NCBI GenBank assembly: GCA_038236365.1
Contig: JBBRZV010000008.1
Coordinates: forward strand, 5,240 to 69,239
Reading direction: 5' to 3'
DNA length: 64,000 nt
Source: Actinomycetales bacterium
GTDB lineage: Bacteria; Actinomycetota; Actinomycetes; Actinomycetales; Dermatophilaceae
Part shown: positions 1-64,000 of the stretch, in pieces
How positions within the stretch are numbered: the stretch's first letter is position 1
Layout of the letters: every line of letters begins with the position of its first letter
Made by a program: the position numbers and the translations under genes
Notes under the pieces: model-generated
Databases searched by the model: none
Told to the model about the DNA's origin: nothing
What the model saw: only the letters and a program-made list of their open reading frames with translations

Positions 1-495
1 GTCGGGGACAAGACCGAATACTTCTTCAGCAATGACGAAGTGTTCAAGACTGGGTTCGAGGCGACACTGCGCAACGCCTACTCCAGCTTGTTCGAAGAGA
101 TGGGCGACGAAGCCCTGGGCGCAGGGAAGGACGACTTAGCCCACTGGTTCCGCGGGTCCGACAAGACCTCGGACCTGGTCGGGCAGCGCCAGGCAAACAC
201 GTTCCAGACCCTCGCCAAGGTGTCCGGGCACGGCGAACTTCCTGCCGTTCGCGCCAATGGGGCGGCCAAGAAGACCGCCATGCCACCCGGGACGGCTGCG
301 GCGGCCAAGAAGACCACGGCCAAGAAGACCGCGATGAAGGCCACCGACACGTCTGGTGGCGGCGGCGGGGTCCATGTCAACAATGGACCGGACGTGGGGC
401 TGACCGTGCGCATCGAGGTCAACCTGCCGCCGGGCGGCGACGCCGACACGTACGACGCGATCTTTGCGAGCATCAAGAAGCACCTGATGTCGTGA
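1..495 (+). CDS. DUF5343-like protein, 5'-truncated by the window edge
   Basis: Frame 1 is open from base 1 (VGDKTEYFFSNDEVFKTGFEATLRNAYSSLFEE...TFQTLAKVSG). It has an AKKT-rich linker encoded by 3x ggccaagaagacc (about 264-330). The C-terminal tail is LTVRIEVNLPPGGDADTYDAIFASIKKHL. The family call is from memory of the motif pattern. The stop overlaps the next start (GTGA at 492-495). Confidence 0.5.
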   Translation, partial: VGDKTEYFFSNDEVFKTGFEATLRNAYSSLFEEMGDEALGAGKDDLAHWFRGSDKTSDLVGQRQANTFQTLAKVSGHGELPAVRANGAAKKTAMPPGTAAAAKKTTAKKTAMKATDTSGGGGGVHVNNGPDVGLTVRIEVNLPPGGDADTYDAIFASIKKHLMS

Positions 496-1007
496 GCGGG
501 CTGCTGGACCGCTTCGAGCGCATCGCGCGGTCTGTCGGCGCCGAGCAACAGGCCGAGGCTCCAGTGGGTTCCCCGTCTCTTGCCGACTTCTTCGCCGAGC
601 GCGATGAGCCGCACCCGTTCGAGTCGCGGAACATCCACCCCGACCTGCCGCCGATGGTGCGGCACCTCTTCGACGACGGGTACTGGGAGCAGTCGGTGTT
701 CGAGGCGTTCAAGTTCATCGATATTGAGGTCAGGCGCCTCAGCGGGCTGAAAGGCAAGACGGGCTACGCCCTCATGATGGACGCCTTCAGCGAGACCAAC
801 CCCAACATCTCACTCAACGCGCTCGGGACACAGTCACAGGTCGATGAGCAGAAGGGCTACAAGTTCATCTTTGCCGGGGCCGCAACGGGGATCCGCAACC
901 CGCGCGGGCATGAGGTTGACATCGGCGACACCCCCGACGAGGCCTTGGACTACCTCGCCCTCGCTTCCCTCTTGATACGCCGCCTGGACGCCGCTGGCCT
1001 GCGCTAA
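492..1007 (+). CDS. Ymh/TIGR02391-like protein with an R-x4-H (HEPN-type) motif
   Basis: 171 aa. The motif GIRNPRGHEV gives R135-x4-H140 (nt 894-911), preceded by conserved-looking FEAFKFIDIEVRRL and YKFIFAGA blocks. It is translationally coupled to the upstream ORF. Confidence 0.6.
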   Translation: MSGLLDRFERIARSVGAEQQAEAPVGSPSLADFFAERDEPHPFESRNIHPDLPPMVRHLFDDGYWEQSVFEAFKFIDIEVRRLSGLKGKTGYALMMDAFSETNPNISLNALGTQSQVDEQKGYKFIFAGAATGIRNPRGHEVDIGDTPDEALDYLALASLLIRRLDAAGLR

Positions 1008-1090
1008 GCCTCCGCTGGTGCGGTTGCTGGGAAGGCGTGCTTCGGGGTCTAGGACAACCCGTTTCGCCGATGTCATGTGATCTTTAAACT

Positions 1091-1240
1091 ATGAACGAAA
1101 CTCTAACGGCGCGTGCGCAGTTGGCTTCTCTCAGCCGCTGGCGGCCGGACGACAAGGCGTCCTTGCAAGCAGCGAGGGATCGCTTGCTCGTCGCCAAGAT
1201 AAGAGCCCTGCTGGCCCCTGCCACCAAGGAGGCGTCGTGA
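1091..1240 (+). CDS. Small hypothetical protein (49 aa), first ORF of a coupled chain
   Basis: ATG at 1091 translates to MNETLTARAQLASLSRWRPDDKASLQAARDRLLVAKIRALLAPATKEAS. It falls below the ORF-track size cutoff. The stop overlaps the next start (GTGA, 1237-1240). It shares an AAR..AKIR..KEA block with the 3680 ORF. Confidence 0.35.
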   Translation: MNETLTARAQLASLSRWRPDDKASLQAARDRLLVAKIRALLAPATKEAS

Positions 1241-1485
1241 CCACCGAGCCGTACCGCTACGCCAGTGGTGACCTCCACGGCGAACCGGACCCCGTCAAGT
1301 ACCCCCCGATCCCCGACCTCGCGATGGCTCCGTCACCGCCGCGAGGTCGGACCGCCAACAACTTCGCCCGGCGCGCCATCCGCGCCAAGACCGACCCTCA
1401 TTGGAGAGAGCGCAGCGCAGAGAGCAAGCGCCTCCTCCTGGCCCTTGACGCCGAAGACGAGCGCCGCCAGCGGGGTGGCAAGTGA
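1237..1485 (+). CDS. Hypothetical protein (82 aa)
   Basis: ORF track. It has 4-nt overlaps with both neighbours (GTGA at both ends). Confidence 0.45.
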   Translation: MTTEPYRYASGDLHGEPDPVKYPPIPDLAMAPSPPRGRTANNFARRAIRAKTDPHWRERSAESKRLLLALDAEDERRQRGGK

Positions 1486-2300
1486 CTACCGCCGCAACGA
1501 CGCTCACCGCGTGTCGCGTCTGTGGCGTGGCCACCGATCAGAACGTCGAGGTGCGGGAAGGCAGAACACCGGCTGGACACCGTGACGCATCCAGCGACTA
1601 CTCGGTCGGTACGTGCGCGACGTGTCAGACGCTGGACACGATCACGCCGGGTGCCGCCGTGAGAGCCTGCCTGCGGCTGCTTGGCAAAGACGAGGCCGTG
1701 TGGCCCGCTTTCTCAAAGGTGTTGGAGGACAGGGAGATCGACGCCGCCGCTGTCCTGTTCGAGGTAACTGGCAACCCGCGTCGCGGCGCTCAGCGAACTG
1801 CCTTCCATCACGTACCAAGGGAGGTCAAGGCCGAACTCCGCCGAGGTTGGGCAGCCGTGTTGGAAGCGAGGGTCGATGCTTCGCTGCCGCCCCTCGCTCC
1901 CACACCGACAGGCCCACCGGAAGGCTCCCCGCCTGCCTGTCTGAGTTGCGGGGCGGCAACCGCCGTGGAGTGGCATGGTCCGCTGCACACGTTCGGCTTG
2001 ATGCGCGGGCCAGATCCCGTCGAGGGCTACGTCTGTCCCGACTGCGCGGTGTCCTTGGAGGCGGTCGGCGCGGTCGGCCAGCCGTTCGTTGAGCGGGCCG
2101 TGATGCAGGCGAAGGGTCTTGACCGGACCCCAAGGGTGCGCGCTTGGGTCGCAACGGGGCTGCCTCCGCAGGACACGCCCTGGGGATGGGTCGACACCGC
2201 AGAGTCCGCGATCACCCTCGACCCTTGGACAGCGATGATGGAGGCGGTCGCCGTGCTGACCGAGCGGGTCGACGGGCTGGAGAGGCGGCTGGACGGGTGA
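1482..2300 (+). CDS. Hypothetical protein with two Cys4 zinc-ribbon-like motifs (272 aa)
   Basis: Cys pairs are CRVC...CATC in the N-terminal part and CLSC...CPDC in the C-terminal part. It is coupled to flanking ORFs by GTGA overlaps. Confidence 0.6.
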   Translation: MTTAATTLTACRVCGVATDQNVEVREGRTPAGHRDASSDYSVGTCATCQTLDTITPGAAVRACLRLLGKDEAVWPAFSKVLEDREIDAAAVLFEVTGNPRRGAQRTAFHHVPREVKAELRRGWAAVLEARVDASLPPLAPTPTGPPEGSPPACLSCGAATAVEWHGPLHTFGLMRGPDPVEGYVCPDCAVSLEAVGAVGQPFVERAVMQAKGLDRTPRVRAWVATGLPPQDTPWGWVDTAESAITLDPWTAMMEAVAVLTERVDGLERRLDG

Positions 2301-2482
2301 GCGAGTTCTGCGGCGACCTGACCTGTGCGGGGCGAATTCAGGTGTTCCTGATGCTCCCCAACGATGCTCAGATCAGCGAGCCCTGCCCGCAGTGCGTGGC
2401 CGCGCTTGCCGACCTGTTGCACGTCGATCACGCCGTGACCATGCGGGAGATCCACCGCGCCGTGACCGTGGGCCAACTTTGA
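2297..2482 (+). CDS. Small Cys-rich hypothetical protein (61 aa)
   Basis: GTG at 2297 overlaps the preceding stop. Translation is VSEFCGDLTCAG...EPCPQCVAALADLL. The ORF-track version (2144) has an unlikely Arg/Gly-rich extension that overlaps the upstream gene. Confidence 0.4.
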   Translation: MSEFCGDLTCAGRIQVFLMLPNDAQISEPCPQCVAALADLLHVDHAVTMREIHRAVTVGQL

Positions 2483-2664
2483 TCGCCGACAAGGAGGTCA
2501 TCACCTTCTTCGAGCCGGGCGCAGCGGACGCGATCCAGCGCTTCATCGCCTGGTCAGGCGAGGACACGGTCTACGACATGGGGCTGATCGACGGGCACCT
2601 CCACCGCTACCGCGTCGATGCGGCGCTTTGGCGTTCGTACGTCAGGGAGCGGACAGCGCGATGA
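2479..2664 (+). CDS. Small hypothetical protein (61 aa)
   Basis: TTG at 2479 overlaps the preceding stop (TTGA). Translation is LIADKEVITFFEPGAADAIQRFIAWSGEDTVYDMGLIDGHLHRYRV. The stop overlaps the next ATG (ATGA). Confidence 0.4.
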   Translation: MIADKEVITFFEPGAADAIQRFIAWSGEDTVYDMGLIDGHLHRYRVDAALWRSYVRERTAR

Positions 2665-3149
2665 GCTCCATGCAGTCTCGCTGCCAGTGCGGGCTCATCG
2701 ACCTCACGGTCAAGATCGCCGAGCATCAAAGCGAGACCGGCCACTTCGACCGCGTAGCGATGTGCGGCAAGGGCCTCCACGAGATGACGCCCGAGAACAC
2801 GGGCATTCAGAGGGACCGAGGGCGCACGTTCTGCAAGGCGTGCAGGCGAATCCGCAGGCATGGCATCAGGGTTGCCGCCGGGAAGTGCCCGGCCGGCCTG
2901 CACTCGTGGGCCAACCCCGACAACGTCTATTCCACCCCAACCGGCCAACGTCGATGTCGCCCTTGCTGGCTCAAGGCGAAAGAGACGCGCGCCAAGGCAG
3001 CGCTGGACGCGGCTGCCCTCGCCGCGACCTACCCCGAGGTCGAGCGGATAGTCACGAGCCTGCCCAGCCGCATCGTCCGGCCGCCCGGCGGGGTGGGCAC
3101 TGAGGCCGACGCGCGCTACCGGCTGGCAATGAGGGTCAGGGGGCTGTAA
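2661..3149 (+). CDS. Zinc-finger protein with HNH-like repeats (162 aa)
   Basis: ATG at 2661 (ATGA overlap). The N-terminus has a C-x-C-x11-H-x5-H motif. Two repeats have the form GLH(E/S)..PEN/PDN...G.R.C..C, reminiscent of actinophage HNH/zinc-binding proteins. Confidence 0.55.
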   Translation: MSSMQSRCQCGLIDLTVKIAEHQSETGHFDRVAMCGKGLHEMTPENTGIQRDRGRTFCKACRRIRRHGIRVAAGKCPAGLHSWANPDNVYSTPTGQRRCRPCWLKAKETRAKAALDAAALAATYPEVERIVTSLPSRIVRPPGGVGTEADARYRLAMRVRGL

Positions 3150-3289
3150 AGAGCGCTGTCCACTCTGGCCCGCTCTCTGCCCATCTCTGGCCGGGTGGCG
3201 TCGGGTGATGCCACCGTCCAGCGGGGTGCGCTGTGGCCCGACTCGTGTGATCTTTGACCTGGGACGCAACATTGCTGTCGCCGTCTCAG

Positions 3290-3319
3290 GCCCCGCCGGG
3301 AATGGATCACCGGCGGGGC
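3290..3319 (+). terminator. GC-rich hairpin downstream of the small-ORF operon
   Basis: gccccgccgg / ccggcggggc forms a 10-bp perfect stem with a 10-nt loop. There is no clear U-tract, so function as a terminator is uncertain. Confidence 0.35.
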
Positions 3320-3679
3320 ATCACTTTGTCCGCGACTCGCCCGAGCGCGGGGAAAAGTTTTCCGCAACTTTCGTCACGCGCCGAGATTCAAACGCGCAGG
3401 TCAGGGGACTGCGGGCTCTTAGCCCCAGTAGTTAGACCGCAGAACGCAGTTCGCGGTCAGAGACCCCTGACGCAGTGGGTAGAATCGATCTTGTGCCACC
3501 CCGACACTGAGGGGGCGGAGTAACTAGGGCCAGCCACGGCCAAAAGTGCGAGGCACCGAAGGCGCTGAGAGCCCAGATCCAGGGCGGTGACCAGCGCCGG
3601 GCGACAGCAGGGCTCGCAAGAGTCGCGGAATGAGGCGTCGGACAGAACCTCCCGTGTCGATCTGACACAAGGAGTTCCG

Positions 3680-3901
3680 ATGCCCAAGCACGATCCCACC
3701 TTGCTGGCTGCCAGCGCCGCCCACGCCCGTGCCGCCCGCACTGGCGACCCAAAGAAGATCAAGGCTGCCCGCACCGCCCTCAACGAGGCCAAGATTCGCT
3801 CGTGGGTTGAGCGGACCTTGAAAGAGGCACCACCCAACCTGTCCCCGGCAACCAAGGCAACGCTCGCAAGGCTGCTCGTGACCACGGACGCTGCCCGATG
3901 A
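3680..3901 (+). CDS. Small hypothetical protein (73 aa), first gene of the replication block
   Basis: ATG at 3680 is preceded by aaggag. Translation is MPKHDPTLL...NEAKIRSWVERTLKEAPPNLSPATKATLARLL. The stop overlaps the next start (ATGA). Confidence 0.5.
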   Translation: MPKHDPTLLAASAAHARAARTGDPKKIKAARTALNEAKIRSWVERTLKEAPPNLSPATKATLARLLVTTDAAR

Positions 3902-4176
3902 GCGCCGCGCCGATGACCCTCGAACTCGCTCCGGGCGTCGACCCGCAGTATCTCGGTTACGCCGTGACCAACCGTGTGACCCGCATTGACGGCTGGACCC
4001 TTTACACGGTTGACGGTGACGAGCCGGGCTGCCGCATCTTGACCGCTGACGGCTCAACGACGCTGCTGGGCTGGCTGCACGGGTCCATGTGCCCGATGAC
4101 TGGCGGCGGCAAGTGCGCTGGCGGGACACCACGAACGGAACCGAGCGGCCAACCAGACCAAGGAGAACGACCGTGA
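3898..4176 (+). CDS. Hypothetical protein (92 aa)
   Basis: ORF track. It is coupled to both neighbours by 4-nt overlaps. Confidence 0.5.
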   Translation: MSAAPMTLELAPGVDPQYLGYAVTNRVTRIDGWTLYTVDGDEPGCRILTADGSTTLLGWLHGSMCPMTGGGKCAGGTPRTEPSGQPDQGERP

Positions 4177-6479
4177 GTAACCCCTACGCCGAGGCTGCGC
4201 CTGGGTACCTGCGACTCGGCCACTCGCCAATCCTCTTGCCCCACAAGAGGAAGAGCCCACCGCCGACCGGCTACACCGGCTACAGCGGCGCGTACGTGAC
4301 GGCCGACGACGTCGAGCGGTGGGCGGAGAAGGGCGGCAACGTCGGCCTGCGCCTGCCCGAGACGGTGATCGGCATTGACGTCGACTGCTACGACGGCAAG
4401 AAGGGTGCCGAGACGATCGCGGAGGCGGAGGCCCGACTGGGCGCGCTGCCCGACAGCCCTGTCATCACGTCCCGCGACGACGGCTCTGGCATCCGGCTGT
4501 TCGGGGTCGAGGCTGGGCGCTGTTGGGCCGACGTCGTTGGGCCGGGCGTGGAGATCATCCACCACGGGCACCGCTTCGCCGTCGCGCCGCCGAGCGTCCA
4601 CCCGGAGGGGCGTGTCTACGGCGGAACGGTGTTGCCCGTGGACGCCCTGCCCGAGCTGCCGGATGCGTGGGTGACGGATCTGGTCCGGGGCAACGCTGCT
4701 GACCGACCCGTCAAGGTCGAGACCGACGTGGAGGCGTGGCTCGACGCGCTGCCTGAGGGCGAGCCGACCGACTACCTGAGGCGGGTTCTCGCCGAGGCCG
4801 ATGACGCCTATCTGCTCGGTGGCTCGCGCCACGGGGTTGCCGCGAAGGCGACGGGCGCGCTGATCCGCGCGGGTGAACGCGGGGAGCCTGGCGTCGCAAC
4901 GGCGCTCGGTATCTGCAAGGAGACGTGGCTGGCTGCGATGGACGGCGACCGCGCGGGGCTGGTCGAGGGTGAGTGGGCACGGATGGTGTCTGGGGCGGTG
5001 GGGCTGGTGCTTGGCAGCCCGACGCAAGGGCCAGAGCAGGACTTTCCGGTGATCCCTGGGCCGACCCCGCCACCTCCGGTCAACAGCGGGACGGGCGGCA
5101 CACCGCCGCTCGCGGTGCGGCTGAGGCAGCGCGTCGAGGCCCACTACGACGTGTTCCCGGCGGGCGACGACGGCCGGATCTTCGTGCAGCCCAAGAAGGG
5201 TGGCCGCGCGGAACTGCTGACGGGCGGGTTCGTCATCCGAGCCAGCCAGGGTGCCGGAACGCAGGCGGGCACGCTCAGCGCCGCCGCGACCGAGGCCGCC
5301 AAGGTGCTTACGGCCCATGCCGAGGTCAAGCCGCCGCGACCGCTTGCACTCCGGGTCCACCCCGCGCCCGACCGCATCGTCCTGGACCTCGCGCAGCGGG
5401 GCAACAGCCGGTGCGTCGTTGTTACCGGAGACGGTTGGACGGTCGAGGACGTGCCGCCCGCCGACGTGCTGTTTCAGTGGCCGGGCAAGCCCTTGCCGGA
5501 CCCTGAGCCCGGTGGTGACGTGGATGAGTTGCGGTTGCTGCTGCGGTGGGCGGAGGACGACCCGCGCTGGGCGCTGATCAAGGGCTGGCTGCCGTGCGCC
5601 CTGCTCGCAGACGTCCCCCGCCCGCTGCTCGGGTTCTTTGGCCCGCAAGGGTCAGCCAAAAGCACGACCGGCCGGTTTGTTGTTGGCGTCCTCGACCCCA
5701 AGCCGAGCGGCGCGCTTGGCAGCGGGTTCGGCAAGAACCGCTCCGACGATGAGACCAAGGCGTTCGCGTCCTACCTCGTCGCGTGGGACAACGTGTCGAA
5801 GGTGTCCAACGAGGGCGCGGACCTGCTGTCCAGGCTTGTCACGGGCGACATGATCGAGAAGCGACGGCTCTACACCGACGCCGAAGTGGCGACGATCGTG
5901 TACCGGCGCACTGGGGTCCTCACTGGGGTCTCGCTGCCGCGCGGGGTCAAGGCCGACACCCTCGACCGCCTGATCCTGATCACGCTGCAGCCGCTGGTCG
6001 AGCGGGCCAGTGAGCGGGCATTGGAGGCCGAGTGGGCGAAGGCGCGCCCGCGCGTCCTCGCCGGGGTCCTTGACCTTGCGGTGCGGATGCTGGCTGGTGA
6101 GCGGGCCAACCCCGACCGACTCCGCATGGCCGACTACGCAGAGGCGTTGTGGGCGATCGACCCGGACCTGTACCGGGCCTACGCCGCAAACGTCCGGGAG
6201 GCCCGAGCGGAGATGGCGAGCGAGGACCCGTTCATCGCCACGCTGCTGGCGTGGCTGGGCGAGGAACCGGGGCAGGAGTGGGAGGGCACCGCCACGGAGG
6301 CCCTGCACGCGGCAGAGTGGCACCACGAGGATCGCGGCTGGTGGCCGTCCAACGGCAAGACGTTCATGGACACCGTCACGGCGAGCCTCGAACTCCTCCA
6401 GGAGGTCGGCGTCACCGTGACCGAGCGCAAGGTGAAAGGTGTGCGGCTGAAGCAGTTCTCGCTCGACCGCCTGCTGTGA
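4173..6479 (+). CDS. Bifunctional DNA primase/polymerase (Prim-Pol) with a C-terminal P-loop NTPase; element replication protein
   Basis: GTG at 4173 overlaps the preceding stop. The N-terminus has GLRLPETVIGIDVDCYDGKKG (DxD) and EIIHHGHRFAVAPPSVHPEG. Walker A is FFGPQGSAKST and Walker-B-like is YLVAWDNVS. Confidence 0.85.
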   Translation: MSNPYAEAAPGYLRLGHSPILLPHKRKSPPPTGYTGYSGAYVTADDVERWAEKGGNVGLRLPETVIGIDVDCYDGKKGAETIAEAEARLGALPDSPVITSRDDGSGIRLFGVEAGRCWADVVGPGVEIIHHGHRFAVAPPSVHPEGRVYGGTVLPVDALPELPDAWVTDLVRGNAADRPVKVETDVEAWLDALPEGEPTDYLRRVLAEADDAYLLGGSRHGVAAKATGALIRAGERGEPGVATALGICKETWLAAMDGDRAGLVEGEWARMVSGAVGLVLGSPTQGPEQDFPVIPGPTPPPPVNSGTGGTPPLAVRLRQRVEAHYDVFPAGDDGRIFVQPKKGGRAELLTGGFVIRASQGAGTQAGTLSAAATEAAKVLTAHAEVKPPRPLALRVHPAPDRIVLDLAQRGNSRCVVVTGDGWTVEDVPPADVLFQWPGKPLPDPEPGGDVDELRLLLRWAEDDPRWALIKGWLPCALLADVPRPLLGFFGPQGSAKSTTGRFVVGVLDPKPSGALGSGFGKNRSDDETKAFASYLVAWDNVSKVSNEGADLLSRLVTGDMIEKRRLYTDAEVATIVYRRTGVLTGVSLPRGVKADTLDRLILITLQPLVERASERALEAEWAKARPRVLAGVLDLAVRMLAGERANPDRLRMADYAEALWAIDPDLYRAYAANVREARAEMASEDPFIATLLAWLGEEPGQEWEGTATEALHAAEWHHEDRGWWPSNGKTFMDTVTASLELLQEVGVTVTERKVKGVRLKQFSLDRLL

Positions 6480-6486
6480 GCCTCGG

Positions 6487-6842
6487 GGTGGCGCACTAGG
6501 GTTTCCTGCGCCACCCCTGCGCCACCTGCGCCACCCTTCCGGTGCCCGCGCGGTGCGCCACGTGCGCCACCCCTGACCTCGGGGTGGCGCAGGGGGTGGC
6601 GCAGGGGTGGCGCGGGCTGGGTTCCTGCGCCACCCCCTGCACACCCGTGTTTGCCAAGGTCAGGGGCAGGTGTTGGGGCGAGGCCGTGCCACAGGTGGCG
6701 CAGGTGGCGCACTGTGCGGGGGGCTTCGGAACGGTCCCACCCTTCTGTTCGAAGCATCATTTTAGAAAAGTAGAAGGAACGAGAGTGGCCACCGTTGGGG
6801 TGCCATCTGACGGTGCCCGCGCGGTGCGCCACCTGCGCCACC
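6487..6842. repeat. Iteron array: 14 copies of GGTGGCGCA/TGCGCCACC in both orientations
   Basis: Forward copies are at 6487, 6583, 6595, 6606 (8/9), 6694 and 6703. Reverse copies are at 6507, 6518, 6527, 6554 (8/9), 6563, 6626, 6825 and 6834. A 35-bp direct repeat occurs at 6540-6574 and 6811-6845 with 1 mismatch. An AT-rich patch (6751-6780) is about 33% GC. Confidence 0.8.
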
Positions 6843-6902
6843 CCGGCGCTTTGGTAGGCCGATGTCGCCGCTGACCGGGAAGCCCGGCAAGGAAACTGTC
6901 GA

Positions 6903-6922
6903 GAGGTGTCAAGAGGTGTCAA
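6903..6922 (+). repeat. Tandem 10-bp repeat gaggtgtcaa x2
   Basis: The repeat is seen directly, just right of the iteron array. Confidence 0.6.
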
Positions 6923-7110
6923 CTCGCGGTTTGCTTCGTGCTCAACGGCGCTCGATCCGTGCTCGAACGGCCGTCTCTCGGTTCGAGGCTCGGCAAAAGG
7001 CTTGCGCCGCTTGGTCTTTTCCTCGCACCCTGGCGCGACCGCGTCCGCGCTCCGCCCGTGCTCAGCGCACCATCAACCGTAGCTGCTGTCACCGTGCCAG
7101 CCATACCGGC

Positions 7111-7158
7111 TGCTCAGTCGTCGGGGAACAACTCCCTGCAGTAGCCGACGACTCAGCA
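7111..7158 (+). promoter_or_regulatory. Long hairpin upstream of the lipoprotein gene
   Basis: tgctcagtcgtcgg / ccgacgactcagca forms a 14-bp stem with 1 mismatch and a 20-nt loop. Confidence 0.4.
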
Positions 7159-7223
7159 TGCTCCGATTCTGCTGGTGTCCGAGCGGTGTAGCCTGCGGCG
7201 CACAACCGCCAAAGGGGGCTTTC

Positions 7224-7793
7224 TTGTTGACGTCACGTTCAGCGCTTGGGTGCCGCTCCCGCCGCGGCAGAGGATCTCTCGTCGCAGCGGGTGTCGCGGT
7301 TGCCCTCGCCGCGTCCGCTTGCGGTACCTCGGCCGGAAGCGGCGCAGCGAAAACGACGCAGACAGCAGTCGTGACCACAACCGCGGCTGCTACCCCAGAG
7401 CCACCGGCTGCAACGACCGATGATTCACAGGTCGCTATGCGCCAAATCCTGAGTGCCGTTTCGACCGCCAAGGCTCAACTTGCCCAGTACCAACAGGACC
7501 TCCATGCCATCTGTCTAGGCTCCGAATCCAAAGGGTGTTGGACTGCTCTCCGCTACTCCAAGACCGTCGGTACCGAGATGATGAACACCCTGGGACCGGT
7601 GCCCCAACGACCAGCCGAAGTGGCTGACCTCTGGGACAGGACCTTTGGGACCGCGGTCGCGCTGATGGCCCTTGGTGATACTTGGTGTGCCTCTGGGCGG
7701 GACTTCAATGGCTGTTACTCCCACGCGTTCGGGACGGTCCAGAGGCTGACTCAGCAATTTGCCGGTTGGGATCCTTACCTCACGCCGGGTTAG
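7224..7793 (+). CDS. Secreted lipoprotein of unknown function
   Basis: TTG at 7224 or 7227 lies after aaggggg. The signal peptide and lipobox read ...VAAGVAVALAASAC-G, followed by a Thr/Ala-rich linker and a Cys-containing C-terminal domain. Confidence 0.6.
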   Translation: MLTSRSALGCRSRRGRGSLVAAGVAVALAASACGTSAGSGAAKTTQTAVVTTTAAATPEPPAATTDDSQVAMRQILSAVSTAKAQLAQYQQDLHAICLGSESKGCWTALRYSKTVGTEMMNTLGPVPQRPAEVADLWDRTFGTAVALMALGDTWCASGRDFNGCYSHAFGTVQRLTQQFAGWDPYLTPG

Positions 7794-8593
7794 ACCGCCG
7801 CGTCGCGTTTGGCGAGTTCGGACCTCAGGGCGCGAACCTCGGCGGTCAGGTCAACGATGTCGGCGCGCGTGGTGGCCTGAGTCTGCTCCTCGACCTCGCG
7901 CACCTTGTCAAGAAGCCATGTGGCGAGAGAGGCGGTCACGATGCCCAGCAACGCGATCCCAGCAAGCATGAGCCCACCAGCAATGAAGCGGCCCTCAGCG
8001 GTGATCGGGTAGCGGTCGCCGTAGCCGACCGTCGTCACCGTCGTCATCGCCCACCACAACGCGTCGCCGAACGTCGTGATCGTCGCGCCCTTGGCGTGGC
8101 GCTCAGCCTCAAGGACGGCCAACGAAGCGACGAACAGGATCAGCGATGTTGACCCTGCGACGTAGACCGCGACGCGTCCGCGCAGCGAGCCGCCCGCGTG
8201 ACGGTTCAGGATTGACAACAACGCCACCAACCGCAGCAACCGCAAGGGGCGCAGCATCGGCAGGGCAACGGCTGCAAGGTCCAGGACGTTGCCGCGAACG
8301 AACGCGGACCGGTCGCCGGACAGGCTGAGTCGGGCGATGTAGTCCACGACGAACAGCGCCCACGCCGCCCAAGTCACGAACTGGCAGATGGCTGGCAGCG
8401 GGTCGGCCAGGCCGGGGTTCAGGATCGGCCAGGCATACGCAATGAGGAACAAGACGGCCGCAGCAGTCAGCGGCCAGTCGGCTTTGGCCTCCCAACGCTG
8501 GCGACGGAACTCACCGCCGGGACTGAGCAGCAGGTCCGCTTCATCCATCCCCATGCCGGTGAGGCTAGGGCCGTCTGGTTTCCGCCGTGACAT
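7790..8593 (-). CDS. Voltage-gated-type K+ channel (ion transport family)
   Basis: TTVGYGD is the K+ selectivity filter. An S4-like segment reads LRPLRLLRLVALLSILNR. There are six hydrophobic segments and a C-terminal coiled-coil-like tail. The ATG at 8593 (MSRRKPDG...) is preferred over the ORF-track start at 8695. Confidence 0.85.
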   Translation of the reverse strand: MSRRKPDGPSLTGMGMDEADLLLSPGGEFRRQRWEAKADWPLTAAAVLFLIAYAWPILNPGLADPLPAICQFVTWAAWALFVVDYIARLSLSGDRSAFVRGNVLDLAAVALPMLRPLRLLRLVALLSILNRHAGGSLRGRVAVYVAGSTSLILFVASLAVLEAERHAKGATITTFGDALWWAMTTVTTVGYGDRYPITAEGRFIAGGLMLAGIALLGIVTASLATWLLDKVREVEEQTQATTRADIVDLTAEVRALRSELAKRDAAV

Positions 8594-8655
8594 CGCCCCT
8601 GCTTCTGAACAGCAGAGAGCCCACCACGAGCAACCGTGGTGGGCTCTCTGAGCGA

Positions 8656-10107
8656 TCATGCGCGCCAGACAACCCCCAGCCTCTTGGGCGTCCACGGCGA
8701 CCCGCGACGGTCGGCCTTGGCCACCACCACGGCCTCCACAAGCGAGTCGACGACCGCCCGCTGCCGGTCGATGTCCAGCGTCGGGAACGCCTCAGCGCTT
8801 GCGACGATCAGCCGTGTTGGGGCAGTTGGCCTTTCGCGCTCCAGCTTGGCCTGCTCGGTCTCCAGCGCCTGCACCTGAGGGAAGATGATCGCGCCGGACA
8901 GCACGCCAGCGTTGAACGCCTGCATCAGTTCTGCGATCTGCTTGGGGATGGCCCGCAGGCGTGCCTCGCCCTCCCACTCAGCCGCCTTCACCGGCTCAGC
9001 GGACAGGTCGATGGTCGCCAGCCGCTGCTCCACGAGCGTGACGATCAGCGCGTCTGTCTGGCGCCCTGCGATCGTGACGCTGTGCCCCTTGCCCTCTGAC
9101 GAACAGGCGTACGCGTGCCCCTGTTTGGTCCTGAACCCGTGGCACTTGCTGCCGCACACGCCACAGCGCAACAGGGTGCTCAGCAGGTAGCGCTGAGCCC
9201 CGCGTCGCGTCTTGGGCCTGGTCCCGTCGAGGGCACCCTGCAGTGCCGCGAACGTCTCCTGGTCGACCATCGGCGTCCAGACCCCCTTGACTGGTTGGCC
9301 GCTCGCGTCGCGAGCGATCGCCTTGTCGCGGCCAGCGTGCCCACTGCCCTCCTGGTGCTTGGTGATCGCGTCGTTGGTGCCCAACAGGTCGCACATCGCG
9401 CACTTGAACTGGTGCGTGCGCCAGCCAGCCAGCCTCGCGTTCCGGAGCACCTGCCGGACGTTCGTGTGCGTCCAGGCGTTGCCGAAGGTGGTTGTCACGC
9501 CAGCAGCGTTCCAGCGTCGTGCGATCTCGTGCGTCGACGCGCCGTCGAGGATATCCTGGATGGCCTTCCGCAGCATCCGGCTCTCCTTGGGTTGGAGCGA
9601 CTTCTTGTCGTCGCCCCACCCGAACGGTCGCGTGCCTTGGTTCACCGCGCCCTTCTGCGCCTTGGCGAGAAACGCCCGCTTCAGCCGCTCAGCGGTCCGT
9701 TCCGCTTCCGCCTGATCGACGCTGGCCTTGATCTGGGCCACCATCCGGCCGTCCGCTGTCGACAGGTCGTCGTTGCCGCTGACCACCGTGTGGATCAGAA
9801 CCCCTGTCTGGTCGTGGAGTTCGATCAGGTCCAACAGTTCTCGCATCCGCCGCGTCAGCCGCGAGTTGCTGTACGCCACGATGACGTCGATCGTGCCCGC
9901 GCGGACGGCCGCGAGCATGGCGTCGTACTGCGGCCGTGGCTTCTTCGACAGGGACGACGCGCTGATGTCGTTGTCGACGTACGGCGGCTCGACCAGCGTC
10001 CAGCCCTCCCGCTTGACGAGGGCTCGGCAGTCCTCCTCCTGCCGGGCGACGCCGAGCCCCTCCTGCTCGGCGTCGCGGCTGATCCGACAGTAGATCGCGG
10101 CTCGCAT
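8656..10107 (-). CDS. Large serine recombinase (integrase)
   Basis: The N-terminal resolvase domain has AAIYCRISRD (catalytic Ser), plus a recombinase domain, a zinc-ribbon (LLRCGVCGSKCHG...YACS) and a coiled-coil C-terminus. Confidence 0.9.
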   Translation of the reverse strand: MRAAIYCRISRDAEQEGLGVARQEEDCRALVKREGWTLVEPPYVDNDISASSLSKKPRPQYDAMLAAVRAGTIDVIVAYSNSRLTRRMRELLDLIELHDQTGVLIHTVVSGNDDLSTADGRMVAQIKASVDQAEAERTAERLKRAFLAKAQKGAVNQGTRPFGWGDDKKSLQPKESRMLRKAIQDILDGASTHEIARRWNAAGVTTTFGNAWTHTNVRQVLRNARLAGWRTHQFKCAMCDLLGTNDAITKHQEGSGHAGRDKAIARDASGQPVKGVWTPMVDQETFAALQGALDGTRPKTRRGAQRYLLSTLLRCGVCGSKCHGFRTKQGHAYACSSEGKGHSVTIAGRQTDALIVTLVEQRLATIDLSAEPVKAAEWEGEARLRAIPKQIAELMQAFNAGVLSGAIIFPQVQALETEQAKLERERPTAPTRLIVASAEAFPTLDIDRQRAVVDSLVEAVVVAKADRRGSPWTPKRLGVVWRA

Positions 10108-10310
10108 CAGATGCTCACCCGCTGTGGACGGCCATCGGCGACATCGCCGCTGGTCACCACAACGTCGCCGGGCAGGTACCAGCCGCCAGCGACACGCTCC
10201 ACACTGAACGCTTCGCCGTCCGCTGTCACGACACGGGCCACGGTGCCAATCGGCAAGGCTTCCAAGGCTGTCTCCAAGGTGGTCGGGTCAGATGTGTCTA
10301 GGTTGTGCAT
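10107..10310 (-). CDS. Small hypothetical protein (67 aa) upstream of, and overlapping, the recombinase start
   Basis: ATG at 10310 is preceded by gagaggga. Its stop overlaps the recombinase ATG by 1 nt. Confidence 0.55.
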   Translation of the reverse strand: MHNLDTSDPTTLETALEALPIGTVARVVTADGEAFSVERVAGGWYLPGDVVVTSGDVADGRPQRVSI

Positions 10311-10356
10311 GGTCGGTTCCCTCTCGTGCTGGAGCCTAGCACCGGGTTAGTGCATC

Positions 10357-10980
10357 TTGCTCCTGGACGAGGCTCCGGAGTTCAAGCCTGGCGTCCTGCA
10401 GGCTCTGCGCCAGCCGGTCGAGTCCGGTGAGGTGGTCGTGGCGCGAGCCTCAGGGGTTGTCAGGTACCCAGCGCGTTTTCAGCTGGTACTCGCGGCCAAC
10501 CCGTGCCCGTGCGGGCGTGGCGTCGGCAAGGGCATCGACTGTTCCTGTTCGCCGCGTGCCCGGCGCGACTACATGGGCAAGCTCGCAGGGCCGCTGCTGG
10601 ATCGGGTGGACCTCCAGCTGCAGATGCGTGCCGTCTCCAGGGCGGGCCTGTTCGCGCCCGTCGGCGAGAGCAGTGCCAGCGTTGCCGCACGCGTTGCGAC
10701 GGCAAGGGGTCTGCAGGCTGAGCGCCTCGCCAACACACAGTGGCGGCTCAACGGCGACGTTCCGGGCCCGATGATGCGTGAGGGTTTCTTGAAGCTGCCC
10801 ATGGCCGCCACCGTGGATCTTGAGCGCGCTCTGGAACGCGGGGTGCTAACCCTTCGCGGCTATGACCGGGTTCTCAAGATCGCATGGACCGTCACTGACC
10901 TTGCGGGTGGCGGAGCGCCCAACCGAGGCGACGTCGGACTGGCTCTGACCTTGCGCACCCAGTCGGCGGTAGCGGCATGA
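10357..10980 (+). pseudogene. comM: 3' fragment of the comM/yifB (Mg-chelatase-like AAA+) gene, split by the element
   Basis: It begins at the Walker B region (L)LLDEAPEF and continues QALRQP(V/L)ESG..V..AR....YPARFQLVLAANPCPCG. Only ~205 C-terminal residues are present. An in-frame TAG lies directly upstream. Confidence 0.8.
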
Positions 10981-12113
10981 GTGTGCTTTTGCGAAGCAGC
11001 CTCCTGGCCCAGGATCGCTTTGCGCGAGCGGCATGGAGCCGCGTGGCAGAGCCTGGCGACCCTGTTGCCGCCAGACTGATCCGGACGCATGGTCCGGTGG
11101 CTGCGCTCGTTCTGGCGGCTTCGGGCATCGAGCCGGCCGCCCAGCGTTTCCTGCCCAGACTCGAGGTCCTCGACGTTGAACGAGACCTTGAGGTAGGGGC
11201 CAAGTTCGCTGCCCGCGTGGTCTGTCCCGGCGACCCGGAGTGGCCGCACGGTCTCGACGACCTTGAAGCGCCGCCCTATTGCCTCTGGGTTCGTGGACCG
11301 GTTGATCTTGCGGCGTCCTGTCATCGCAGTGCGGCAGTGGTGGGAGCCCGAAGCGCCACCGCCTATGGCGAGATGGTGGCCACCGAGATGGCCGCCGGAC
11401 TCGGGGAGCGTCGATTCACGGTCGTCTCTGGCGCAGCCTTCGGAATTGACGCAGCAGCACACCGTGGTGCCCTTGCCACCGCGGCGACCACAATTGCCGT
11501 GCTGGCCGGCGGGGTCGAACGTCCTTATCCCTCGTCGCACGCCGCCCTGATCGCCCGAATTGTCGAGGTCGGTGCGGTTGTCAGCGAAGTGGCACCGGGG
11601 TCGGCACCCACGAAAACCCGGTTCCTGCAACGCAATCGAATGATTGCAACAATGAGCCGTGGGACTGTGGTGGTCGAGGCCGGCTTGAGGTCGGGCTCGT
11701 TGAACACGGCCCGCACCGCCGCTGATCACGGTCGAGTGGTGGTGGCGGTGCCCGGCCCGGTGACGTCCATGATGTCCGCGGGATGTCACGAGGCGATCCG
11801 GTCCGGGATGGCGCAGCTCGTGACGGACGCCCCGGAGGCGGCGGAGGCCATCGGGGACTATGGCAGCGACCTCGCTCCGGTCCGTCGTGGGCCGACCATG
11901 GCAGGGGACGAGCTCGACGAGCTCGAAGTTCGACTGCTCTCTGCCCTACCTGTCCGCAAGGGCGTTCCGGTCAGTCGACTGGCCGTGTCATCCGGGCTCT
12001 CGGTCGCCGAGGTCAGGTCGTTGCTCGGAAGACTGGATCTGTGCGACCTGGCCGAACGCCATGGTGAGGGCTGGCGACAGGGCCCGGCGGCCCGAAAGGC
12101 TCGCGCTCTCTGA
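10977..12113 (+). CDS. dprA: DNA-processing protein DprA
   Basis: Motifs [18 protein letters not shown] and FLQRNRMIA are present. The ATGA overlap with the comM stop matches conserved synteny. Confidence 0.9.
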
Positions 12114-12151
12114 GAACGTGCGTCCTGAGCGAGGACACGGCGATCGGAGGG

Positions 12152-13108
12152 GTGGATGTCCTTGCTGATTGCTCGTGGGCTTGTCAGCGTGAGGTGGTGC
12201 ACGCAGACTTCCCCGAACCGATCGAGGCCTTCGCTCGGCATCTCCGCCTCGAGCGGGGTCGGTCCGTGCACACCCAACGGGCTTATGTTGGCGACGTCGG
12301 CAACCTGATGGCCTTCGCCGAAGGGCACGGGATCCATGACCTCTCCCGGCTGAGGCTTTCTGATCTGCGGTCCTGGCTGGCCCATCAGTCTGAGGACGGG
12401 GCGGCGCGAGCGACCATCGCGCGCCGGGCTGCGTCGGCGCGAGCGTTTTTGCGTTGGGCGACCCGTACTGGGCTGATTGAGGCCGACCCGTCCCTGCGTC
12501 TCGTGGCGCCCAAGCGTCTCCAGTCGCTTCCGGACGTGCTCAAGAAGGATGAGATGACCACCTTGCTGGACCTCGCTGCTGTGGCCGCAGACGACCAGGA
12601 GGCCCTGCATCTGCGGGACCGCGCGATGTTGGAGCTCTTGTATGCCACGGGTATTCGGGTTGGTGAGCTGGTGGGCCTGGACAGGGACGACGTCGACTTC
12701 GGCTCCAACGTCGTCCGGGTGATGGGCAAGGGAGCCAAGGAGAGGACGGTGCCCTTCGGCGGCCCTGCGGCTGAAGCGCTACAGGGTTGGCTCACGCTGG
12801 GTCGGGGCCAGGTGGTCTCCGCTGTGAGTGGCGGGGCCCTGTTCCTCGGGCGACGAGGTGGCCGTGTCGACCCACGTCAGGTCCGCGGCGCGGTCCACCA
12901 TCTGTTGCAGTACGTCCCTGAGGCACCGGACATCGGACCACACGGGCTGAGGCACAGCGCGGCCACCCACCTACTCGAGGGCGGTGCCGACCTTCGCGCG
13001 GTCCAGGAGATGCTCGGCCACGCCAGTCTTGCCACGACGCAGATCTATACCCATGTCTCGGTCGAGCGTCTCAGGCGCTCGTACCTGCAGGCGCATCCCC
13101 GCGCCTGA
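12152..13108 (+). CDS. xerC: Tyrosine recombinase XerC
   Basis: [12 protein letters not shown] is present, with catalytic-region motifs [17 protein letters not shown] and [15 protein letters not shown]. The true start may be the GTG at 12194. Confidence 0.9.
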
Positions 13109-13158
13109 TCTCCGCCGTTCTTGTCTTCGGGCCGTCCGATCTGTGAGCCGCGCTCGTC

Positions 13159-13782
13159 TCAGCCGAGGGGCAGAAGAACTGGCCGGCCAAGACCCAGCAA
13201 GGACAGGGGATCCCGGTAGTCCTCTCCGGAGATGGCCCCCCAGTGAAGGCAGTGAAGGGGCACGCAGTGACCGGGTTCGTCGGAGAGGACGCCGACCGGG
13301 GTACCTCGGCGCACGAATGTGCCGGATGCCACGCGCTCTTCAACCGGCTCGTATGTGGTGCGGATCCTATCGGAATGTTGAACGGTGAGAACTCCTCGGC
13401 CCGCGACGACTCCCGAGAAGGCCACGATGCCGTCTCCCGCGCTGAGCACCGGTTGGCCCACGGTCGCCAACAGGTCGACGCCGCGGTGACCTGGGGACCA
13501 CTGGTCTCGGGGCTGATCGAAGGGTCGAAGGACTGCAGGCCGTGGGGACAACGGCCAAGTGAAGTCAAGGCGAAGTGTGGCCCGCGTCATGACAACAGTC
13601 GAAGTTGAAGCGCCCGTAGCACCATCCGCGGCTGCGTTGGCCGACGTGATCACTTCGGGGTTGGCGACTTGTTCCGAGGCGGTCGGTGCCGATCGTGGAC
13701 GGGCAGCAGGTACAGATGATGTAGCGGTCAACCCCAACGCCGTGATGACGGCGGCCGAAGCCGCGAGGACAAGGAGCTGCAT
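13159..13782 (-). CDS. M23 family peptidase (secreted)
   Basis: It has a signal sequence, HRGVDL and a C-terminal HLHWG-type (HCLHWGA) motif. Confidence 0.8.
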   Translation of the reverse strand: MQLLVLAASAAVITALGLTATSSVPAARPRSAPTASEQVANPEVITSANAAADGATGASTSTVVMTRATLRLDFTWPLSPRPAVLRPFDQPRDQWSPGHRGVDLLATVGQPVLSAGDGIVAFSGVVAGRGVLTVQHSDRIRTTYEPVEERVASGTFVRRGTPVGVLSDEPGHCVPLHCLHWGAISGEDYRDPLSLLGLGRPVLLPLG

Positions 13783-13939
13783 GGGCTCAAGATCCCTCCT
13801 CGACGGCTATGGCGACGGCCAGCGATGCTTTCCTGTGCACGATCACCGAGTCCGGCATACCCCTGTGGACAGTTGCGGCTGGCTCAGCAATCGGCAGCCC
13901 GGTCAGCGCGTGGCAGGCGCAGGACCAGTGGCCGCCGGG

Positions 13940-15103
13940 TCAGCGCGAGGCGAGCACGCCCAGCCGTGTGACGGCCTCTTCGAGCACCTCATCGCGCTTG
14001 CAGAATGCGAAGCGAACGAGGGACCTCGCTGCGTCCTTGTCGTCGCACAGGACGGAGACCGGGACCCCGACCACACCACACAGCGCGGGCATCCTGCGAC
14101 AGAACTCGAGAGCATCGCTGACTCCGAGAGGGGCCGCATCGGCGATCACGAAGTAGGTGGCAGAGGGCCGGGCCACTTCAAACCCGGCAGCGGAAAGGCC
14201 CTCGCACAACAGGTCGCGTTTGGCCTGCAACGACGATGCCGCCCCGTGGTACACGTCATCGCCCAGGCCCAGTGCCACGGCGATCGCTGGCTGAAACGGC
14301 CCGCTCGCCACGTAGGTCAGGAACTGCTTGACCGTTCGGGCCGCGGCCACTGCAGCAGGGGGTCCGTGAAGCCACCCGACTTTCCACCCTGTGGCCGAGA
14401 ACGTCTTGCCTGCGGACGAGATGGTGATGGTGCGTTCCGCCATGCCAGGCAGGGTCGCGACCGGAATGTGCTGCACGCCGTCGAACACGAGGTGCTCGTA
14501 GACCTCATCAGTGACCACCCAGGCGTCATGCTCGCGAGCCAGTGAGCAGATCAGGTCCAGCTCGGCCCGTGTGAAGACCTTGCCGGTGGGATTGTGAGGC
14601 GTGTTCAACAGGACCAGGCGGGTCCGCGGGGAGAACGCCGTTCTCAGGGACGCTTGGTCGACCTCAAAGTCTGGAAAACGCAGCAGGCAAGTGCGGCGCA
14701 CGGCTCCAGCCAGGGCGACCGTGGCGGCATACGAGTCGTAGTACGGCTCGAACATCACGACCTCGTCCCCTGGTTCGCACAGCGCCAGGATCACGGCGGC
14801 GATGGCCTCGGTTGCGCCGGCGGTGACCAGGATCTCGCCGGACGGGTCGACCGACAGCCCGTAGAACCGTCGCTGGTGCTCAGCGATCGCGGTCAGGAGC
14901 TCGGGCACCCCGGCGCCGGGCGGGTACTGGTTGCGTCCGGAGCTGATCGCGTCGATCGCAGCGTCGAGCATCTCCCGCGGTCCGTCGGTGTCCGGAAAGC
15001 CCTGCCCGAGGTTGATCGCGCCCGTGCTCAGCGCGAGTGCGCTCATCTCGGCGAAGATCGTGGTCCCAAAGCCCTGCATGCGGGCAACCAGCGGATTTCC
15101 CAT
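13940..15103 (-). CDS. Class I/II PLP-dependent aminotransferase (387 aa)
   Basis: The ATG at 15103 (MGNPLVARMQGFG...) was verified in the DNA. Motifs LNTPHNPTG and SSAGKTFSATGWKVGW (PLP Lys) are present. The 854-aa ORF-track version is an artefactual upstream extension across rpsB. Confidence 0.85.
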   Translation of the reverse strand: MGNPLVARMQGFGTTIFAEMSALALSTGAINLGQGFPDTDGPREMLDAAIDAISSGRNQYPPGAGVPELLTAIAEHQRRFYGLSVDPSGEILVTAGATEAIAAVILALCEPGDEVVMFEPYYDSYAATVALAGAVRRTCLLRFPDFEVDQASLRTAFSPRTRLVLLNTPHNPTGKVFTRAELDLICSLAREHDAWVVTDEVYEHLVFDGVQHIPVATLPGMAERTITISSAGKTFSATGWKVGWLHGPPAAVAAARTVKQFLTYVASGPFQPAIAVALGLGDDVYHGAASSLQAKRDLLCEGLSAAGFEVARPSATYFVIADAAPLGVSDALEFCRRMPALCGVVGVPVSVLCDDKDAARSLVRFAFCKRDEVLEEAVTRLGVLASR

Positions 15104-15331
15104 GTCCGGCAGGCTAGCCGTAACATGAGCACACCACAGGTCTGTCTTTCGGCGGATCGGTGGAATTCGCGCGTCTACTTGCCGTCGCTCGCCTCTCGAG
15201 GCCTGTATGACGGGCCCGCACCGCCGCAGTCCCGGATCCTTCGGGTGGGGTGCGCTCGCAGGCGCCAGGCACGAGACCGGCAACCCGCCGTGCTTGTGGA
15301 TAACTGGAACAAATGAAAGTGAGACCACGGC

Positions 15332-16429
15332 ATGGCCGTCGTCACCATGCGTCAGCTCCTCGAGAGCGGCGTCCACTTCGGGCACCAGACCCGTCGATGG
15401 AACCCCAAGATGAAGCGCTTCATCATGACCGAGCGCAATGGCATCTACATCATTGACCTGCAGCAGTCGTTGACCTACATCAACGATGCCTACGAGTTCA
15501 TCAAGGAGACCGTCGCCCACGGCGGCACCATCTTGTTCGTCGGCACCAAGAAGCAGGCCCAGGAGCCCATCGCCGATCAGGCGACCCGCGTCGGTATGCC
15601 GTACGTCACGTACCGCTGGCTCGGTGGCATGCTCACCAACTTCAACACGATCAGCAAGCGCCTGTCCCGTCTGAAGGAGCTCGAAGAGATCGACTACGCG
15701 GACGTTGCTGGATCCGGCCGGACCAAGAAAGAGCTCCTCGTGATGAAGCGCGAGAAGATCAAGCTCGAGAAGACCCTCGGCGGCATCCGCGACATGTCCA
15801 AGATCCCCTCGGCCGTGTGGATCGTGGACACCAAGAAGGAGCACCTCGCCGTCACGGAGGCGCGCAAGCTCAAGCTCCCGGTCATCGCGATCCTCGACAC
15901 GAACTGCGACCCGGACGAGGTCGACTACAAGATCCCCGGTAACGACGACGCGATCCGTTCCGTCACCCTGCTCACCCGCGTGGTCGCCGATGCAGTCGCT
16001 GAGGGCCTGATGGCTCGCGCGGCGGCCCGTGGTGGCGGCGCGGCGGCCGAGGAAGGCGTCGTGGCTGTTGACGAGCCGATGGCCGAGTGGGAGCGCGAGC
16101 TCCTGGCTGGCGCTGAGGCTCCGGTTGCTGAGGCTCCGGTTGCTGAGGCTCCGGTTGCTGAGGCTCCGGTTGCTGAGGCTCCTGCCGCTGACGTCGTCGC
16201 TCCAGATGCCGAGGTCCCTGCTGTTGAGAGTCCGGCAGCTGAGGTTTCTGCCGCTGAGGTCGCTGCTGCTGAGGCTTCCGTTGCCGAGGCTGCCGCTGCT
16301 CAGGCTTCCGTTGCCGAGGCTCGTGCCGCTGAGGTCACCAAGGCCCGTGAGGCTGAGGTCGCCAAGGCTCGTGCCGCTGAGGCTCCTGCCCCTTCCCCTG
16401 CTCCAGCCGCTGAGGTCCCCGAGGCCTGA
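15332..16429 (+). CDS. rpsB: 30S ribosomal protein S2 with a long Ala/Glu/Val-rich C-terminal extension
   Basis: Translation begins [27 protein letters not shown]. The C-terminus has the AEAPV repeats. Confidence 0.95.
16112..16186 (+). repeat. Tandem 15-bp repeat gctgaggctccggtt (4 perfect copies plus 1 degenerate) inside rpsB
   Basis: The repeat is seen directly and encodes (AEAPV)x4. It is followed by degenerate A/E/V repeats up to the stop. Confidence 0.9.
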
Positions 16430-16458
16430 GCACCACTGCTGAACTACTGAAGAGTCAG

Positions 16459-16497
16459 CGCGCCGGGTCCGACCAGAGCTTGGTCGCACCCGGCGCG
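16459..16497 (+). promoter_or_regulatory. rpsB-tsf intergenic hairpin (attenuator or processing site candidate)
   Basis: A 17-bp stem with one mismatch and a 5-nt loop, pairing 16459-16475 with 16481-16497. Confidence 0.45.
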
Positions 16498-16521
16498 TAC
16501 TCACGAAAGAGAGCGATAACG

Positions 16522-17349
16522 ATGGCGAACTACAGCTCCGCTGATATCAAGGCGCTGCGCGAGTCGACCGGCGCGGGCATGATGGACGTCAAGAGGGCCC
16601 TGGACGAAGCAGACGGCGACCACGGCAAAGCTACGGAGATCCTGCGCGTCAAAGGTCTCAAAGGCGTCACCAAGCGCGAAGGCCGTTCGGCCATGAACGG
16701 CCTCGTCGCAGCCAAGGCCGGTAACGGTGTCGGCACCCTGCTCGAGGTCAACTGCGAGACCGACTTTGTCGCCAAGGGAGAGAGGTTCATCGCCCTGGCA
16801 GACCAGGTCCTGGCCCAGGCGGTCACGGTCAGCGCAACGAGCGCCGACGAGCTGCTCGCCAGTGACATGGGCGGCAAGACCGTCAAGGACGTTCTGGACG
16901 AGGCCAACGCGACCATTGGCGAGAAGATCGAGATCCGTCGTGTCGCGCGCCTCGAAGGCGGCCATGTCGTCTCCTATCTGCACAAGACCAGCCCGGACCT
17001 GCCAGCCCAGATCGGGGTCCTCGTGGCTACCGAAGGCGGCGACGAGGTGACGGCTCGCGACATCGCCATGCACATCGCGGCGTTCAGCCCCTCTGTCCTC
17101 TCCCGCGACGAGATCGACGCCGAGACGGTTGCCAACGAGCGTCGCGTCGCTCTGGCCACGGCCAAGGAAGAGGGCAAGCCCGAGGGGGCTCTGTTCAAGA
17201 TCGTCGAGGGCCGGGTCAACGGCTTCTTCAAGGAGAACGTCCTGCTCGAGCAGCCCTTCGCCAAGGACGCCAAGAAGACGGTGGCCAAGGTGCTGGAGGA
17301 GTCCGGTGCGACGGCCAAGGCCTTCGCCCGGTTCCGCGTCGGATCCTGA
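16522..17349 (+). CDS. tsf: Elongation factor Ts
   Basis: Translation begins [27 protein letters not shown]. The ATG at 16522 was verified. Confidence 0.95.
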
Positions 17350-17404
17350 TCGGGTTGTGGAAGACTCACGCCAGATACCTCTTGTTCCTGCCCTGGGAGG
17401 CTGC

Positions 17405-18145
17405 ATGACCACGGAAGCCACGCGCCCGACATACAAGCGGGTGCTGCTCAAGCTTTCTGGAGAGTCGTTCGGCGGCGGCAAGGTCGGGCTCGACCCTGAC
17501 GTCGTGCGCGGGATTGCCGCCCAGATTGCCGAAGCGGCCAGCTCGGGAGTCGAGGTGGCCGTGGTCATGGGTGGTGGGAACTTCTTCCGGGGGGCTGAGC
17601 TCCAGGCACGTGGGATGGACCGCTCCCGAGCTGACTACATGGGCATGCTGGGCATCGTCATGAACTGCCTTGCACTGCAGGACTTCCTGGAGAAGGCCGG
17701 CGTCGCGACCCGCGTCCAGACCGCGATCACGATGGGTCAGATCGCCGAGCCCTACATCCCGCTGAGGGCGATTCGGCACCTTGAGAAGGGCCGTGTGGTC
17801 ATCTTCGGTGCCGGCTTCGGCCTGCCGTTCTTCTCCACCGACACCGTTGCCGCCCAGCGGGCGCTCGAGATCCAGTGCGAGGTCGTCCTGCTGAGCAAGA
17901 ACGGGGTGGACGGCGTCTACAGCGCCGACCCGCGAACCGACCCCAGTGCCAAGAAGCTCGACCGCGTCTCCTACGAGCAGGCGCTGCACCAAGGGCTGCG
18001 GGTCGCTGATGCAGCCGCCTTCGCGCTGTGCTCCGAGAACAAGCTGCCGATGGTCGTCTTTGGGATGGGAGGCGACGGCAACATTGCCAGAGCCATCCGG
18101 GGTGAGAAGATCGGCACGCTGGTTACTGCGGACGAGGAGCCCTGA
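17405..18145 (+). CDS. pyrH: UMP kinase
   Basis: Translation begins [20 protein letters not shown], with [11 protein letters not shown] further in. The ATG at 17405 was verified. Confidence 0.95.
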
Positions 18146-18702
18146 TGATCGACACGACCCTGCTCGAGGCCGGAGAGAAGATGGAGAAGGCCATCGAGGT
18201 TGCCAAGGAGGACTTCGCGACGATCCGCACAGGAAGGGCGAACGCGGGGATGTTCAACAAGCTCACCGTTGACTACTACGGGTCACAGACGCCGCTGCAG
18301 CAGCTGGCGTCCTTCCAGACTCCTGATGCCCGCACGATCCTGATCGCCCCCTTCGACAAGTCGTCGATGGCCGAGATCGAGAAGACGCTGCGCGACTCCA
18401 ACCTGGGCATCAACCCGAACAACGACGGGACCGTCATCCGCGTCAACCTCCCACAGCTGACCGAGGAGCGTCGCAAGGAGTACATCAAGCTGGCGCGCGC
18501 CAAAGCCGAGGACGCCAAAGTGTCCATCCGCAACATCCGGCGCAAGGCCAAGGAAGAGATCGACCACCTGGTCAAGGACGGCAAGGTCGGCGAGGACGAG
18601 GGCGCCCGGGCCGAGAAGGAGCTCGAGTCCTCCACCAAGAGGCATGTCGACTACGTGGACGCCAGTCTCAAGGTCAAGGAAGCCGAGCTTCTCGAGGTCT
18701 GA
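18145..18702 (+). CDS. frr: Ribosome recycling factor
   Basis: 185 aa. It contains the typical VDYYGSQTPLQQLA and LNLGINPNNDG motifs. Confidence 0.95.
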   Translation: MIDTTLLEAGEKMEKAIEVAKEDFATIRTGRANAGMFNKLTVDYYGSQTPLQQLASFQTPDARTILIAPFDKSSMAEIEKTLRDSNLGINPNNDGTVIRVNLPQLTEERRKEYIKLARAKAEDAKVSIRNIRRKAKEEIDHLVKDGKVGEDEGARAEKELESSTKRHVDYVDASLKVKEAELLEV

Positions 18703-18723
18703 GGCAGACCACGACACCAACGC

Positions 18724-19599
18724 ATGTCGACACCAACGTCCTCCCGGAGCGAACGGCGCGCTGCGGGCGAAGCCGCCGGGACGAAACAAAGCCGCGTAGG
18801 GCGCAACCTCCCGATGGCGTTCGGCGTTGGCGTGAGCCTTGGCGTGGGCGTCATTGCCAGCCTGGTCTTCCGCAAGGAGGTCTTTCTCGGGGTCGTGGCC
18901 GTCGCCGTCTGTATCGGGGTGTGGGAGCTGCGCGAAGGGCTGGCCCAGGGGAAGATCAACGTCCCACTCGTGCCCACCATCGTCGGTGCGGTCACCATGA
19001 TCACTGCCACGTTCGCCGGCGGTGGCCAGGCGCTCACGGTCTGCTTCGGTCTGACCTGTATCTCCATTCTGCTCTGGCGGATGGCCGACGGCCTGCACGA
19101 TGCGATCCGGGACATCGCCGGGGGAATCTTCGTCGCGGCCTACGTGCCCTTGCTGGCGTCCTTCGCCGTCCTGATGCTGGCGGAGCAGGACGGCGTCAAA
19201 CGCATCTTTGTCTTCATGATCATCACGATCTGCAGCGACGTCGGCGGATTCGCGGTCGGTGTCGTGCTGGGCAGGCATCCGATGGCGCCGTCGGTCAGCC
19301 CCAAGAAGTCGTGGGAGGGCGCCGCCGGTTCGGCAGTGGCCTGCGTGATCGCCGGTGTCGCCACCGTCATGCTCATCCTGGGAGGTCGCTGGTGGGTCGG
19401 CGTCGTCGTCGGCCTTGCCGTCGTGGTTTCTGCCACTGTGGGTGACCTGACCGAGTCGACCATCAAACGCGACCTCGGAATCAAGGACATGGGCAAAATC
19501 CTTCCCGGGCACGGCGGGTTCATGGACCGACTCGACTCACTTCTGTTCTCGGCCCCGGTCGTCTGGGCTCTCCTCTTGGCGTTTGTCCCCGTCGCCTGA
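18724..19599 (+). CDS. cdsA: Phosphatidate cytidylyltransferase
   Basis: A multi-TM protein with a C-terminal SxxKRDxGxKDxGxxxPGHGGxxDRxD signature. Confidence 0.9.
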
Positions 19600-19619
19600 C
19601 CCCTGAGAGACTGTGCGCG

Positions 19620-20768
19620 ATGTCCGTAACCCAAAGAAGTGGCCGACCCGAGCCGGGGCAGCTGATGTTCGAGGCTCCTGGACGGGGAAAGCCTCCGCAG
19701 CATCTCGCCGACCTTGACCCTGCAGAGCGCAAGGCCGCCGTCGAAGCGCTGGGGCACAAGGGGTTTCGGGCCAAGCAGCTGTCGACGCACTATTTCGAGC
19801 ACCTGGTCGAGTTGCCCGAGGAGATGAGCGACCTGCCCAAGGCCATTCGCGAGGATCTGGTCTCACGGTTGTTACCCCCGCTGCTGACGACCGTCCGGAC
19901 CGTCGAGGCCGACAGGGGAAGGACGATCAAGTCGGTATGGCGCCTGCATGACGGCGCTCTGGTCGAGAGCGTCCTGATGCGCTATCCGAAGCGGGTCACC
20001 ATCTGCATCTCCAGCCAGGCCGGCTGTGGCATGAACTGCCCGTTCTGTGCCACGGGGCAGGAGGGGCTCACCCGCAACCTGTCGACGGCCGAGATCGTCG
20101 AGCAGGTGGTGCGTGCCGCGCGTTCCCTGAGGTGTGGTGACGTGGCTGGCGGCGCGGAGGGGTCACCGCTGAGGGTCAGCAACGTCGTCTTCATGGGTAT
20201 GGGCGAGGCACTGGCCAACTACAGGGCAGCCATCGGCGCCATCCGACGGATCACCGACCCCTCACCCGACGGGCTGGGGATGTCGGCCCGAGGGATCACC
20301 ATGTCGACCGTGGGCCTGGTCCCGGCCATCGACAAGCTCGCTGCGGAAGGCATCCCGGTCACCTTGGCGCTCTCGCTGCACGCCCCGGACGACGAGCTGC
20401 GCAACGAGCTGGTGCCGATCAACACCCGGTGGTCCATCGACGAGGCGATCGACGCGGCATACCGTTATTTCGAGGTGACCGGTCGTCGGGTGAGCATCGA
20501 GTATGCCCTGATCCGCGACGTCAACGACCAGGGCTGGCGCGCCGACCTGCTGGGCAAGTTGCTCAATGCCCGCGGCCGCGGCTGGGTGCACGTCAACCCG
20601 ATCCCGCTGAACCCGACGCCCGGCTCCAGATGGACAGCTTCGGAGCGAGGTGTCGAGCGCGAGTTCGTTCGGCGGCTGCGCGCCCGGGGCGTCCCGACAA
20701 CGGTCCGCGACACCCGCGGCTCGGACATCGACGGTGCGTGCGGTCAGCTGGCGGCCTCGACTGCCTGA
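19620..20768 (+). CDS. rlmN: 23S rRNA/tRNA A2503/A37 methyltransferase RlmN (radical SAM)
   Basis: Motifs [16 protein letters not shown] and [11 protein letters not shown] are present. Confidence 0.9.
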
Positions 20769-20873
20769 CCCGTTCAACGCCGCCGGAGCCGTTCACCGCA
20801 TGAAGGTGACGGTTCGTCTCACCCCAAGGTGACCGGTGTGGCATACCAGGGCGATGGGGACGAAGATGCCGGT

Positions 20874-22775
<1,902 letters not shown>

Positions 22776-22815
22776 GGTTCAGCCTCGGATCAGGGCAGGT
22801 TCAGACGGCGGTTGC

Positions 22816-24255
22816 TCAGATGTGGTTCTCGGCCTCGGTCAGGACTCCGCGCAGTCGCTGCTCGATATCGTCGAACTCGGGCTGGCCGATGATCAGCGGC
22901 GGCGCGAGCTGGATGACGGGGTCGCCGCGGTCGTCGGCCCGGCAGTAGAGCCCGGCGTCGAACAACGCCTTGGACAGGAACCCGCGTAGCAGGCGCTCGG
23001 ACTCGTCGTCGTCGAAGGTCTCGCGGGTCGCCTTGTCCTTGACCAGCTCGATCCCGTAGAAGTAGCCCTCGCCACGTACATCGCCGACCAGCGGCAGGTC
23101 GAGCAGCTTGTTGAGGGTCGCGCGGAAACCGGGTGCGTTGTCCTTGACGTGCTGGTTGAGGCCCTCACGCTCGAAGATGTCCAGGTTGGCCATCGCGACG
23201 GCAGCTGAGACCGGGTGACCACCGAAAGTGTAGCCGTGGGGGAACATGGTGTGGCCGTGTTTGAAGGGCTCGAAAAGCCGGTCGCTGGCCATCATCGCGC
23301 CGATGGGGGAGTAGCCCGAGGTCATGCCCTTGGCGCAGGTGATGATATCCGGCTGGTAGCCGAAGTCGGTGCTGGCGAACATGCTGCCGATGCGTCCGAA
23401 GGAGCAGATGACCTCGTCGGATACCAGCAGCACGTCGTACTCGTCGCAGATCTCCCGGACCCGCTCGAAATACCCGGGCGGCGGCGGGAAGCATCCACCG
23501 GAGTTCTGCACCGGCTCAAGGAAGACGGCCGCGACGGTGTCGGGGCCCTCGAACTCGATCGCCTCGGCGATCCGGTCGGCGCAGTAGAGGCCGAATGCCT
23601 TGGGGTCGTCGCGAAGGTGCTCCGGCGCGCGATACAGGTTGGTGTTGGGGACTTTGTGGGCTCCGGGGACCAGCGGTTCGAAAGGCTCCTTGGCGAACGG
23701 GATGCCGGTGATGGACAGGGCGCCCTGCGGTGTGCCGTGGTAGGCGATGTTGCGGCTGATCACCTTGTACTTGCCCGGCTTGCCGGTGAGCTTGAAGAAC
23801 TGCTTGGCGAGCTTCCAGGCAGACTCGACCGCTTCGCCGCCACCGGTGGTGAAGAAGACCCGGTTGAGGTCGCCTGGCGCGTCCGCCGCCAGACGTTCGG
23901 CCAGCTCGATGGCAGCAGGGTGCGCGTAGGACCACAGCGGGAAGAAGGCCAGCTCGCGTGCCTGTTTGGCTGCCGCCTCGGCGAGCTCCTCACGGCCGTG
24001 TCCGACCTGTACGACGAAGAGCCCGGCTAGGGCGTCGAGGTACTTTCGCCCCTGGTCATCCCAGATGTACGCGCCCTTGCCCTTGACGATGATGGGGACC
24101 GAAGCGCCAGCGCCGCCGGACTCCTTTGGCTCGTAGGTGGACTGACGCGTGAAGTGCATCCACAGGTGGTCGCGCGCAGCTTCGGCGTATGCCGTGCCGG
24201 CGGGTGTGGTGCCCGGCAGTCGGGTGGCGTTGTTGCTTGTCTCAGTGGTGCTCAT
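22816..24255 (-). CDS. Class-III (omega) aminotransferase; putrescine/GABA-type aminotransferase candidate
   Basis: Motifs FFTTGGGEAVESAWK, DEVICSFGRIG and ITCAKGMTSGY (PLP Lys). The start overlaps the lrp stop. Confidence 0.85.
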   Translation of the reverse strand: MSTTETSNNATRLPGTTPAGTAYAEAARDHLWMHFTRQSTYEPKESGGAGASVPIIVKGKGAYIWDDQGRKYLDALAGLFVVQVGHGREELAEAAAKQARELAFFPLWSYAHPAAIELAERLAADAPGDLNRVFFTTGGGEAVESAWKLAKQFFKLTGKPGKYKVISRNIAYHGTPQGALSITGIPFAKEPFEPLVPGAHKVPNTNLYRAPEHLRDDPKAFGLYCADRIAEAIEFEGPDTVAAVFLEPVQNSGGCFPPPPGYFERVREICDEYDVLLVSDEVICSFGRIGSMFASTDFGYQPDIITCAKGMTSGYSPIGAMMASDRLFEPFKHGHTMFPHGYTFGGHPVSAAVAMANLDIFEREGLNQHVKDNAPGFRATLNKLLDLPLVGDVRGEGYFYGIELVKDKATRETFDDDESERLLRGFLSKALFDAGLYCRADDRGDPVIQLAPPLIIGQPEFDDIEQRLRGVLTEAENHI

Positions 24256-24755
24256 CGTGTACCCCAGTTGTAGTGCTGTTTGTTGAGTTTCAGATAGACG
24301 AACGTCTCAGTGGAGGCCACCCCCGGAAGGGTTCGGATCCGCCGCGACAAGAGGTCGAGCAGCTCGTCGTCGTCCTCGCAGACGACTTCGATGATCAGGT
24401 CGAAACTGCCTGCCGTGGTGACGACGTAGTCCACCTCAGGCATCGCGGTGAGGCGGTCGGCGACCAGGTTCACGTCGCCCTCCGCACGGATCCCGACCAT
24501 GGCCTGGCGGGTGAACCCGATCTGCAACGGATCGGTGACCGCGACGATCTGCATCACCTCGCTGTCCAGCAGGCGTTGAACGCGCGCCCGGACAGCTGCC
24601 TCGGAGAGCCCAACACTCTTGGCGATGGCCGCGTAGGACCGACGCCCGTCGGTCTGCAGGTGCTCGATGATCGACTTTGAGAGATCATCGAGGCCGACGA
24701 CCCGCGCTTTGCGGTCGGCAACGCGGCCGTTGCCGATCTCTCGTCGTGGGCTCAC
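24252..24755 (-). CDS. Lrp/AsnC family transcriptional regulator
   Basis: An HTH region (LDDLSKSIIEHLQTDGRRSYAAIAKSVGLSEAAVRARVQRL) is followed by an AsnC-type ligand domain. The GTG at 24755 is preferred over the ORF-track start. Confidence 0.8.
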   Translation of the reverse strand: MSPRREIGNGRVADRKARVVGLDDLSKSIIEHLQTDGRRSYAAIAKSVGLSEAAVRARVQRLLDSEVMQIVAVTDPLQIGFTRQAMVGIRAEGDVNLVADRLTAMPEVDYVVTTAGSFDLIIEVVCEDDDELLDLLSRRIRTLPGVASTETFVYLKLNKQHYNWGTR

Positions 24756-24930
24756 GTGGTGATCGTGTCTGGTCCCACCCCCTCTTGGCAAGCCCCTACA
24801 CGACGGAAATCGTTGTCGATCGGACAAGTTGACCACGAATTCAGCACTTTCTTTGGGCTATCCCTATGGAAACGGCCCTTCATGTGGTTAGAGTTCGATC
24901 ACCGGAACCCGTCCCGACCAGGAGTGTCTC

Positions 24931-26379
24931 GTGAGCGCAAGCCCCCGCATCCTTCGCAACTTCGTCAACGGCGGGTACGTCGAGCCTGAGAGCGACGCGA
25001 CCTCCGACATCATCAGCCCGGTCACGGCGAAGGTGGTCGCCACGGCGCCGGTGTCGTCCGCCGCAGAGGTGGACCGGGCGTATGCCGCGGCTGCCGCGGC
25101 CTTTGAGGTGTGGGGTGACACCACCCCCAGCCAGCGTCAGCAGGCGTTGCTGAAGTTCGCCGATGCCGTTGAGTCCCGCGCGGATGAGTTCGTGCACCTG
25201 GAGTCGGAGAATACGGGGAAGCCGTTTGCCCTCACGGCAAGCGAAGAGCTACCGCCGATGGTCGACCAGATCCGCTTCTTCGCCGGCGCCGCGCGGGTCC
25301 TGGAGGGACGATCGGCCGGGGAGTACATGAAGGGTCACACCTCGTGGATCCGTCGCGAGCCGATCGGTGTCATCGGCCAGGTCACTCCGTGGAACTACCC
25401 GATGATGATGGCCATCTGGAAGATCGCTCCCGCGCTCGCGGCCGGAAACACCGTTGTCCTCAAGCCCAGCGACACGACACCTGAGACCACGCTGCTCCTG
25501 GCGGAGATAGCCTCCGAGTTCCTCCCCGCTGGCGCGTTCAACGTCGTCACCGGCGACCGCGACACCGGACGCGCGGTCGTGGAGCACAAGACGCCGGCCA
25601 TGGTCTCGATCACCGGCTCGGTCCGCGCCGGTATGCAGGTCGCGGAGAGCGCATCGCACGACGTCAAGCGGGTCCACCTCGAGCTCGGTGGCAAGGCGCC
25701 CGTGGTGGTCTTCGACGACGCGGATCTTGAGGCGGCCGTCGCAGCGATCGCGACCGCGGGCTACTTCAACGCCGGACAGGACTGCACCGCTGCCACTCGT
25801 GTCATCGCCGGGCCGCGGATCTATGACGACTTCGTCGCCAGCCTGGCGCAGTACGCCGGGTCCAGCGCCAAGGTCGGCCTGCCCGACGACGAGGACGCAT
25901 TGTTCGGCCCGGTGAACAACGCCAACCAGCTCGCTCACGTCCAGGGGTTCCTCTCCAGGTTGCCGGACCATGCGACCGTCTCGGCCGGCGGCAGCCGGGT
26001 CAACGGGCTCGGGGACGGCTACTTCTTCGAGCCGACGGTGCTGTCCGGCCTTCGTCAGGACGACGAGGCGATCCAGCGCGAGATCTTCGGCCCGGTCATC
26101 ACCGTGCAGAAGTTCTCGGACGAGGCCGAGGCGCTCGGCTGGGCCAACGGCGTCGAGTACGGACTGGCCAGCAGTGTCTGGACCAAGGACTTCGGCCGGG
26201 CAATGCGGATGTCGAGAAAAATGGACTTCGGCTGTGTTTGGATCAACACCCATATTCCTATCGTTGCCGAGATGCCCCATGGCGGTTTCAAGCACAGCGG
26301 CTACGGCAAGGACCTGTCGATGTACGGCTTCGAGGACTACACCCGCATCAAGCACGTGATGGCCAACATTGACAGCTAA
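24931..26379 (+). CDS. NAD-dependent aldehyde dehydrogenase (gamma-aminobutyraldehyde dehydrogenase candidate)
   Basis: Motifs ELGGKAP and FNAGQDCTAATR (catalytic Cys), and PWNYP. Confidence 0.9.
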   Translation: MSASPRILRNFVNGGYVEPESDATSDIISPVTAKVVATAPVSSAAEVDRAYAAAAAAFEVWGDTTPSQRQQALLKFADAVESRADEFVHLESENTGKPFALTASEELPPMVDQIRFFAGAARVLEGRSAGEYMKGHTSWIRREPIGVIGQVTPWNYPMMMAIWKIAPALAAGNTVVLKPSDTTPETTLLLAEIASEFLPAGAFNVVTGDRDTGRAVVEHKTPAMVSITGSVRAGMQVAESASHDVKRVHLELGGKAPVVVFDDADLEAAVAAIATAGYFNAGQDCTAATRVIAGPRIYDDFVASLAQYAGSSAKVGLPDDEDALFGPVNNANQLAHVQGFLSRLPDHATVSAGGSRVNGLGDGYFFEPTVLSGLRQDDEAIQREIFGPVITVQKFSDEAEALGWANGVEYGLASSVWTKDFGRAMRMSRKMDFGCVWINTHIPIVAEMPHGGFKHSGYGKDLSMYGFEDYTRIKHVMANIDS

Positions 26380-26440
26380 GGCACGTTTTCCCAGGGTTAC
26401 GCGTTTGCCGAGCACTATTAGCACACCAAGGAGCTACTCA

Positions 26441-27661
26441 ATGAGCAATCAGGTTCCCTCGGTCTTCGAGGCGGCACTGGCCCGGGGCCTGGTCTCCCGG
26501 CGCACGGCGATGGCAGGCATGGCCGGCCTGGCCGGTGTTGCGAGCCTTGCGGCCTGCGGCTCGGCAGCCAAGAGCCCCACAGCGGGGGCGACGACGAAGG
26601 GCCTGGTCAAAGCAGCCACGGACCTGTCCGCCACGGAGAAGCTGGTGAACTGGTCGAACTGGCCGTCCTACATGGACGTGAACACGACGACCAAGAACCA
26701 CCCGACGCTGGACGCTTTCACCAAGAAGACCGGGATCAAGGTCAACTACACCGAGGACTACAACGACAACAACGAGTTCTACGCCAAGGTGCGCCCCCTT
26801 CTTGCGGCCGGCGCCGACACCGGCCGCGACGTGTGGGTGAGCACGGACTGGATGGTGGCCAGGCTGATCCGGGAGAACTTCGTCCAGAAGTTCGACCTGG
26901 CCAACATCCCCAACCACGCCAACGTCGAGGATGCCCTTCTCAACGTGCTCTACGACAAGGGCCGGTTGTACTCCCTGCCCTGGCAGAGCGGGTTCACGGG
27001 AATCGCCTGGAACCCCAAGTCCACCGGCGGCAAGAAGATCGAGACCGTCGACCAGCTCCTCACCGATCCCAAGCTCAAGGGCAAGGTCACGTTGCTCACG
27101 GAGATGCACGACACCATCGGCCTCGTCCTGATAGCACTGGGCAAGGACCCTGCCAACTTCACCGATGCGGACTTCGACGCTGCCGTCGCCGAGATCCAGA
27201 AGGCCAAGGACGCCGGCCAGATCAAGGGGTTCACCGGCAACGACTACACCAAGCCGCTGGCCTCTGGCGATACGGCGGCCTGCATGGCGTGGACCGGCGA
27301 CGTCGTCCAGCTCAAGGCGGACAATCCCAGCCTCGGCTATGCCCTGCCGACCGCGGGCTTCATGTACTGGTCGGACAACTTCGTGATCCCCAACCTGGCC
27401 AAGCACAAGAAGAATGCCGAGACGGTGATCAACTACTACTACGATCCTGCTGTCATGGCTCAGGTCGTCGACTACGTCAACTACATCTCGCCGGTCAAGG
27501 GGTCGAAGGCGGTACTGCTGAAGAGCGACCCCCCCGCGGCCGCAAACCCGCTGATCTTCCCCTCGTCTGCAGTCATTGCCAACGCGAAGATCTTCCGCCC
27601 GCTGACTGCCGCCGAGGAGACAAAATACAACCGTAAGTTCCAGGCGATCGTGACGGGGTGA
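26441..27661 (+). CDS. Spermidine/putrescine-type ABC substrate-binding lipoprotein (PotD/PotF-like)
   Basis: ATG at 26441 lies after aaggag. The signal RRTAMAGMAGLAGVASLAAC-G looks like a Tat signal with a lipobox. The rest has PBP-fold length and motifs. Confidence 0.85.
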   Translation: MSNQVPSVFEAALARGLVSRRTAMAGMAGLAGVASLAACGSAAKSPTAGATTKGLVKAATDLSATEKLVNWSNWPSYMDVNTTTKNHPTLDAFTKKTGIKVNYTEDYNDNNEFYAKVRPLLAAGADTGRDVWVSTDWMVARLIRENFVQKFDLANIPNHANVEDALLNVLYDKGRLYSLPWQSGFTGIAWNPKSTGGKKIETVDQLLTDPKLKGKVTLLTEMHDTIGLVLIALGKDPANFTDADFDAAVAEIQKAKDAGQIKGFTGNDYTKPLASGDTAACMAWTGDVVQLKADNPSLGYALPTAGFMYWSDNFVIPNLAKHKKNAETVINYYYDPAVMAQVVDYVNYISPVKGSKAVLLKSDPPAAANPLIFPSSAVIANAKIFRPLTAAEETKYNRKFQAIVTG

Positions 27662-27668
27662 GTGGTCG

Positions 27669-28832
27669 GTGACCGAGAAGACCTCTGGTGACCTGAAGCT
27701 GACCGGGGTCACAAAGCGGTATGAGACATTCACCGCGGTCGACAACCTCGACCTCGTCATTCCGCGCGGCTCGTTCTTCGCATTGTTGGGCCCCTCGGGG
27801 TGTGGCAAGACGACGACGCTGAGAATGGTTGCCGGGCTGGACCAGCCGACCATCGGCCAGATCTGGATCGGCGACCAGGACATCACCGATACCCGGGCCT
27901 ATCAACGCAACGTCAACACGGTGTTCCAGAACTATGCGCTGTTTCCTCACCTCAGCATTCTGGAGAACGTCACCTTCGGTCTGCGTCGTCGCAAGGTCTC
28001 GGACTATAGGGCCCAGGCGATGGAGGCTCTCGAGCTCGTCCAGCTTGCCCACATCGCCAAGAAGAAGCCTCGGCAGCTCTCCGGTGGCATGCAGCAGCGG
28101 GTCGCGTTGGCCCGGGCCATCGTCAACCGGCCGGACGTCCTTCTGCTCGATGAGCCGCTGGGCGCCCTCGACCTGAAGCTCCGCAGGCAGATGCAGATCG
28201 AGCTCAAGCAGATCCAGTCCGAGGTCGGTCTGACCTTCGTCCATGTGACCCACGACCAGGAAGAGGCCATGACCATGGCCGACACCATCGCCGTCATGAA
28301 CGGTGGGCGGCTCGAGCAGGTCGCTGATCCCGCAACGCTCTACGAACGTCCGACGTCGACGTTCGTGGCCAACTTCCTGGGGCAGTCCAACCTGCTGAAG
28401 GCGACAGTGAAAAGCCGGGCCGGAGCCACTGCTCAGCTCGATGTGCACGGCGTGAGCCTGCGTCTCCCGGTTGATCGTCTGAAAGAGACCACCACTGAGC
28501 TATGGCTCGGGGTGCGCCCCGAGAAGCTGCGACTGGTCGGGCCCACCAATGGGGACGGTGCCGACCAGAGCGCGAACCATCACGGCGAACAGAATCGGCT
28601 CAGCGGCGTTGTCGTCGATGCCTCGTTCACGGGGTTGGCGACCAACTACCTGGTCAAGCTTCCGTGGGGCCAGGAGCTGATGGTCGTGCAGCAGAACGAC
28701 GGTGCGCCGTCGGCCGTCAGGGGGACGCAGGTGCACCTGGGCTGGGCTCCGGAGCACGGCTTTGCCCTCAACGCCGCTCAGGATGCGCATGCTGGCGCGC
28801 AGGATCAGGCCGATGACAGCGGAGCCATCTAG
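27669..28832 (+). CDS. potA: Polyamine ABC transporter ATP-binding protein
   Basis: Walker A is GPSGCGKTT, the signature motif is LSGGMQQRVALARA and Walker B is LLLDEP. Confidence 0.9.
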   Translation: MTEKTSGDLKLTGVTKRYETFTAVDNLDLVIPRGSFFALLGPSGCGKTTTLRMVAGLDQPTIGQIWIGDQDITDTRAYQRNVNTVFQNYALFPHLSILENVTFGLRRRKVSDYRAQAMEALELVQLAHIAKKKPRQLSGGMQQRVALARAIVNRPDVLLLDEPLGALDLKLRRQMQIELKQIQSEVGLTFVHVTHDQEEAMTMADTIAVMNGGRLEQVADPATLYERPTSTFVANFLGQSNLLKATVKSRAGATAQLDVHGVSLRLPVDRLKETTTELWLGVRPEKLRLVGPTNGDGADQSANHHGEQNRLSGVVVDASFTGLATNYLVKLPWGQELMVVQQNDGAPSAVRGTQVHLGWAPEHGFALNAAQDAHAGAQDQADDSGAI

Positions 28833-29749
28833 TGGTCGGGCAGCTGGTTGAGGGACCTGTCGTCACCGTGCAGCCCCCACGGCGACCCAGACGCAACTAT
28901 GTGCCCTATCTTCTGCTGCTGCCCGGGCTTGCCTGGCTCCTGGTGTTCTTCGTCGTGCCGATGCTCTCGCTGGCGTCACAGTCACTACAGACCGGCAGCG
29001 TGGAATCGGGCTACGTGCAGACCTGGAACTTCCAGACCTATGTTGACGCGCTGTCGCGGTACTGGCCACACTTCGCGCGGTCGCTGCTGTTTGCAGGCAC
29101 TGCCACGGTGTTCACGCTGATCCTTGCCTATCCGCTGGCGTACTTCATGGCACAAAAGGCGGGCAGGTGGAAGAACATCCTGCTGGTGCTGGTGATCGCG
29201 CCCTTCTTCACCAGCTTCCTGATCCGCACACTGGCCTGGCAGACGATCCTCTCCGACAACGGGCTGGTGACGGGCTTGGCTCGTTCGACCCACTTCACCG
29301 ATCTGTTGCAGCTGATGAACCTGACCAGCAACGACTCGCTCCTGAACTCACGGTTCGCCGTCATCGCCGGTCTGACCTACAACTTCCTCCCGTTCATGAT
29401 CCTGCCGCTCTACGCCAGCCTCGAACGCCTCGACCACAGCCTCATCGAGGCCGCCGGGGATCTTTATGCCACGCCGATCCAGACGTTCTGGAAGGTCACC
29501 TGGCCGCTGTCCCTGCCAGGGGTCGTAGGCGGCACCTTGCTGACCTTCATACCGGCAGCAGGTGACTTCATCAACTCCCGGCTGCTCGGGAACACCCAGA
29601 CCGTCATGATCGGGCAGGTCATCGACTCGCAGTTCCTCCAGGTTCAGGACTATGCGGTGGCGGCCGCCCTGTCCTTCGTGCTGATGGCTGTGATCGTGGT
29701 CATCGTGGCCCTTTACGTCCGGCGTGCCGGCACCGAGGAGCTGGTCTGA
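28832..29749 (+). CDS. potB: Polyamine ABC transporter permease
   Basis: A multi-TM protein with an EAAxDLYATP motif. Confidence 0.85.
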   Translation: MVGQLVEGPVVTVQPPRRPRRNYVPYLLLLPGLAWLLVFFVVPMLSLASQSLQTGSVESGYVQTWNFQTYVDALSRYWPHFARSLLFAGTATVFTLILAYPLAYFMAQKAGRWKNILLVLVIAPFFTSFLIRTLAWQTILSDNGLVTGLARSTHFTDLLQLMNLTSNDSLLNSRFAVIAGLTYNFLPFMILPLYASLERLDHSLIEAAGDLYATPIQTFWKVTWPLSLPGVVGGTLLTFIPAAGDFINSRLLGNTQTVMIGQVIDSQFLQVQDYAVAAALSFVLMAVIVVIVALYVRRAGTEELV

Positions 29750-30543
29750 TGCGCTGGCTACGGTCACATCTGGTGGGTATCGCCGCGCTGGCCGTGCTGG
29801 CCTATCTGCTGATTCCCAACCTCGTGGTGATCATCTTCTCGTTCAACAAGCCTGCAGGGAGCTACAACTACGAGTGGCAGCGGTTCTCCCTCAATGCCTG
29901 GTTGAACCCGTGTGGCACGCCCGGCATCTGTGACTCGCTCGGGCTCAGCCTGAAGATCGGGTTGACCGCCACCATCGTGGCGACCGTCCTCGGGACCATG
30001 GTCGCCTTCGCCATCGGCCGGAACCGCTTCCGGGGTCGCTCCTCGGTCAACCTGCTCATCTTCCTGCCAATGGCCACCCCCGAGGTCGTGATGGGCTCCA
30101 GCCTGCTGACCCTGTTCATCGCGCTGGGCATCGCGCCCGGCACACCGACCATCCTGATCGCGCACATCCTGTTCTGTATTTCTTTCGTGGTCGTCACGGT
30201 CAAGGCGCGAATCGCCTCCCTCGACCCCCGGCTGGAGGAGGCGGCGGCGGACTTGTTCGCCACCCCCACCCAGGCTTTCATGAGGGTGACGTTGCCGCTG
30301 GTTGCACCAGGTATCGCGGCCGGCGCGCTACTGGCCTTCTCGCTGTCCTTCGATGACTACATCATCACGAACTTCAATGCGAGTCCGAGCTCGGTCACCT
30401 TCCCGATGTTCGTCTGGGGTGCGGCACAACGGGGGACTCCCGTGCAGATCAACGTCATTGGCACCGTGATGTTCATGGCTGCACTGCTTCTCGTTGCTGG
30501 TGGCCAGCTGATCAGCAACCGTCGTGCCCGGGCGGTCGTCTAG
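29749..30543 (+). CDS. potC: Polyamine ABC transporter permease
   Basis: A multi-TM protein with an EEAAADLFATP motif. It has an ATGA-type overlap with potB. Confidence 0.85.
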   Translation: MRWLRSHLVGIAALAVLAYLLIPNLVVIIFSFNKPAGSYNYEWQRFSLNAWLNPCGTPGICDSLGLSLKIGLTATIVATVLGTMVAFAIGRNRFRGRSSVNLLIFLPMATPEVVMGSSLLTLFIALGIAPGTPTILIAHILFCISFVVVTVKARIASLDPRLEEAAADLFATPTQAFMRVTLPLVAPGIAAGALLAFSLSFDDYIITNFNASPSSVTFPMFVWGAAQRGTPVQINVIGTVMFMAALLLVAGGQLISNRRARAVV

Positions 30544-30554
30544 CCCCAACAAGG

Positions 30555-31892
30555 GTGTCCAGCACCAACAAGTCGGTCATCAAGGGAGTTTCCACCGTGC
30601 GCATTCTCGTTGTCGGCTCAGGAGGAGTGGGAGATGCCTTCGCCCGCATCGCTGTCCAGCGAGACTTCTTCGAGCTGCTGGTCATGTCTGACTATGACGA
30701 GACGAGGGCGTCGGCAACCGTTGCCGCTGCCTCGGCTCGAAGGCGGGGCGAGGGGCGCCTCTTGGCGGCCAAGGTCGATGCGTCTTCGAGTGCGTCGGTC
30801 GCGGCGCTGGCGCGCGAGCACTCGATAACCCACATCCTCAACGCCGTGGACCCGCGGTTCGTGATACCGGTTTTTGAGGGCGCCCTCGCTGCCGGCGCAG
30901 ACTATCTCGACATGGCCATGAGCCTCTCGACGCCGCACCCCGAGCGGCCGCACACCGAACCGGGCGTCAAGCTCGGCGATGACCAGCTCGCCGCGACGCA
31001 GCGCTGGGAGGAGGCCGGTCGCCTGGCGCTTGTCGGGATCGGGGTCGAGCCGGGGCTCTCCGACGTCTTCGCCCGGTACGCAGCCGACCACCTCTTCGGC
31101 CAGATCGAGGAGCTCGGGACCCGTGATGGATCCAACCTGGTGGTTCGGGACGACAAGGGCGAGGAGGTCTTCGCACCGAGCTTCTCGATCTGGACCACCA
31201 TCGAGGAGTGCCTCAACCCCCCGGTGATCTGGGAGAAGGACAGGGGCTGGTTCACCACCGCGCCGTTCAGCGAGCCTGAGGTGTTCGACTTCCCCGAAGG
31301 CATCGGCAAGGTCGAGTGCGTCAACGTCGAGCACGAGGAGGTCTTGCTCATGCCTCGCTGGGTCGACGCCAGGCGCGTGACCTTCAAGTACGGCCTCGGC
31401 GGCGACTTCATCGGGGTGCTCAGGACGCTGCATGCGCTCGGCCTGGACCGAACGCAGAAGGTGAGTGTCGGCGGCATACAGGTCTCACCGCGGGACGTGG
31501 TCGCAGCGTGCCTGCCCGATCCCGCGACCATAGGTCCCAGGATGACGGGCAAGACGTGCGCAGGTCTTTGGGTGACCGGCACCGGCAAGGATGGCTCGGC
31601 GCGCGAGGTCTACCTCTACCACGTGGTGGACAACGAGTGGGCGATGCGTGAGTACGGCGCACAGTGTGTGGTGTGGCAGACCGCGGTCAATCCCGTTGTG
31701 GCACTTGAGCTCTTGGCAACAGGGGCCTGGAAGGGCACAGGCGTACGTGGTCCAGAGTCCTTCGATGCCGTGCCGTTCCTCGACCTGCTCAAGGCCCCGC
31801 AGCCCGGTGGCTATGGCTCTGCATGGGGCATCGAGGAACGGCAGCCAGGATCAGCCCGGCCAGGATCAGCGCAGCCAGGGTCAGCGCCATGA
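30555..31892 (+). CDS. Saccharopine dehydrogenase-like NAD(P)-binding protein
   Basis: The N-terminus has a Rossmann motif, ILVVGSGGVGDAF, and the length fits the family (~440 aa). The C-terminal tail is QPGSARPGSAQPGSAP, encoded by 3 tandem 15-bp units (31842-31886). Confidence 0.75.
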   Translation: MSSTNKSVIKGVSTVRILVVGSGGVGDAFARIAVQRDFFELLVMSDYDETRASATVAAASARRRGEGRLLAAKVDASSSASVAALAREHSITHILNAVDPRFVIPVFEGALAAGADYLDMAMSLSTPHPERPHTEPGVKLGDDQLAATQRWEEAGRLALVGIGVEPGLSDVFARYAADHLFGQIEELGTRDGSNLVVRDDKGEEVFAPSFSIWTTIEECLNPPVIWEKDRGWFTTAPFSEPEVFDFPEGIGKVECVNVEHEEVLLMPRWVDARRVTFKYGLGGDFIGVLRTLHALGLDRTQKVSVGGIQVSPRDVVAACLPDPATIGPRMTGKTCAGLWVTGTGKDGSAREVYLYHVVDNEWAMREYGAQCVVWQTAVNPVVALELLATGAWKGTGVRGPESFDAVPFLDLLKAPQPGGYGSAWGIEERQPGSARPGSAQPGSAP

Positions 31893-32902
31893 CGCGATAC
31901 GGCCCGCAGTTCGGACCAGACATTACCTTCCTGGGCGTGCCGCGTTGTGACCTCGAAGAGCCGGCGACATATGCCGACGCGGACGTTGTGATCCTCGGGG
32001 CACCCTTTGACGGTGGCACCTCCCATCGCCCGGGCGCCCGCTTCGGCCCGATGGCAATCCGGATGACGGACTACCTGCCGCACGATGGTTCGCGCCCGAG
32101 CCTCGCGCTTCGCACCGACGGCCTGGTGGACCTCAAAGTGGTCGATGGCGGAGACGTAGAGATGTACTCCGGCGACATCGAGACGGCACTGCCGGCTCTC
32201 GAGGCAGCCGTCGAGAAGGTGACCCGCGCCGGCGCCATACCCATCGTGCTCGGTGGTGACCACTCCATCGCGTTTCCGGATGCCAAGGGCGTCGCCAACG
32301 TGCTTGGCCAAGGCCGGATCTCGATGCTCCACTTCGACGCGCACGCCGACACTGGCGACATCGAGTTCGGCTCGCTGTGGGGTCATGGCCAACCCATGCG
32401 CCGCCTGATCGAGTCCGGGGCCCTCCGTGGCGACCGCTTCCTGCAGATCGGGCTGCGCGGCTACTGGCCGCCTCCCGAGACGTTGGACTGGATGGCGATC
32501 CAGGGGATGCGCTCCTACGAGATGACCGAGATTGGCCGTCGCGGGCTCCAGCAGTGTCTGACCGAGGCCTTTGTCATCGCGATGGACCAGTGCGATGGAG
32601 TGTTTCTCTCCGTCGACATCGACGTCTGCGACCCTGGCCATGCTCCGGGCACCGGCACGCCGGAGCCTGGCGGCCTCTCCGCCCGGGAGCTGCTGGACTC
32701 GGTCCGGCGGATCTGTCTCGAACTACCAGTCGTGGGTGTCGATGTCGTCGAGGTCAGCCCGCCCTATGACCACTCCGACATCACCGCTGCCCTGGCCAAC
32801 CGCGTGGTCCTGGAGGCGCTGTCGGCCATCGCCCGTCGACGCCAAGACCTCCGTGACGCAACCACCTGGAACCCGGATCAGCCGCTACTGGATGGTCGCT
32901 GA
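31889..32902 (+). CDS. speB: Agmatinase/ureohydrolase family protein
   Basis: ATG at 31889 (ATGA overlap with the upstream stop). Mn-binding motifs are GGDHSIAFP, HFDAHADT and SVDIDVCDPGHAPGTGTPEPGG. Confidence 0.85.
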   Translation: MTRYGPQFGPDITFLGVPRCDLEEPATYADADVVILGAPFDGGTSHRPGARFGPMAIRMTDYLPHDGSRPSLALRTDGLVDLKVVDGGDVEMYSGDIETALPALEAAVEKVTRAGAIPIVLGGDHSIAFPDAKGVANVLGQGRISMLHFDAHADTGDIEFGSLWGHGQPMRRLIESGALRGDRFLQIGLRGYWPPPETLDWMAIQGMRSYEMTEIGRRGLQQCLTEAFVIAMDQCDGVFLSVDIDVCDPGHAPGTGTPEPGGLSARELLDSVRRICLELPVVGVDVVEVSPPYDHSDITAALANRVVLEALSAIARRRQDLRDATTWNPDQPLLDGR

Positions 32903-32981
32903 CCCAGGCCACGATCAGCCGTTCGGCCAGACCTTCTCCAACCTCCGACGACACTGGATGTCCTCGTGGTGCAATGCAGAC

Positions 32982-34010
32982 ATGACGACTGAGCGACTGC
33001 AGACGCTGCACAGTGTCCTGGACGAGACCGACGACCGACTCAAGGCGGGTGAGTCCGTCGCAGGCCAGGTCTGGCCCTCCGGCTTCGGCTCGCTGGACGT
33101 CGCGCTGACCGGCGGCTTCCGCTCCGGTGAGCTGACCCTGCTGGGTGGCCCGCCCGGTCTGGGCAAGACCACGTTCGCCCTGCAGGCGATTCGCAACCTC
33201 CTGGCATTGGGCCGCCACTGCGTCTACTTCTCCTACGAGCACGACACCCAGTCTGTGCTCGAGCGCTTCCTCGTCATGGAGGCGGCTCTGATCGCCGGGT
33301 CAACCGCGGTCATGCTGCCCCGCATCCGTCAGGCGTTCGAAGCGCGACATGGGTCCGACCTGACCCTTGAGGAGCGACTCGCCGGCACCGAGGGTGGGGC
33401 CGAGGCCGTTGATGCGCTTCAGGGCTACGGCGCGCTGCTGCACATCCACCGTTCCAGCGGGTCCCATACAGATGTCGAAGCCATGAGGGCAGTCATCGAA
33501 GAGATCCGTATGGACACAGGTCAGACACCCTTCGTGGTCGTCGACTACCTCCAAAAGGTCTATGTCGCCCCACCGGGCGAGGAACGGCGCCGGGTCCCGC
33601 GCATGTCGGAGGACAACCGGGTGACGGTGGTTGTCGAGGGGCTCAAAGACATGGCCCTGGAGATGGGCGTGCCGGTGCTCGCCCTCGTCGCGGTCGACAA
33701 AAGCGGCCTCGACGCCGGCAAACGGGTCAGGCTCAGGGACCTGCGCGGGTCATCAGCCCTTGCCCACGAGGCAGATGTGGCACTCATCATGAACGACAAG
33801 TTCGACGTCGTGGCCCGGCATCACCTCATGTACAACCTGACCAATGCCGAGACGTATCGCGAGTGGGTGGTCATCAGCATCGAGAAGAACCGCAACGGGG
33901 TGGACAAGGTGGACCTCGAGTTCCAAAAGCGCTTTGACCACAGCATGTTCGACTCGGACGGCTCGAGTGTCACCGAGCAGCTGATCGACGAGCGGATCTT
34001 CGTCGGTTAG
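32982..34010 (+). CDS. Stand-alone DnaB-C-terminal-like (RecA-fold) ATPase, 342 aa
   Basis: The ATG at 32982 was verified. Walker A is [10 protein letters not shown] and Walker B is FVVVDYLQ. A DnaB-like [16 protein letters not shown] and an IEKNRNG motif are present. There is no DnaB N-terminal domain. Confidence 0.7.
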
Positions 34011-34035
34011 CGCCCGGAGGAGGTCAGGGCAACGG

Positions 34036-35271
34036 GTGACGGACAATGGGTCAGTGACTCCACAGCGCAGCATCGTCATCCTGGGCTCCACAGGTTCCAT
34101 CGGCAGCCAAGCGCTTGAGGTCGTCGCGGCGAACCCGGATCGCTTCCGGGTGAGAGCGATCAGCGCAGGCGGCGGCAGGCTCGACCTCCTGGCCCACCAA
34201 GCCGTGGCGTTGGGAGTCGAAGCCGTCGGTGTGGCCCGTGGCACGCGAGATGTCGTTGCTGCGGCGATTCACCAGGTGGCCGGTGCGGCCGGGCGTCAGG
34301 GTTTCGCTCCGGACATCTTTGTCGGTCCGGCCGCCAACACCGATCTGGCCTCGAGCGGGGCCGATGTGGTTCTCAACGGCATCACTGGCTCTATCGGCCT
34401 GCGCCCGACCCTTGCCGCGCTGGCGGCCGGCAGCACCCTGGCGCTGGCCAACAAGGAGTCGCTGATCGTGGGTGGCTCGTTGGTCAAGGCCGCCGCGGAA
34501 CCCGACCAGATCGTTCCCGTGGACAGTGAGCACAGCGCTCTGGCCCAGTGTCTGCGCGCCGGCAGGGCCGATGAGGTTCGCCGCCTCATCGTGACCGCCA
34601 GCGGAGGGCCTTTCCGCGGCAGGACCCGGGCCCAGCTCGGAACCGTGACACCTGAGCAGGCGCTTGACCACCCGACCTGGGTCATGGGGCCCGTCGTCAC
34701 GACTAACTCCGCAACGCTGGTCAACAAGGGCCTGGAGGTCATCGAAGCCCATCTGCTCTTCGACATACCGTTCGAGCGGATCGACGTCGTGGTGCACCCC
34801 CAGTCGGTGGTCCACTCAATGGTGGAGTTCATCGACGGGTCCACCATGGCGCAGGTCTCGCCGCCGGACATGCGACTGCCCATCGCTCTGGGACTGTCCT
34901 GGCCCGACCGGGTCGACGGTGCCGTCCCTGCCTGCGACTGGACCCGGGCGGCTGCGTGGGAGTTCTCACCGCTGGATGAGGAGGCATTCCCGGCAGTCGC
35001 CCTTGCCCGCAGGGTAGGGGTGGCGGGCTCATGTTTCCCCGCAGTATTCAACGCCGCCAACGAGGAGTGCGTGAGGGCGTTCCTCGGCGGCCGCATCCGG
35101 TTCCTCGACATCGTCGACACGATCGAACGACTTGTCGACGAGTGGAGCTCCCAACCTGAGAACGTTTCGGATCCGTTGGACGTTGAGACCGTATTGCGCG
35201 CCGAATCATGGGCGCGAAAACGCGCCCATGAAGTTCTGGGCCTTAGCGGAAGTGAGACGCTGGTCTCGTGA
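34036..35271 (+). CDS. dxr: 1-deoxy-D-xylulose-5-phosphate reductoisomerase
   Basis: Motifs [28 protein letters not shown] and HPxWxMG. Confidence 0.95.
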
Positions 35272-36611
35272 TGTACCTCCTGGGTGTTCTCTTTGTCGCA
35301 ATCGGTGTCAGCGTCTCCATCGCGCTGCACGAGGTCGGCCACCTCCTTCCTGCCAAGAAGTTCGGCGTCAAGGTCACCCAGTACATGGTCGGCTTCGGCC
35401 CGACCGTCTGGTCCCGCAAGCGTGGGGAGACCGAGTACGGCCTCAAGGCGGTTCCGTTGGGTGGATACATCCGGATGATCGGCATGTTTCCACCCAAGCC
35501 TGGCGCGGACCCCTCGATCTTGCGCTCGTCCAGCACAGGCCGTTTCTCCCAGCTCATGGACCAGGCCCGCGAAGAGTCCATGGAACAGGTCAAGCCCGGG
35601 GACGAGAACCGGGTCTTCTACAAGCTGTCAGCCCCCAAAAAGCTGGTGGTCATGCTGGGTGGGCCGACCATGAACCTGATCATCGCCGTGGTCCTGCTCA
35701 CCGGAATCTTCACCCTCTATGGCATGGGTCAGATCACATCCCGGGTCAGCTCGGTGTCGCAGTGTGTCCAGACCACGCCCGCCAGCGGCACCGGACCTCA
35801 GACGTGCTCGCCCTCGGACCCACAGGCGCCGGCCAACCTCGCGGGAATCCGTCCTGGTGATCGCATCATCTCGCTTGCTGGTCACCAGGTCAGCACGTGG
35901 GATGACGTCCGTGCCCTGATCCGGCCCAACGGGGGCCGTCAGATCGGCGTCATCGTTGAGCGGAACGGCAAGCAGCTGGACCTGAAGGCGACGCCGATCC
36001 TCAACAACGTGCCAAGGTACGACGCTGCCGGCAGCCCTGTTGTGGGTGCTGACGGCAAGGCCCTGACCGATCGCGTTGGGTTCATGGGTTTTTCGCCCAG
36101 CGCAGAGATCGTGAGGCAGCCTCTCACCGCGGTCCCGTCACTGATCGGCGATCAGGTCGCCCGCACTGCCGGCGTGGTAGTACGGATCCCGCAGAAGATG
36201 GTCGGCATCGCCCAGGCAGCCTTCAGCAACGGGCCGCGTGACCCCAATGGCCCCATGTCCGTGGTCGGAGTGGGGCGGGTTGCCGGCGAGGTCGCCGACG
36301 GGCAGCTCTCCGGGGTGGCCGACTCGAGCTCCTCCAAGTTCGTCGTCCTGCTCAGCCTGATCGCCTCGCTCAACATTGCCCTGTTCGTCTTCAACCTCAT
36401 CCCGCTGCTGCCCCTGGATGGCGGACATGCCGCTGGCGCTCTGTGGGAGGGGCTCAAGAGGCAGGTCGCCAGGCTCCGTGGACGCCCGAACCCGGGCTAC
36501 GTCGACGTCGCCAAGGCTCTCCCCGTGGCCTACGCCGTGTCCGTCGCGCTGATCGGCATGTCGGTCCTGCTGATCTATGCCGATGTGGTTAACCCGATCA
36601 AGCTCGGCTGA
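35268..36611 (+). CDS. rip1: M50 family site-2 protease (RseP/Rip1) with a PDZ domain
   Basis: Motifs [13 protein letters not shown] (HExxH) and [12 protein letters not shown]. Its position between dxr and ispG is syntenic. Confidence 0.9.
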
Positions 36612-36647
36612 TCGCAGTTCTTCCCGTTGGTGGGAGATACTCGACTC

Positions 36648-37811
36648 ATGACGGTTTCTCTTGGCATGCCGCCCTTGCCGGCCCCTGTTGTCGCACCTCG
36701 ACGCATCTCCCGCAAGATCAAGGTTGGCGCGGTTGATGTCGGCGGGGGCGCCCCCATCTCGGTGCAGTCGATGTGCACGACACCTACCACCGATGTCGAC
36801 GCGACCCTGCAACAGATCGCGGAGCTGACCGCAACTGGATGCGACATCGTGCGGGTTGCCTGCCCGACCCAGGATGACGCCGATGCCCTGCGCGAGATCG
36901 CCAAGAAGAGCCAGATCCCCGTCATCGCCGACATCCACTTCCAGCCCAAGTACGTCTTTGCCGCGATCGACGCCGGCTGCGCTGGGGTACGGGTGAACCC
37001 CGGAAACATCCGAAAGTTCGATGACCAGGTCAAGCAGATCGCCCGGGCGGCCCAGGACGCGGGTGTCTCGATCCGGATCGGGGTCAACGCGGGATCTCTT
37101 GACCCCCGCATCATGGCCAAGTACGGCAAGGCCACTCCCGAGGCTCTCGTCGAGTCGGCCATCTGGGAGGCGAGCCTGTTCGAGGAGCACGACTTCCACG
37201 ACTTCAAGATCTCGGTCAAGCACAGCGACCCGGTCGTCATGATCCGGGCCTACGAGCAGCTCGCGGCTCGCGGCGACTGGCCGCTACACCTCGGGGTGAC
37301 CGAGGCCGGCCCTGCATTTCAAGGGACAGTCAAGTCGTCGGTCGCCTTCGGAGCGTTGCTGGCTAAGGGAATCGGTGACACGATCCGGGTTTCGCTGTCG
37401 GCCCCGCCGGTTGAGGAGATCAAGGTCGGCAACCAGATCCTGCAGTCCCTGAACCTGCGTCCGCGCAAGCTGGAGATCGTCTCGTGTCCTTCGTGCGGCC
37501 GGGCCCAGGTCGACGTCTACACCCTGGCTGAGCAGGTGAGCGCAGGGCTGGATGGGCTGGAGGTCCCCCTCCGGGTTGCGGTCATGGGCTGTGTCGTGAA
37601 CGGCCCTGGTGAGGCACGTGAAGCCGATCTTGGTGTCGCCTCCGGCAATGGCAAGGGCCAGATCTTCGTCAGGGGCGAGATCATCAAGACGGTTCCGGAG
37701 TCCCAGATTGTCGAGACCCTGATCGAGGAGGCCATGCGGCTGGCCGAAGAGATGGGCGAGCCGGTCGACGCCGAAGGGGCGAGCTCTGGCCCTGTTGTCA
37801 CTGTCGGTTGA
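36648..37811 (+). CDS. ispG: 4-hydroxy-3-methylbut-2-enyl diphosphate synthase
   Basis: Motifs [15 protein letters not shown] and SCPSCGR. An upstream TTG at 36627 is also possible. Confidence 0.95.
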
Positions 37812-37825
37812 GGAGGGCCTGAGGC

Positions 37826-38668
37826 GTGCTGGGCACCAAGAGTCCCGTCCGCGCACTGACCACGGCCGACCGTGACCAGGCGCTGGAGGTCTGCGCGCGC
37901 GATACCCGCACCAATGTCTTTGTGGCGGCACGCATCCTGGAGGGTGCGCTGGCGACCTCCCCCGGTGCCTTGCTCGGCTACGCCGGGGACGGGAGCCTGC
38001 AGGCGATCTGCTGGGCATCGGCCAACCTGGTGCCCGTGGGGTGCGACGACCCGGCCCTCGCTGCTTTTGCCGCGAAGCTGCGCCGATGGCGGCGTCAGTG
38101 CTCTTCCGTGTTCGGGCCGGCGGACATGGTGCTGCCGCTCTGGGAGCAGCTTCGGCCGACATGGGGGGAGCCGCGGGACGTGCGCGCCTACCAGCCGGTT
38201 CTGGCCACTGCCGGGCCGCTCCCCACCGGTGTGACCTGCGATCCCCGGGTTCGTCGGGCGCGCTTCGATGAGGTCGACCTGGTGCTGCCCGCCGCGGCGG
38301 CCATGTTCACCGAAGAGATCGGCTATCCGCCGTACTGGGGCTCGCGTCATGCCTACCGTCAGGGCATCGAGAGCCTGATCCGCCAGGGGCACACGTTCGT
38401 GCGGGTCGACGATGGTGAGGTCGTGTTCAAGGCCGACGTCGGTTCAGTGGCTCTTGGGGTGGCGCAGATCCAGGGCGTCTGGGTGGCGCCGCGATGGCGT
38501 GGGCAAGGGCTTGCCGGACCCGCCATGGCAGCGGTCGTCGGGCAGGTTCTGACGGAGATCGCCGGTGTGGTGACGCTGTACGTCAACGACTTCAACACGC
38601 CGGCCCGGGCCACATACGCGCGGGTCGGCTTCACCGAGATCGGACGCTTCGCCACCGTCCTGATGTAA
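37826..38668 (+). CDS. GNAT family N-acetyltransferase
   Basis: The C-terminus reads VWVAPRWRGQGLAGPAMAAVV...ATYARVGF. Its position after ispG is conserved in actinobacteria. Confidence 0.75.
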   Translation: MLGTKSPVRALTTADRDQALEVCARDTRTNVFVAARILEGALATSPGALLGYAGDGSLQAICWASANLVPVGCDDPALAAFAAKLRRWRRQCSSVFGPADMVLPLWEQLRPTWGEPRDVRAYQPVLATAGPLPTGVTCDPRVRRARFDEVDLVLPAAAAMFTEEIGYPPYWGSRHAYRQGIESLIRQGHTFVRVDDGEVVFKADVGSVALGVAQIQGVWVAPRWRGQGLAGPAMAAVVGQVLTEIAGVVTLYVNDFNTPARATYARVGFTEIGRFATVLM

Positions 38669-38676
38669 GGAGAGCC

Positions 38677-39060
38677 ATGACCAAGCTGCCGAAGGACCTC
38701 CTTGGACTTGCCGTGTTGTTCTCCGCCTCAGGCGTCATGCACCTTGTCCGGCCACAGATCTTCGAGACCATCGTGCCGCGGCAGCTGCCGGAACGTCGAG
38801 GCCTTGTCTACGCCTCCGGCGTCGCCGAGCTCGCCTGCGCTGCCGCCATCCTGCACCCGCGGACGCGCAGGGCGGCCGGCTGGGCCAGCGCTGCGCTGCT
38901 CACCGCCATCTTTCCTGCCAATGTCCAGATGGCAGTGACCGAAGGAAAGCGGGCCAGCCGTGGCACCGGCAGTCGGGGCAGGCAGGTTGCCGCGCTCGTC
39001 CGGCTGCCGCTGCAGATTCCGTTGATCCGAACCGCGCTCAAGGCCGCAAGGGGCCTTTGA
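38677..39060 (+). CDS. DoxX-like small membrane protein
   Basis: The ATG at 38677 lies after aaggagag. Three to four hydrophobic segments and an IFPANVQMA motif are present. Confidence 0.6.
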   Translation: MTKLPKDLLGLAVLFSASGVMHLVRPQIFETIVPRQLPERRGLVYASGVAELACAAAILHPRTRRAAGWASAALLTAIFPANVQMAVTEGKRASRGTGSRGRQVAALVRLPLQIPLIRTALKAARGL

Positions 39061-39150
39061 GAGCGAAACTGCCGTGACCACGTCGCCGGCCTGCGGATAT
39101 CCTCACGGAGTCCGGCGCGCCACTGTGTCGGACCAACCCGAGGAGATCTC

Positions 39151-40932
39151 GTGTCAACGCCGGTCCTGCACATGTCGACCCTGTTCCTGCGAACCCTGCG
39201 CGAGGACCCGGCCGATGCTGAGCTGCCCAGCCACCGGTTGCTGGTCCGTGCCGGATACATCCGTCGGGTCGCACCCGGCATCTACACCTGGCTGCCCCTC
39301 GGCCTGAGGGTGCTGCGCAACATCGAGGCGATCGTGCGCGAGGAGATGGACGCCATCGGCGCCCAGGAGCTGAGCTTTCCTGCGCTCCTTCCCAAAGAGC
39401 CGTTCGAGACCACCGGACGCTGGACTGAGTACGGCGACAACATCTTCCGGCTCAAGGACCGCAAGGGCGCGGACTACCTGCTCGGACCGACGCACGAAGA
39501 GATGTTCACGCTGACGGTCAAGGACCTCTACGGCTCCTACAAGGATCTGCCTCTCTCGATCTACCAGATCCAGACCAAGTATCGCGACGAGGCGCGTCCG
39601 CGCGCGGGTCTCCTGCGCGGCCGCGAGTTCATCATGAAGGACTCGTACTCATTCGATGTCGATGAGGCGGGTCTGCAGGCCTCCTATGACGCGCATCGGG
39701 GTGCCTACATCAAGATCTTCGACCGCCTCGGGTTCGACTACGTCATCGTCAAGGCAACGTCCGGTGCCATGGGGGGCTCGGCATCCGAGGAGTTCCTCGC
39801 GACGGCTGAGAACGGTGAGGACACCTACGTTCGCTGCACCTCGTGCGACTACGCGGCGAACGTCGAGGCCGTCCAGGTGCCGGTTCCGCCCGTTTTTTCG
39901 TATGACGGAGTACCTGCGGCTCACGTCGAGGACACTCCTGACACTCCGACCATCGCGACCCTGGTTGACCACCTCAATGAGGCATTCCCACGCCCGGATC
40001 GCCCGTGGCAGGCCAGCGACACCCTCAAGAACGTTCTGGTGATGGTGGTCCATCCGGACGGCCGTCGTGAGCCCCTGGCGATTGGTGTTCCAGGTGACCG
40101 CGAAATCGACGAGAAGCGGCTGGGCGCCCAGCTCGAGCCGGCTGAGATCGAGGCGTTCGACGAGGCCGACTTCGCCAGGCACCCAGTCCTTGCCAAGGGC
40201 TACATGGGCCCCGAGGTGCTGGGCGAGGAGGCCAAGTCCGGGATCAGGTTCCTGGTGGACCCCCGAGTCGTGGAGGGAACCCGCTGGGTTACAGGGGCGA
40301 ACGCCCCCGGCCACCACGTGATCGACCTTGTGGCAGGGCGCGACTTCACGGCCGACGGCACCATCGAGGCCGCAGAGGTGCGCGACGGTGACGAGTGCCC
40401 CAACTGCGGGCGGCCTCTGGAGACAGCCCGCGGCATCGAGATGGGCCACATCTTCCAGCTCGGACGCAAGTACGCAGAAGCGCTGGAGCTGAAGGTTCTT
40501 GACCGTAACGGCAAGCTCGTGACCGTGACCATGGGTTCCTACGGCGTGGGCGTCAGTCGTGCTGTTGCCGCTGTGGCGGAAGGCTGTCACGACGAGCTGG
40601 GCCTGGTCTGGCCCCGCGAGGTCGCACCGGCTGACGTTCACCTGGTGGCCACCGGCAAGGACGATCAGGTCTTTGCCAAAGCCGCAGAGCTAGCCGATGC
40701 CCTTGCGGAACAGGGGATCTCGGTCATCTACGACGACCGCGTGAAGGTCTCGCCTGGGGTGAAGTTCAAGGACGCTGAGCTGATCGGAGTGCCGACGATC
40801 CTCATTGTCGGCAGGGGCCTTGAGTCGGGCACGATTGAGATCAAGGATCGTGCGACCGGCGATCGGACCGAGGTGCCCGTTGGCGATATCGTCCAGGCGG
40901 TCGTGTCCGAGGTGCGCGGCTCAGGGCACTGA
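39151..40932 (+). CDS. proS: Proline--tRNA ligase (bacterial type with an INS editing domain)
   Basis: Motifs [17 protein letters not shown]-type [23 protein letters not shown] and [14 protein letters not shown]. Confidence 0.95.
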
Positions 40933-41666
40933 TGGGCCGATCCGTGCCCCGACTGCGTGCGGTCATCTTCGACTGGGGAGGGACCCTCACGCCGTGGCAC
41001 AGTGTTGACCTCGCCGAACAGTGGGCGGTGTACGCCCGAGCCGTTCATGGCGGGGACGAGCGGGCCAGTGCCGGCCTTGCGGCCCGCATCTTCGCCGCCG
41101 AGGAGGCCGCGTGGCAGCGGGCGCGCACCGGACAGGGCAGTGCCCACCTTGATGACCTGTTGCGTGAGGTGGGACTCGACCCGGGCGACCCCTCACAGGC
41201 GGTGGCAATGGCGGCATACCGGCAGTTCTGGGAGCCCCACACGCTCACTGACGAGCAGGTGCGGCCACTCTGGGAGGGGTTACGCGAGAGGGGAATTCGC
41301 GTCGGAGTCCTTTCCAACACGATCTGGTCGCGGGAATACCATCGCGGAGTTTTCGAGCGTGATGGAGTCCTCGACCTTATTGACGCCGACGTCTACTCCA
41401 GCGAGATGGCCTGGACCAAGCCGCATCCGCAGGCGTTCCGTGAGGCGGCTGCTGCCCTCGGTATTGAGCCGGCTGAGGCGGTCTATGTGGGAGACCGGCC
41501 GTTCGAGGACGTTCACGGCAGCCAGCAGGCCGGAATGCGCGCCATCTGGGTCCCGCACTCAGAGATCCCTTTGACACAACAGGTCTCGGTGGACGTGGTG
41601 CCGGAAGGCGTCGCCCGTGAGCTGCTCGACGTCCTCGGCATCGTGGACTCCTGGCTGTCGGCGTGA
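40932..41666 (+). CDS. HAD superfamily hydrolase
   Basis: Motifs VIFDWGGTL (DxG variant), VLSNT and YVGDRPFEDVHGSQQAGM. Confidence 0.8.
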   Translation: MGRSVPRLRAVIFDWGGTLTPWHSVDLAEQWAVYARAVHGGDERASAGLAARIFAAEEAAWQRARTGQGSAHLDDLLREVGLDPGDPSQAVAMAAYRQFWEPHTLTDEQVRPLWEGLRERGIRVGVLSNTIWSREYHRGVFERDGVLDLIDADVYSSEMAWTKPHPQAFREAAAALGIEPAEAVYVGDRPFEDVHGSQQAGMRAIWVPHSEIPLTQQVSVDVVPEGVARELLDVLGIVDSWLSA

Positions 41667-42445
41667 AGGACCCCTCCACCACGACGCTCCTGCTCATGTC
41701 TCTGGCCGCGGTCTGCGCGGGATGGGTCGACGCGGTCGTCGGCGGCGGCGGGCTGATACAGCTCCCGGCGCTGCTGCTGGGGTTCCCACAGGCCGCACCG
41801 GTTCAGATTCTGGCGACCAACAAGCTCGGCTCGATCTGCGGTACCTCAGTGAGTGCAGTGACCTACTACCGCCGCGTGAAGCCCGACCCCAAGACCGTGA
41901 TCCCGTTGGCACTGCTGGCATTTGGTGGTTCGCTGATCGGGGCCGTACTTGCTTCGCACATCCCCAAGGCTGCCTTCGACCCGATCATCCTGGTCGTGCT
42001 GATCGGGGTCGGGACCTATACGCTGCTCAACCCGAAAATGGGCCTGGAGACCAAGCTTCGCTTCTCGGGTCGTCGCCACGTGCTGGCCGCAACCGGGGTC
42101 GGCTTGCTGATCGGCATCTATGACGGTGCGTTGGGCCCCGGCACGGGCTCGTTCTTCGTGTTCGCCCTCGTTGGCCTGCTCGGCTACGCCTTTCTGGGGG
42201 CCAGCGCAAAGGCGAAGATCGCAAACTTCGCCACCAACCTGGCGGCTCTGGTCATCTTCGTCCCGGCCGGGGCGGTGATGTGGAAGGTCGGCCTGCTCAT
42301 GGGTCTGGCCAACCTGACCGGAGGTTACGTCGGCGCTCGCACCGCCATGGCATGGGGCGCGGGTTTCGTCCGGATCGCGTTCGTCATCGTCGTCAGTGGG
42401 TTCATCGTCAAGATCGGCCTTGATGTGATCGCCCAGCTTGGCTGA
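41663..42445 (+). CDS. TauE/SafE family anion exporter-like membrane protein
   Basis: About eight TM segments, a GGGGLIQLPALL motif and internal duplication. Confidence 0.8.
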   Translation: MKDPSTTTLLLMSLAAVCAGWVDAVVGGGGLIQLPALLLGFPQAAPVQILATNKLGSICGTSVSAVTYYRRVKPDPKTVIPLALLAFGGSLIGAVLASHIPKAAFDPIILVVLIGVGTYTLLNPKMGLETKLRFSGRRHVLAATGVGLLIGIYDGALGPGTGSFFVFALVGLLGYAFLGASAKAKIANFATNLAALVIFVPAGAVMWKVGLLMGLANLTGGYVGARTAMAWGAGFVRIAFVIVVSGFIVKIGLDVIAQLG

Positions 42446-42455
42446 TCGGGAGGAG

Positions 42456-44438
42456 TCAGGTCGGGCGCGCCAGTGCTGCAGACAGCTCTTCGGGCGTCGT
42501 GACCGGAAGGTCACAGACGAAGCCCCGACACACGTATGCCGCGACGCCGCCGTCCACCAGGGGCCGGTCGGCCAGGAGCGGAGCCCCGCGCTCGTCAGGC
42601 GAACCATGCGCAATGACCAGGCCAGGGGAGGTGCTCGCTCGTGCAACGCGCAGCATCTCGGCCGCGATTGGCCCGTGGCCGACAATGGCTACTTGTTGAG
42701 GACCGGCCGCCATCGCTTCCGCCACGGCCAGCGTCCAGCCGGCGAAACGGGGGTCCTGCGTGGCAAGACCGGCTGCCGCTTCAACAGCAGCTTCGGCCGC
42801 CTCGCGGTTGGCCGAGGACCCCGTGAGTGCCGAATGCGTCAGGAGCGCGCCGCTGAGCGCGGCCTGGCCGGATGGCTCGGCGTTGTCAGCGGCGCTGCGC
42901 GGCCTGGTGAACAGCTGCTCGGCGTCATCCGAGGCGTCGAAGAAGCCACCTCGCCCGTCGGCGAAGTGGGTCAGAGCCGTTTCAAGGAGATCTCCGGCGG
43001 CCGCCAGCCACGTGGGTTGCCCGGTGGCCTGGTGAAGGGTCAGCAGGCCCTCGGCCAGGTTGCCATAGTCGTCCGCGGCCCCGATCGCGGTTCCGACCAC
43101 ACCCTGGCGTGAGGCCCGGCGCAGCCTTCCGTCAACCACATGCACCTCGACGAGGAAGTTCGCGCACTTCTGGGCGGCGCTCAGGTAGGTCGGGTCGCCA
43201 AGGAAAACGCCAGCCTCGCTCAGGGCGGCGATGGCGAGGCCGTTCCAGCCGGTGACAACCTTGTCGTCCCGTGCGGGTTGTGGCCGTAGATGCCGCGCGT
43301 CCAGCAGTCGTCGTCGGATGGCGTCCCACCACGGTGGGTCGTCGGGTTCAGAGCGAAGCTGCAGGGTCGACGAACCGTGTTCAAAGGTCCCGGAGCCGGT
43401 GACCGCGAGCAGCGCGGCGGCTCGGGGTCCATCTCCCTCGCCGAGCACATCGACAAGCTGCCTGGGCGTCCACGCGTAGGTCAGCCCCTCAACACCGTCG
43501 GCGTCGGCATCCAGCGCCGATGCGAAACCGGCCTCCGCAGTGCCGAGGTCACGAAGGAGGAAGTCCGCCGTCTGACGCGAGACCCGTTCTGCAAGCGGGG
43601 AACCTGTCGCCCGCCACAGGTGGAGGTAGACGCGCAACAGCTGCGCGTTGTCGTAGAGCATCTTCTCGAAGTGGGGGACCACCCAGCCAGCGTCAACGGA
43701 GTAGCGCGCAAAGCCGCCGGCAAGCTGGTCGTACATGCCGCCCCGGGCCATCGCCTCGCAGGTGCCCTCGACCATCGGCATCGCACGGTCCGAGCCCGTG
43801 CGTCCCCAGTGGCGGAGCAGGAACTCCAGAACCATCGATGGCGGGAACTTCGGTGCGCCACCGAAACCACCGTTCGCCCAGTCATAGCTGCTGGACAGCA
43901 GGTCTTCGGCCCGATCCAGCTCCACAGCCCCCACATGCTCCGGCGCCCCGACTGTGGCCGAGCGGCGCAGGGCTTCGACGATGTGTGAGCCGCTGGCAAT
44001 GACTTCGTCCCGGCGATTGGTCCATGCCTCGGAGACACCTGAAAGCAGCTGCAGGAACGAGGGTTTGGGGAAGTAGGTGCCGCAGAAGAACGGCTCACCG
44101 GCAGGCGTGAGAATGCAGGTCATCGGCCAGCCGCCGCGTCCGGTCATTGCTGTGGTCGCCGACATGTAGATCGCGTCGATGTCCGGACGTTCCTCACGGT
44201 CAACCTTGATGGCGACGAAGCCACGGTTGAGCGCTGCGGCCACCTCGTCGTCCTCGAACGACTCATGCGCCATCACATGGCACCAGTGACACGCTGCATA
44301 TCCGACGGACAAGAAGATGGGTTTGCTGAGACGCTCCGCCTCCGCGAGAGCTTCCGGCCCCCACTCCCACCAGTCGACCGGATTGTCCTTGTGCTGCAAC
44401 AGATACGGGCTCGTGGAGCTGGCAAGTCGGTTCACCAT
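42456..44438 (-). CDS. Thioredoxin-domain protein (DUF255/YyaL-like) with a six-hairpin glycosidase-like C-terminal region
   Basis: The N-terminus reads [47 protein letters not shown]. Confidence 0.85.
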
Positions 44439-44457
44439 CAGATCTCCTCTCCTGGGT

Positions 44458-45519
44458 TCAGGTTGGTGCGAACAGATCGCTCATGAAGCCGCGCAGCGCT
44501 GGCGAGTAGGTGCCGGTTCCTGCGCCCAGGGCCCGCCACACGGCGGGGCCGACGATGCCGTCGACCTTCATCTGCCTGGTGCGCTGGAAGGCGACGACCC
44601 GGGCTCGAGTCGTCGGGCCGAACACCCCGTCGGCAGTGGCCGCGCCCAGCTGGCGCTGCAACACGGCAACAGCATCGCCTCGAGAACCGCTCGCCAGGAG
44701 GACGTTCAGGAAGGGCGTGAGAACGTTGCCACTTGCCGCACGTCCGGTCACTCCGGGGCAGGTGAGGTTGTAGTCGCGGACGTCGTCGGTCCACTGGGTC
44801 AACCAGGGCTTGCTGCCGGCGTAGCTCGCCAGGGCGCACGTGGCTTTCGCCACGGACTGACCCTTGTGCCCGACGGGCACCCACGTGCCCACGCCCTTCA
44901 GGACCCGGCCGCCGGTGATCGCCTTCCATGCCTTGTCGTAGGAGTAAAGGCCTGCATGTATGCCCGCCTCCTTGTATCGCGCGAGCACGCCGTCGATGAC
45001 CGCGTTGTTGTTGACCGTGCTGGCCGACCATGGCGACGGTGTCCTCGGCTCGATATCCACCCAGACCATCGGGGACTTGAGACTGACCCGGGCCAATGTG
45101 GTGAGGTTGAAGGCGGCCTGCGCGGCGCCGACGCGTCCCAGCTGCACGGCCAGCGTTCCAGCTCCGCCGTAGCGGGTCAGCTCCGCGGGGGTCGGGTAGG
45201 TATGGATGGCGTAGGCGCTCACCCACAGATGCCTCACCTTGACCGAGGCCACCTGATCGGCCAGGCACGGGTTGGCGCGGAACGACCCTCCGTCGGTCAG
45301 GCCCAGGACCGCGAACGATGCGCTGGCCATGGGACCCGGCAGGCCATAGCCACCGCCGCCCTTGGGGCATTGGGGCCAGGAGATGTCATTGCCGTACGCG
45401 ATGGGTCCGGGGACCGGCGCCCGGCCAGGGCTCGCGGGTCCTGTGACGGTGACCGGGTCCGGAACCGAGGACGCCCCGGCAGAGAGGATCAACGTCAGTG
45501 TGGCGGCGATGGTGGTCAT
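44458..45519 (-). CDS. Secreted DUF1906-like (glycoside-hydrolase-like) protein with a C-terminal peptidoglycan-binding domain
   Basis: It has a signal peptide ([18 protein letters not shown]). The C-terminus ([12 protein letters not shown]...[16 protein letters not shown]...[12 protein letters not shown]) matches the PG_binding_1 pattern. Confidence 0.7.
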
Positions 45520-45569
45520 CCGCCCAGGCCGGATAGTCGCCGCGCGCTCGACAATATGCGTCAGCACGG

Positions 45570-46916
45570 CTACCCCCTGCCAGTTGGGGAGGGACGATGC
45601 GATGCCCGTCCCACCGACTCGATGATGTCAGCGCCGTGGTGAAGTCCGTTGCGCGCTCGCACTCTGTCGCCGACTGAGGCAAGGCGCTGACGGAGGACAG
45701 GATCCAGGACGGTAGTGAGGGCTGCGTCCATAGCCTCGTTGGTGAAGGTGTACGTCGGCAGACGAACCCCGAAGCCGAGCTCATGCATGCGCTGCGCGTT
45801 GTCGTACTGGTCCCAGAAAAGTGGGAGGACAATCATCGGTTTGCCGAAGTGCAGGCACTCGGTGGTCGTGTTGTTCCCTCCGTGGGTGATCACGGCGTCA
45901 ACATGCGGAATCAGCGTGGTCTGCGGGAGGAACTCGGCCCCCACCATGTTGTCCGCGAGATCGTACTCAAGGTGCTGGGGTCCCTTGCTCACGATGTAGC
46001 GGTGCGGGGTGCGCCCGCAGACGTCGACCAGTCGCCTCATGAGGTCGACGTCAGCGCTGCCGAGCGAACCCAGCGACAGGTAGATCAATGCGCTTCCCGT
46101 TGGGCGGTCGCGAAGCTCGCCAGGTAGCTCGTAGACCTGGTCGGTCTCACGGACGCTGGAGTCGAGGCGGTGCCACGTCGGCCCGAGTGGGCGGGACTGT
46201 GTGTAGTCGGCCTCTTCGGGGAACACGTACAGGTTCGCGTGCTCGGAGGTGTGGACAAACTCAAGGTTGGGAAGCGGCGGAGCGCCCTCCTCAACCACCC
46301 AGGCGTTGAACTCCGCCCATATGCCGCGATGGGTTCGCTCGTGCTCGGCGCGAAACGCGGCCCACTCGCCGCGGTCGTCGGAGGGCAGGCCGGAGTACGC
46401 AGGCGGAATGTGCTCGCCGGGGATCTCGAGCGGGTTGCAGGAGACGATCCGCACGTACGGGACCCCCGCGGTGAGGAGCGCAGGAAAGGCGATGACGTTG
46501 TCCTCGACGATGACGTCAGGGCTGACTCGCTCAAGGATCGCGGTCAGCTGGGGCTGGCAGTAACGCGAGCCGTCGATGAGGGCCTGCCACGTGGGTCTCA
46601 TGAACGTACCGAGCTGCTCAATGGTCGGTTTGCGGAACTCCGGGGCCGTGTCGCGGATGAAGTACTTCCAGAACCGCCCTGCGTCCGGCTCGGCGCCGCC
46701 TGCCTCGTCGGTCTCAGACGGTGGCGTGAGGTCGACCAGGTCCTCCTCGAAGCCGAGCGCGTCGAGCCTCCCCCTCCACGAGGACTCAGCGGCGAAGACC
46801 ACTCGATGGCCGCGCCGGCGCAGGACATCGCCGACACCGATGCACTGGTTGGTCGGGCCGTATGCGGACTCTGGCACGAACATGATGGTGAGCGGGCTTC
46901 TCTGGTCCGGCTCCAT
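45570..46916 (-). CDS. GT1 family (UDP-glycosyltransferase, MGT-like) glycosyltransferase, 448 aa
   Basis: The ATG at 46916 was verified (MEPDQRSPLTIMFVPESAYGPTNQCIG). The C-terminal signature is VITHGGNNTTTECLHFGKPMIVLPLFWDQ. Confidence 0.8.
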   Translation of the reverse strand: MEPDQRSPLTIMFVPESAYGPTNQCIGVGDVLRRRGHRVVFAAESSWRGRLDALGFEEDLVDLTPPSETDEAGGAEPDAGRFWKYFIRDTAPEFRKPTIEQLGTFMRPTWQALIDGSRYCQPQLTAILERVSPDVIVEDNVIAFPALLTAGVPYVRIVSCNPLEIPGEHIPPAYSGLPSDDRGEWAAFRAEHERTHRGIWAEFNAWVVEEGAPPLPNLEFVHTSEHANLYVFPEEADYTQSRPLGPTWHRLDSSVRETDQVYELPGELRDRPTGSALIYLSLGSLGSADVDLMRRLVDVCGRTPHRYIVSKGPQHLEYDLADNMVGAEFLPQTTLIPHVDAVITHGGNNTTTECLHFGKPMIVLPLFWDQYDNAQRMHELGFGVRLPTYTFTNEAMDAALTTVLDPVLRQRLASVGDRVRARNGLHHGADIIESVGRASHRPSPTGRG

Positions 46917-46930
46917 GACGTTGATTATTC

Positions 46931-48070
46931 TCAAGCGTCGGCCACGTCGGCGAGCCAGCCCAGGATCGCTGGCACCACGGCCGCGTAGGCGTCGAGTGTG
47001 TGGCCAAGTCCTTTGACCACATACGGCTGTATGCCGGGGACGTCCCGCACCTGTCGTAGAAACTCCAACGACTGCGGCCTCGACTGCGGGTCCTGTTGCG
47101 AAGTCATCACGAGCAGGTGAACGTTGGGAGGCGGGCGGTTCTTGATCAGCCAGGTGGGGGAGCTCTCGTGGGCGAAGGGTGGGGAGGCTTTGAGCAGCTC
47201 GGCCAGGTTTCCGGTGGTCGAGTCCGGCTCGGGGTTGAAGTACCCCTCGACGGAGGCAGCTGCGCCGAATCGTTCGGGCGTCCGCAGGTGGAGCAATGCC
47301 GCGCAGTAGCCGCCCGTGGACCAGCCCATCACGCTCCAACGCTGGCTGTCGGTGGCGACACGCAAAGTGGAGGTGGCCCAGTTCCTGACATCCTGGTTGA
47401 GCCAGGTGAAGGCCTGTGGGCCTCCTGGGTAGTCGGTGCACTCGGTGTCCACCGGAAGTGCCACGTTGATCTCGGGGAAGACTGCGACGAAGGGCGCCAC
47501 GCGGCCGCTTCGAATCTCATTGCTGGCCACGGTGGCGAAGTCAAGCCGGTCGACAACAGCAGCGATCCGCACGTCAGCGCCACCCAGGACCATCACCACA
47601 GGGAACCGCGTCCGCAGGTAGCGACGGTCTCCATACTGCGGTGGCAGCCAGGCAATCACCTTTTGTGTGACTCCCGACCGTGCGCCCTTGAGTGTGACTT
47701 GTTCGTAACGACCGGTACCCGTGGCCGGATCCGACACGCGCAGCAGCGCTCGATGCGGGGCGACCTGGCCGTTCAAGCCGAGCCGTACCCCTTGCGCCAC
47801 CACCGGCGGCGCCAGACCGGTGCCGAACAACGATGACCAGGACGGGTAGAAGCCATAGTCCCGGTTGACGTCGACGGCGACTGCGGCAACGGCGGCACCT
47901 TGCCCGACCAGAACAGCAACCAGAATCACCGGAACCGGCCAGCGCGAGCTCCGCGGTGCTCGCCGCCACAGGACAACCAGCACCATCGGGATGGTGATCG
48001 CCACGGCAATGCAGACGACGAGTAAGCGCACCGACGTGAGTGGCAAGGCAGGTGCTCCAGAGGTGTTCAC
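46931..48070 (-). CDS. Membrane-anchored alpha/beta-hydrolase esterase (esterase D / mycolyltransferase-like fold)
   Basis: It has N-terminal TM segments, a GWSTGGYCA nucleophile elbow and a C-terminal GLGHTLD. Confidence 0.75.
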   Translation of the reverse strand: MNTSGAPALPLTSVRLLVVCIAVAITIPMVLVVLWRRAPRSSRWPVPVILVAVLVGQGAAVAAVAVDVNRDYGFYPSWSSLFGTGLAPPVVAQGVRLGLNGQVAPHRALLRVSDPATGTGRYEQVTLKGARSGVTQKVIAWLPPQYGDRRYLRTRFPVVMVLGGADVRIAAVVDRLDFATVASNEIRSGRVAPFVAVFPEINVALPVDTECTDYPGGPQAFTWLNQDVRNWATSTLRVATDSQRWSVMGWSTGGYCAALLHLRTPERFGAAASVEGYFNPEPDSTTGNLAELLKASPPFAHESSPTWLIKNRPPPNVHLLVMTSQQDPQSRPQSLEFLRQVRDVPGIQPYVVKGLGHTLDAYAAVVPAILGWLADVADA

Positions 48071-48187
48071 GGAAATGACGGATGTGGCAACCGGTTCAAC
48101 GTGAATGTAACGCTCACCGTCCCCTGAGCCGTCTCGAGGCCGGTCTGTGTCCGCCGCCCCAGAGACCGAGGTCGTAGCATTTGGGCG

Positions 48188-49051
48188 ATGAGCGTCTTGA
48201 ACCGGCTGCGGCTACGGGGGGCGTTGCTCGCAGCCCTGGTCGTGTTGAGCGTTGTCGCAACCTGGGCCATCCTGGACGCGACCGGTCGAATGCCCGCTGG
48301 CGGTTTGCGCACGGTCGCCGCGCCGAAGGGTGGGCTGATGATCAATTCAGCCCCACCGCCCCCCACCACTCCCAACATGGTTCCTCCCGGGACCGCCACC
48401 GTCGTCGGTATCGGTGACTCGGTCACCTCAGCGACGGTCTGCCAGTGCATCGGGTTCGTCGAGTCGTACGCCGCACGCCTCCCGCTTGCTGTCGGCGGCC
48501 CGGCCAGGGCTGAGAACTTGGGTGCCGGGGGCCTCACCGCGGCGGGGCTCCGCACCCTGATGACACAACCCGGCGCCACCTCGACCGGTGTGGCTCAGGG
48601 CGACATCCTGCTGGTCACCATTGGGGCGAACGACCTCATGCCGCTGCTCTCCCGGTGGCAGAGCTCGGGCTGCCCCAAAGCCTGCTACTCGCCGGCCGTG
48701 GATGCCGTGGGCACGGCGCTGAGCGGCATCCTGGCCGCCGCCAGGTCTTTGCGTGGCAACCGACCGACCCGGGTTCTGGTGACGGACTACTGGAACGTCT
48801 TTGCCGACGGCGACGTCGCTCGCGCCAGCGACGGACCGGAATACCTTCGGTGGAGCGACGAGCTCACGCGAGCGCTCAACGTCAGCATCTGCAACGCCGC
48901 TCGCAACGCCGGCGCCACATGTGTAGACCTGTATGCGCCGTTCAAGGGTGACGGGAGCAAGAACCCCACATCTTTGCTCGCGGCCGACGGGGACCATCCC
49001 AATGCCGCCGGCAACCAGGTCATCTCCGCGGCGCTTCTGGCCGCGACCTAG
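48188..49051 (+). CDS. SGNH/GDSL hydrolase family protein
   Basis: It has a signal/TM segment, block I VVGIGDSVTS, block III IGANDL and block V DGDHPN. Confidence 0.75.
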   Translation: MSVLNRLRLRGALLAALVVLSVVATWAILDATGRMPAGGLRTVAAPKGGLMINSAPPPPTTPNMVPPGTATVVGIGDSVTSATVCQCIGFVESYAARLPLAVGGPARAENLGAGGLTAAGLRTLMTQPGATSTGVAQGDILLVTIGANDLMPLLSRWQSSGCPKACYSPAVDAVGTALSGILAAARSLRGNRPTRVLVTDYWNVFADGDVARASDGPEYLRWSDELTRALNVSICNAARNAGATCVDLYAPFKGDGSKNPTSLLAADGDHPNAAGNQVISAALLAAT

Positions 49052-49052
49052 T

Positions 49053-49094
49053 CCAGCTCATCCGTTGGTCAGGCCAGCTCATCCGTTGGTCAGG
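49053..49094. repeat. Perfect 21-bp tandem duplication ccagctcatccgttggtcagg x2
   Basis: The duplication is seen directly. The second copy contains the last 5 codons and the stop of the minus-strand gene ending at 49079. Confidence 0.9.
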
Positions 49095-50077
49095 CCAGGG
49101 AAGGCGGCCAGAGGTGCGCCCCATTGCGAGGCCATGGACTCGCTCTCGCCCATCCAGCGCACCAGGGTGGCCAGTGCGTTCGCGTGACCCACAGCCGGTT
49201 CGAGGGCGGCTGCCATGCGGGCAAGCAGTGCCTTCAGCAGGTTCAAGGCGAGGCGTCGCGAGCTCTCACTGTCAGTGATCGGGAACGGGAGCTCGTAGCC
49301 CAGAGGCGGAGGTGGAGCGGAGGGTCCGACCAGCGTCTCCAGCTCGGAGACTCGGGCGCGCAGTGCGGCCAGGGTTGACATCGCCATCACACGCCCTGCG
49401 CTGTCGATATGTGTCGTGACGATCTCGAATCCGTAGACCGCGCTGCGGGCGGCTTCGAGCAGCGCCACCCCGTCCGCGCCGTCGAGGTCCGGGGGACCAG
49501 CCGGCGCAACCGTGCCGCCCAGCAGTGCCACGGCGGCAGTCCGCTGGGCCAGCAGGGAGCCGATCAGGGCCACATGGGCGGTCGAGACGTCGGCCAGGGT
49601 GACGTCGTTCACGCTGCTGCCCTCGGCGCTGGACAGCTCGGCACCGGACACCTTGGCGGGGGCCGATACTGAGGGTGAGGACGCAGCAGGGAAGGACGCA
49701 GCAGGGGAGGACGTAGCCGGGGAGGACGTCGGAGTGGCAGAGGCCTCGACCAGCGATCGGGGCACGCCTCCGTCCTGCAACAGGCGCTTGACGACGGCTA
49801 CCTGACTGTCGTGGACCGTACGGAGCCGATCCGCCAAAGAGGTGGGCGCAGCTCCGACTTCGTGCGCCAACGACTCCAACGACCTGGTCTGCTCGAGCAC
49901 ACCCAAGAGCGTCTTCTCGTCCCTCATGGGCACGCGCGTGGGGACGAGCGGGACCTGCGGTGCGCCCTCCTCGAGCTGCACCCGGCAGCCGGAGAGAGCC
50001 GTCACCGACCCCGCCGCGAGCGCGACCAACAGCCCTCTGCGGGACCAGAGGCTCGGCATACGCTCGTTCGCGGACAT
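49079..50077 (-). CDS. Tat-signal lipoprotein, DUF4439/ferritin-like candidate
   Basis: The ATG at 50077 was verified (MSANERMPSLWSRRGLLVALAAGSVTALSGC). It has a Ser/Pro/Ala-rich linker. The ORF-track version is extended across rimP. Confidence 0.65.
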   Translation of the reverse strand: MSANERMPSLWSRRGLLVALAAGSVTALSGCRVQLEEGAPQVPLVPTRVPMRDEKTLLGVLEQTRSLESLAHEVGAAPTSLADRLRTVHDSQVAVVKRLLQDGGVPRSLVEASATPTSSPATSSPAASFPAASSPSVSAPAKVSGAELSSAEGSSVNDVTLADVSTAHVALIGSLLAQRTAAVALLGGTVAPAGPPDLDGADGVALLEAARSAVYGFEIVTTHIDSAGRVMAMSTLAALRARVSELETLVGPSAPPPPLGYELPFPITDSESSRRLALNLLKALLARMAAALEPAVGHANALATLVRWMGESESMASQWGAPLAAFPGLTNG

Positions 50078-50173
50078 GGGCTCGATGATGACAGACTGGG
50101 GTCGACGACCACTGCGGGCAACAAGCGCGCGAGGTGACGGCATTCGAGAAGAGCAGGGAAGCGGAGGCGGCAG

Positions 50174-50728
50174 GTGAGCAGTCAGGAACGAATTCGCCAA
50201 GTGCTTCTCGGTCTTCAGGGCACTCCCGAGGTCCCGGGTCCCCTCGGTGAGCTCGGCCTCGTCATCGAGGACGTGACGGTGACCCCCGTGGGCAAGCGTC
50301 GGCTGGTCCGGGCCTGGCTCGACCGTGACCTCGCCGGTCTCGAACCTGGCGACGACTTCAGCCCGATCGAACCGCTGTCCCTCGACGAGGTCGCCGAGGC
50401 CACTCGCGCCATCAGTGCCGCACTGGACGCCTCCGACGCGATGGGCGAGGCCCCCTATGTCCTCGAGGTCGGCTCGCCCGGCGTCGACCGTCCGCTCACT
50501 GCTCCCCATCATTTCCGCCACAACGTGACACGGCTCGTCGAGATCTCCCGTCACTCCGGAGATGAGCTCACCGGTCGCCTGGTCGCCGCCGGACCAACCG
50601 ACGTGAGAGTCATGGTTGCCGCGACCAAGAAGGAGCAGGAGACCGAGCTCCGTATTCCGTACGCCGACATTGCGCGCGCCCAGGTGCAGGTCGAGTTTGC
50701 CCGCCCCACGACGCAGAAGGACACCTGA
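50174..50728 (+). CDS. rimP: Ribosome maturation factor RimP
   Basis: It lies immediately upstream of nusA, contains an [12 protein letters not shown] motif and is 184 aa. Confidence 0.9.
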
Positions 50729-51756
50729 TGGATATCGATCTGGCGGCATTGAAGGGTCTTGAGCGCGAGCGTGACCTTTCCCTGAACATCATCATCCCGG
50801 CGATCGAGCAGGCGATGCTCGTGGCCTACCACCGCACCGATGGCGCCCGCCGGCTCTCCCGGGTGGAGCTCGACCGCAAGACCGGACACGTGACGGTATG
50901 GGCCCGCGAGGAGGGTGCCGCCGACCCCGAGACAGAAGAGCGCTCAGAGCCAGGTCCCGAGTTCGACGACACCCCGGCGGGCTTCGGGCGGATTGCGGCC
51001 TCGACCGCCCGACAGGTCATCGTGCAACGGCTGCGGGACCTCGAGGACGAGGCGATCATGGGGGACTTCCACGGCCGCGAGGGCGACATCATCACGGGCG
51101 TCATCCAGCAGAGCAGCGACCCGCGCTACGTCATGGTTGACCTCGGAGCCATCGAGGGGACGCTACCCCTGGCCGAGCAGGTGCCGGGGGAGAAGTACGT
51201 CCACGGCGAGCGTCTGCGCTGCTTCGTGGTCAGCGTGAAGCGTGGCCAGCGCGGACCTCAGATCAGCCTGTCGCGCAGTCACCCCAACCTCGTGCGCAAG
51301 CTGTTCGCCCTCGAGATCCCAGAGGTGGCCGACGGCACAGTGGAGATCGCGGCCATCGCGCGCGAGGCCGGCCACCGCACCAAGGTCGCCGTGCACTCCA
51401 CGATCCCCGGGGTCAACGCCAAGGGCGCCTGCATCGGCCCGATGGGGGCAAGGGTGCGGGCAATCATGACCGAGCTGCACGGCGAGAAGATCGACATCGT
51501 GGACTTCTCGGAGGATCCTCGCGCTTTCGTGGCCGCGGCGCTCTCGCCCTCACGGGTCAACTCCGTGGAGATCGTCGACCCCGATCTGCGCTCCGTTCGT
51601 GTGGTCGTCCCCGACTACCAGCTGTCCCTAGCCATCGGCAAGGAGGGCCAGAACGCCCGGCTTGCGGCCAAGCTGACCGGTTGGCGCATCGACATTCGGT
51701 CGGACACGGCTCCTGCCGGCGCGGATGAGCCTTCTGGCGCAGAGGATGAGCACTAG
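50728..51756 (+). CDS. nusA: Transcription termination/antitermination factor NusA
   Basis: It has the S1 domain and two KH domains, with [11 protein letters not shown] and [22 protein letters not shown]. Confidence 0.95.
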
Positions 51757-51815
51757 GCGGTAGACTGGTGGAGATCGATCGGTTGCGACGGATCCGTCAG
51801 CGGCCAACCCATGGC

Positions 51816-52103
51816 ATGGCAAGAACGTGTGTGGGCTGCCGTCGTCGCGATGTTCGATCCGCATTGTTGCGAGTTGTCGCGGAGAGCAACGACACCGGTG
51901 AGCTATTCGCCAGGGTCGTTGTCGATCAGCGGCTCCGGTTGCCCGGGCGTGGAGCTTGGTTGCATCCGACACCGGAATGTCTCGATCTTGCGCTGCGGCT
52001 CAAGGCGTTCGGGCGGTCCTTGCGAGTCAAGGCTCCTCTCGACACGGCGGCCGTCAGTGCGTTTATCGAGGCACGTGAACAGTCCGACGTCCAGAAATCC
52101 TGA
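51816..52103 (+). CDS. ylxR: YlxR/DUF448 family RNA-binding protein
   Basis: It begins MARTCVGCRRR with LLRVV shortly after, and lies between nusA and infB. Confidence 0.8.
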   Translation: MARTCVGCRRRDVRSALLRVVAESNDTGELFARVVVDQRLRLPGRGAWLHPTPECLDLALRLKAFGRSLRVKAPLDTAAVSAFIEAREQSDVQKS

Positions 52104-52223
52104 ATCCGAAAGCGGGTTTGACGCTGATGAGCACCCGATGAGTACTCACTCATGAGCAACACCCAGCACTAAGACGGCCCGAGCTTCATCTCGATTTGTC
52201 CGGGCCATAGACAGAGGAGAAAC

Positions 52224-55097
52224 GTGGCTAAGGTCCGGGTCTACGAGCTCGCAAAGGAGCTCGGAGTCGAGAGCAAGATATTGCTCAATCATCTGAAGGA
52301 AAACGGCGAGTTCGTCAGGTCGGCATCTTCGACCATCGAGCCGCCTGTCGTCCGCAAGATTCGCGAGACGTTCCCCGTCCAGATTGCCGCCCCCGCTGGC
52401 CCCGCCGCTGACGGCAAGGACGGCGCGAAGAAAGCTGCCGGGAAGAAGTCTGCGGACACCGCAGCTACCGCGGCACCTGCCGTCGCTGTAGCTGCCCCTG
52501 CCGCACCCGCTGCTCCGATCGTCGAGGCCCCCGCCGCGGCTTTGGTGAGGGCACCCGACGAGGCCCCCGCCCGCGCGGCTGGCCCAACCCCAGGTCCCAG
52601 GGCTCCTGCTCGTCCCGCAGTCGCAGCGCCGTTCGCCAGCACCCCAGCGGCGCCGGTGGCTGCGCCAGCAGCGAGCCCTCCTGAGGCCCCGGCGGCACGC
52701 GAGGGCGGTGCTGACGCCGCTCGCCCGGCGCCCCGCCCCGGCGCGCCTCGACCGGGCAACAACCCGTTCGCACCCAGTCAGGGCATGCCTCGAGCTGGCC
52801 GCGAGACACGCGAGCCCCATGAGACACGGGACACGCCAGCGCCGGCTGCCCGGCCGGGAAACAACCCCTTCGCACCTAGCCAGGGCATGCCTCGTCCCCA
52901 GGGTGGCCGTCCGGCTCCCGCTGGTGCTGGTGGTCCCCGTCCCGGCGCTCCGCGTCCCAACCCAGGCATGATGCCCGATCGCACAGCGGTCGGTCGTCCA
53001 GGTGAGCGCCCCGCACGCGGTGGCGCCCCCGGTCGCCCCGGTGGTGGGGGCGGTTTCGCCGGTCGCCCCGGCGGTGGTGGCGCCCCGGGTGGTGGCGGCG
53101 GATTCGCCGGCCGCCCCGGCGGTGGTGGCGGTCGTCCAGGTGGGCCCGGTGGACGCGGCGGCACCCAAGGTGCCTTCGGTCGTGGTGGTGGGCGTCCCGT
53201 TCGTGGCCGCAAGTCCAAGCGCGCCAAGCGCCAGGAGTTCGAGCAGATGCAGGCCCCGTCGCTCGGCGGTGTCACGGTTCCACGCGGCGACGGCAAGACC
53301 GTCATCCGCGTGCGTCGTGGCTCCTCGCTGACCGACTTCGCGGACAAGATCAACGCCAACCCGGCGAGCCTGGTCACTGTGCTCATCCACCTTGGTGAGA
53401 TGGCCACAGCGACCCAGTCCCTGGACGAAGAGACGTTCCGCGTGCTCGGAGCAGAGCTCGGATACCTGGTTGAGGTCGTCTCTCCCGAGGACGAGGAGCG
53501 CGAGCTGCTGGGTCAGTTCAACATCGACCTGGACGCCGAGCTGGCCGACGAGGGCGACGAGGACCTTCAGGCCCGACCCCCGGTCGTGACCGTCATGGGT
53601 CACGTCGACCACGGAAAGACCAAGCTGCTTGATGCGATTCGCCATTCCGAGGTCGCACTTGGCGAGGCCGGTGGCATCACCCAGCACATCGGTGCCTATC
53701 AGGTCTACACGGAGCATGAGGGCGTCGAGCGCGCCATCACCTTCATTGACACGCCCGGTCACGAGGCCTTCACGGCCATGCGTGCTCGTGGTGCCAGCGT
53801 CACCGACATCGCGATCCTCGTGGTCGCAGCCGACGACGGCGTCATGCCACAGACGATCGAGGCGCTCAACCACGCCCAGGCCGCCGGTGTCCCGATCGTG
53901 GTGGCGGTCAACAAGGTGGACAAGCCGGGAGCCAACCCTGACAAGGTTCGTCAGCAGCTCACCGAGTACAACCTCGTGGCCGAGGAGTACGGCGGCGACA
54001 CACTGTTCGTCAACGTCTCTGCCAAGGAGCGGACGAACATCGACGCCCTCCTGGAAGCGGTCCTCCTGACCGCCGACGCGGGGCTCGACCTGCGGGCCAA
54101 CCCGAACAAGGATGCTCGCGGCGTGGCGATCGAAGCCCACCTCGACAGGGGTCGTGGCCCGGTTGCCACGGTCCTGGTCCAGTCCGGGACCTTGCGGGTC
54201 GGCGACTCGATCGTGGCCGGCGGTGGCTATGGCCGCGTCCGCGCCATGCTCGATGAGCACGGCGGTCTGGTCGAGGAGGCCACGCCGGCCCGTCCAGTGA
54301 TGGTGCTGGGACTGACCTCGGTGCCCGGCGCCGGCGACACCTTCCTGGTGGCGCCCGACGACCGCACAGCCCGGCAGATCGCCGAGCGTCGCGAAGCAGC
54401 CCAGCGCGCGGCCAGCCTGGCCAAGCGTCGCAAGAGGATCAGTCTCGAGGACCTCAACGAGGCCCTGGCTGCGGGCAAGGTCGACAACCTCAACCTCATC
54501 CTCAAGGGTGACGTCTCGGGTTCTGTCGAAGCGCTCGAGGACGCTCTGCTCAAGATCGACGTCGGCGACGAGGTCGACCTGCGGATCATCCACCGCGGCG
54601 TGGGTGCCATCACGCAGAACGACGTCAACCTGGCGACGGTCGACAGCGCCGTCATCATCGGCTTCAACGTCAAGCCCGCTGAGCGGGTCGCTGAGCTGGC
54701 CGACCGCGAAGGCGTTGACCTGCGGTTCTACTCGGTCATCTACTCGGCGATCGAGGACATCGAGTCGGCACTCAAGGGCATGCTCAAGCCGGAGTACGAG
54801 GAGATCAAGCTGGGCACCGCCGAGGTTCGCGAGGTCTTCAAGTCCTCGAAGTTCGGCACCGTCGCAGGCTCGCTGGTTCGCTCGGGAGAGATCAAGCGCG
54901 GGACAAAGGCTCGGATCATCCGTGACGGCACTGTCGTCGCTGAGGGCATCGAGATCACCGGTCTGCGTCGCTTCAAGGATGACGTGACCGAGGTTCGCGA
55001 GGGCTTCGAGTGTGGCATCAACCTGGGTAGCTTCAACGACATCAGGGTTGACGACACCATCGAGACCCACGAGATGCGCGAGATCCCGCGCGCCTGA
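52224..55097 (+). CDS. infB: Translation initiation factor IF-2
   Basis: It begins [15 protein letters not shown] and has a Pro/Gly/Ala-rich N-terminal region. GTPase motifs are [13 protein letters not shown] and NKVD. Confidence 0.95.
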
Positions 55098-55137
55098 TCG
55101 TCGCTCACTGTGACTCGTTGCTGAAGGAGGTAGGACC

Positions 55138-55614
55138 ATGGCTGATCCCGCACGCGCGAAAAAGATCGCGGACCGTATCAAGGTGCTGGTTGCCGAGACG
55201 TTGGAGTACCGCGTGAAGGACGAGCGGCTCGGCTTCGTCACGATCACCGATGTCAGGGTGACTGGTGACCTGCAGAACGCATCGGTCTTCTACACCGTGT
55301 TCGGCGACGAGCTCCAGCGCGCCGAGAGTGCGGCCGCGCTGGAGTCGGCAAAGGGCAAGCTCCGGTCGGCGGTGGGCAAGGGCATCGGCATCCGGCTCAC
55401 CCCGACGCTGGAGTTCATCCCTGATGCCCTGCCCGACGGTGCTGCCTACCTCGAGGACCTGCTCGTGAGCGCCAAGGCTCACGACGCCGAGGTGGCCGCG
55501 GCCTCGAGCGGAGCGACCTACGCCGGAGATGCCGATCCTTACAAGAAGCAGGTCGACGAAGCCCTGGACGAAGAAGACCTCGGCGATGACGAGGAAGACG
55601 CCGCCAAGGCATGA
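55138..55614 (+). CDS. rbfA: Ribosome-binding factor A
   Basis: Synteny supports the call. The motif [19 protein letters not shown] is present and the C-terminal tail is acidic. Confidence 0.9.
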
Positions 55615-56528
55615 CCACCCCTGACGGGCTGTTGATCGTCGACAAGCCGGCCGGATGGACCAGTCACGATGTCGTGGCCCGCGCCCGAAGGCTCTGTGAC
55701 ACCCGCAGGGTCGGCCATGCGGGGACGCTGGACCCCATGGCGACCGGTGTTCTCGTGCTCGGTATCAACCGCGCCACGAAGCTCCTGACCTTCCTCGTGG
55801 GCGCGGACAAGACCTACACGGCGACGATCCGCCTCGGACAGTCCACCATCACCGATGACGCCGACGGTGAGATCGAGGCGACCCACGATGTCTCCGCCCT
55901 GACCGCCGAGGCGGTTCGCGCCGGCGTGGCAGCACTCACCGGCCTGCTCGCCCAGGTGCCCAGCTCGGTCAGCGCGATCAAGGTCAACGGGCAACGGTCG
56001 TATGCGCGGGTGCGCGCCGGGCAGGACGTCGTCCTGCCGGCCCGTCCGGTCACCGTCCGCCGGTTCGACATCCTTGGCCAACGGGTCGTGCAGGGGCTGC
56101 AGAAGCAGAGGGTCTGGGATGTTGACGTCGAGATTGAGGTGTCGTCCGGCACCTACATCCGTGCGTTGGCCCGGGACCTGGGCGCAGCCCTGGGAGTTGG
56201 TGGGCACCTCACAGCGCTACGGCGCACGCGCGTCGGGAGGTTCGGGATCGAGGGCGCGCACTCGCTGACCTATCTGGAGATCGCCAGCGAGGCTGACGGA
56301 ATACCGGTGATCCCGCTCGCAGCAGCTGCCCGGGCCTCATTCGACGTTCGTGAGCTGAGCGGACCCGAGGCGACCGCGATCGGCTACGGACAGCGGATCT
56401 CATCCCAGATTGCCGGGCGTAGCCAGCCCGTAGGAGCCTTTGCCCCTGACGGACACCTGGTGGCGATGCTCGACGAGAGCGGTTCTCTGGCCAAGGCCCG
56501 GGTCGTCTTCGCTCCGTTGGGTTCGTAG
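55611..56528 (+). CDS. truB: tRNA pseudouridine-55 synthase
   Basis: Motifs [12 protein letters not shown] and [14 protein letters not shown]. Confidence 0.9.
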
Positions 56529-56529
56529 A

Positions 56530-57480
56530 GTGTCCCACGTGCTGCGATGGACCGACCTCTCCCAGATCCCGGACGGCTACGGCCCCAGCGTGGTGACCCT
56601 GGGCAACTTCGACGGTGTGCACAAGGGACATCGCGCCGTGCTGTCCACTGTGGTCGAGCAGGCTGCCGCGAGGAATGCCCGTTCGGTGGCGGTGACCTTC
56701 GACCCGCATCCACACGCGCTTCTTCACCCTGAGCGGGCACTGCAGCTGATCGCGTCCACCGACCAGCGTCTCGAGCTGCTCGCTGACGCAGGGCTGGACG
56801 CCGTGCTGGTCATGGAGTTCACTCATGAGCTGGCCCGATGGACGCCCGAGCGCTTTGTTGTTGACGTCTTTGTCAAGGCGCTGGGTGCGAGCCTCGTCGT
56901 CGTGGGCGAGGATACCCGGTTCGGCGTTCGCAACTCAGGTGACGTCGCCACGTTGACGCGCCTCGGGGCCGAGCACGGCTTCGAGGTCCTCACCCTCGCC
57001 GACATCGGCAACGGAGGCCGTTGGTCCTCCAGCCGGGTTCGTGAGCTCGTGACCAAAGGTGATGTGCGTGGAGTGCAGGAGATCCTCGGACGGCCGCATC
57101 GGATGGCAGGTGAGGTCGTTCACGGCGACCACAGGGGTCGCGAGCTTGGTTATCCCACGGCGAATCTGAGCCAGCTCGCCACCGGGTTGATCCCAGCCGA
57201 CGGCGTCTATGCGGGCTTTCTCATCCGGCCGACGCTGCCCGACAACGATCCGGACCACCGGCTGCCGGCCGCGATCTCGATCGGCACCAACCCGACTTTT
57301 GGGGGAACCCACCGTCGGGTTGAGGCCTATGTACTCGACCGGACCGACCTCGACCTCTACGGTGAGATCGTGGTTGTCGAGTTCGTCGAACGGCTGAGGC
57401 CGACAGAGAAGTTCGACTCCGTCGAGGCCCTGCTTGTTCAGATGGCTGACGACGTCGAGCGTTGCAGGGCGGTGCTATGA
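56530..57480 (+). CDS. ribF: Bifunctional riboflavin kinase / FAD synthetase
   Basis: Motifs GNFDGVHKGH, GYPTANL and the C-terminal kinase domain are present. The GTG at 56530 is preferred over the ORF-track start, which overlaps truB. Confidence 0.9.
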   Translation: MSHVLRWTDLSQIPDGYGPSVVTLGNFDGVHKGHRAVLSTVVEQAAARNARSVAVTFDPHPHALLHPERALQLIASTDQRLELLADAGLDAVLVMEFTHELARWTPERFVVDVFVKALGASLVVVGEDTRFGVRNSGDVATLTRLGAEHGFEVLTLADIGNGGRWSSSRVRELVTKGDVRGVQEILGRPHRMAGEVVHGDHRGRELGYPTANLSQLATGLIPADGVYAGFLIRPTLPDNDPDHRLPAAISIGTNPTFGGTHRRVEAYVLDRTDLDLYGEIVVVEFVERLRPTEKFDSVEALLVQMADDVERCRAVL

Positions 57481-59312
57481 CCAGGTCAGTGGGTGACGAG
57501 CGTCCCGACCTCTCCCGGGTCGAAAATCGAGCCCCTTCAGTGGCGCATCTGTTCGTGCAGCGGGTCCTGAAGACGCCGGCCGCGGAGGCCTTCCGGTTCC
57601 CCCGGGCCGCATCCTGGGAGTCGGTCACCTGGGCTCAGACCGACGAACGGGTACGCCGGATGGCGGCCGGGCTGGTGGCCCTGGGCGTCGAGCCTGAGCA
57701 GCGGGTGGCCCTCGCGTCCAGCACTCGCATCGAGTGGGTGCTCGCTGACCTGGCAGTGATGCTGGCCGGCGCTGCTACCACTACGATCTACCCCACCACG
57801 TCCGAGTCCGACATGACCTACATCGCTCAGGACTCCCAGAGCCGCATCGTCTTCGCCGAGGACGACGCGCAGGTCGCCAAGTTCCGGGCCAACCGCGCGC
57901 AGCTGCCCGATCTGGTCAAGGTGGTCACCTTCGACGGGACTGCTGATGGCGACTGGGTCATCTCCCTGGCTGACCTTGAGCAGCTGGGGTCCACCCACCT
58001 GGCGAAGGACCCGACGGTCGTCGATGAGCGGATCGGCGCCATCGAGCCGCAGCATCTGGCCACGCTCATCTACACCTCAGGGACAACGGGGCGACCCAAG
58101 GGGGTGCGCCTCTCCCATGACTGCTGGACCTATGAGGCCGCAGCTGTCGACGCCATCGGCATCCTGACCACGGCGGACCTTCAGTACCTCTGGCTGCCAC
58201 TGGCCCACGTCTTCGGCAAGGTGCTGCTCACCCTGCCTCTCCAGATCGGGTTCCCGACGGTGGTCGACGGCCGGGTGGACAAGATCGTGGAGAACCTCGC
58301 CGTCGTCTCGCCAACCTTCATGGGTGCAGCTCCGCGCATCTTCGAGAAGGCCTATGGCCGGATCGTCACGATGATGACAGCCGAGGGTGGCGTCAAGGCC
58401 AAGCTCTTTGACTGGGCCATCGGCGTCGGCCGTCAGGTTGCGGTGAAGCGGGCCGACGGGGTCGGGGCCTCCGGCGTCCTGGCTGTTCAGCACGCGCTCG
58501 CCGACAGGCTGGTCCTTCACAAGGTGCGTGCGCGGTTCGGTGGCAGGATCAGGTTCTTCATCTCGGGCTCCGCAGCCCTCAACCGTGATGTGGCCCAGTG
58601 GTTCGACGCCACCGGAATGCTCATCCTGGAGGGCTACGGCCTGACCGAGTCCAGCGCCGCGTCCTTCGTCAACCGCCCGGACGCCTACGCGTTCGGAAGT
58701 GTCGGCTGGGCCGTGCCCGGCACTGACGTCCGCATCGCCGACGATGGGGAGGTCCTGCTCAAGGGCCCGGGCATCATGTCCGGCTACCACGACCGCCCGG
58801 ATGACTCCGCCGAGGCCGTGGACGGCGACGGATGGCTGCACACAGGTGACATCGGAAACCTCGACGATCGAGGGTTCCTGCGGATCACCGACCGCAAGAA
58901 GGACCTGTTCAAGACCTCGGGTGGCAAGTACGTCGCCCCTTCGGCCATCGAGTCGATGTTCATGGGCGTGTGCCCCTACGCCAGCGCGCTCATCGTCCAC
59001 GGCGATGGGCGCAACTTCGTCTCCGCGCTGGTGACCCTTGATCCTGACGCGATGGCGGGCTGGGCCGTCGAGAACGCCATGTCAGGCCGTCCGTATGCCG
59101 AGCTGGTCGGCTCACCGGAGGCACGCGAGATGGTTCAGGGCTATATCGACGCGCTCAACGCCAGGCTCAACCCCTGGGAGACGATCAAGAAGTTCCTTAT
59201 CCTGCCAAAGGACCTCTCGATCGAGGATGGCGACCTCACTCCGAGCATGAAGCTCAAGCGCAGGGTCGTTGCCAAGAAGTACAAGGATGAGCTGGACTCC
59301 CTCTACCCTTGA
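57477..59312 (+). CDS. fadD: Long-chain fatty-acid--CoA ligase (AMP-forming)
   Basis: Motifs YTSGTTGRPKG, GYGLTE and TGDIG...DRKKDLFKTSGGKYV. The start has an ATGA overlap with the ribF stop. Confidence 0.85.
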   Translation: MTRSVGDERPDLSRVENRAPSVAHLFVQRVLKTPAAEAFRFPRAASWESVTWAQTDERVRRMAAGLVALGVEPEQRVALASSTRIEWVLADLAVMLAGAATTTIYPTTSESDMTYIAQDSQSRIVFAEDDAQVAKFRANRAQLPDLVKVVTFDGTADGDWVISLADLEQLGSTHLAKDPTVVDERIGAIEPQHLATLIYTSGTTGRPKGVRLSHDCWTYEAAAVDAIGILTTADLQYLWLPLAHVFGKVLLTLPLQIGFPTVVDGRVDKIVENLAVVSPTFMGAAPRIFEKAYGRIVTMMTAEGGVKAKLFDWAIGVGRQVAVKRADGVGASGVLAVQHALADRLVLHKVRARFGGRIRFFISGSAALNRDVAQWFDATGMLILEGYGLTESSAASFVNRPDAYAFGSVGWAVPGTDVRIADDGEVLLKGPGIMSGYHDRPDDSAEAVDGDGWLHTGDIGNLDDRGFLRITDRKKDLFKTSGGKYVAPSAIESMFMGVCPYASALIVHGDGRNFVSALVTLDPDAMAGWAVENAMSGRPYAELVGSPEAREMVQGYIDALNARLNPWETIKKFLILPKDLSIEDGDLTPSMKLKRRVVAKKYKDELDSLYP

Positions 59313-59316
59313 ACGC

Positions 59317-61335
59317 ATGCCCGAAGGCTTTCGCAGGACCGGTCTCCCTGGTGCGTCCCTCTTTCAACGCCTTGAGCCCCTCCTGGAGCAGGTGAGCAAA
59401 CCCATCCAGTACGTGGGTGGTGAGCTCAACTCCACCGTCAAGGACTGGGACTGCGGGGGACTCGGCCCCGAGGGTCAGGAGCTGACAGCACGCTGGGCGC
59501 TGATGTACCCGGACGCCTACGAGGTGGGTCTGCCCAATCAGGGCGTCATGATCCTGTACGAGGTCATCAATGAACGCCCTGATGCCCTCGCCGAGCGGAC
59601 CTACGCCGTGTGGCCGGACATGGAGGCGCTTCTTCGAAGCGAGGGGGTCTCCCAGTTCACCGTGGACGGGCACCGGGCGTTGCGGGACTTCGACCTCTTC
59701 GGGGTCTCCTTCTCCACAGAGCTCGGCTACACGAACTTGCTGACGGCACTCGACCTCGCCGGCATACCTCTGCATGCTTGTGACCGCGGCGACGAGGACC
59801 CCATCGTCATCGCGGGAGGCCATGCGGCGTTCAACCCGGAGCCGGCGTCAGACTTCATCGATGCCGCCATCGTGGGCGACGGAGAGCAGGCCGTGCTGGA
59901 GGTGACCGACCTGCTCACGGCGTGGAAGGCGCAGGGTCGCCCTGGCGGTCGTCACGAGCTGCTGCTGCGGCTGGCGCGCACGGGCGGGGTCTACGTGCCC
60001 GCCTTCTACGAGGTCGACTACTTTCCTGACGGTCGGATCAGGCGGGTAGCCCCATCGACCGATGAGGCGGGCGTGCCGTGGCGCATCTCCAAGCACACCG
60101 TCACGGACCTGGACGCCTGGCCCTACCCGAAACAGCCTCTCGTGCCGCTCGCCGAGACGGTGCACGAGCGGATGTCGGTCGAGATATTCCGCGGCTGCAC
60201 CCGTGGGTGCCGCTTCTGCCAGGCCGGGATGATCACCCGCCCAGTTCGCGAGAGGTCAATCACGGGCATCGGTGAGATGGTCGAAAAAGGCTTGGCAGCA
60301 ACGGGATTCGAAGAAGTTGGGCTCCTTTCCCTGTCCAGCGCCGACCACTCCGAGATCGCCGAGATCGCCAAGGGCCTGGCTGACCGCTACGAGGGCACCC
60401 AGACCGGTCTGTCGCTACCGTCGACCCGGGTGGACGCCTTCAACATCGACCTAGCCAACGAGCTGACCCGGGGCGGGCGACGCTCGGGCCTCACGTTTGC
60501 TCCTGAGGGCGGCTCCGAGCGGCTGCGCAGGGTGATCAACAAGATGGTCACCGAGGAAGACCTGATCAACACTGTGGCAGCGGCTTACTCGGCCGGCTGG
60601 CGCCACGTGAAGCTGTACTTCATGTGCGGCCTGCCCACCGAGACCGACGAGGACGTGCTGCAGATCGCCGACCTGGCCAAGCGGGTCATCGAGACCGGGC
60701 GCCGGGTCAGCGGCCAGCGTGACATTCGCTGCACCGTGTCGGTCGGCGGGTTCGTGCCCAAGCCCCACACCCCGTTCCAGTGGTGTGGGCAGCTCGGCGC
60801 CGAGGAGACGGATGCCCGGCTGCGGCTGCTTCGTGAGGCGATCCGGGCCGACAGGCGATATGCCTCGGCGATCGGGTTCCGCTACCACGACGGCGAGCCC
60901 GGCATCGTCGAAGGGCTGCTGTCCCGGGGTGACCGTCGCGTCGGCGCGGTCATCGAGGCCGCGTGGCGCGATGGCGCCAGGTTCGACGGCTGGAGCGAGC
61001 ACTTCAGCTACCAGCGCTGGATGCGTTCCGCCGAGCTGGCTCTGGCGAACGAGCCGGTGGATGTTGCCTGGTACACCACCCGCGAACGCGAGCAGAACGA
61101 GGTCCTGCCCTGGGACCACCTCGACTCCGGGCTCGACAAGGAGTGGCTCTGGCAGGACTGGCAGAGCGCGCTGGACGACGTAGAGGTGGAGGACTGCCGG
61201 TGGACTCCGTGCTACGACTGCGGGGTGTGCCCACAGATGAACACCGAGATCGAGATCGGGCCCACCGGCAAGCGACTCCTTCCGCTGACCGTCCTGACCG
61301 CAGGGAAGGACGACCTGCTGGAGGCCCCACGGTGA
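59317..61335 (+). CDS. Radical SAM protein, TIGR03960-like (B12-binding-like N-terminal domain)
   Basis: It contains CTRGCRFCQAG (CxxxCxxC) and is about 670 aa. It lies near a TIGR03936/DUF2344-like ORF. The ATG at 59317 was verified. Confidence 0.85.
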   Translation: MPEGFRRTGLPGASLFQRLEPLLEQVSKPIQYVGGELNSTVKDWDCGGLGPEGQELTARWALMYPDAYEVGLPNQGVMILYEVINERPDALAERTYAVWPDMEALLRSEGVSQFTVDGHRALRDFDLFGVSFSTELGYTNLLTALDLAGIPLHACDRGDEDPIVIAGGHAAFNPEPASDFIDAAIVGDGEQAVLEVTDLLTAWKAQGRPGGRHELLLRLARTGGVYVPAFYEVDYFPDGRIRRVAPSTDEAGVPWRISKHTVTDLDAWPYPKQPLVPLAETVHERMSVEIFRGCTRGCRFCQAGMITRPVRERSITGIGEMVEKGLAATGFEEVGLLSLSSADHSEIAEIAKGLADRYEGTQTGLSLPSTRVDAFNIDLANELTRGGRRSGLTFAPEGGSERLRRVINKMVTEEDLINTVAAAYSAGWRHVKLYFMCGLPTETDEDVLQIADLAKRVIETGRRVSGQRDIRCTVSVGGFVPKPHTPFQWCGQLGAEETDARLRLLREAIRADRRYASAIGFRYHDGEPGIVEGLLSRGDRRVGAVIEAAWRDGARFDGWSEHFSYQRWMRSAELALANEPVDVAWYTTREREQNEVLPWDHLDSGLDKEWLWQDWQSALDDVEVEDCRWTPCYDCGVCPQMNTEIEIGPTGKRLLPLTVLTAGKDDLLEAPR

Positions 61336-62408
61336 AGAGGCAGATCGCCTGCCTGCTCGCATCGGCGGCACTGCTGGTCGGGTGCTCGGCAGGTTCGGCA
61401 GTCGTTGCGTCGACGTCAACAACGGCCGACGTGGCCACGACGTCAACAACGGCCGCTCCGGCCGCCGCGGCCCCTACGACATCGAACCCCGCGCCTTCAA
61501 AGGCACCATCGTCGGCGCCGCCCTCGTCATCAGCGACCGCTGGTGGCGCTGTTGTCATCGTGGGCACAGGGGATATTGCCGAAGCGGGTCGGTCAACGAT
61601 GGCCAGCGCCATCTCGACGGCCGACCTTGTCCGAGCGGTGAACCCCCAGTTCGTCTTTACAGTGGGCGACAACGCCTATCCGGACGGGTCGGCAGCGGAC
61701 TTCGCGGGAAAATACGATCCGACGTGGGGGTCGTTCAAGGCCAGGACCCGCCCAGTGCCGGGCAACCATGAGTACCATTCGACGCCCCCGAGTGGCTATC
61801 TGGGCTACTTCGGCAGAGCGAACGTCACCAACGCCGTCGATGGTGGGGTGTACTACGGATACGACCTCGGCAAGGGATGGAGAGCGTACGCCCTGAACTC
61901 CGAGGTAAGCATGGACCCGACCTCCTCGCAGTATGCGTGGCTCAAGTCGGACCTCGATGCGCATCCGGGCACGCACTTCCTTGCCTACTGGCATCAGCCA
62001 CGTTTCGTGAGCAAGGTCCAGCACGGTGACCGCGCCGACGAGACCGCCATCTGGGATCTGCTGCGCCGCCACGGCACGGACATCGTGCTGTCAGGCCATG
62101 AGCACCATGCGGAGCGTTTCGCGAAGATGGACGGGGCCGGCGCCCTGGATCCGAAGGGCATCCGAGAGTTCATTACTGGCAATGGCGGCAACCAGACGTA
62201 CGGTCTGCCGAGCACGCTCCACGCCAACTCAGAGTTTGCCAACGGCTATGACTACGGGGTCGTGAGGTTGACGCTGCACCCCAACTCCTATGACTGGGCG
62301 TTCATAGCCAGCGGGCGCGCCTTCAACGGTTCGTCCAGCATCACCACCCCGAGCAAGAGCCGCGTTCTTGACTCGGGCACCTCGGCAACCAACATCATCA
62401 ACCCCTAG
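61332..62408 (+). CDS. Secreted lipoprotein metallophosphoesterase
   Basis: GTG at 61332 (GTGA overlap). The lipobox is LLVGC-S, followed by a Thr/Ser/Ala/Pro linker. Motifs are GDIAE...GDNAY...PGNHEY...GHEHH. Confidence 0.75.
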   Translation: MKRQIACLLASAALLVGCSAGSAVVASTSTTADVATTSTTAAPAAAAPTTSNPAPSKAPSSAPPSSSATAGGAVVIVGTGDIAEAGRSTMASAISTADLVRAVNPQFVFTVGDNAYPDGSAADFAGKYDPTWGSFKARTRPVPGNHEYHSTPPSGYLGYFGRANVTNAVDGGVYYGYDLGKGWRAYALNSEVSMDPTSSQYAWLKSDLDAHPGTHFLAYWHQPRFVSKVQHGDRADETAIWDLLRRHGTDIVLSGHEHHAERFAKMDGAGALDPKGIREFITGNGGNQTYGLPSTLHANSEFANGYDYGVVRLTLHPNSYDWAFIASGRAFNGSSSITTPSKSRVLDSGTSATNIINP

Positions 62409-62437
62409 CCCCCACACATAGCTCCCAACACAGCGGC

Positions 62438-62473
62438 ATGCCGCGCCCTCACCCAAGGGTGGGCACGCGGCAT
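62438..62473. terminator. Hairpin between convergent genes (candidate bidirectional terminator)
   Basis: atgccgcg...cgcggcat forms an outer 8-bp stem and caccc/gggtg forms an inner 5-bp stem with an internal bulge. Confidence 0.4.
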
Positions 62474-62506
62474 ACCTCCCAGTCGGTCAGACCCGACCAG
62501 TGACGG

Positions 62507-63160
62507 CTACTGCTTGCTGGAGAACCAGGGGTGACGGAGGTCGAGGTAGGTCACGTCCTTCATCTGGGCCATCTCCTCCTCGAACGACTTTCTGAAGTCC
62601 TCGGGCATCTCCTGGCTCTCACCCCTTCGCGCAGCCTCCTCGCTGGTGAAGGCGATGGTCTCGGTGAATCGTCCGTCCGGCTCTATCGCGATTGAGCCAC
62701 CGATGATCTCCGGCCGGGCCTGTTGCAGCATGTCCATGGGCAGCTCCATGAACCTTCGGAACCGCTCTGGATCTTCCACCCGGCCCTGCATGACCTGGAC
62801 GAACTCCGCATCGTCCGAGCCGCCGTCGAGGAACATCATCGCCTCGTCACAGTCGTGGAACGTCACGTCACCGTCGAAGCACTTCTCGGTCTCCGCCCAC
62901 CAGGCGCCTTGCTCGGGTCGAACCGAGTTGCGTGCGGCAGCCTCCTTCGACTCGAACCGGACCACGCCGATGAACCTGTTGTCGTCCGTGATGCCGTACG
63001 TCCCGCCGAGCCATCCCTCCGCCTTTGGTGCCTGCTCCTTGCGCCACATCTCCGTCTGCCGGCGCAGACCGTCCGCGTCACGGCACATGCCTTGCATGAT
63101 CTGGATAAACACTTCGCAACCTCCGTTCCGGAGGGCCACTCCACGGGCGAAGTGGCCCAT
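62507..63160 (-). CDS. Hypothetical protein with two tandem ABM/dimeric alpha-beta-barrel-like repeats
   Basis: The internal duplication is EVFIQIMQGMCRDADGLRR... versus EFVQVMQGRVEDPERFRR... The ATG at 63160 is preferred. The ORF-track GTG at 63217 would overlap the divergent gene start. Confidence 0.55.
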   Translation of the reverse strand: MGHFARGVALRNGGCEVFIQIMQGMCRDADGLRRQTEMWRKEQAPKAEGWLGGTYGITDDNRFIGVVRFESKEAAARNSVRPEQGAWWAETEKCFDGDVTFHDCDEAMMFLDGGSDDAEFVQVMQGRVEDPERFRRFMELPMDMLQQARPEIIGGSIAIEPDGRFTETIAFTSEEAARRGESQEMPEDFRKSFEEEMAQMKDVTYLDLRHPWFSSKQ

Positions 63161-63210
63161 CGACCGACCGTACGCCGGGTCGAGTCGATTGTCATCGGTA
63201 TCCTCGCGCC

Positions 63211-63957
63211 ATGGCACGAACTCCCGATGGCCCTCCTCCGGCCCCCGCGGTCCAGAAGCTCAGGGTGCGGTACGCCAAGCGCGGCCGGCTCCGGTTCTCC
63301 TCCACGCGGGACTTCCAGCGTGCTCTCGAGCGCGCCTTGCGCAGGGCAGCCGTCCCGATGGCGTTCTCTGCTGGTTTTCATCCCCACCCGAAGATCTCCT
63401 ACGCCAATGCGGCGCCTACGGGAACGGCCAGCGAGGCGGAGTACTTCGAGATCTCCGTGACCCAGCGGGTCGACCCGGCGCGGGTTCTCGCCGCACTGGA
63501 TCAGGCGCTTCCGCAAGGCCTGGACATTCTCGAGGTGGTCGAGGCCGTCCCGGGAGCCCTCGCCGACCGTCTCCAGGCCAGCGACTGGGTCATGGAGTTC
63601 AGGGGCATGCCGCTCGAGGACCTGGTGCGCGCAACGGAGGAGCTGTTGGCGCGGGAGCGGGTCGAGGTCACGAGGGTGATGAAGAACGGTCCGCGCACGT
63701 TCGACGTCCGCAGCGCCGTCGTGTCGATGGACGCCTCGCCTTCCGGGAACGGCACGTGTGCGATACTGAGGGTGGTCGTGCGGCATACCACACCCGCCGT
63801 GCGCCCCGATGACGTTCTGAGCGCGCTGCAGTCAGTCGCCGCACTCACGCCTCCGAGTCCCCCTTTGGTGACACGGCTGGCGCAAGGGCCGCTGAGCACC
63901 GCAACCGCTTCGGTGGCCGATCCATTGGCTGCCGATCCGGACGTTGGCGGCAGCTGA
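63211..63957 (+). CDS. TIGR03936/DUF2344 family protein (usual partner of the TIGR03960 radical SAM)
   Basis: Motifs KLRVRYAKRGRLRFSSTRDFQRALERALRRA and FSAGFHPHPKISYANAAPTG. Confidence 0.8.
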   Translation: MARTPDGPPPAPAVQKLRVRYAKRGRLRFSSTRDFQRALERALRRAAVPMAFSAGFHPHPKISYANAAPTGTASEAEYFEISVTQRVDPARVLAALDQALPQGLDILEVVEAVPGALADRLQASDWVMEFRGMPLEDLVRATEELLARERVEVTRVMKNGPRTFDVRSAVVSMDASPSGNGTCAILRVVVRHTTPAVRPDDVLSALQSVAALTPPSPPLVTRLAQGPLSTATASVADPLAADPDVGGS

Positions 63958-64000
63958 GGTGGTGACGCGCGAAGCGGCGCGAGCTCCCAGATGTAGCGAT

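Follow-up and report, generated by a model that had tools for sequence, protein, structure and literature searches.

HEPN RNases are common effectors in bacterial immunity and in addiction modules. Ymh is one of the HEPN families; it has a conserved Rx4-6H motif and occurs in R-M, Abi and mobile contexts, often in R-M operons, and in the passages of the survey that cover it, its members are either solo proteins or are fused to paraMORC, AbiJ-NTD1 or AbiTii (Anantharaman et al., 2013; PMC3710099). A second body of related work is the set of PDC systems, 145 candidates that were found inside BREX, DISARM or type I R-M loci (Payne et al., 2024; bioRxiv 10.1101/2024.01.29.577857). One of these, PDC-M34, is listed there with a count of 97 as a cassette of two families, of which the B family is FAM_01657. 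A third is PD-lambda-3 (Vassallo et al., 2022), a validated system that behaves as an abortive-infection system (PMC13190303) and that is reported to include a PD(D/E)XK nuclease domain (PMC10952713).

Here we describe two overlapping genes, ORF1 and ORF2, at the left edge of a 64,000-nucleotide stretch of actinobacterial DNA (hereafter the window). The pair is a real, well-defined HEPN module that is already catalogued through the PADLOC candidate PDC-M34A, and its most likely role is that of a toxin-like module for defence or addiction. We put at roughly 0.6 the probability that the two genes form a self-contained, translationally coupled two-gene HEPN conflict module, in which a Ymh RNase is the effector and a DUF5343 protein its antitoxin-like partner. 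In a literature search, neither DUF5343, PF17278 nor PDC-M34 was mentioned in the main text of any paper, and experimental data on DUF5343 or the Ymh family were not found; this agrees with an earlier note made from the letters of the window, in which neither family was known to have a demonstrated function, and it counts against our reading. The analysis shows the adjacency of DUF5343 and Ymh in every locus checked, the large size of the DUF5343 family and the span of the pair across two phyla. If the proposed function is confirmed, two uncharacterised families and one PADLOC candidate would become a defined system, and a cargo function would be added to small comM-targeting integrative elements of actinobacteria. 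Such confirmation would leave current concepts unchanged.

A DUF5343 gene overlaps a Ymh-family gene

The features of the pair, in window coordinates, are as follows.

1–495, + strand: ORF1 (DUF5343), C-terminal 164 codons and stop, identified by the PF17278 and PDC-M34A matches of the full protein
250–393, + strand: AKKT-rich basic disordered linker of ORF1, residues about 146–193, identified by pLDDT and three GGCCAAGAAGACC repeats
264–276, 303–315 and 318–330, + strand: the GGCCAAGAAGACC repeats in the linker
394–492, + strand: near-invariant C-terminal tail of ORF1, residues 194–226, VGLTVRIEVNLPPGGDADTYDAIFASIKKHLMS, identified by alignment columns and codon variation
492–495, + strand: GTGA start/stop overlap, GTG 492–494 over TGA 493–495, kept as ATGA/GTGA in related loci
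492–1007, + strand: ORF2 (Hypoth_Ymh, HEPN-family), 171 aa, identified by PF09509 and TIGR02391 profile matches; its parts are an N-terminal helix (residues 4–14), an acidic disordered segment (14–36) and the Hypoth_Ymh domain (about 41–171, nt 612–1004)
894–911, + strand: R135-N-P-R-G-H140, the R-x4-H motif, predicted RNase catalytic residues, identified by conservation

The complete ORF1 was read from contig JBBQLV010000001.1 of assembly GCA_038328225.1 (locus L001), which was located by the exact ORF2 sequence and in which position 9510 corresponds to window position 1. ORF1 spans L001 positions 9324–10004 and encodes 226 aa, a protein identical to P0001. Its GTG start follows AAGGGGA and lies 186 nt to the left of the window, and the first 62 codons are therefore outside it. 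The earlier note had recognized that ORF1 is cut by the window edge, had placed the GTGA overlap at 492–495 and had read a 171-aa ORF2 with GIRNPRGH as R135-x4-H140; each of these points was borne out. The octapeptide is encoded at nt 888–911, with the R135 codon at 894–896 and the H140 codon at 909–911. The overlap of the two genes implies translational coupling.

Profile searches upheld both family assignments of the note. Full-length ORF1 matches Pfam PF17278 (DUF5343; curated cut-off 27 bits) with E 8.5e-11 and 42.7 bits over profile positions 1–133 of 140, whereas the fragment in the window falls below the cut-off (12.6 bits, E 0.17, C-terminal half of the profile). It also matches the PADLOC profile PDC-M34A over its full length (E 1.1e-20, profile positions 5–208 of 208), and these two were the only matches in profile searches of ORF1. 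ORF2 is, by its sequence, a clear Hypoth_Ymh/TIGR02391 protein: it matches Pfam PF09509 with E 3.8e-31 and 107.9 bits over all 119 profile positions (1–119; cut-off 25 bits) and NCBIfam TIGR02391 with E 8.7e-22 and 77.5 bits, passing the cut-off of 39.45 bits. It also has PADLOC matches, to PD-Lambda-3_B in the C-terminal domain (E 4.8e-17) and to Aga_HEPN (E 4e-9). The Pfam and TIGRFAM parts of the check proposed in the note were thus positive; the PDB part was not, as sequence searches of the PDB with ORF2 and with an ORF2 profile returned a spurious SV2C match alone, and a solved Ymh structure was not found.

As the G+C-rich DNA of the window has long ORFs in all six frames, and as a single R-x4-H is likely enough to occur by chance, neither ORF length nor the motif is evidence on its own. 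That both genes are real follows from homology, namely the Pfam and NCBIfam matches, the hundreds of homologues, the conservation of the ORF1 tail and the invariance of the motif.

Comparison with described systems

The pair resembles PDC-M34 in that ORF1 and all relatives tested match PDC-M34A over the full length (E 1e-20 to 1e-30) and in that both are two-gene cassettes. Neither ORF2 nor nine other partners had a match to a model named PDC-M34B; because DUF5343 is followed by Ymh in every locus checked, PDC-M34B may nevertheless be a Ymh protein. The settings differ: PDC-M34 was found within BREX, DISARM or type I R-M systems, and the pair in the window is cargo of an integrative element. 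With the Ymh proteins of the survey cited above (PMC3710099), ORF2 shares PF09509, the Rx4-6H motif and the genomic contexts, and the passages of that survey on Ymh contain no partnership with DUF5343.

The resemblance to PD-lambda-3 is confined to the C-terminal part of its B protein, of which about 130 residues match the Ymh domain of ORF2 (profile positions 137–263 of 270). The B protein has an additional N-terminal region of about 135 residues, and the PD-Lambda-3_A profile does not match ORF1. As the partner differs and only the C-terminal domain of B matches, identification of the pair as PD-lambda-3 was rejected. The putative toxin of the pair is of the HEPN type, as in HEPN-MNT (type VII) TA systems, and this identification was also rejected because ORF1 has no match to an MNT nucleotidyltransferase. 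The likeness to type II TA systems with a winged-helix antitoxin, such as AbiEi/AbiEii, is one of organization: an overlapping operon begins with the gene of the antitoxin, a putative one in the case of ORF1, and this partner has a folded, putative DNA-binding N-domain and a disordered C-terminal region. Profile searches of ORF1 gave no match to AbiEi.

Architecture and conservation of ORF1

In the AlphaFold2 model of ORF1 (mean pLDDT 80), residues 1–145 are confidently predicted. Residues 10–63 follow the order alpha-beta-alpha-alpha-beta-beta that is typical of winged helices, and a five-helix bundle comes next, so that the N-domain may be described as winged-helix-like. Residues 149–193 are predicted to be disordered, with pLDDT below 50. 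The three linker repeats that the note had pointed out are GGCCAAGAAGACC, beginning at 264, 303 and 318; exactly three copies of it occur in the 64-kb window, against 0.01 expected by chance. The description of the C-terminus as a short beta-like tail stands in part. The final residues are indeed VRIEVNLPPGGDADTYDAIFASIKKHLMS, and an extended segment is modelled, but it precedes a helix at residues 210–225, such that the last 16 residues are not beta.

A search of the model with Foldseek gave no significant match in the PDB or in BFVD, which counts against the reading that we favour. The best PDB matches are the winged-helix plus ratchet region of DEAH helicases and regulators of the DtxR/ScaR/FadR type, with E of 0.4–2. 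We regard the fold-search matches of both protein models as coherent hints, not as proof.

An exhaustive DUF5343 profile search yielded 1,292 cluster representatives at 50% identity with E up to 0.001, 417 of them with E up to 1e-10. Nearly all are stand-alone proteins of 215–240 aa, and a DUF5343-Ymh fusion, which would have been a Rosetta-stone link, is absent among the best 150 of the 1,292; this also counts against our interpretation. Conservation in the family is high in the N-domain and in the last 33 or so residues, where columns are invariant or nearly so. The intervening linker lacks sequence conservation, but its net charge is positive in at least 98% of members across clades (median +5 to +7). 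In the tail, the amino acids are conserved while synonymous codon sites vary freely, indicating that selection acts at the protein level and ruling out a nucleotide-level constraint as the cause of this conservation. Its conservation leads us to propose that the tail is a Ymh-binding segment.

An exception to the free synonymous variation is the last eight or so ORF1 codons, beside the ORF2 start, where it is slightly lower. No sigma-70-type promoter was found around ORF1 and ORF2, and searches for RNA signals gave no Rfam family in window positions 1–11500 and no tRNA in the whole L001 locus.

The R-x4-H motif of ORF2 is invariant

R135 and H140 give ORF2 the Rx4-6H signature of the HEPN superfamily. 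That these residues should be conserved among homologues was a prediction of the earlier note, and they are kept in every homologue examined. In an alignment of 144 ORF2 homologues, R135, N136, P137, G139 and H140 are 100% conserved, and IRNPRGH shows no variation across phyla. Among 67 full-length Ymh partners from metagenomes, R-N-x3-H is kept in all 67, in 60 of them as RNPRGH. Altogether, R135-x4-H140 is shared by over 200 homologues, which come from Actinomycetota, Pseudomonadota and metagenomes. Such invariance suggests catalysis, and the two residues are predicted to form the active site of a metal-independent endoribonuclease.

The AlphaFold2 model of ORF2 (mean pLDDT 79.5) has a short conserved N-terminal helix at residues 4–14, disorder at 14–36 and an all-helical core from about 40 to 170 with pLDDT above 90. 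The disordered segment is net negative in 99% of homologues (median −4). R-x4-H lies in a loop preceding the last long helix, and the lower pLDDT at this site (61–73) counts against the favoured reading. The HEPN superfamily fold is a four-helix up-and-down bundle, and a further point against is the outcome of a Foldseek search of the PDB, in which ORF2 had no significant fold match; four of the top ten matches are HEPN-type (1wol, 2hsb, 2q00 and AbiV 9bj7), with E of 2.5–7, probabilities of at most 0.21 and TM-scores of 0.33–0.49 when normalised by target length.

DUF5343 and Ymh are constant neighbours

A scan of one genome per species located 24 DUF5343 loci. Ymh lies directly downstream in all 23 that have enough downstream DNA, and 20 of these have an ATGA/GTGA overlap like that in the window. 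Metagenomes were scanned with divergent DUF5343 proteins as seeds (about 30–45% identity to the seed), counting loci with at least 450 nt of downstream sequence, and Ymh lies directly 3′ of DUF5343 in 68 of 68. Another ten neighbourhoods, each retrieved through a DUF5343 protein, all have the same order. The gene-neighbourhood comparison that the note had called for therefore gives a pairing of 23/23 in genomes and 68/68 in metagenomes. The pair is distributed over Actinomycetota and Pseudomonadota, with a proteobacterial clade in Litorimonas, Marinobacter, Rheinheimera and Ciceribacter. Like the genes of type II TA systems, ORF1 and ORF2 are co-directional, adjacent, overlapping and conserved as a pair. 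A third gene conserved alongside them was not found in any set of loci compared.

The pair is cargo of an element inserted in comM

Three further features of the window define the element that carries the pair.

4173–6479, + strand: Prim-Pol replication gene, identified by PF09250 on the 768-aa product
8656–10107, − strand: large serine recombinase, identified by PF00239 and PF07508
10355–10365, no strand: approximate right end (attR) of the element, identified by the split Mg-chelatase gene alignment and junction sequences

The gene 5′ of ORF1 encodes a 387-aa product corresponding to the N-terminal part of a Mg-chelatase/ComM-like ATPase, and the C-terminal part of this comM-like gene is found 10.8 kb further on, at window positions 10357–10980. 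Alignment to an intact homologue places the break at the Walker-B motif VLFLDE, and the junctions read GTGTTGTTCCTG/TACGATG on the left and CTTGCTCCTG/GACGAGGCT on the right. The element is thus about 10.8 kb long (L001 about 9050–19870, window about −460 to about 10361). Its genes are arranged in the order DUF5343, Ymh, several small ORFs, Prim-Pol, an Ion_trans_2 channel-like gene and the large serine recombinase, so that the pair comes first among the cargo and lies at the other end from the recombinase. The ends of the element and this gene order agree with the earlier proposal that the pair sits at the cargo end of an integrated element. A further proposal, that more genes of the system lie to the left of the window, was not upheld: only the start of ORF1 (62 codons), some 270 nt at the end of the element and the interrupted comM gene are present there.

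In Nocardioides marmoribigeumensis there is a related element, which has orf82, orf272, orf61a/b, the Prim-Pol N-terminus and orf67 in common with that of the window and likewise has the pair in first position. None of the other genes of the window's element is common to any locus of the genome scan, and the pair moves without being tied to any element backbone.

To describe the contexts of the pair, we surveyed eight Pfam-annotated actinobacterial neighbourhoods, including that of the window. Two are serine-recombinase/Prim-Pol elements, those of the window and of N. marmoribigeumensis, the latter also with TerL and a DUF4145 HEPN gene. One is an element with RepSA and a tyrosine integrase that carries a SNIPE/T5orf172 gene, and in another locus a serine recombinase lies 2 kb from the pair. 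The remaining neighbourhoods contain, respectively, AbiEii, a RiboL-PSP HEPN gene and a 1,772-aa NOV_C protein; GmrSD, SNIPE/T5orf172, FtsK and a methyltransferase; a tyrosine integrase with HTH_17 genes; and PIN/VapB pairs (VapBC/PIN clusters) with an HNH gene. In Marinobacter, the neighbours include Gp49/HTH pairs and an IS200-type transposase. Outside the window, then, most occurrences of the pair are in further integrative elements, in TA clusters and in defence islands, and the mobile or defence contexts that the note had anticipated do recur across actinobacterial neighbourhoods.

Several results count against a conflict module. No obvious defence or mobile genes were seen in the Rheinheimera and Ciceribacter neighbourhoods, ORF1 had no tblastn match in phage and plasmid collections, and a pattern scan of IMG/VR found no relative of the pair. 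The corresponding tblastn search with ORF2 gave only weak Ymh matches, in Burkholderia phage KS9 and two enterobacterial phages.

Proposed function and alternatives

The reading of the pair as a coupled HEPN conflict module is supported by the Ymh assignment, the invariant motif, the constant pairing, the start/stop overlap, the architecture of ORF1, the genomic context, the PDC-M34A listing and the pattern of decay described below. ORF1 resembles a type II antitoxin in being the product of the upstream gene and in having a putative DNA-binding N-domain, a disordered region and a short conserved C-terminal segment; at 226 aa it is large for an antitoxin, which counts against this role. In the proposed mechanism, the tail of ORF1 would bind the Ymh RNase, together with the linker, and neutralise it, and the N-domain may bind DNA and so autoregulate the operon. 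Loss, degradation or titration of the partner, as during phage infection or on loss of the element, would free the RNase to cut cellular RNA, phage RNA or both, and this toxicity could result in growth arrest, abortive infection or post-segregational killing. The pair may serve in phage defence, in element addiction or in both.

It is very unlikely that the pair is instead a non-autonomous accessory of something larger, for instance an R-M or BREX defence system or a nuclease encoded nearby. The cassettes from which PDC-M34 was defined lie inside BREX, DISARM or type I R-M systems, SNIPE/T5orf172 is nearby in two of the eight actinobacterial loci, and Ymh is frequently associated with R-M in the survey's account of the family (PMC3710099); however, none of the locus sets shows a third gene that is conserved alongside the pair, that in the window being flanked by the element end on the left and by element-specific small ORFs on the right. 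Somewhat less improbable, and still unlikely, is a non-toxic regulatory or RNA-processing role in the service of the element, in which DUF5343 would regulate by binding DNA and Ymh, much like the non-catalytic HEPN protein MtlR, would serve as an RNA-binding cofactor that is non-catalytic or substrate-specific. The winged-helix-like topology of ORF1 and the first position of the pair in two related Nocardioides-type elements would suit such a role, as would the non-catalytic binders that exist among HEPN domains in the same source (PMC3710099). Set against it are the R and H residues, whose invariance in every homologue suggests catalysis, and the presence of the pair in unrelated elements and islands, independent of the element backbone.

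Two ideas in which DUF5343 is more than a passive antitoxin deserve greater, if limited, credence. We entertain tentatively that DUF5343-Ymh is a distinct cross-phylum defence family, in which the winged-helix/basic-linker protein detects invading nucleic acid, or is dislodged by it, and the HEPN RNase is thereby released from the invariant tail. If true, such nucleic-acid-triggered release would mean a novel way of sensing for HEPN effectors. A slightly weaker candidate, and on balance an unlikely one, is a sensor-activated system in which the Ymh HEPN protein is off by default and is switched on when DUF5343 recognises phage nucleic acid or protein through its winged helix and basic linker. 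The charge of the linker, conserved across clades, and the acidic N-terminal segment of Ymh are in keeping with this, and related Ymh domains are fused to diverse N-terminal sensor-like domains in the survey's examples (PMC3710099) and are also present in PD-lambda-3_B. The DUF5343-first order and the 4-nt overlap are, by contrast, classical TA features that favour the antitoxin-like partnership.

Natural variants bear on the choice between sensor activation and neutralisation by ORF1, and are best treated as anecdotes. In N. ochotonae, an ISL3 insertion has removed the DUF5343 N-domain, and residues 96–226, with the linker and tail, precede an intact Ymh gene; the arrangement is repeated in a second sample. 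A truncated DUF5343 beside an intact Ymh in two samples would be tolerable if Ymh alone were harmless, as sensor activation supposes, whereas retention of exactly the linker and tail argues for the antitoxin-like partnership. A second variant, the locus L026, has internal deletions in both genes of the pair, and this joint decay also speaks against a sensor. Together the two variants fit a role for the C-terminal part of DUF5343, and they would also fit a Ymh protein that is harmless until activated.

Insertion site and content of the element

The mobile DNA whose first cargo genes are the DUF5343 protein gene (ORF1) and the Ymh/HEPN gene (ORF2) has as its target a comM/Mg-chelatase-like gene, which is split exactly at the Walker-B motif (VLFLDE). 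The two junctions have an imperfect core, TTG(T/C)TCCTG, in common, and the reading frame of the 5′ fragment of comM stays open for about 76 codons past the junction, up to a stop within the element. Coordinates in L001, the source-contig locus, and in the window are as follows.

L001 ~9050-19870 (window ~-460 to ~10361): ~10.8-kb element
Window 10357-10980: 3′ part of comM
Window 7790-8695, minus strand: Ion_trans_2 (potassium-channel-like) gene, adjoining the recombinase gene within the element
Window 1091-1240, plus strand: 49-codon ORF, preceded by an A+T-rich stretch (TCTTTAAACT)

The element carries a Prim-Pol gene and a large serine recombinase gene and no recognisable capsid genes, and may therefore be of a satellite-like or mobilisable integrative kind. 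The Ion_trans_2 gene, which is without a PADLOC match, is unusual cargo for it.

A related element is found in Nocardioides marmoribigeumensis (L027 10001-20684). Both elements carry orf82, orf272, orf61a/b, the Prim-Pol N-terminus and orf67, and in both the DUF5343–Ymh pair comes first. The Nocardioides element additionally encodes a TerL-like ATPase, two resolvase-family proteins and a DUF4145 protein, DUF4145 being another HEPN family. Directly upstream of it lies a 233-aa T2SSE-like gene, which might be its interrupted target. The 49-codon ORF is absent from the L001 gene calls, and its 3′ end overlaps the next ORF (start 1237) by GTGA. Because a 57-aa gene is called at the equivalent place in the Nocardioides element, the gene calls may have missed a small gene here.

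Variation in the DUF5343–Ymh pair

Each protein of the pair contains a disordered segment.

Window 250-393: ORF1 linker, net positive
Window 531-600: ORF2 residues 14-36, net negative

Neither segment is conserved in sequence, and their charges are opposed: at least 98% of homologues carry a net positive charge in the DUF5343 linker, and in 99% the N-terminal segment of Ymh has a net negative one.

Some copies of the pair are incomplete. In Nocardioides ochotonae (L118 6072-8513), the DUF5343 copy is a remnant that has lost its N-terminal ~55 codons, and the gene immediately upstream of it encodes an ISL3 transposase. The annotated ORF that is left corresponds to DUF5343 residues 96-226, comprising linker and tail, and retains the 4-nt overlap with an intact Ymh gene; the same truncated arrangement recurs in a second sequencing sample (L119). 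Two loci from nanopore-derived MAGs apparently hold degraded copies, one (L017) with frameshifts in DUF5343 and Ymh genes alike, which are possibly assembly errors, and the other (L026) with internal deletions in each.

A further locus (L005) is labelled Rhodothermales, whereas its pair is of the actinobacterial type at 63% identity, which suggests mis-binning or transfer.

In two of the eight actinobacterial neighbourhoods, the pair has genes for SNIPE/T5orf172, a GIY-YIG-type nuclease, no more than a few kb away.

L029 12152-13015: SNIPE/T5orf172 gene
L032 1826-2188 and 7382-8764: SNIPE/T5orf172 genes
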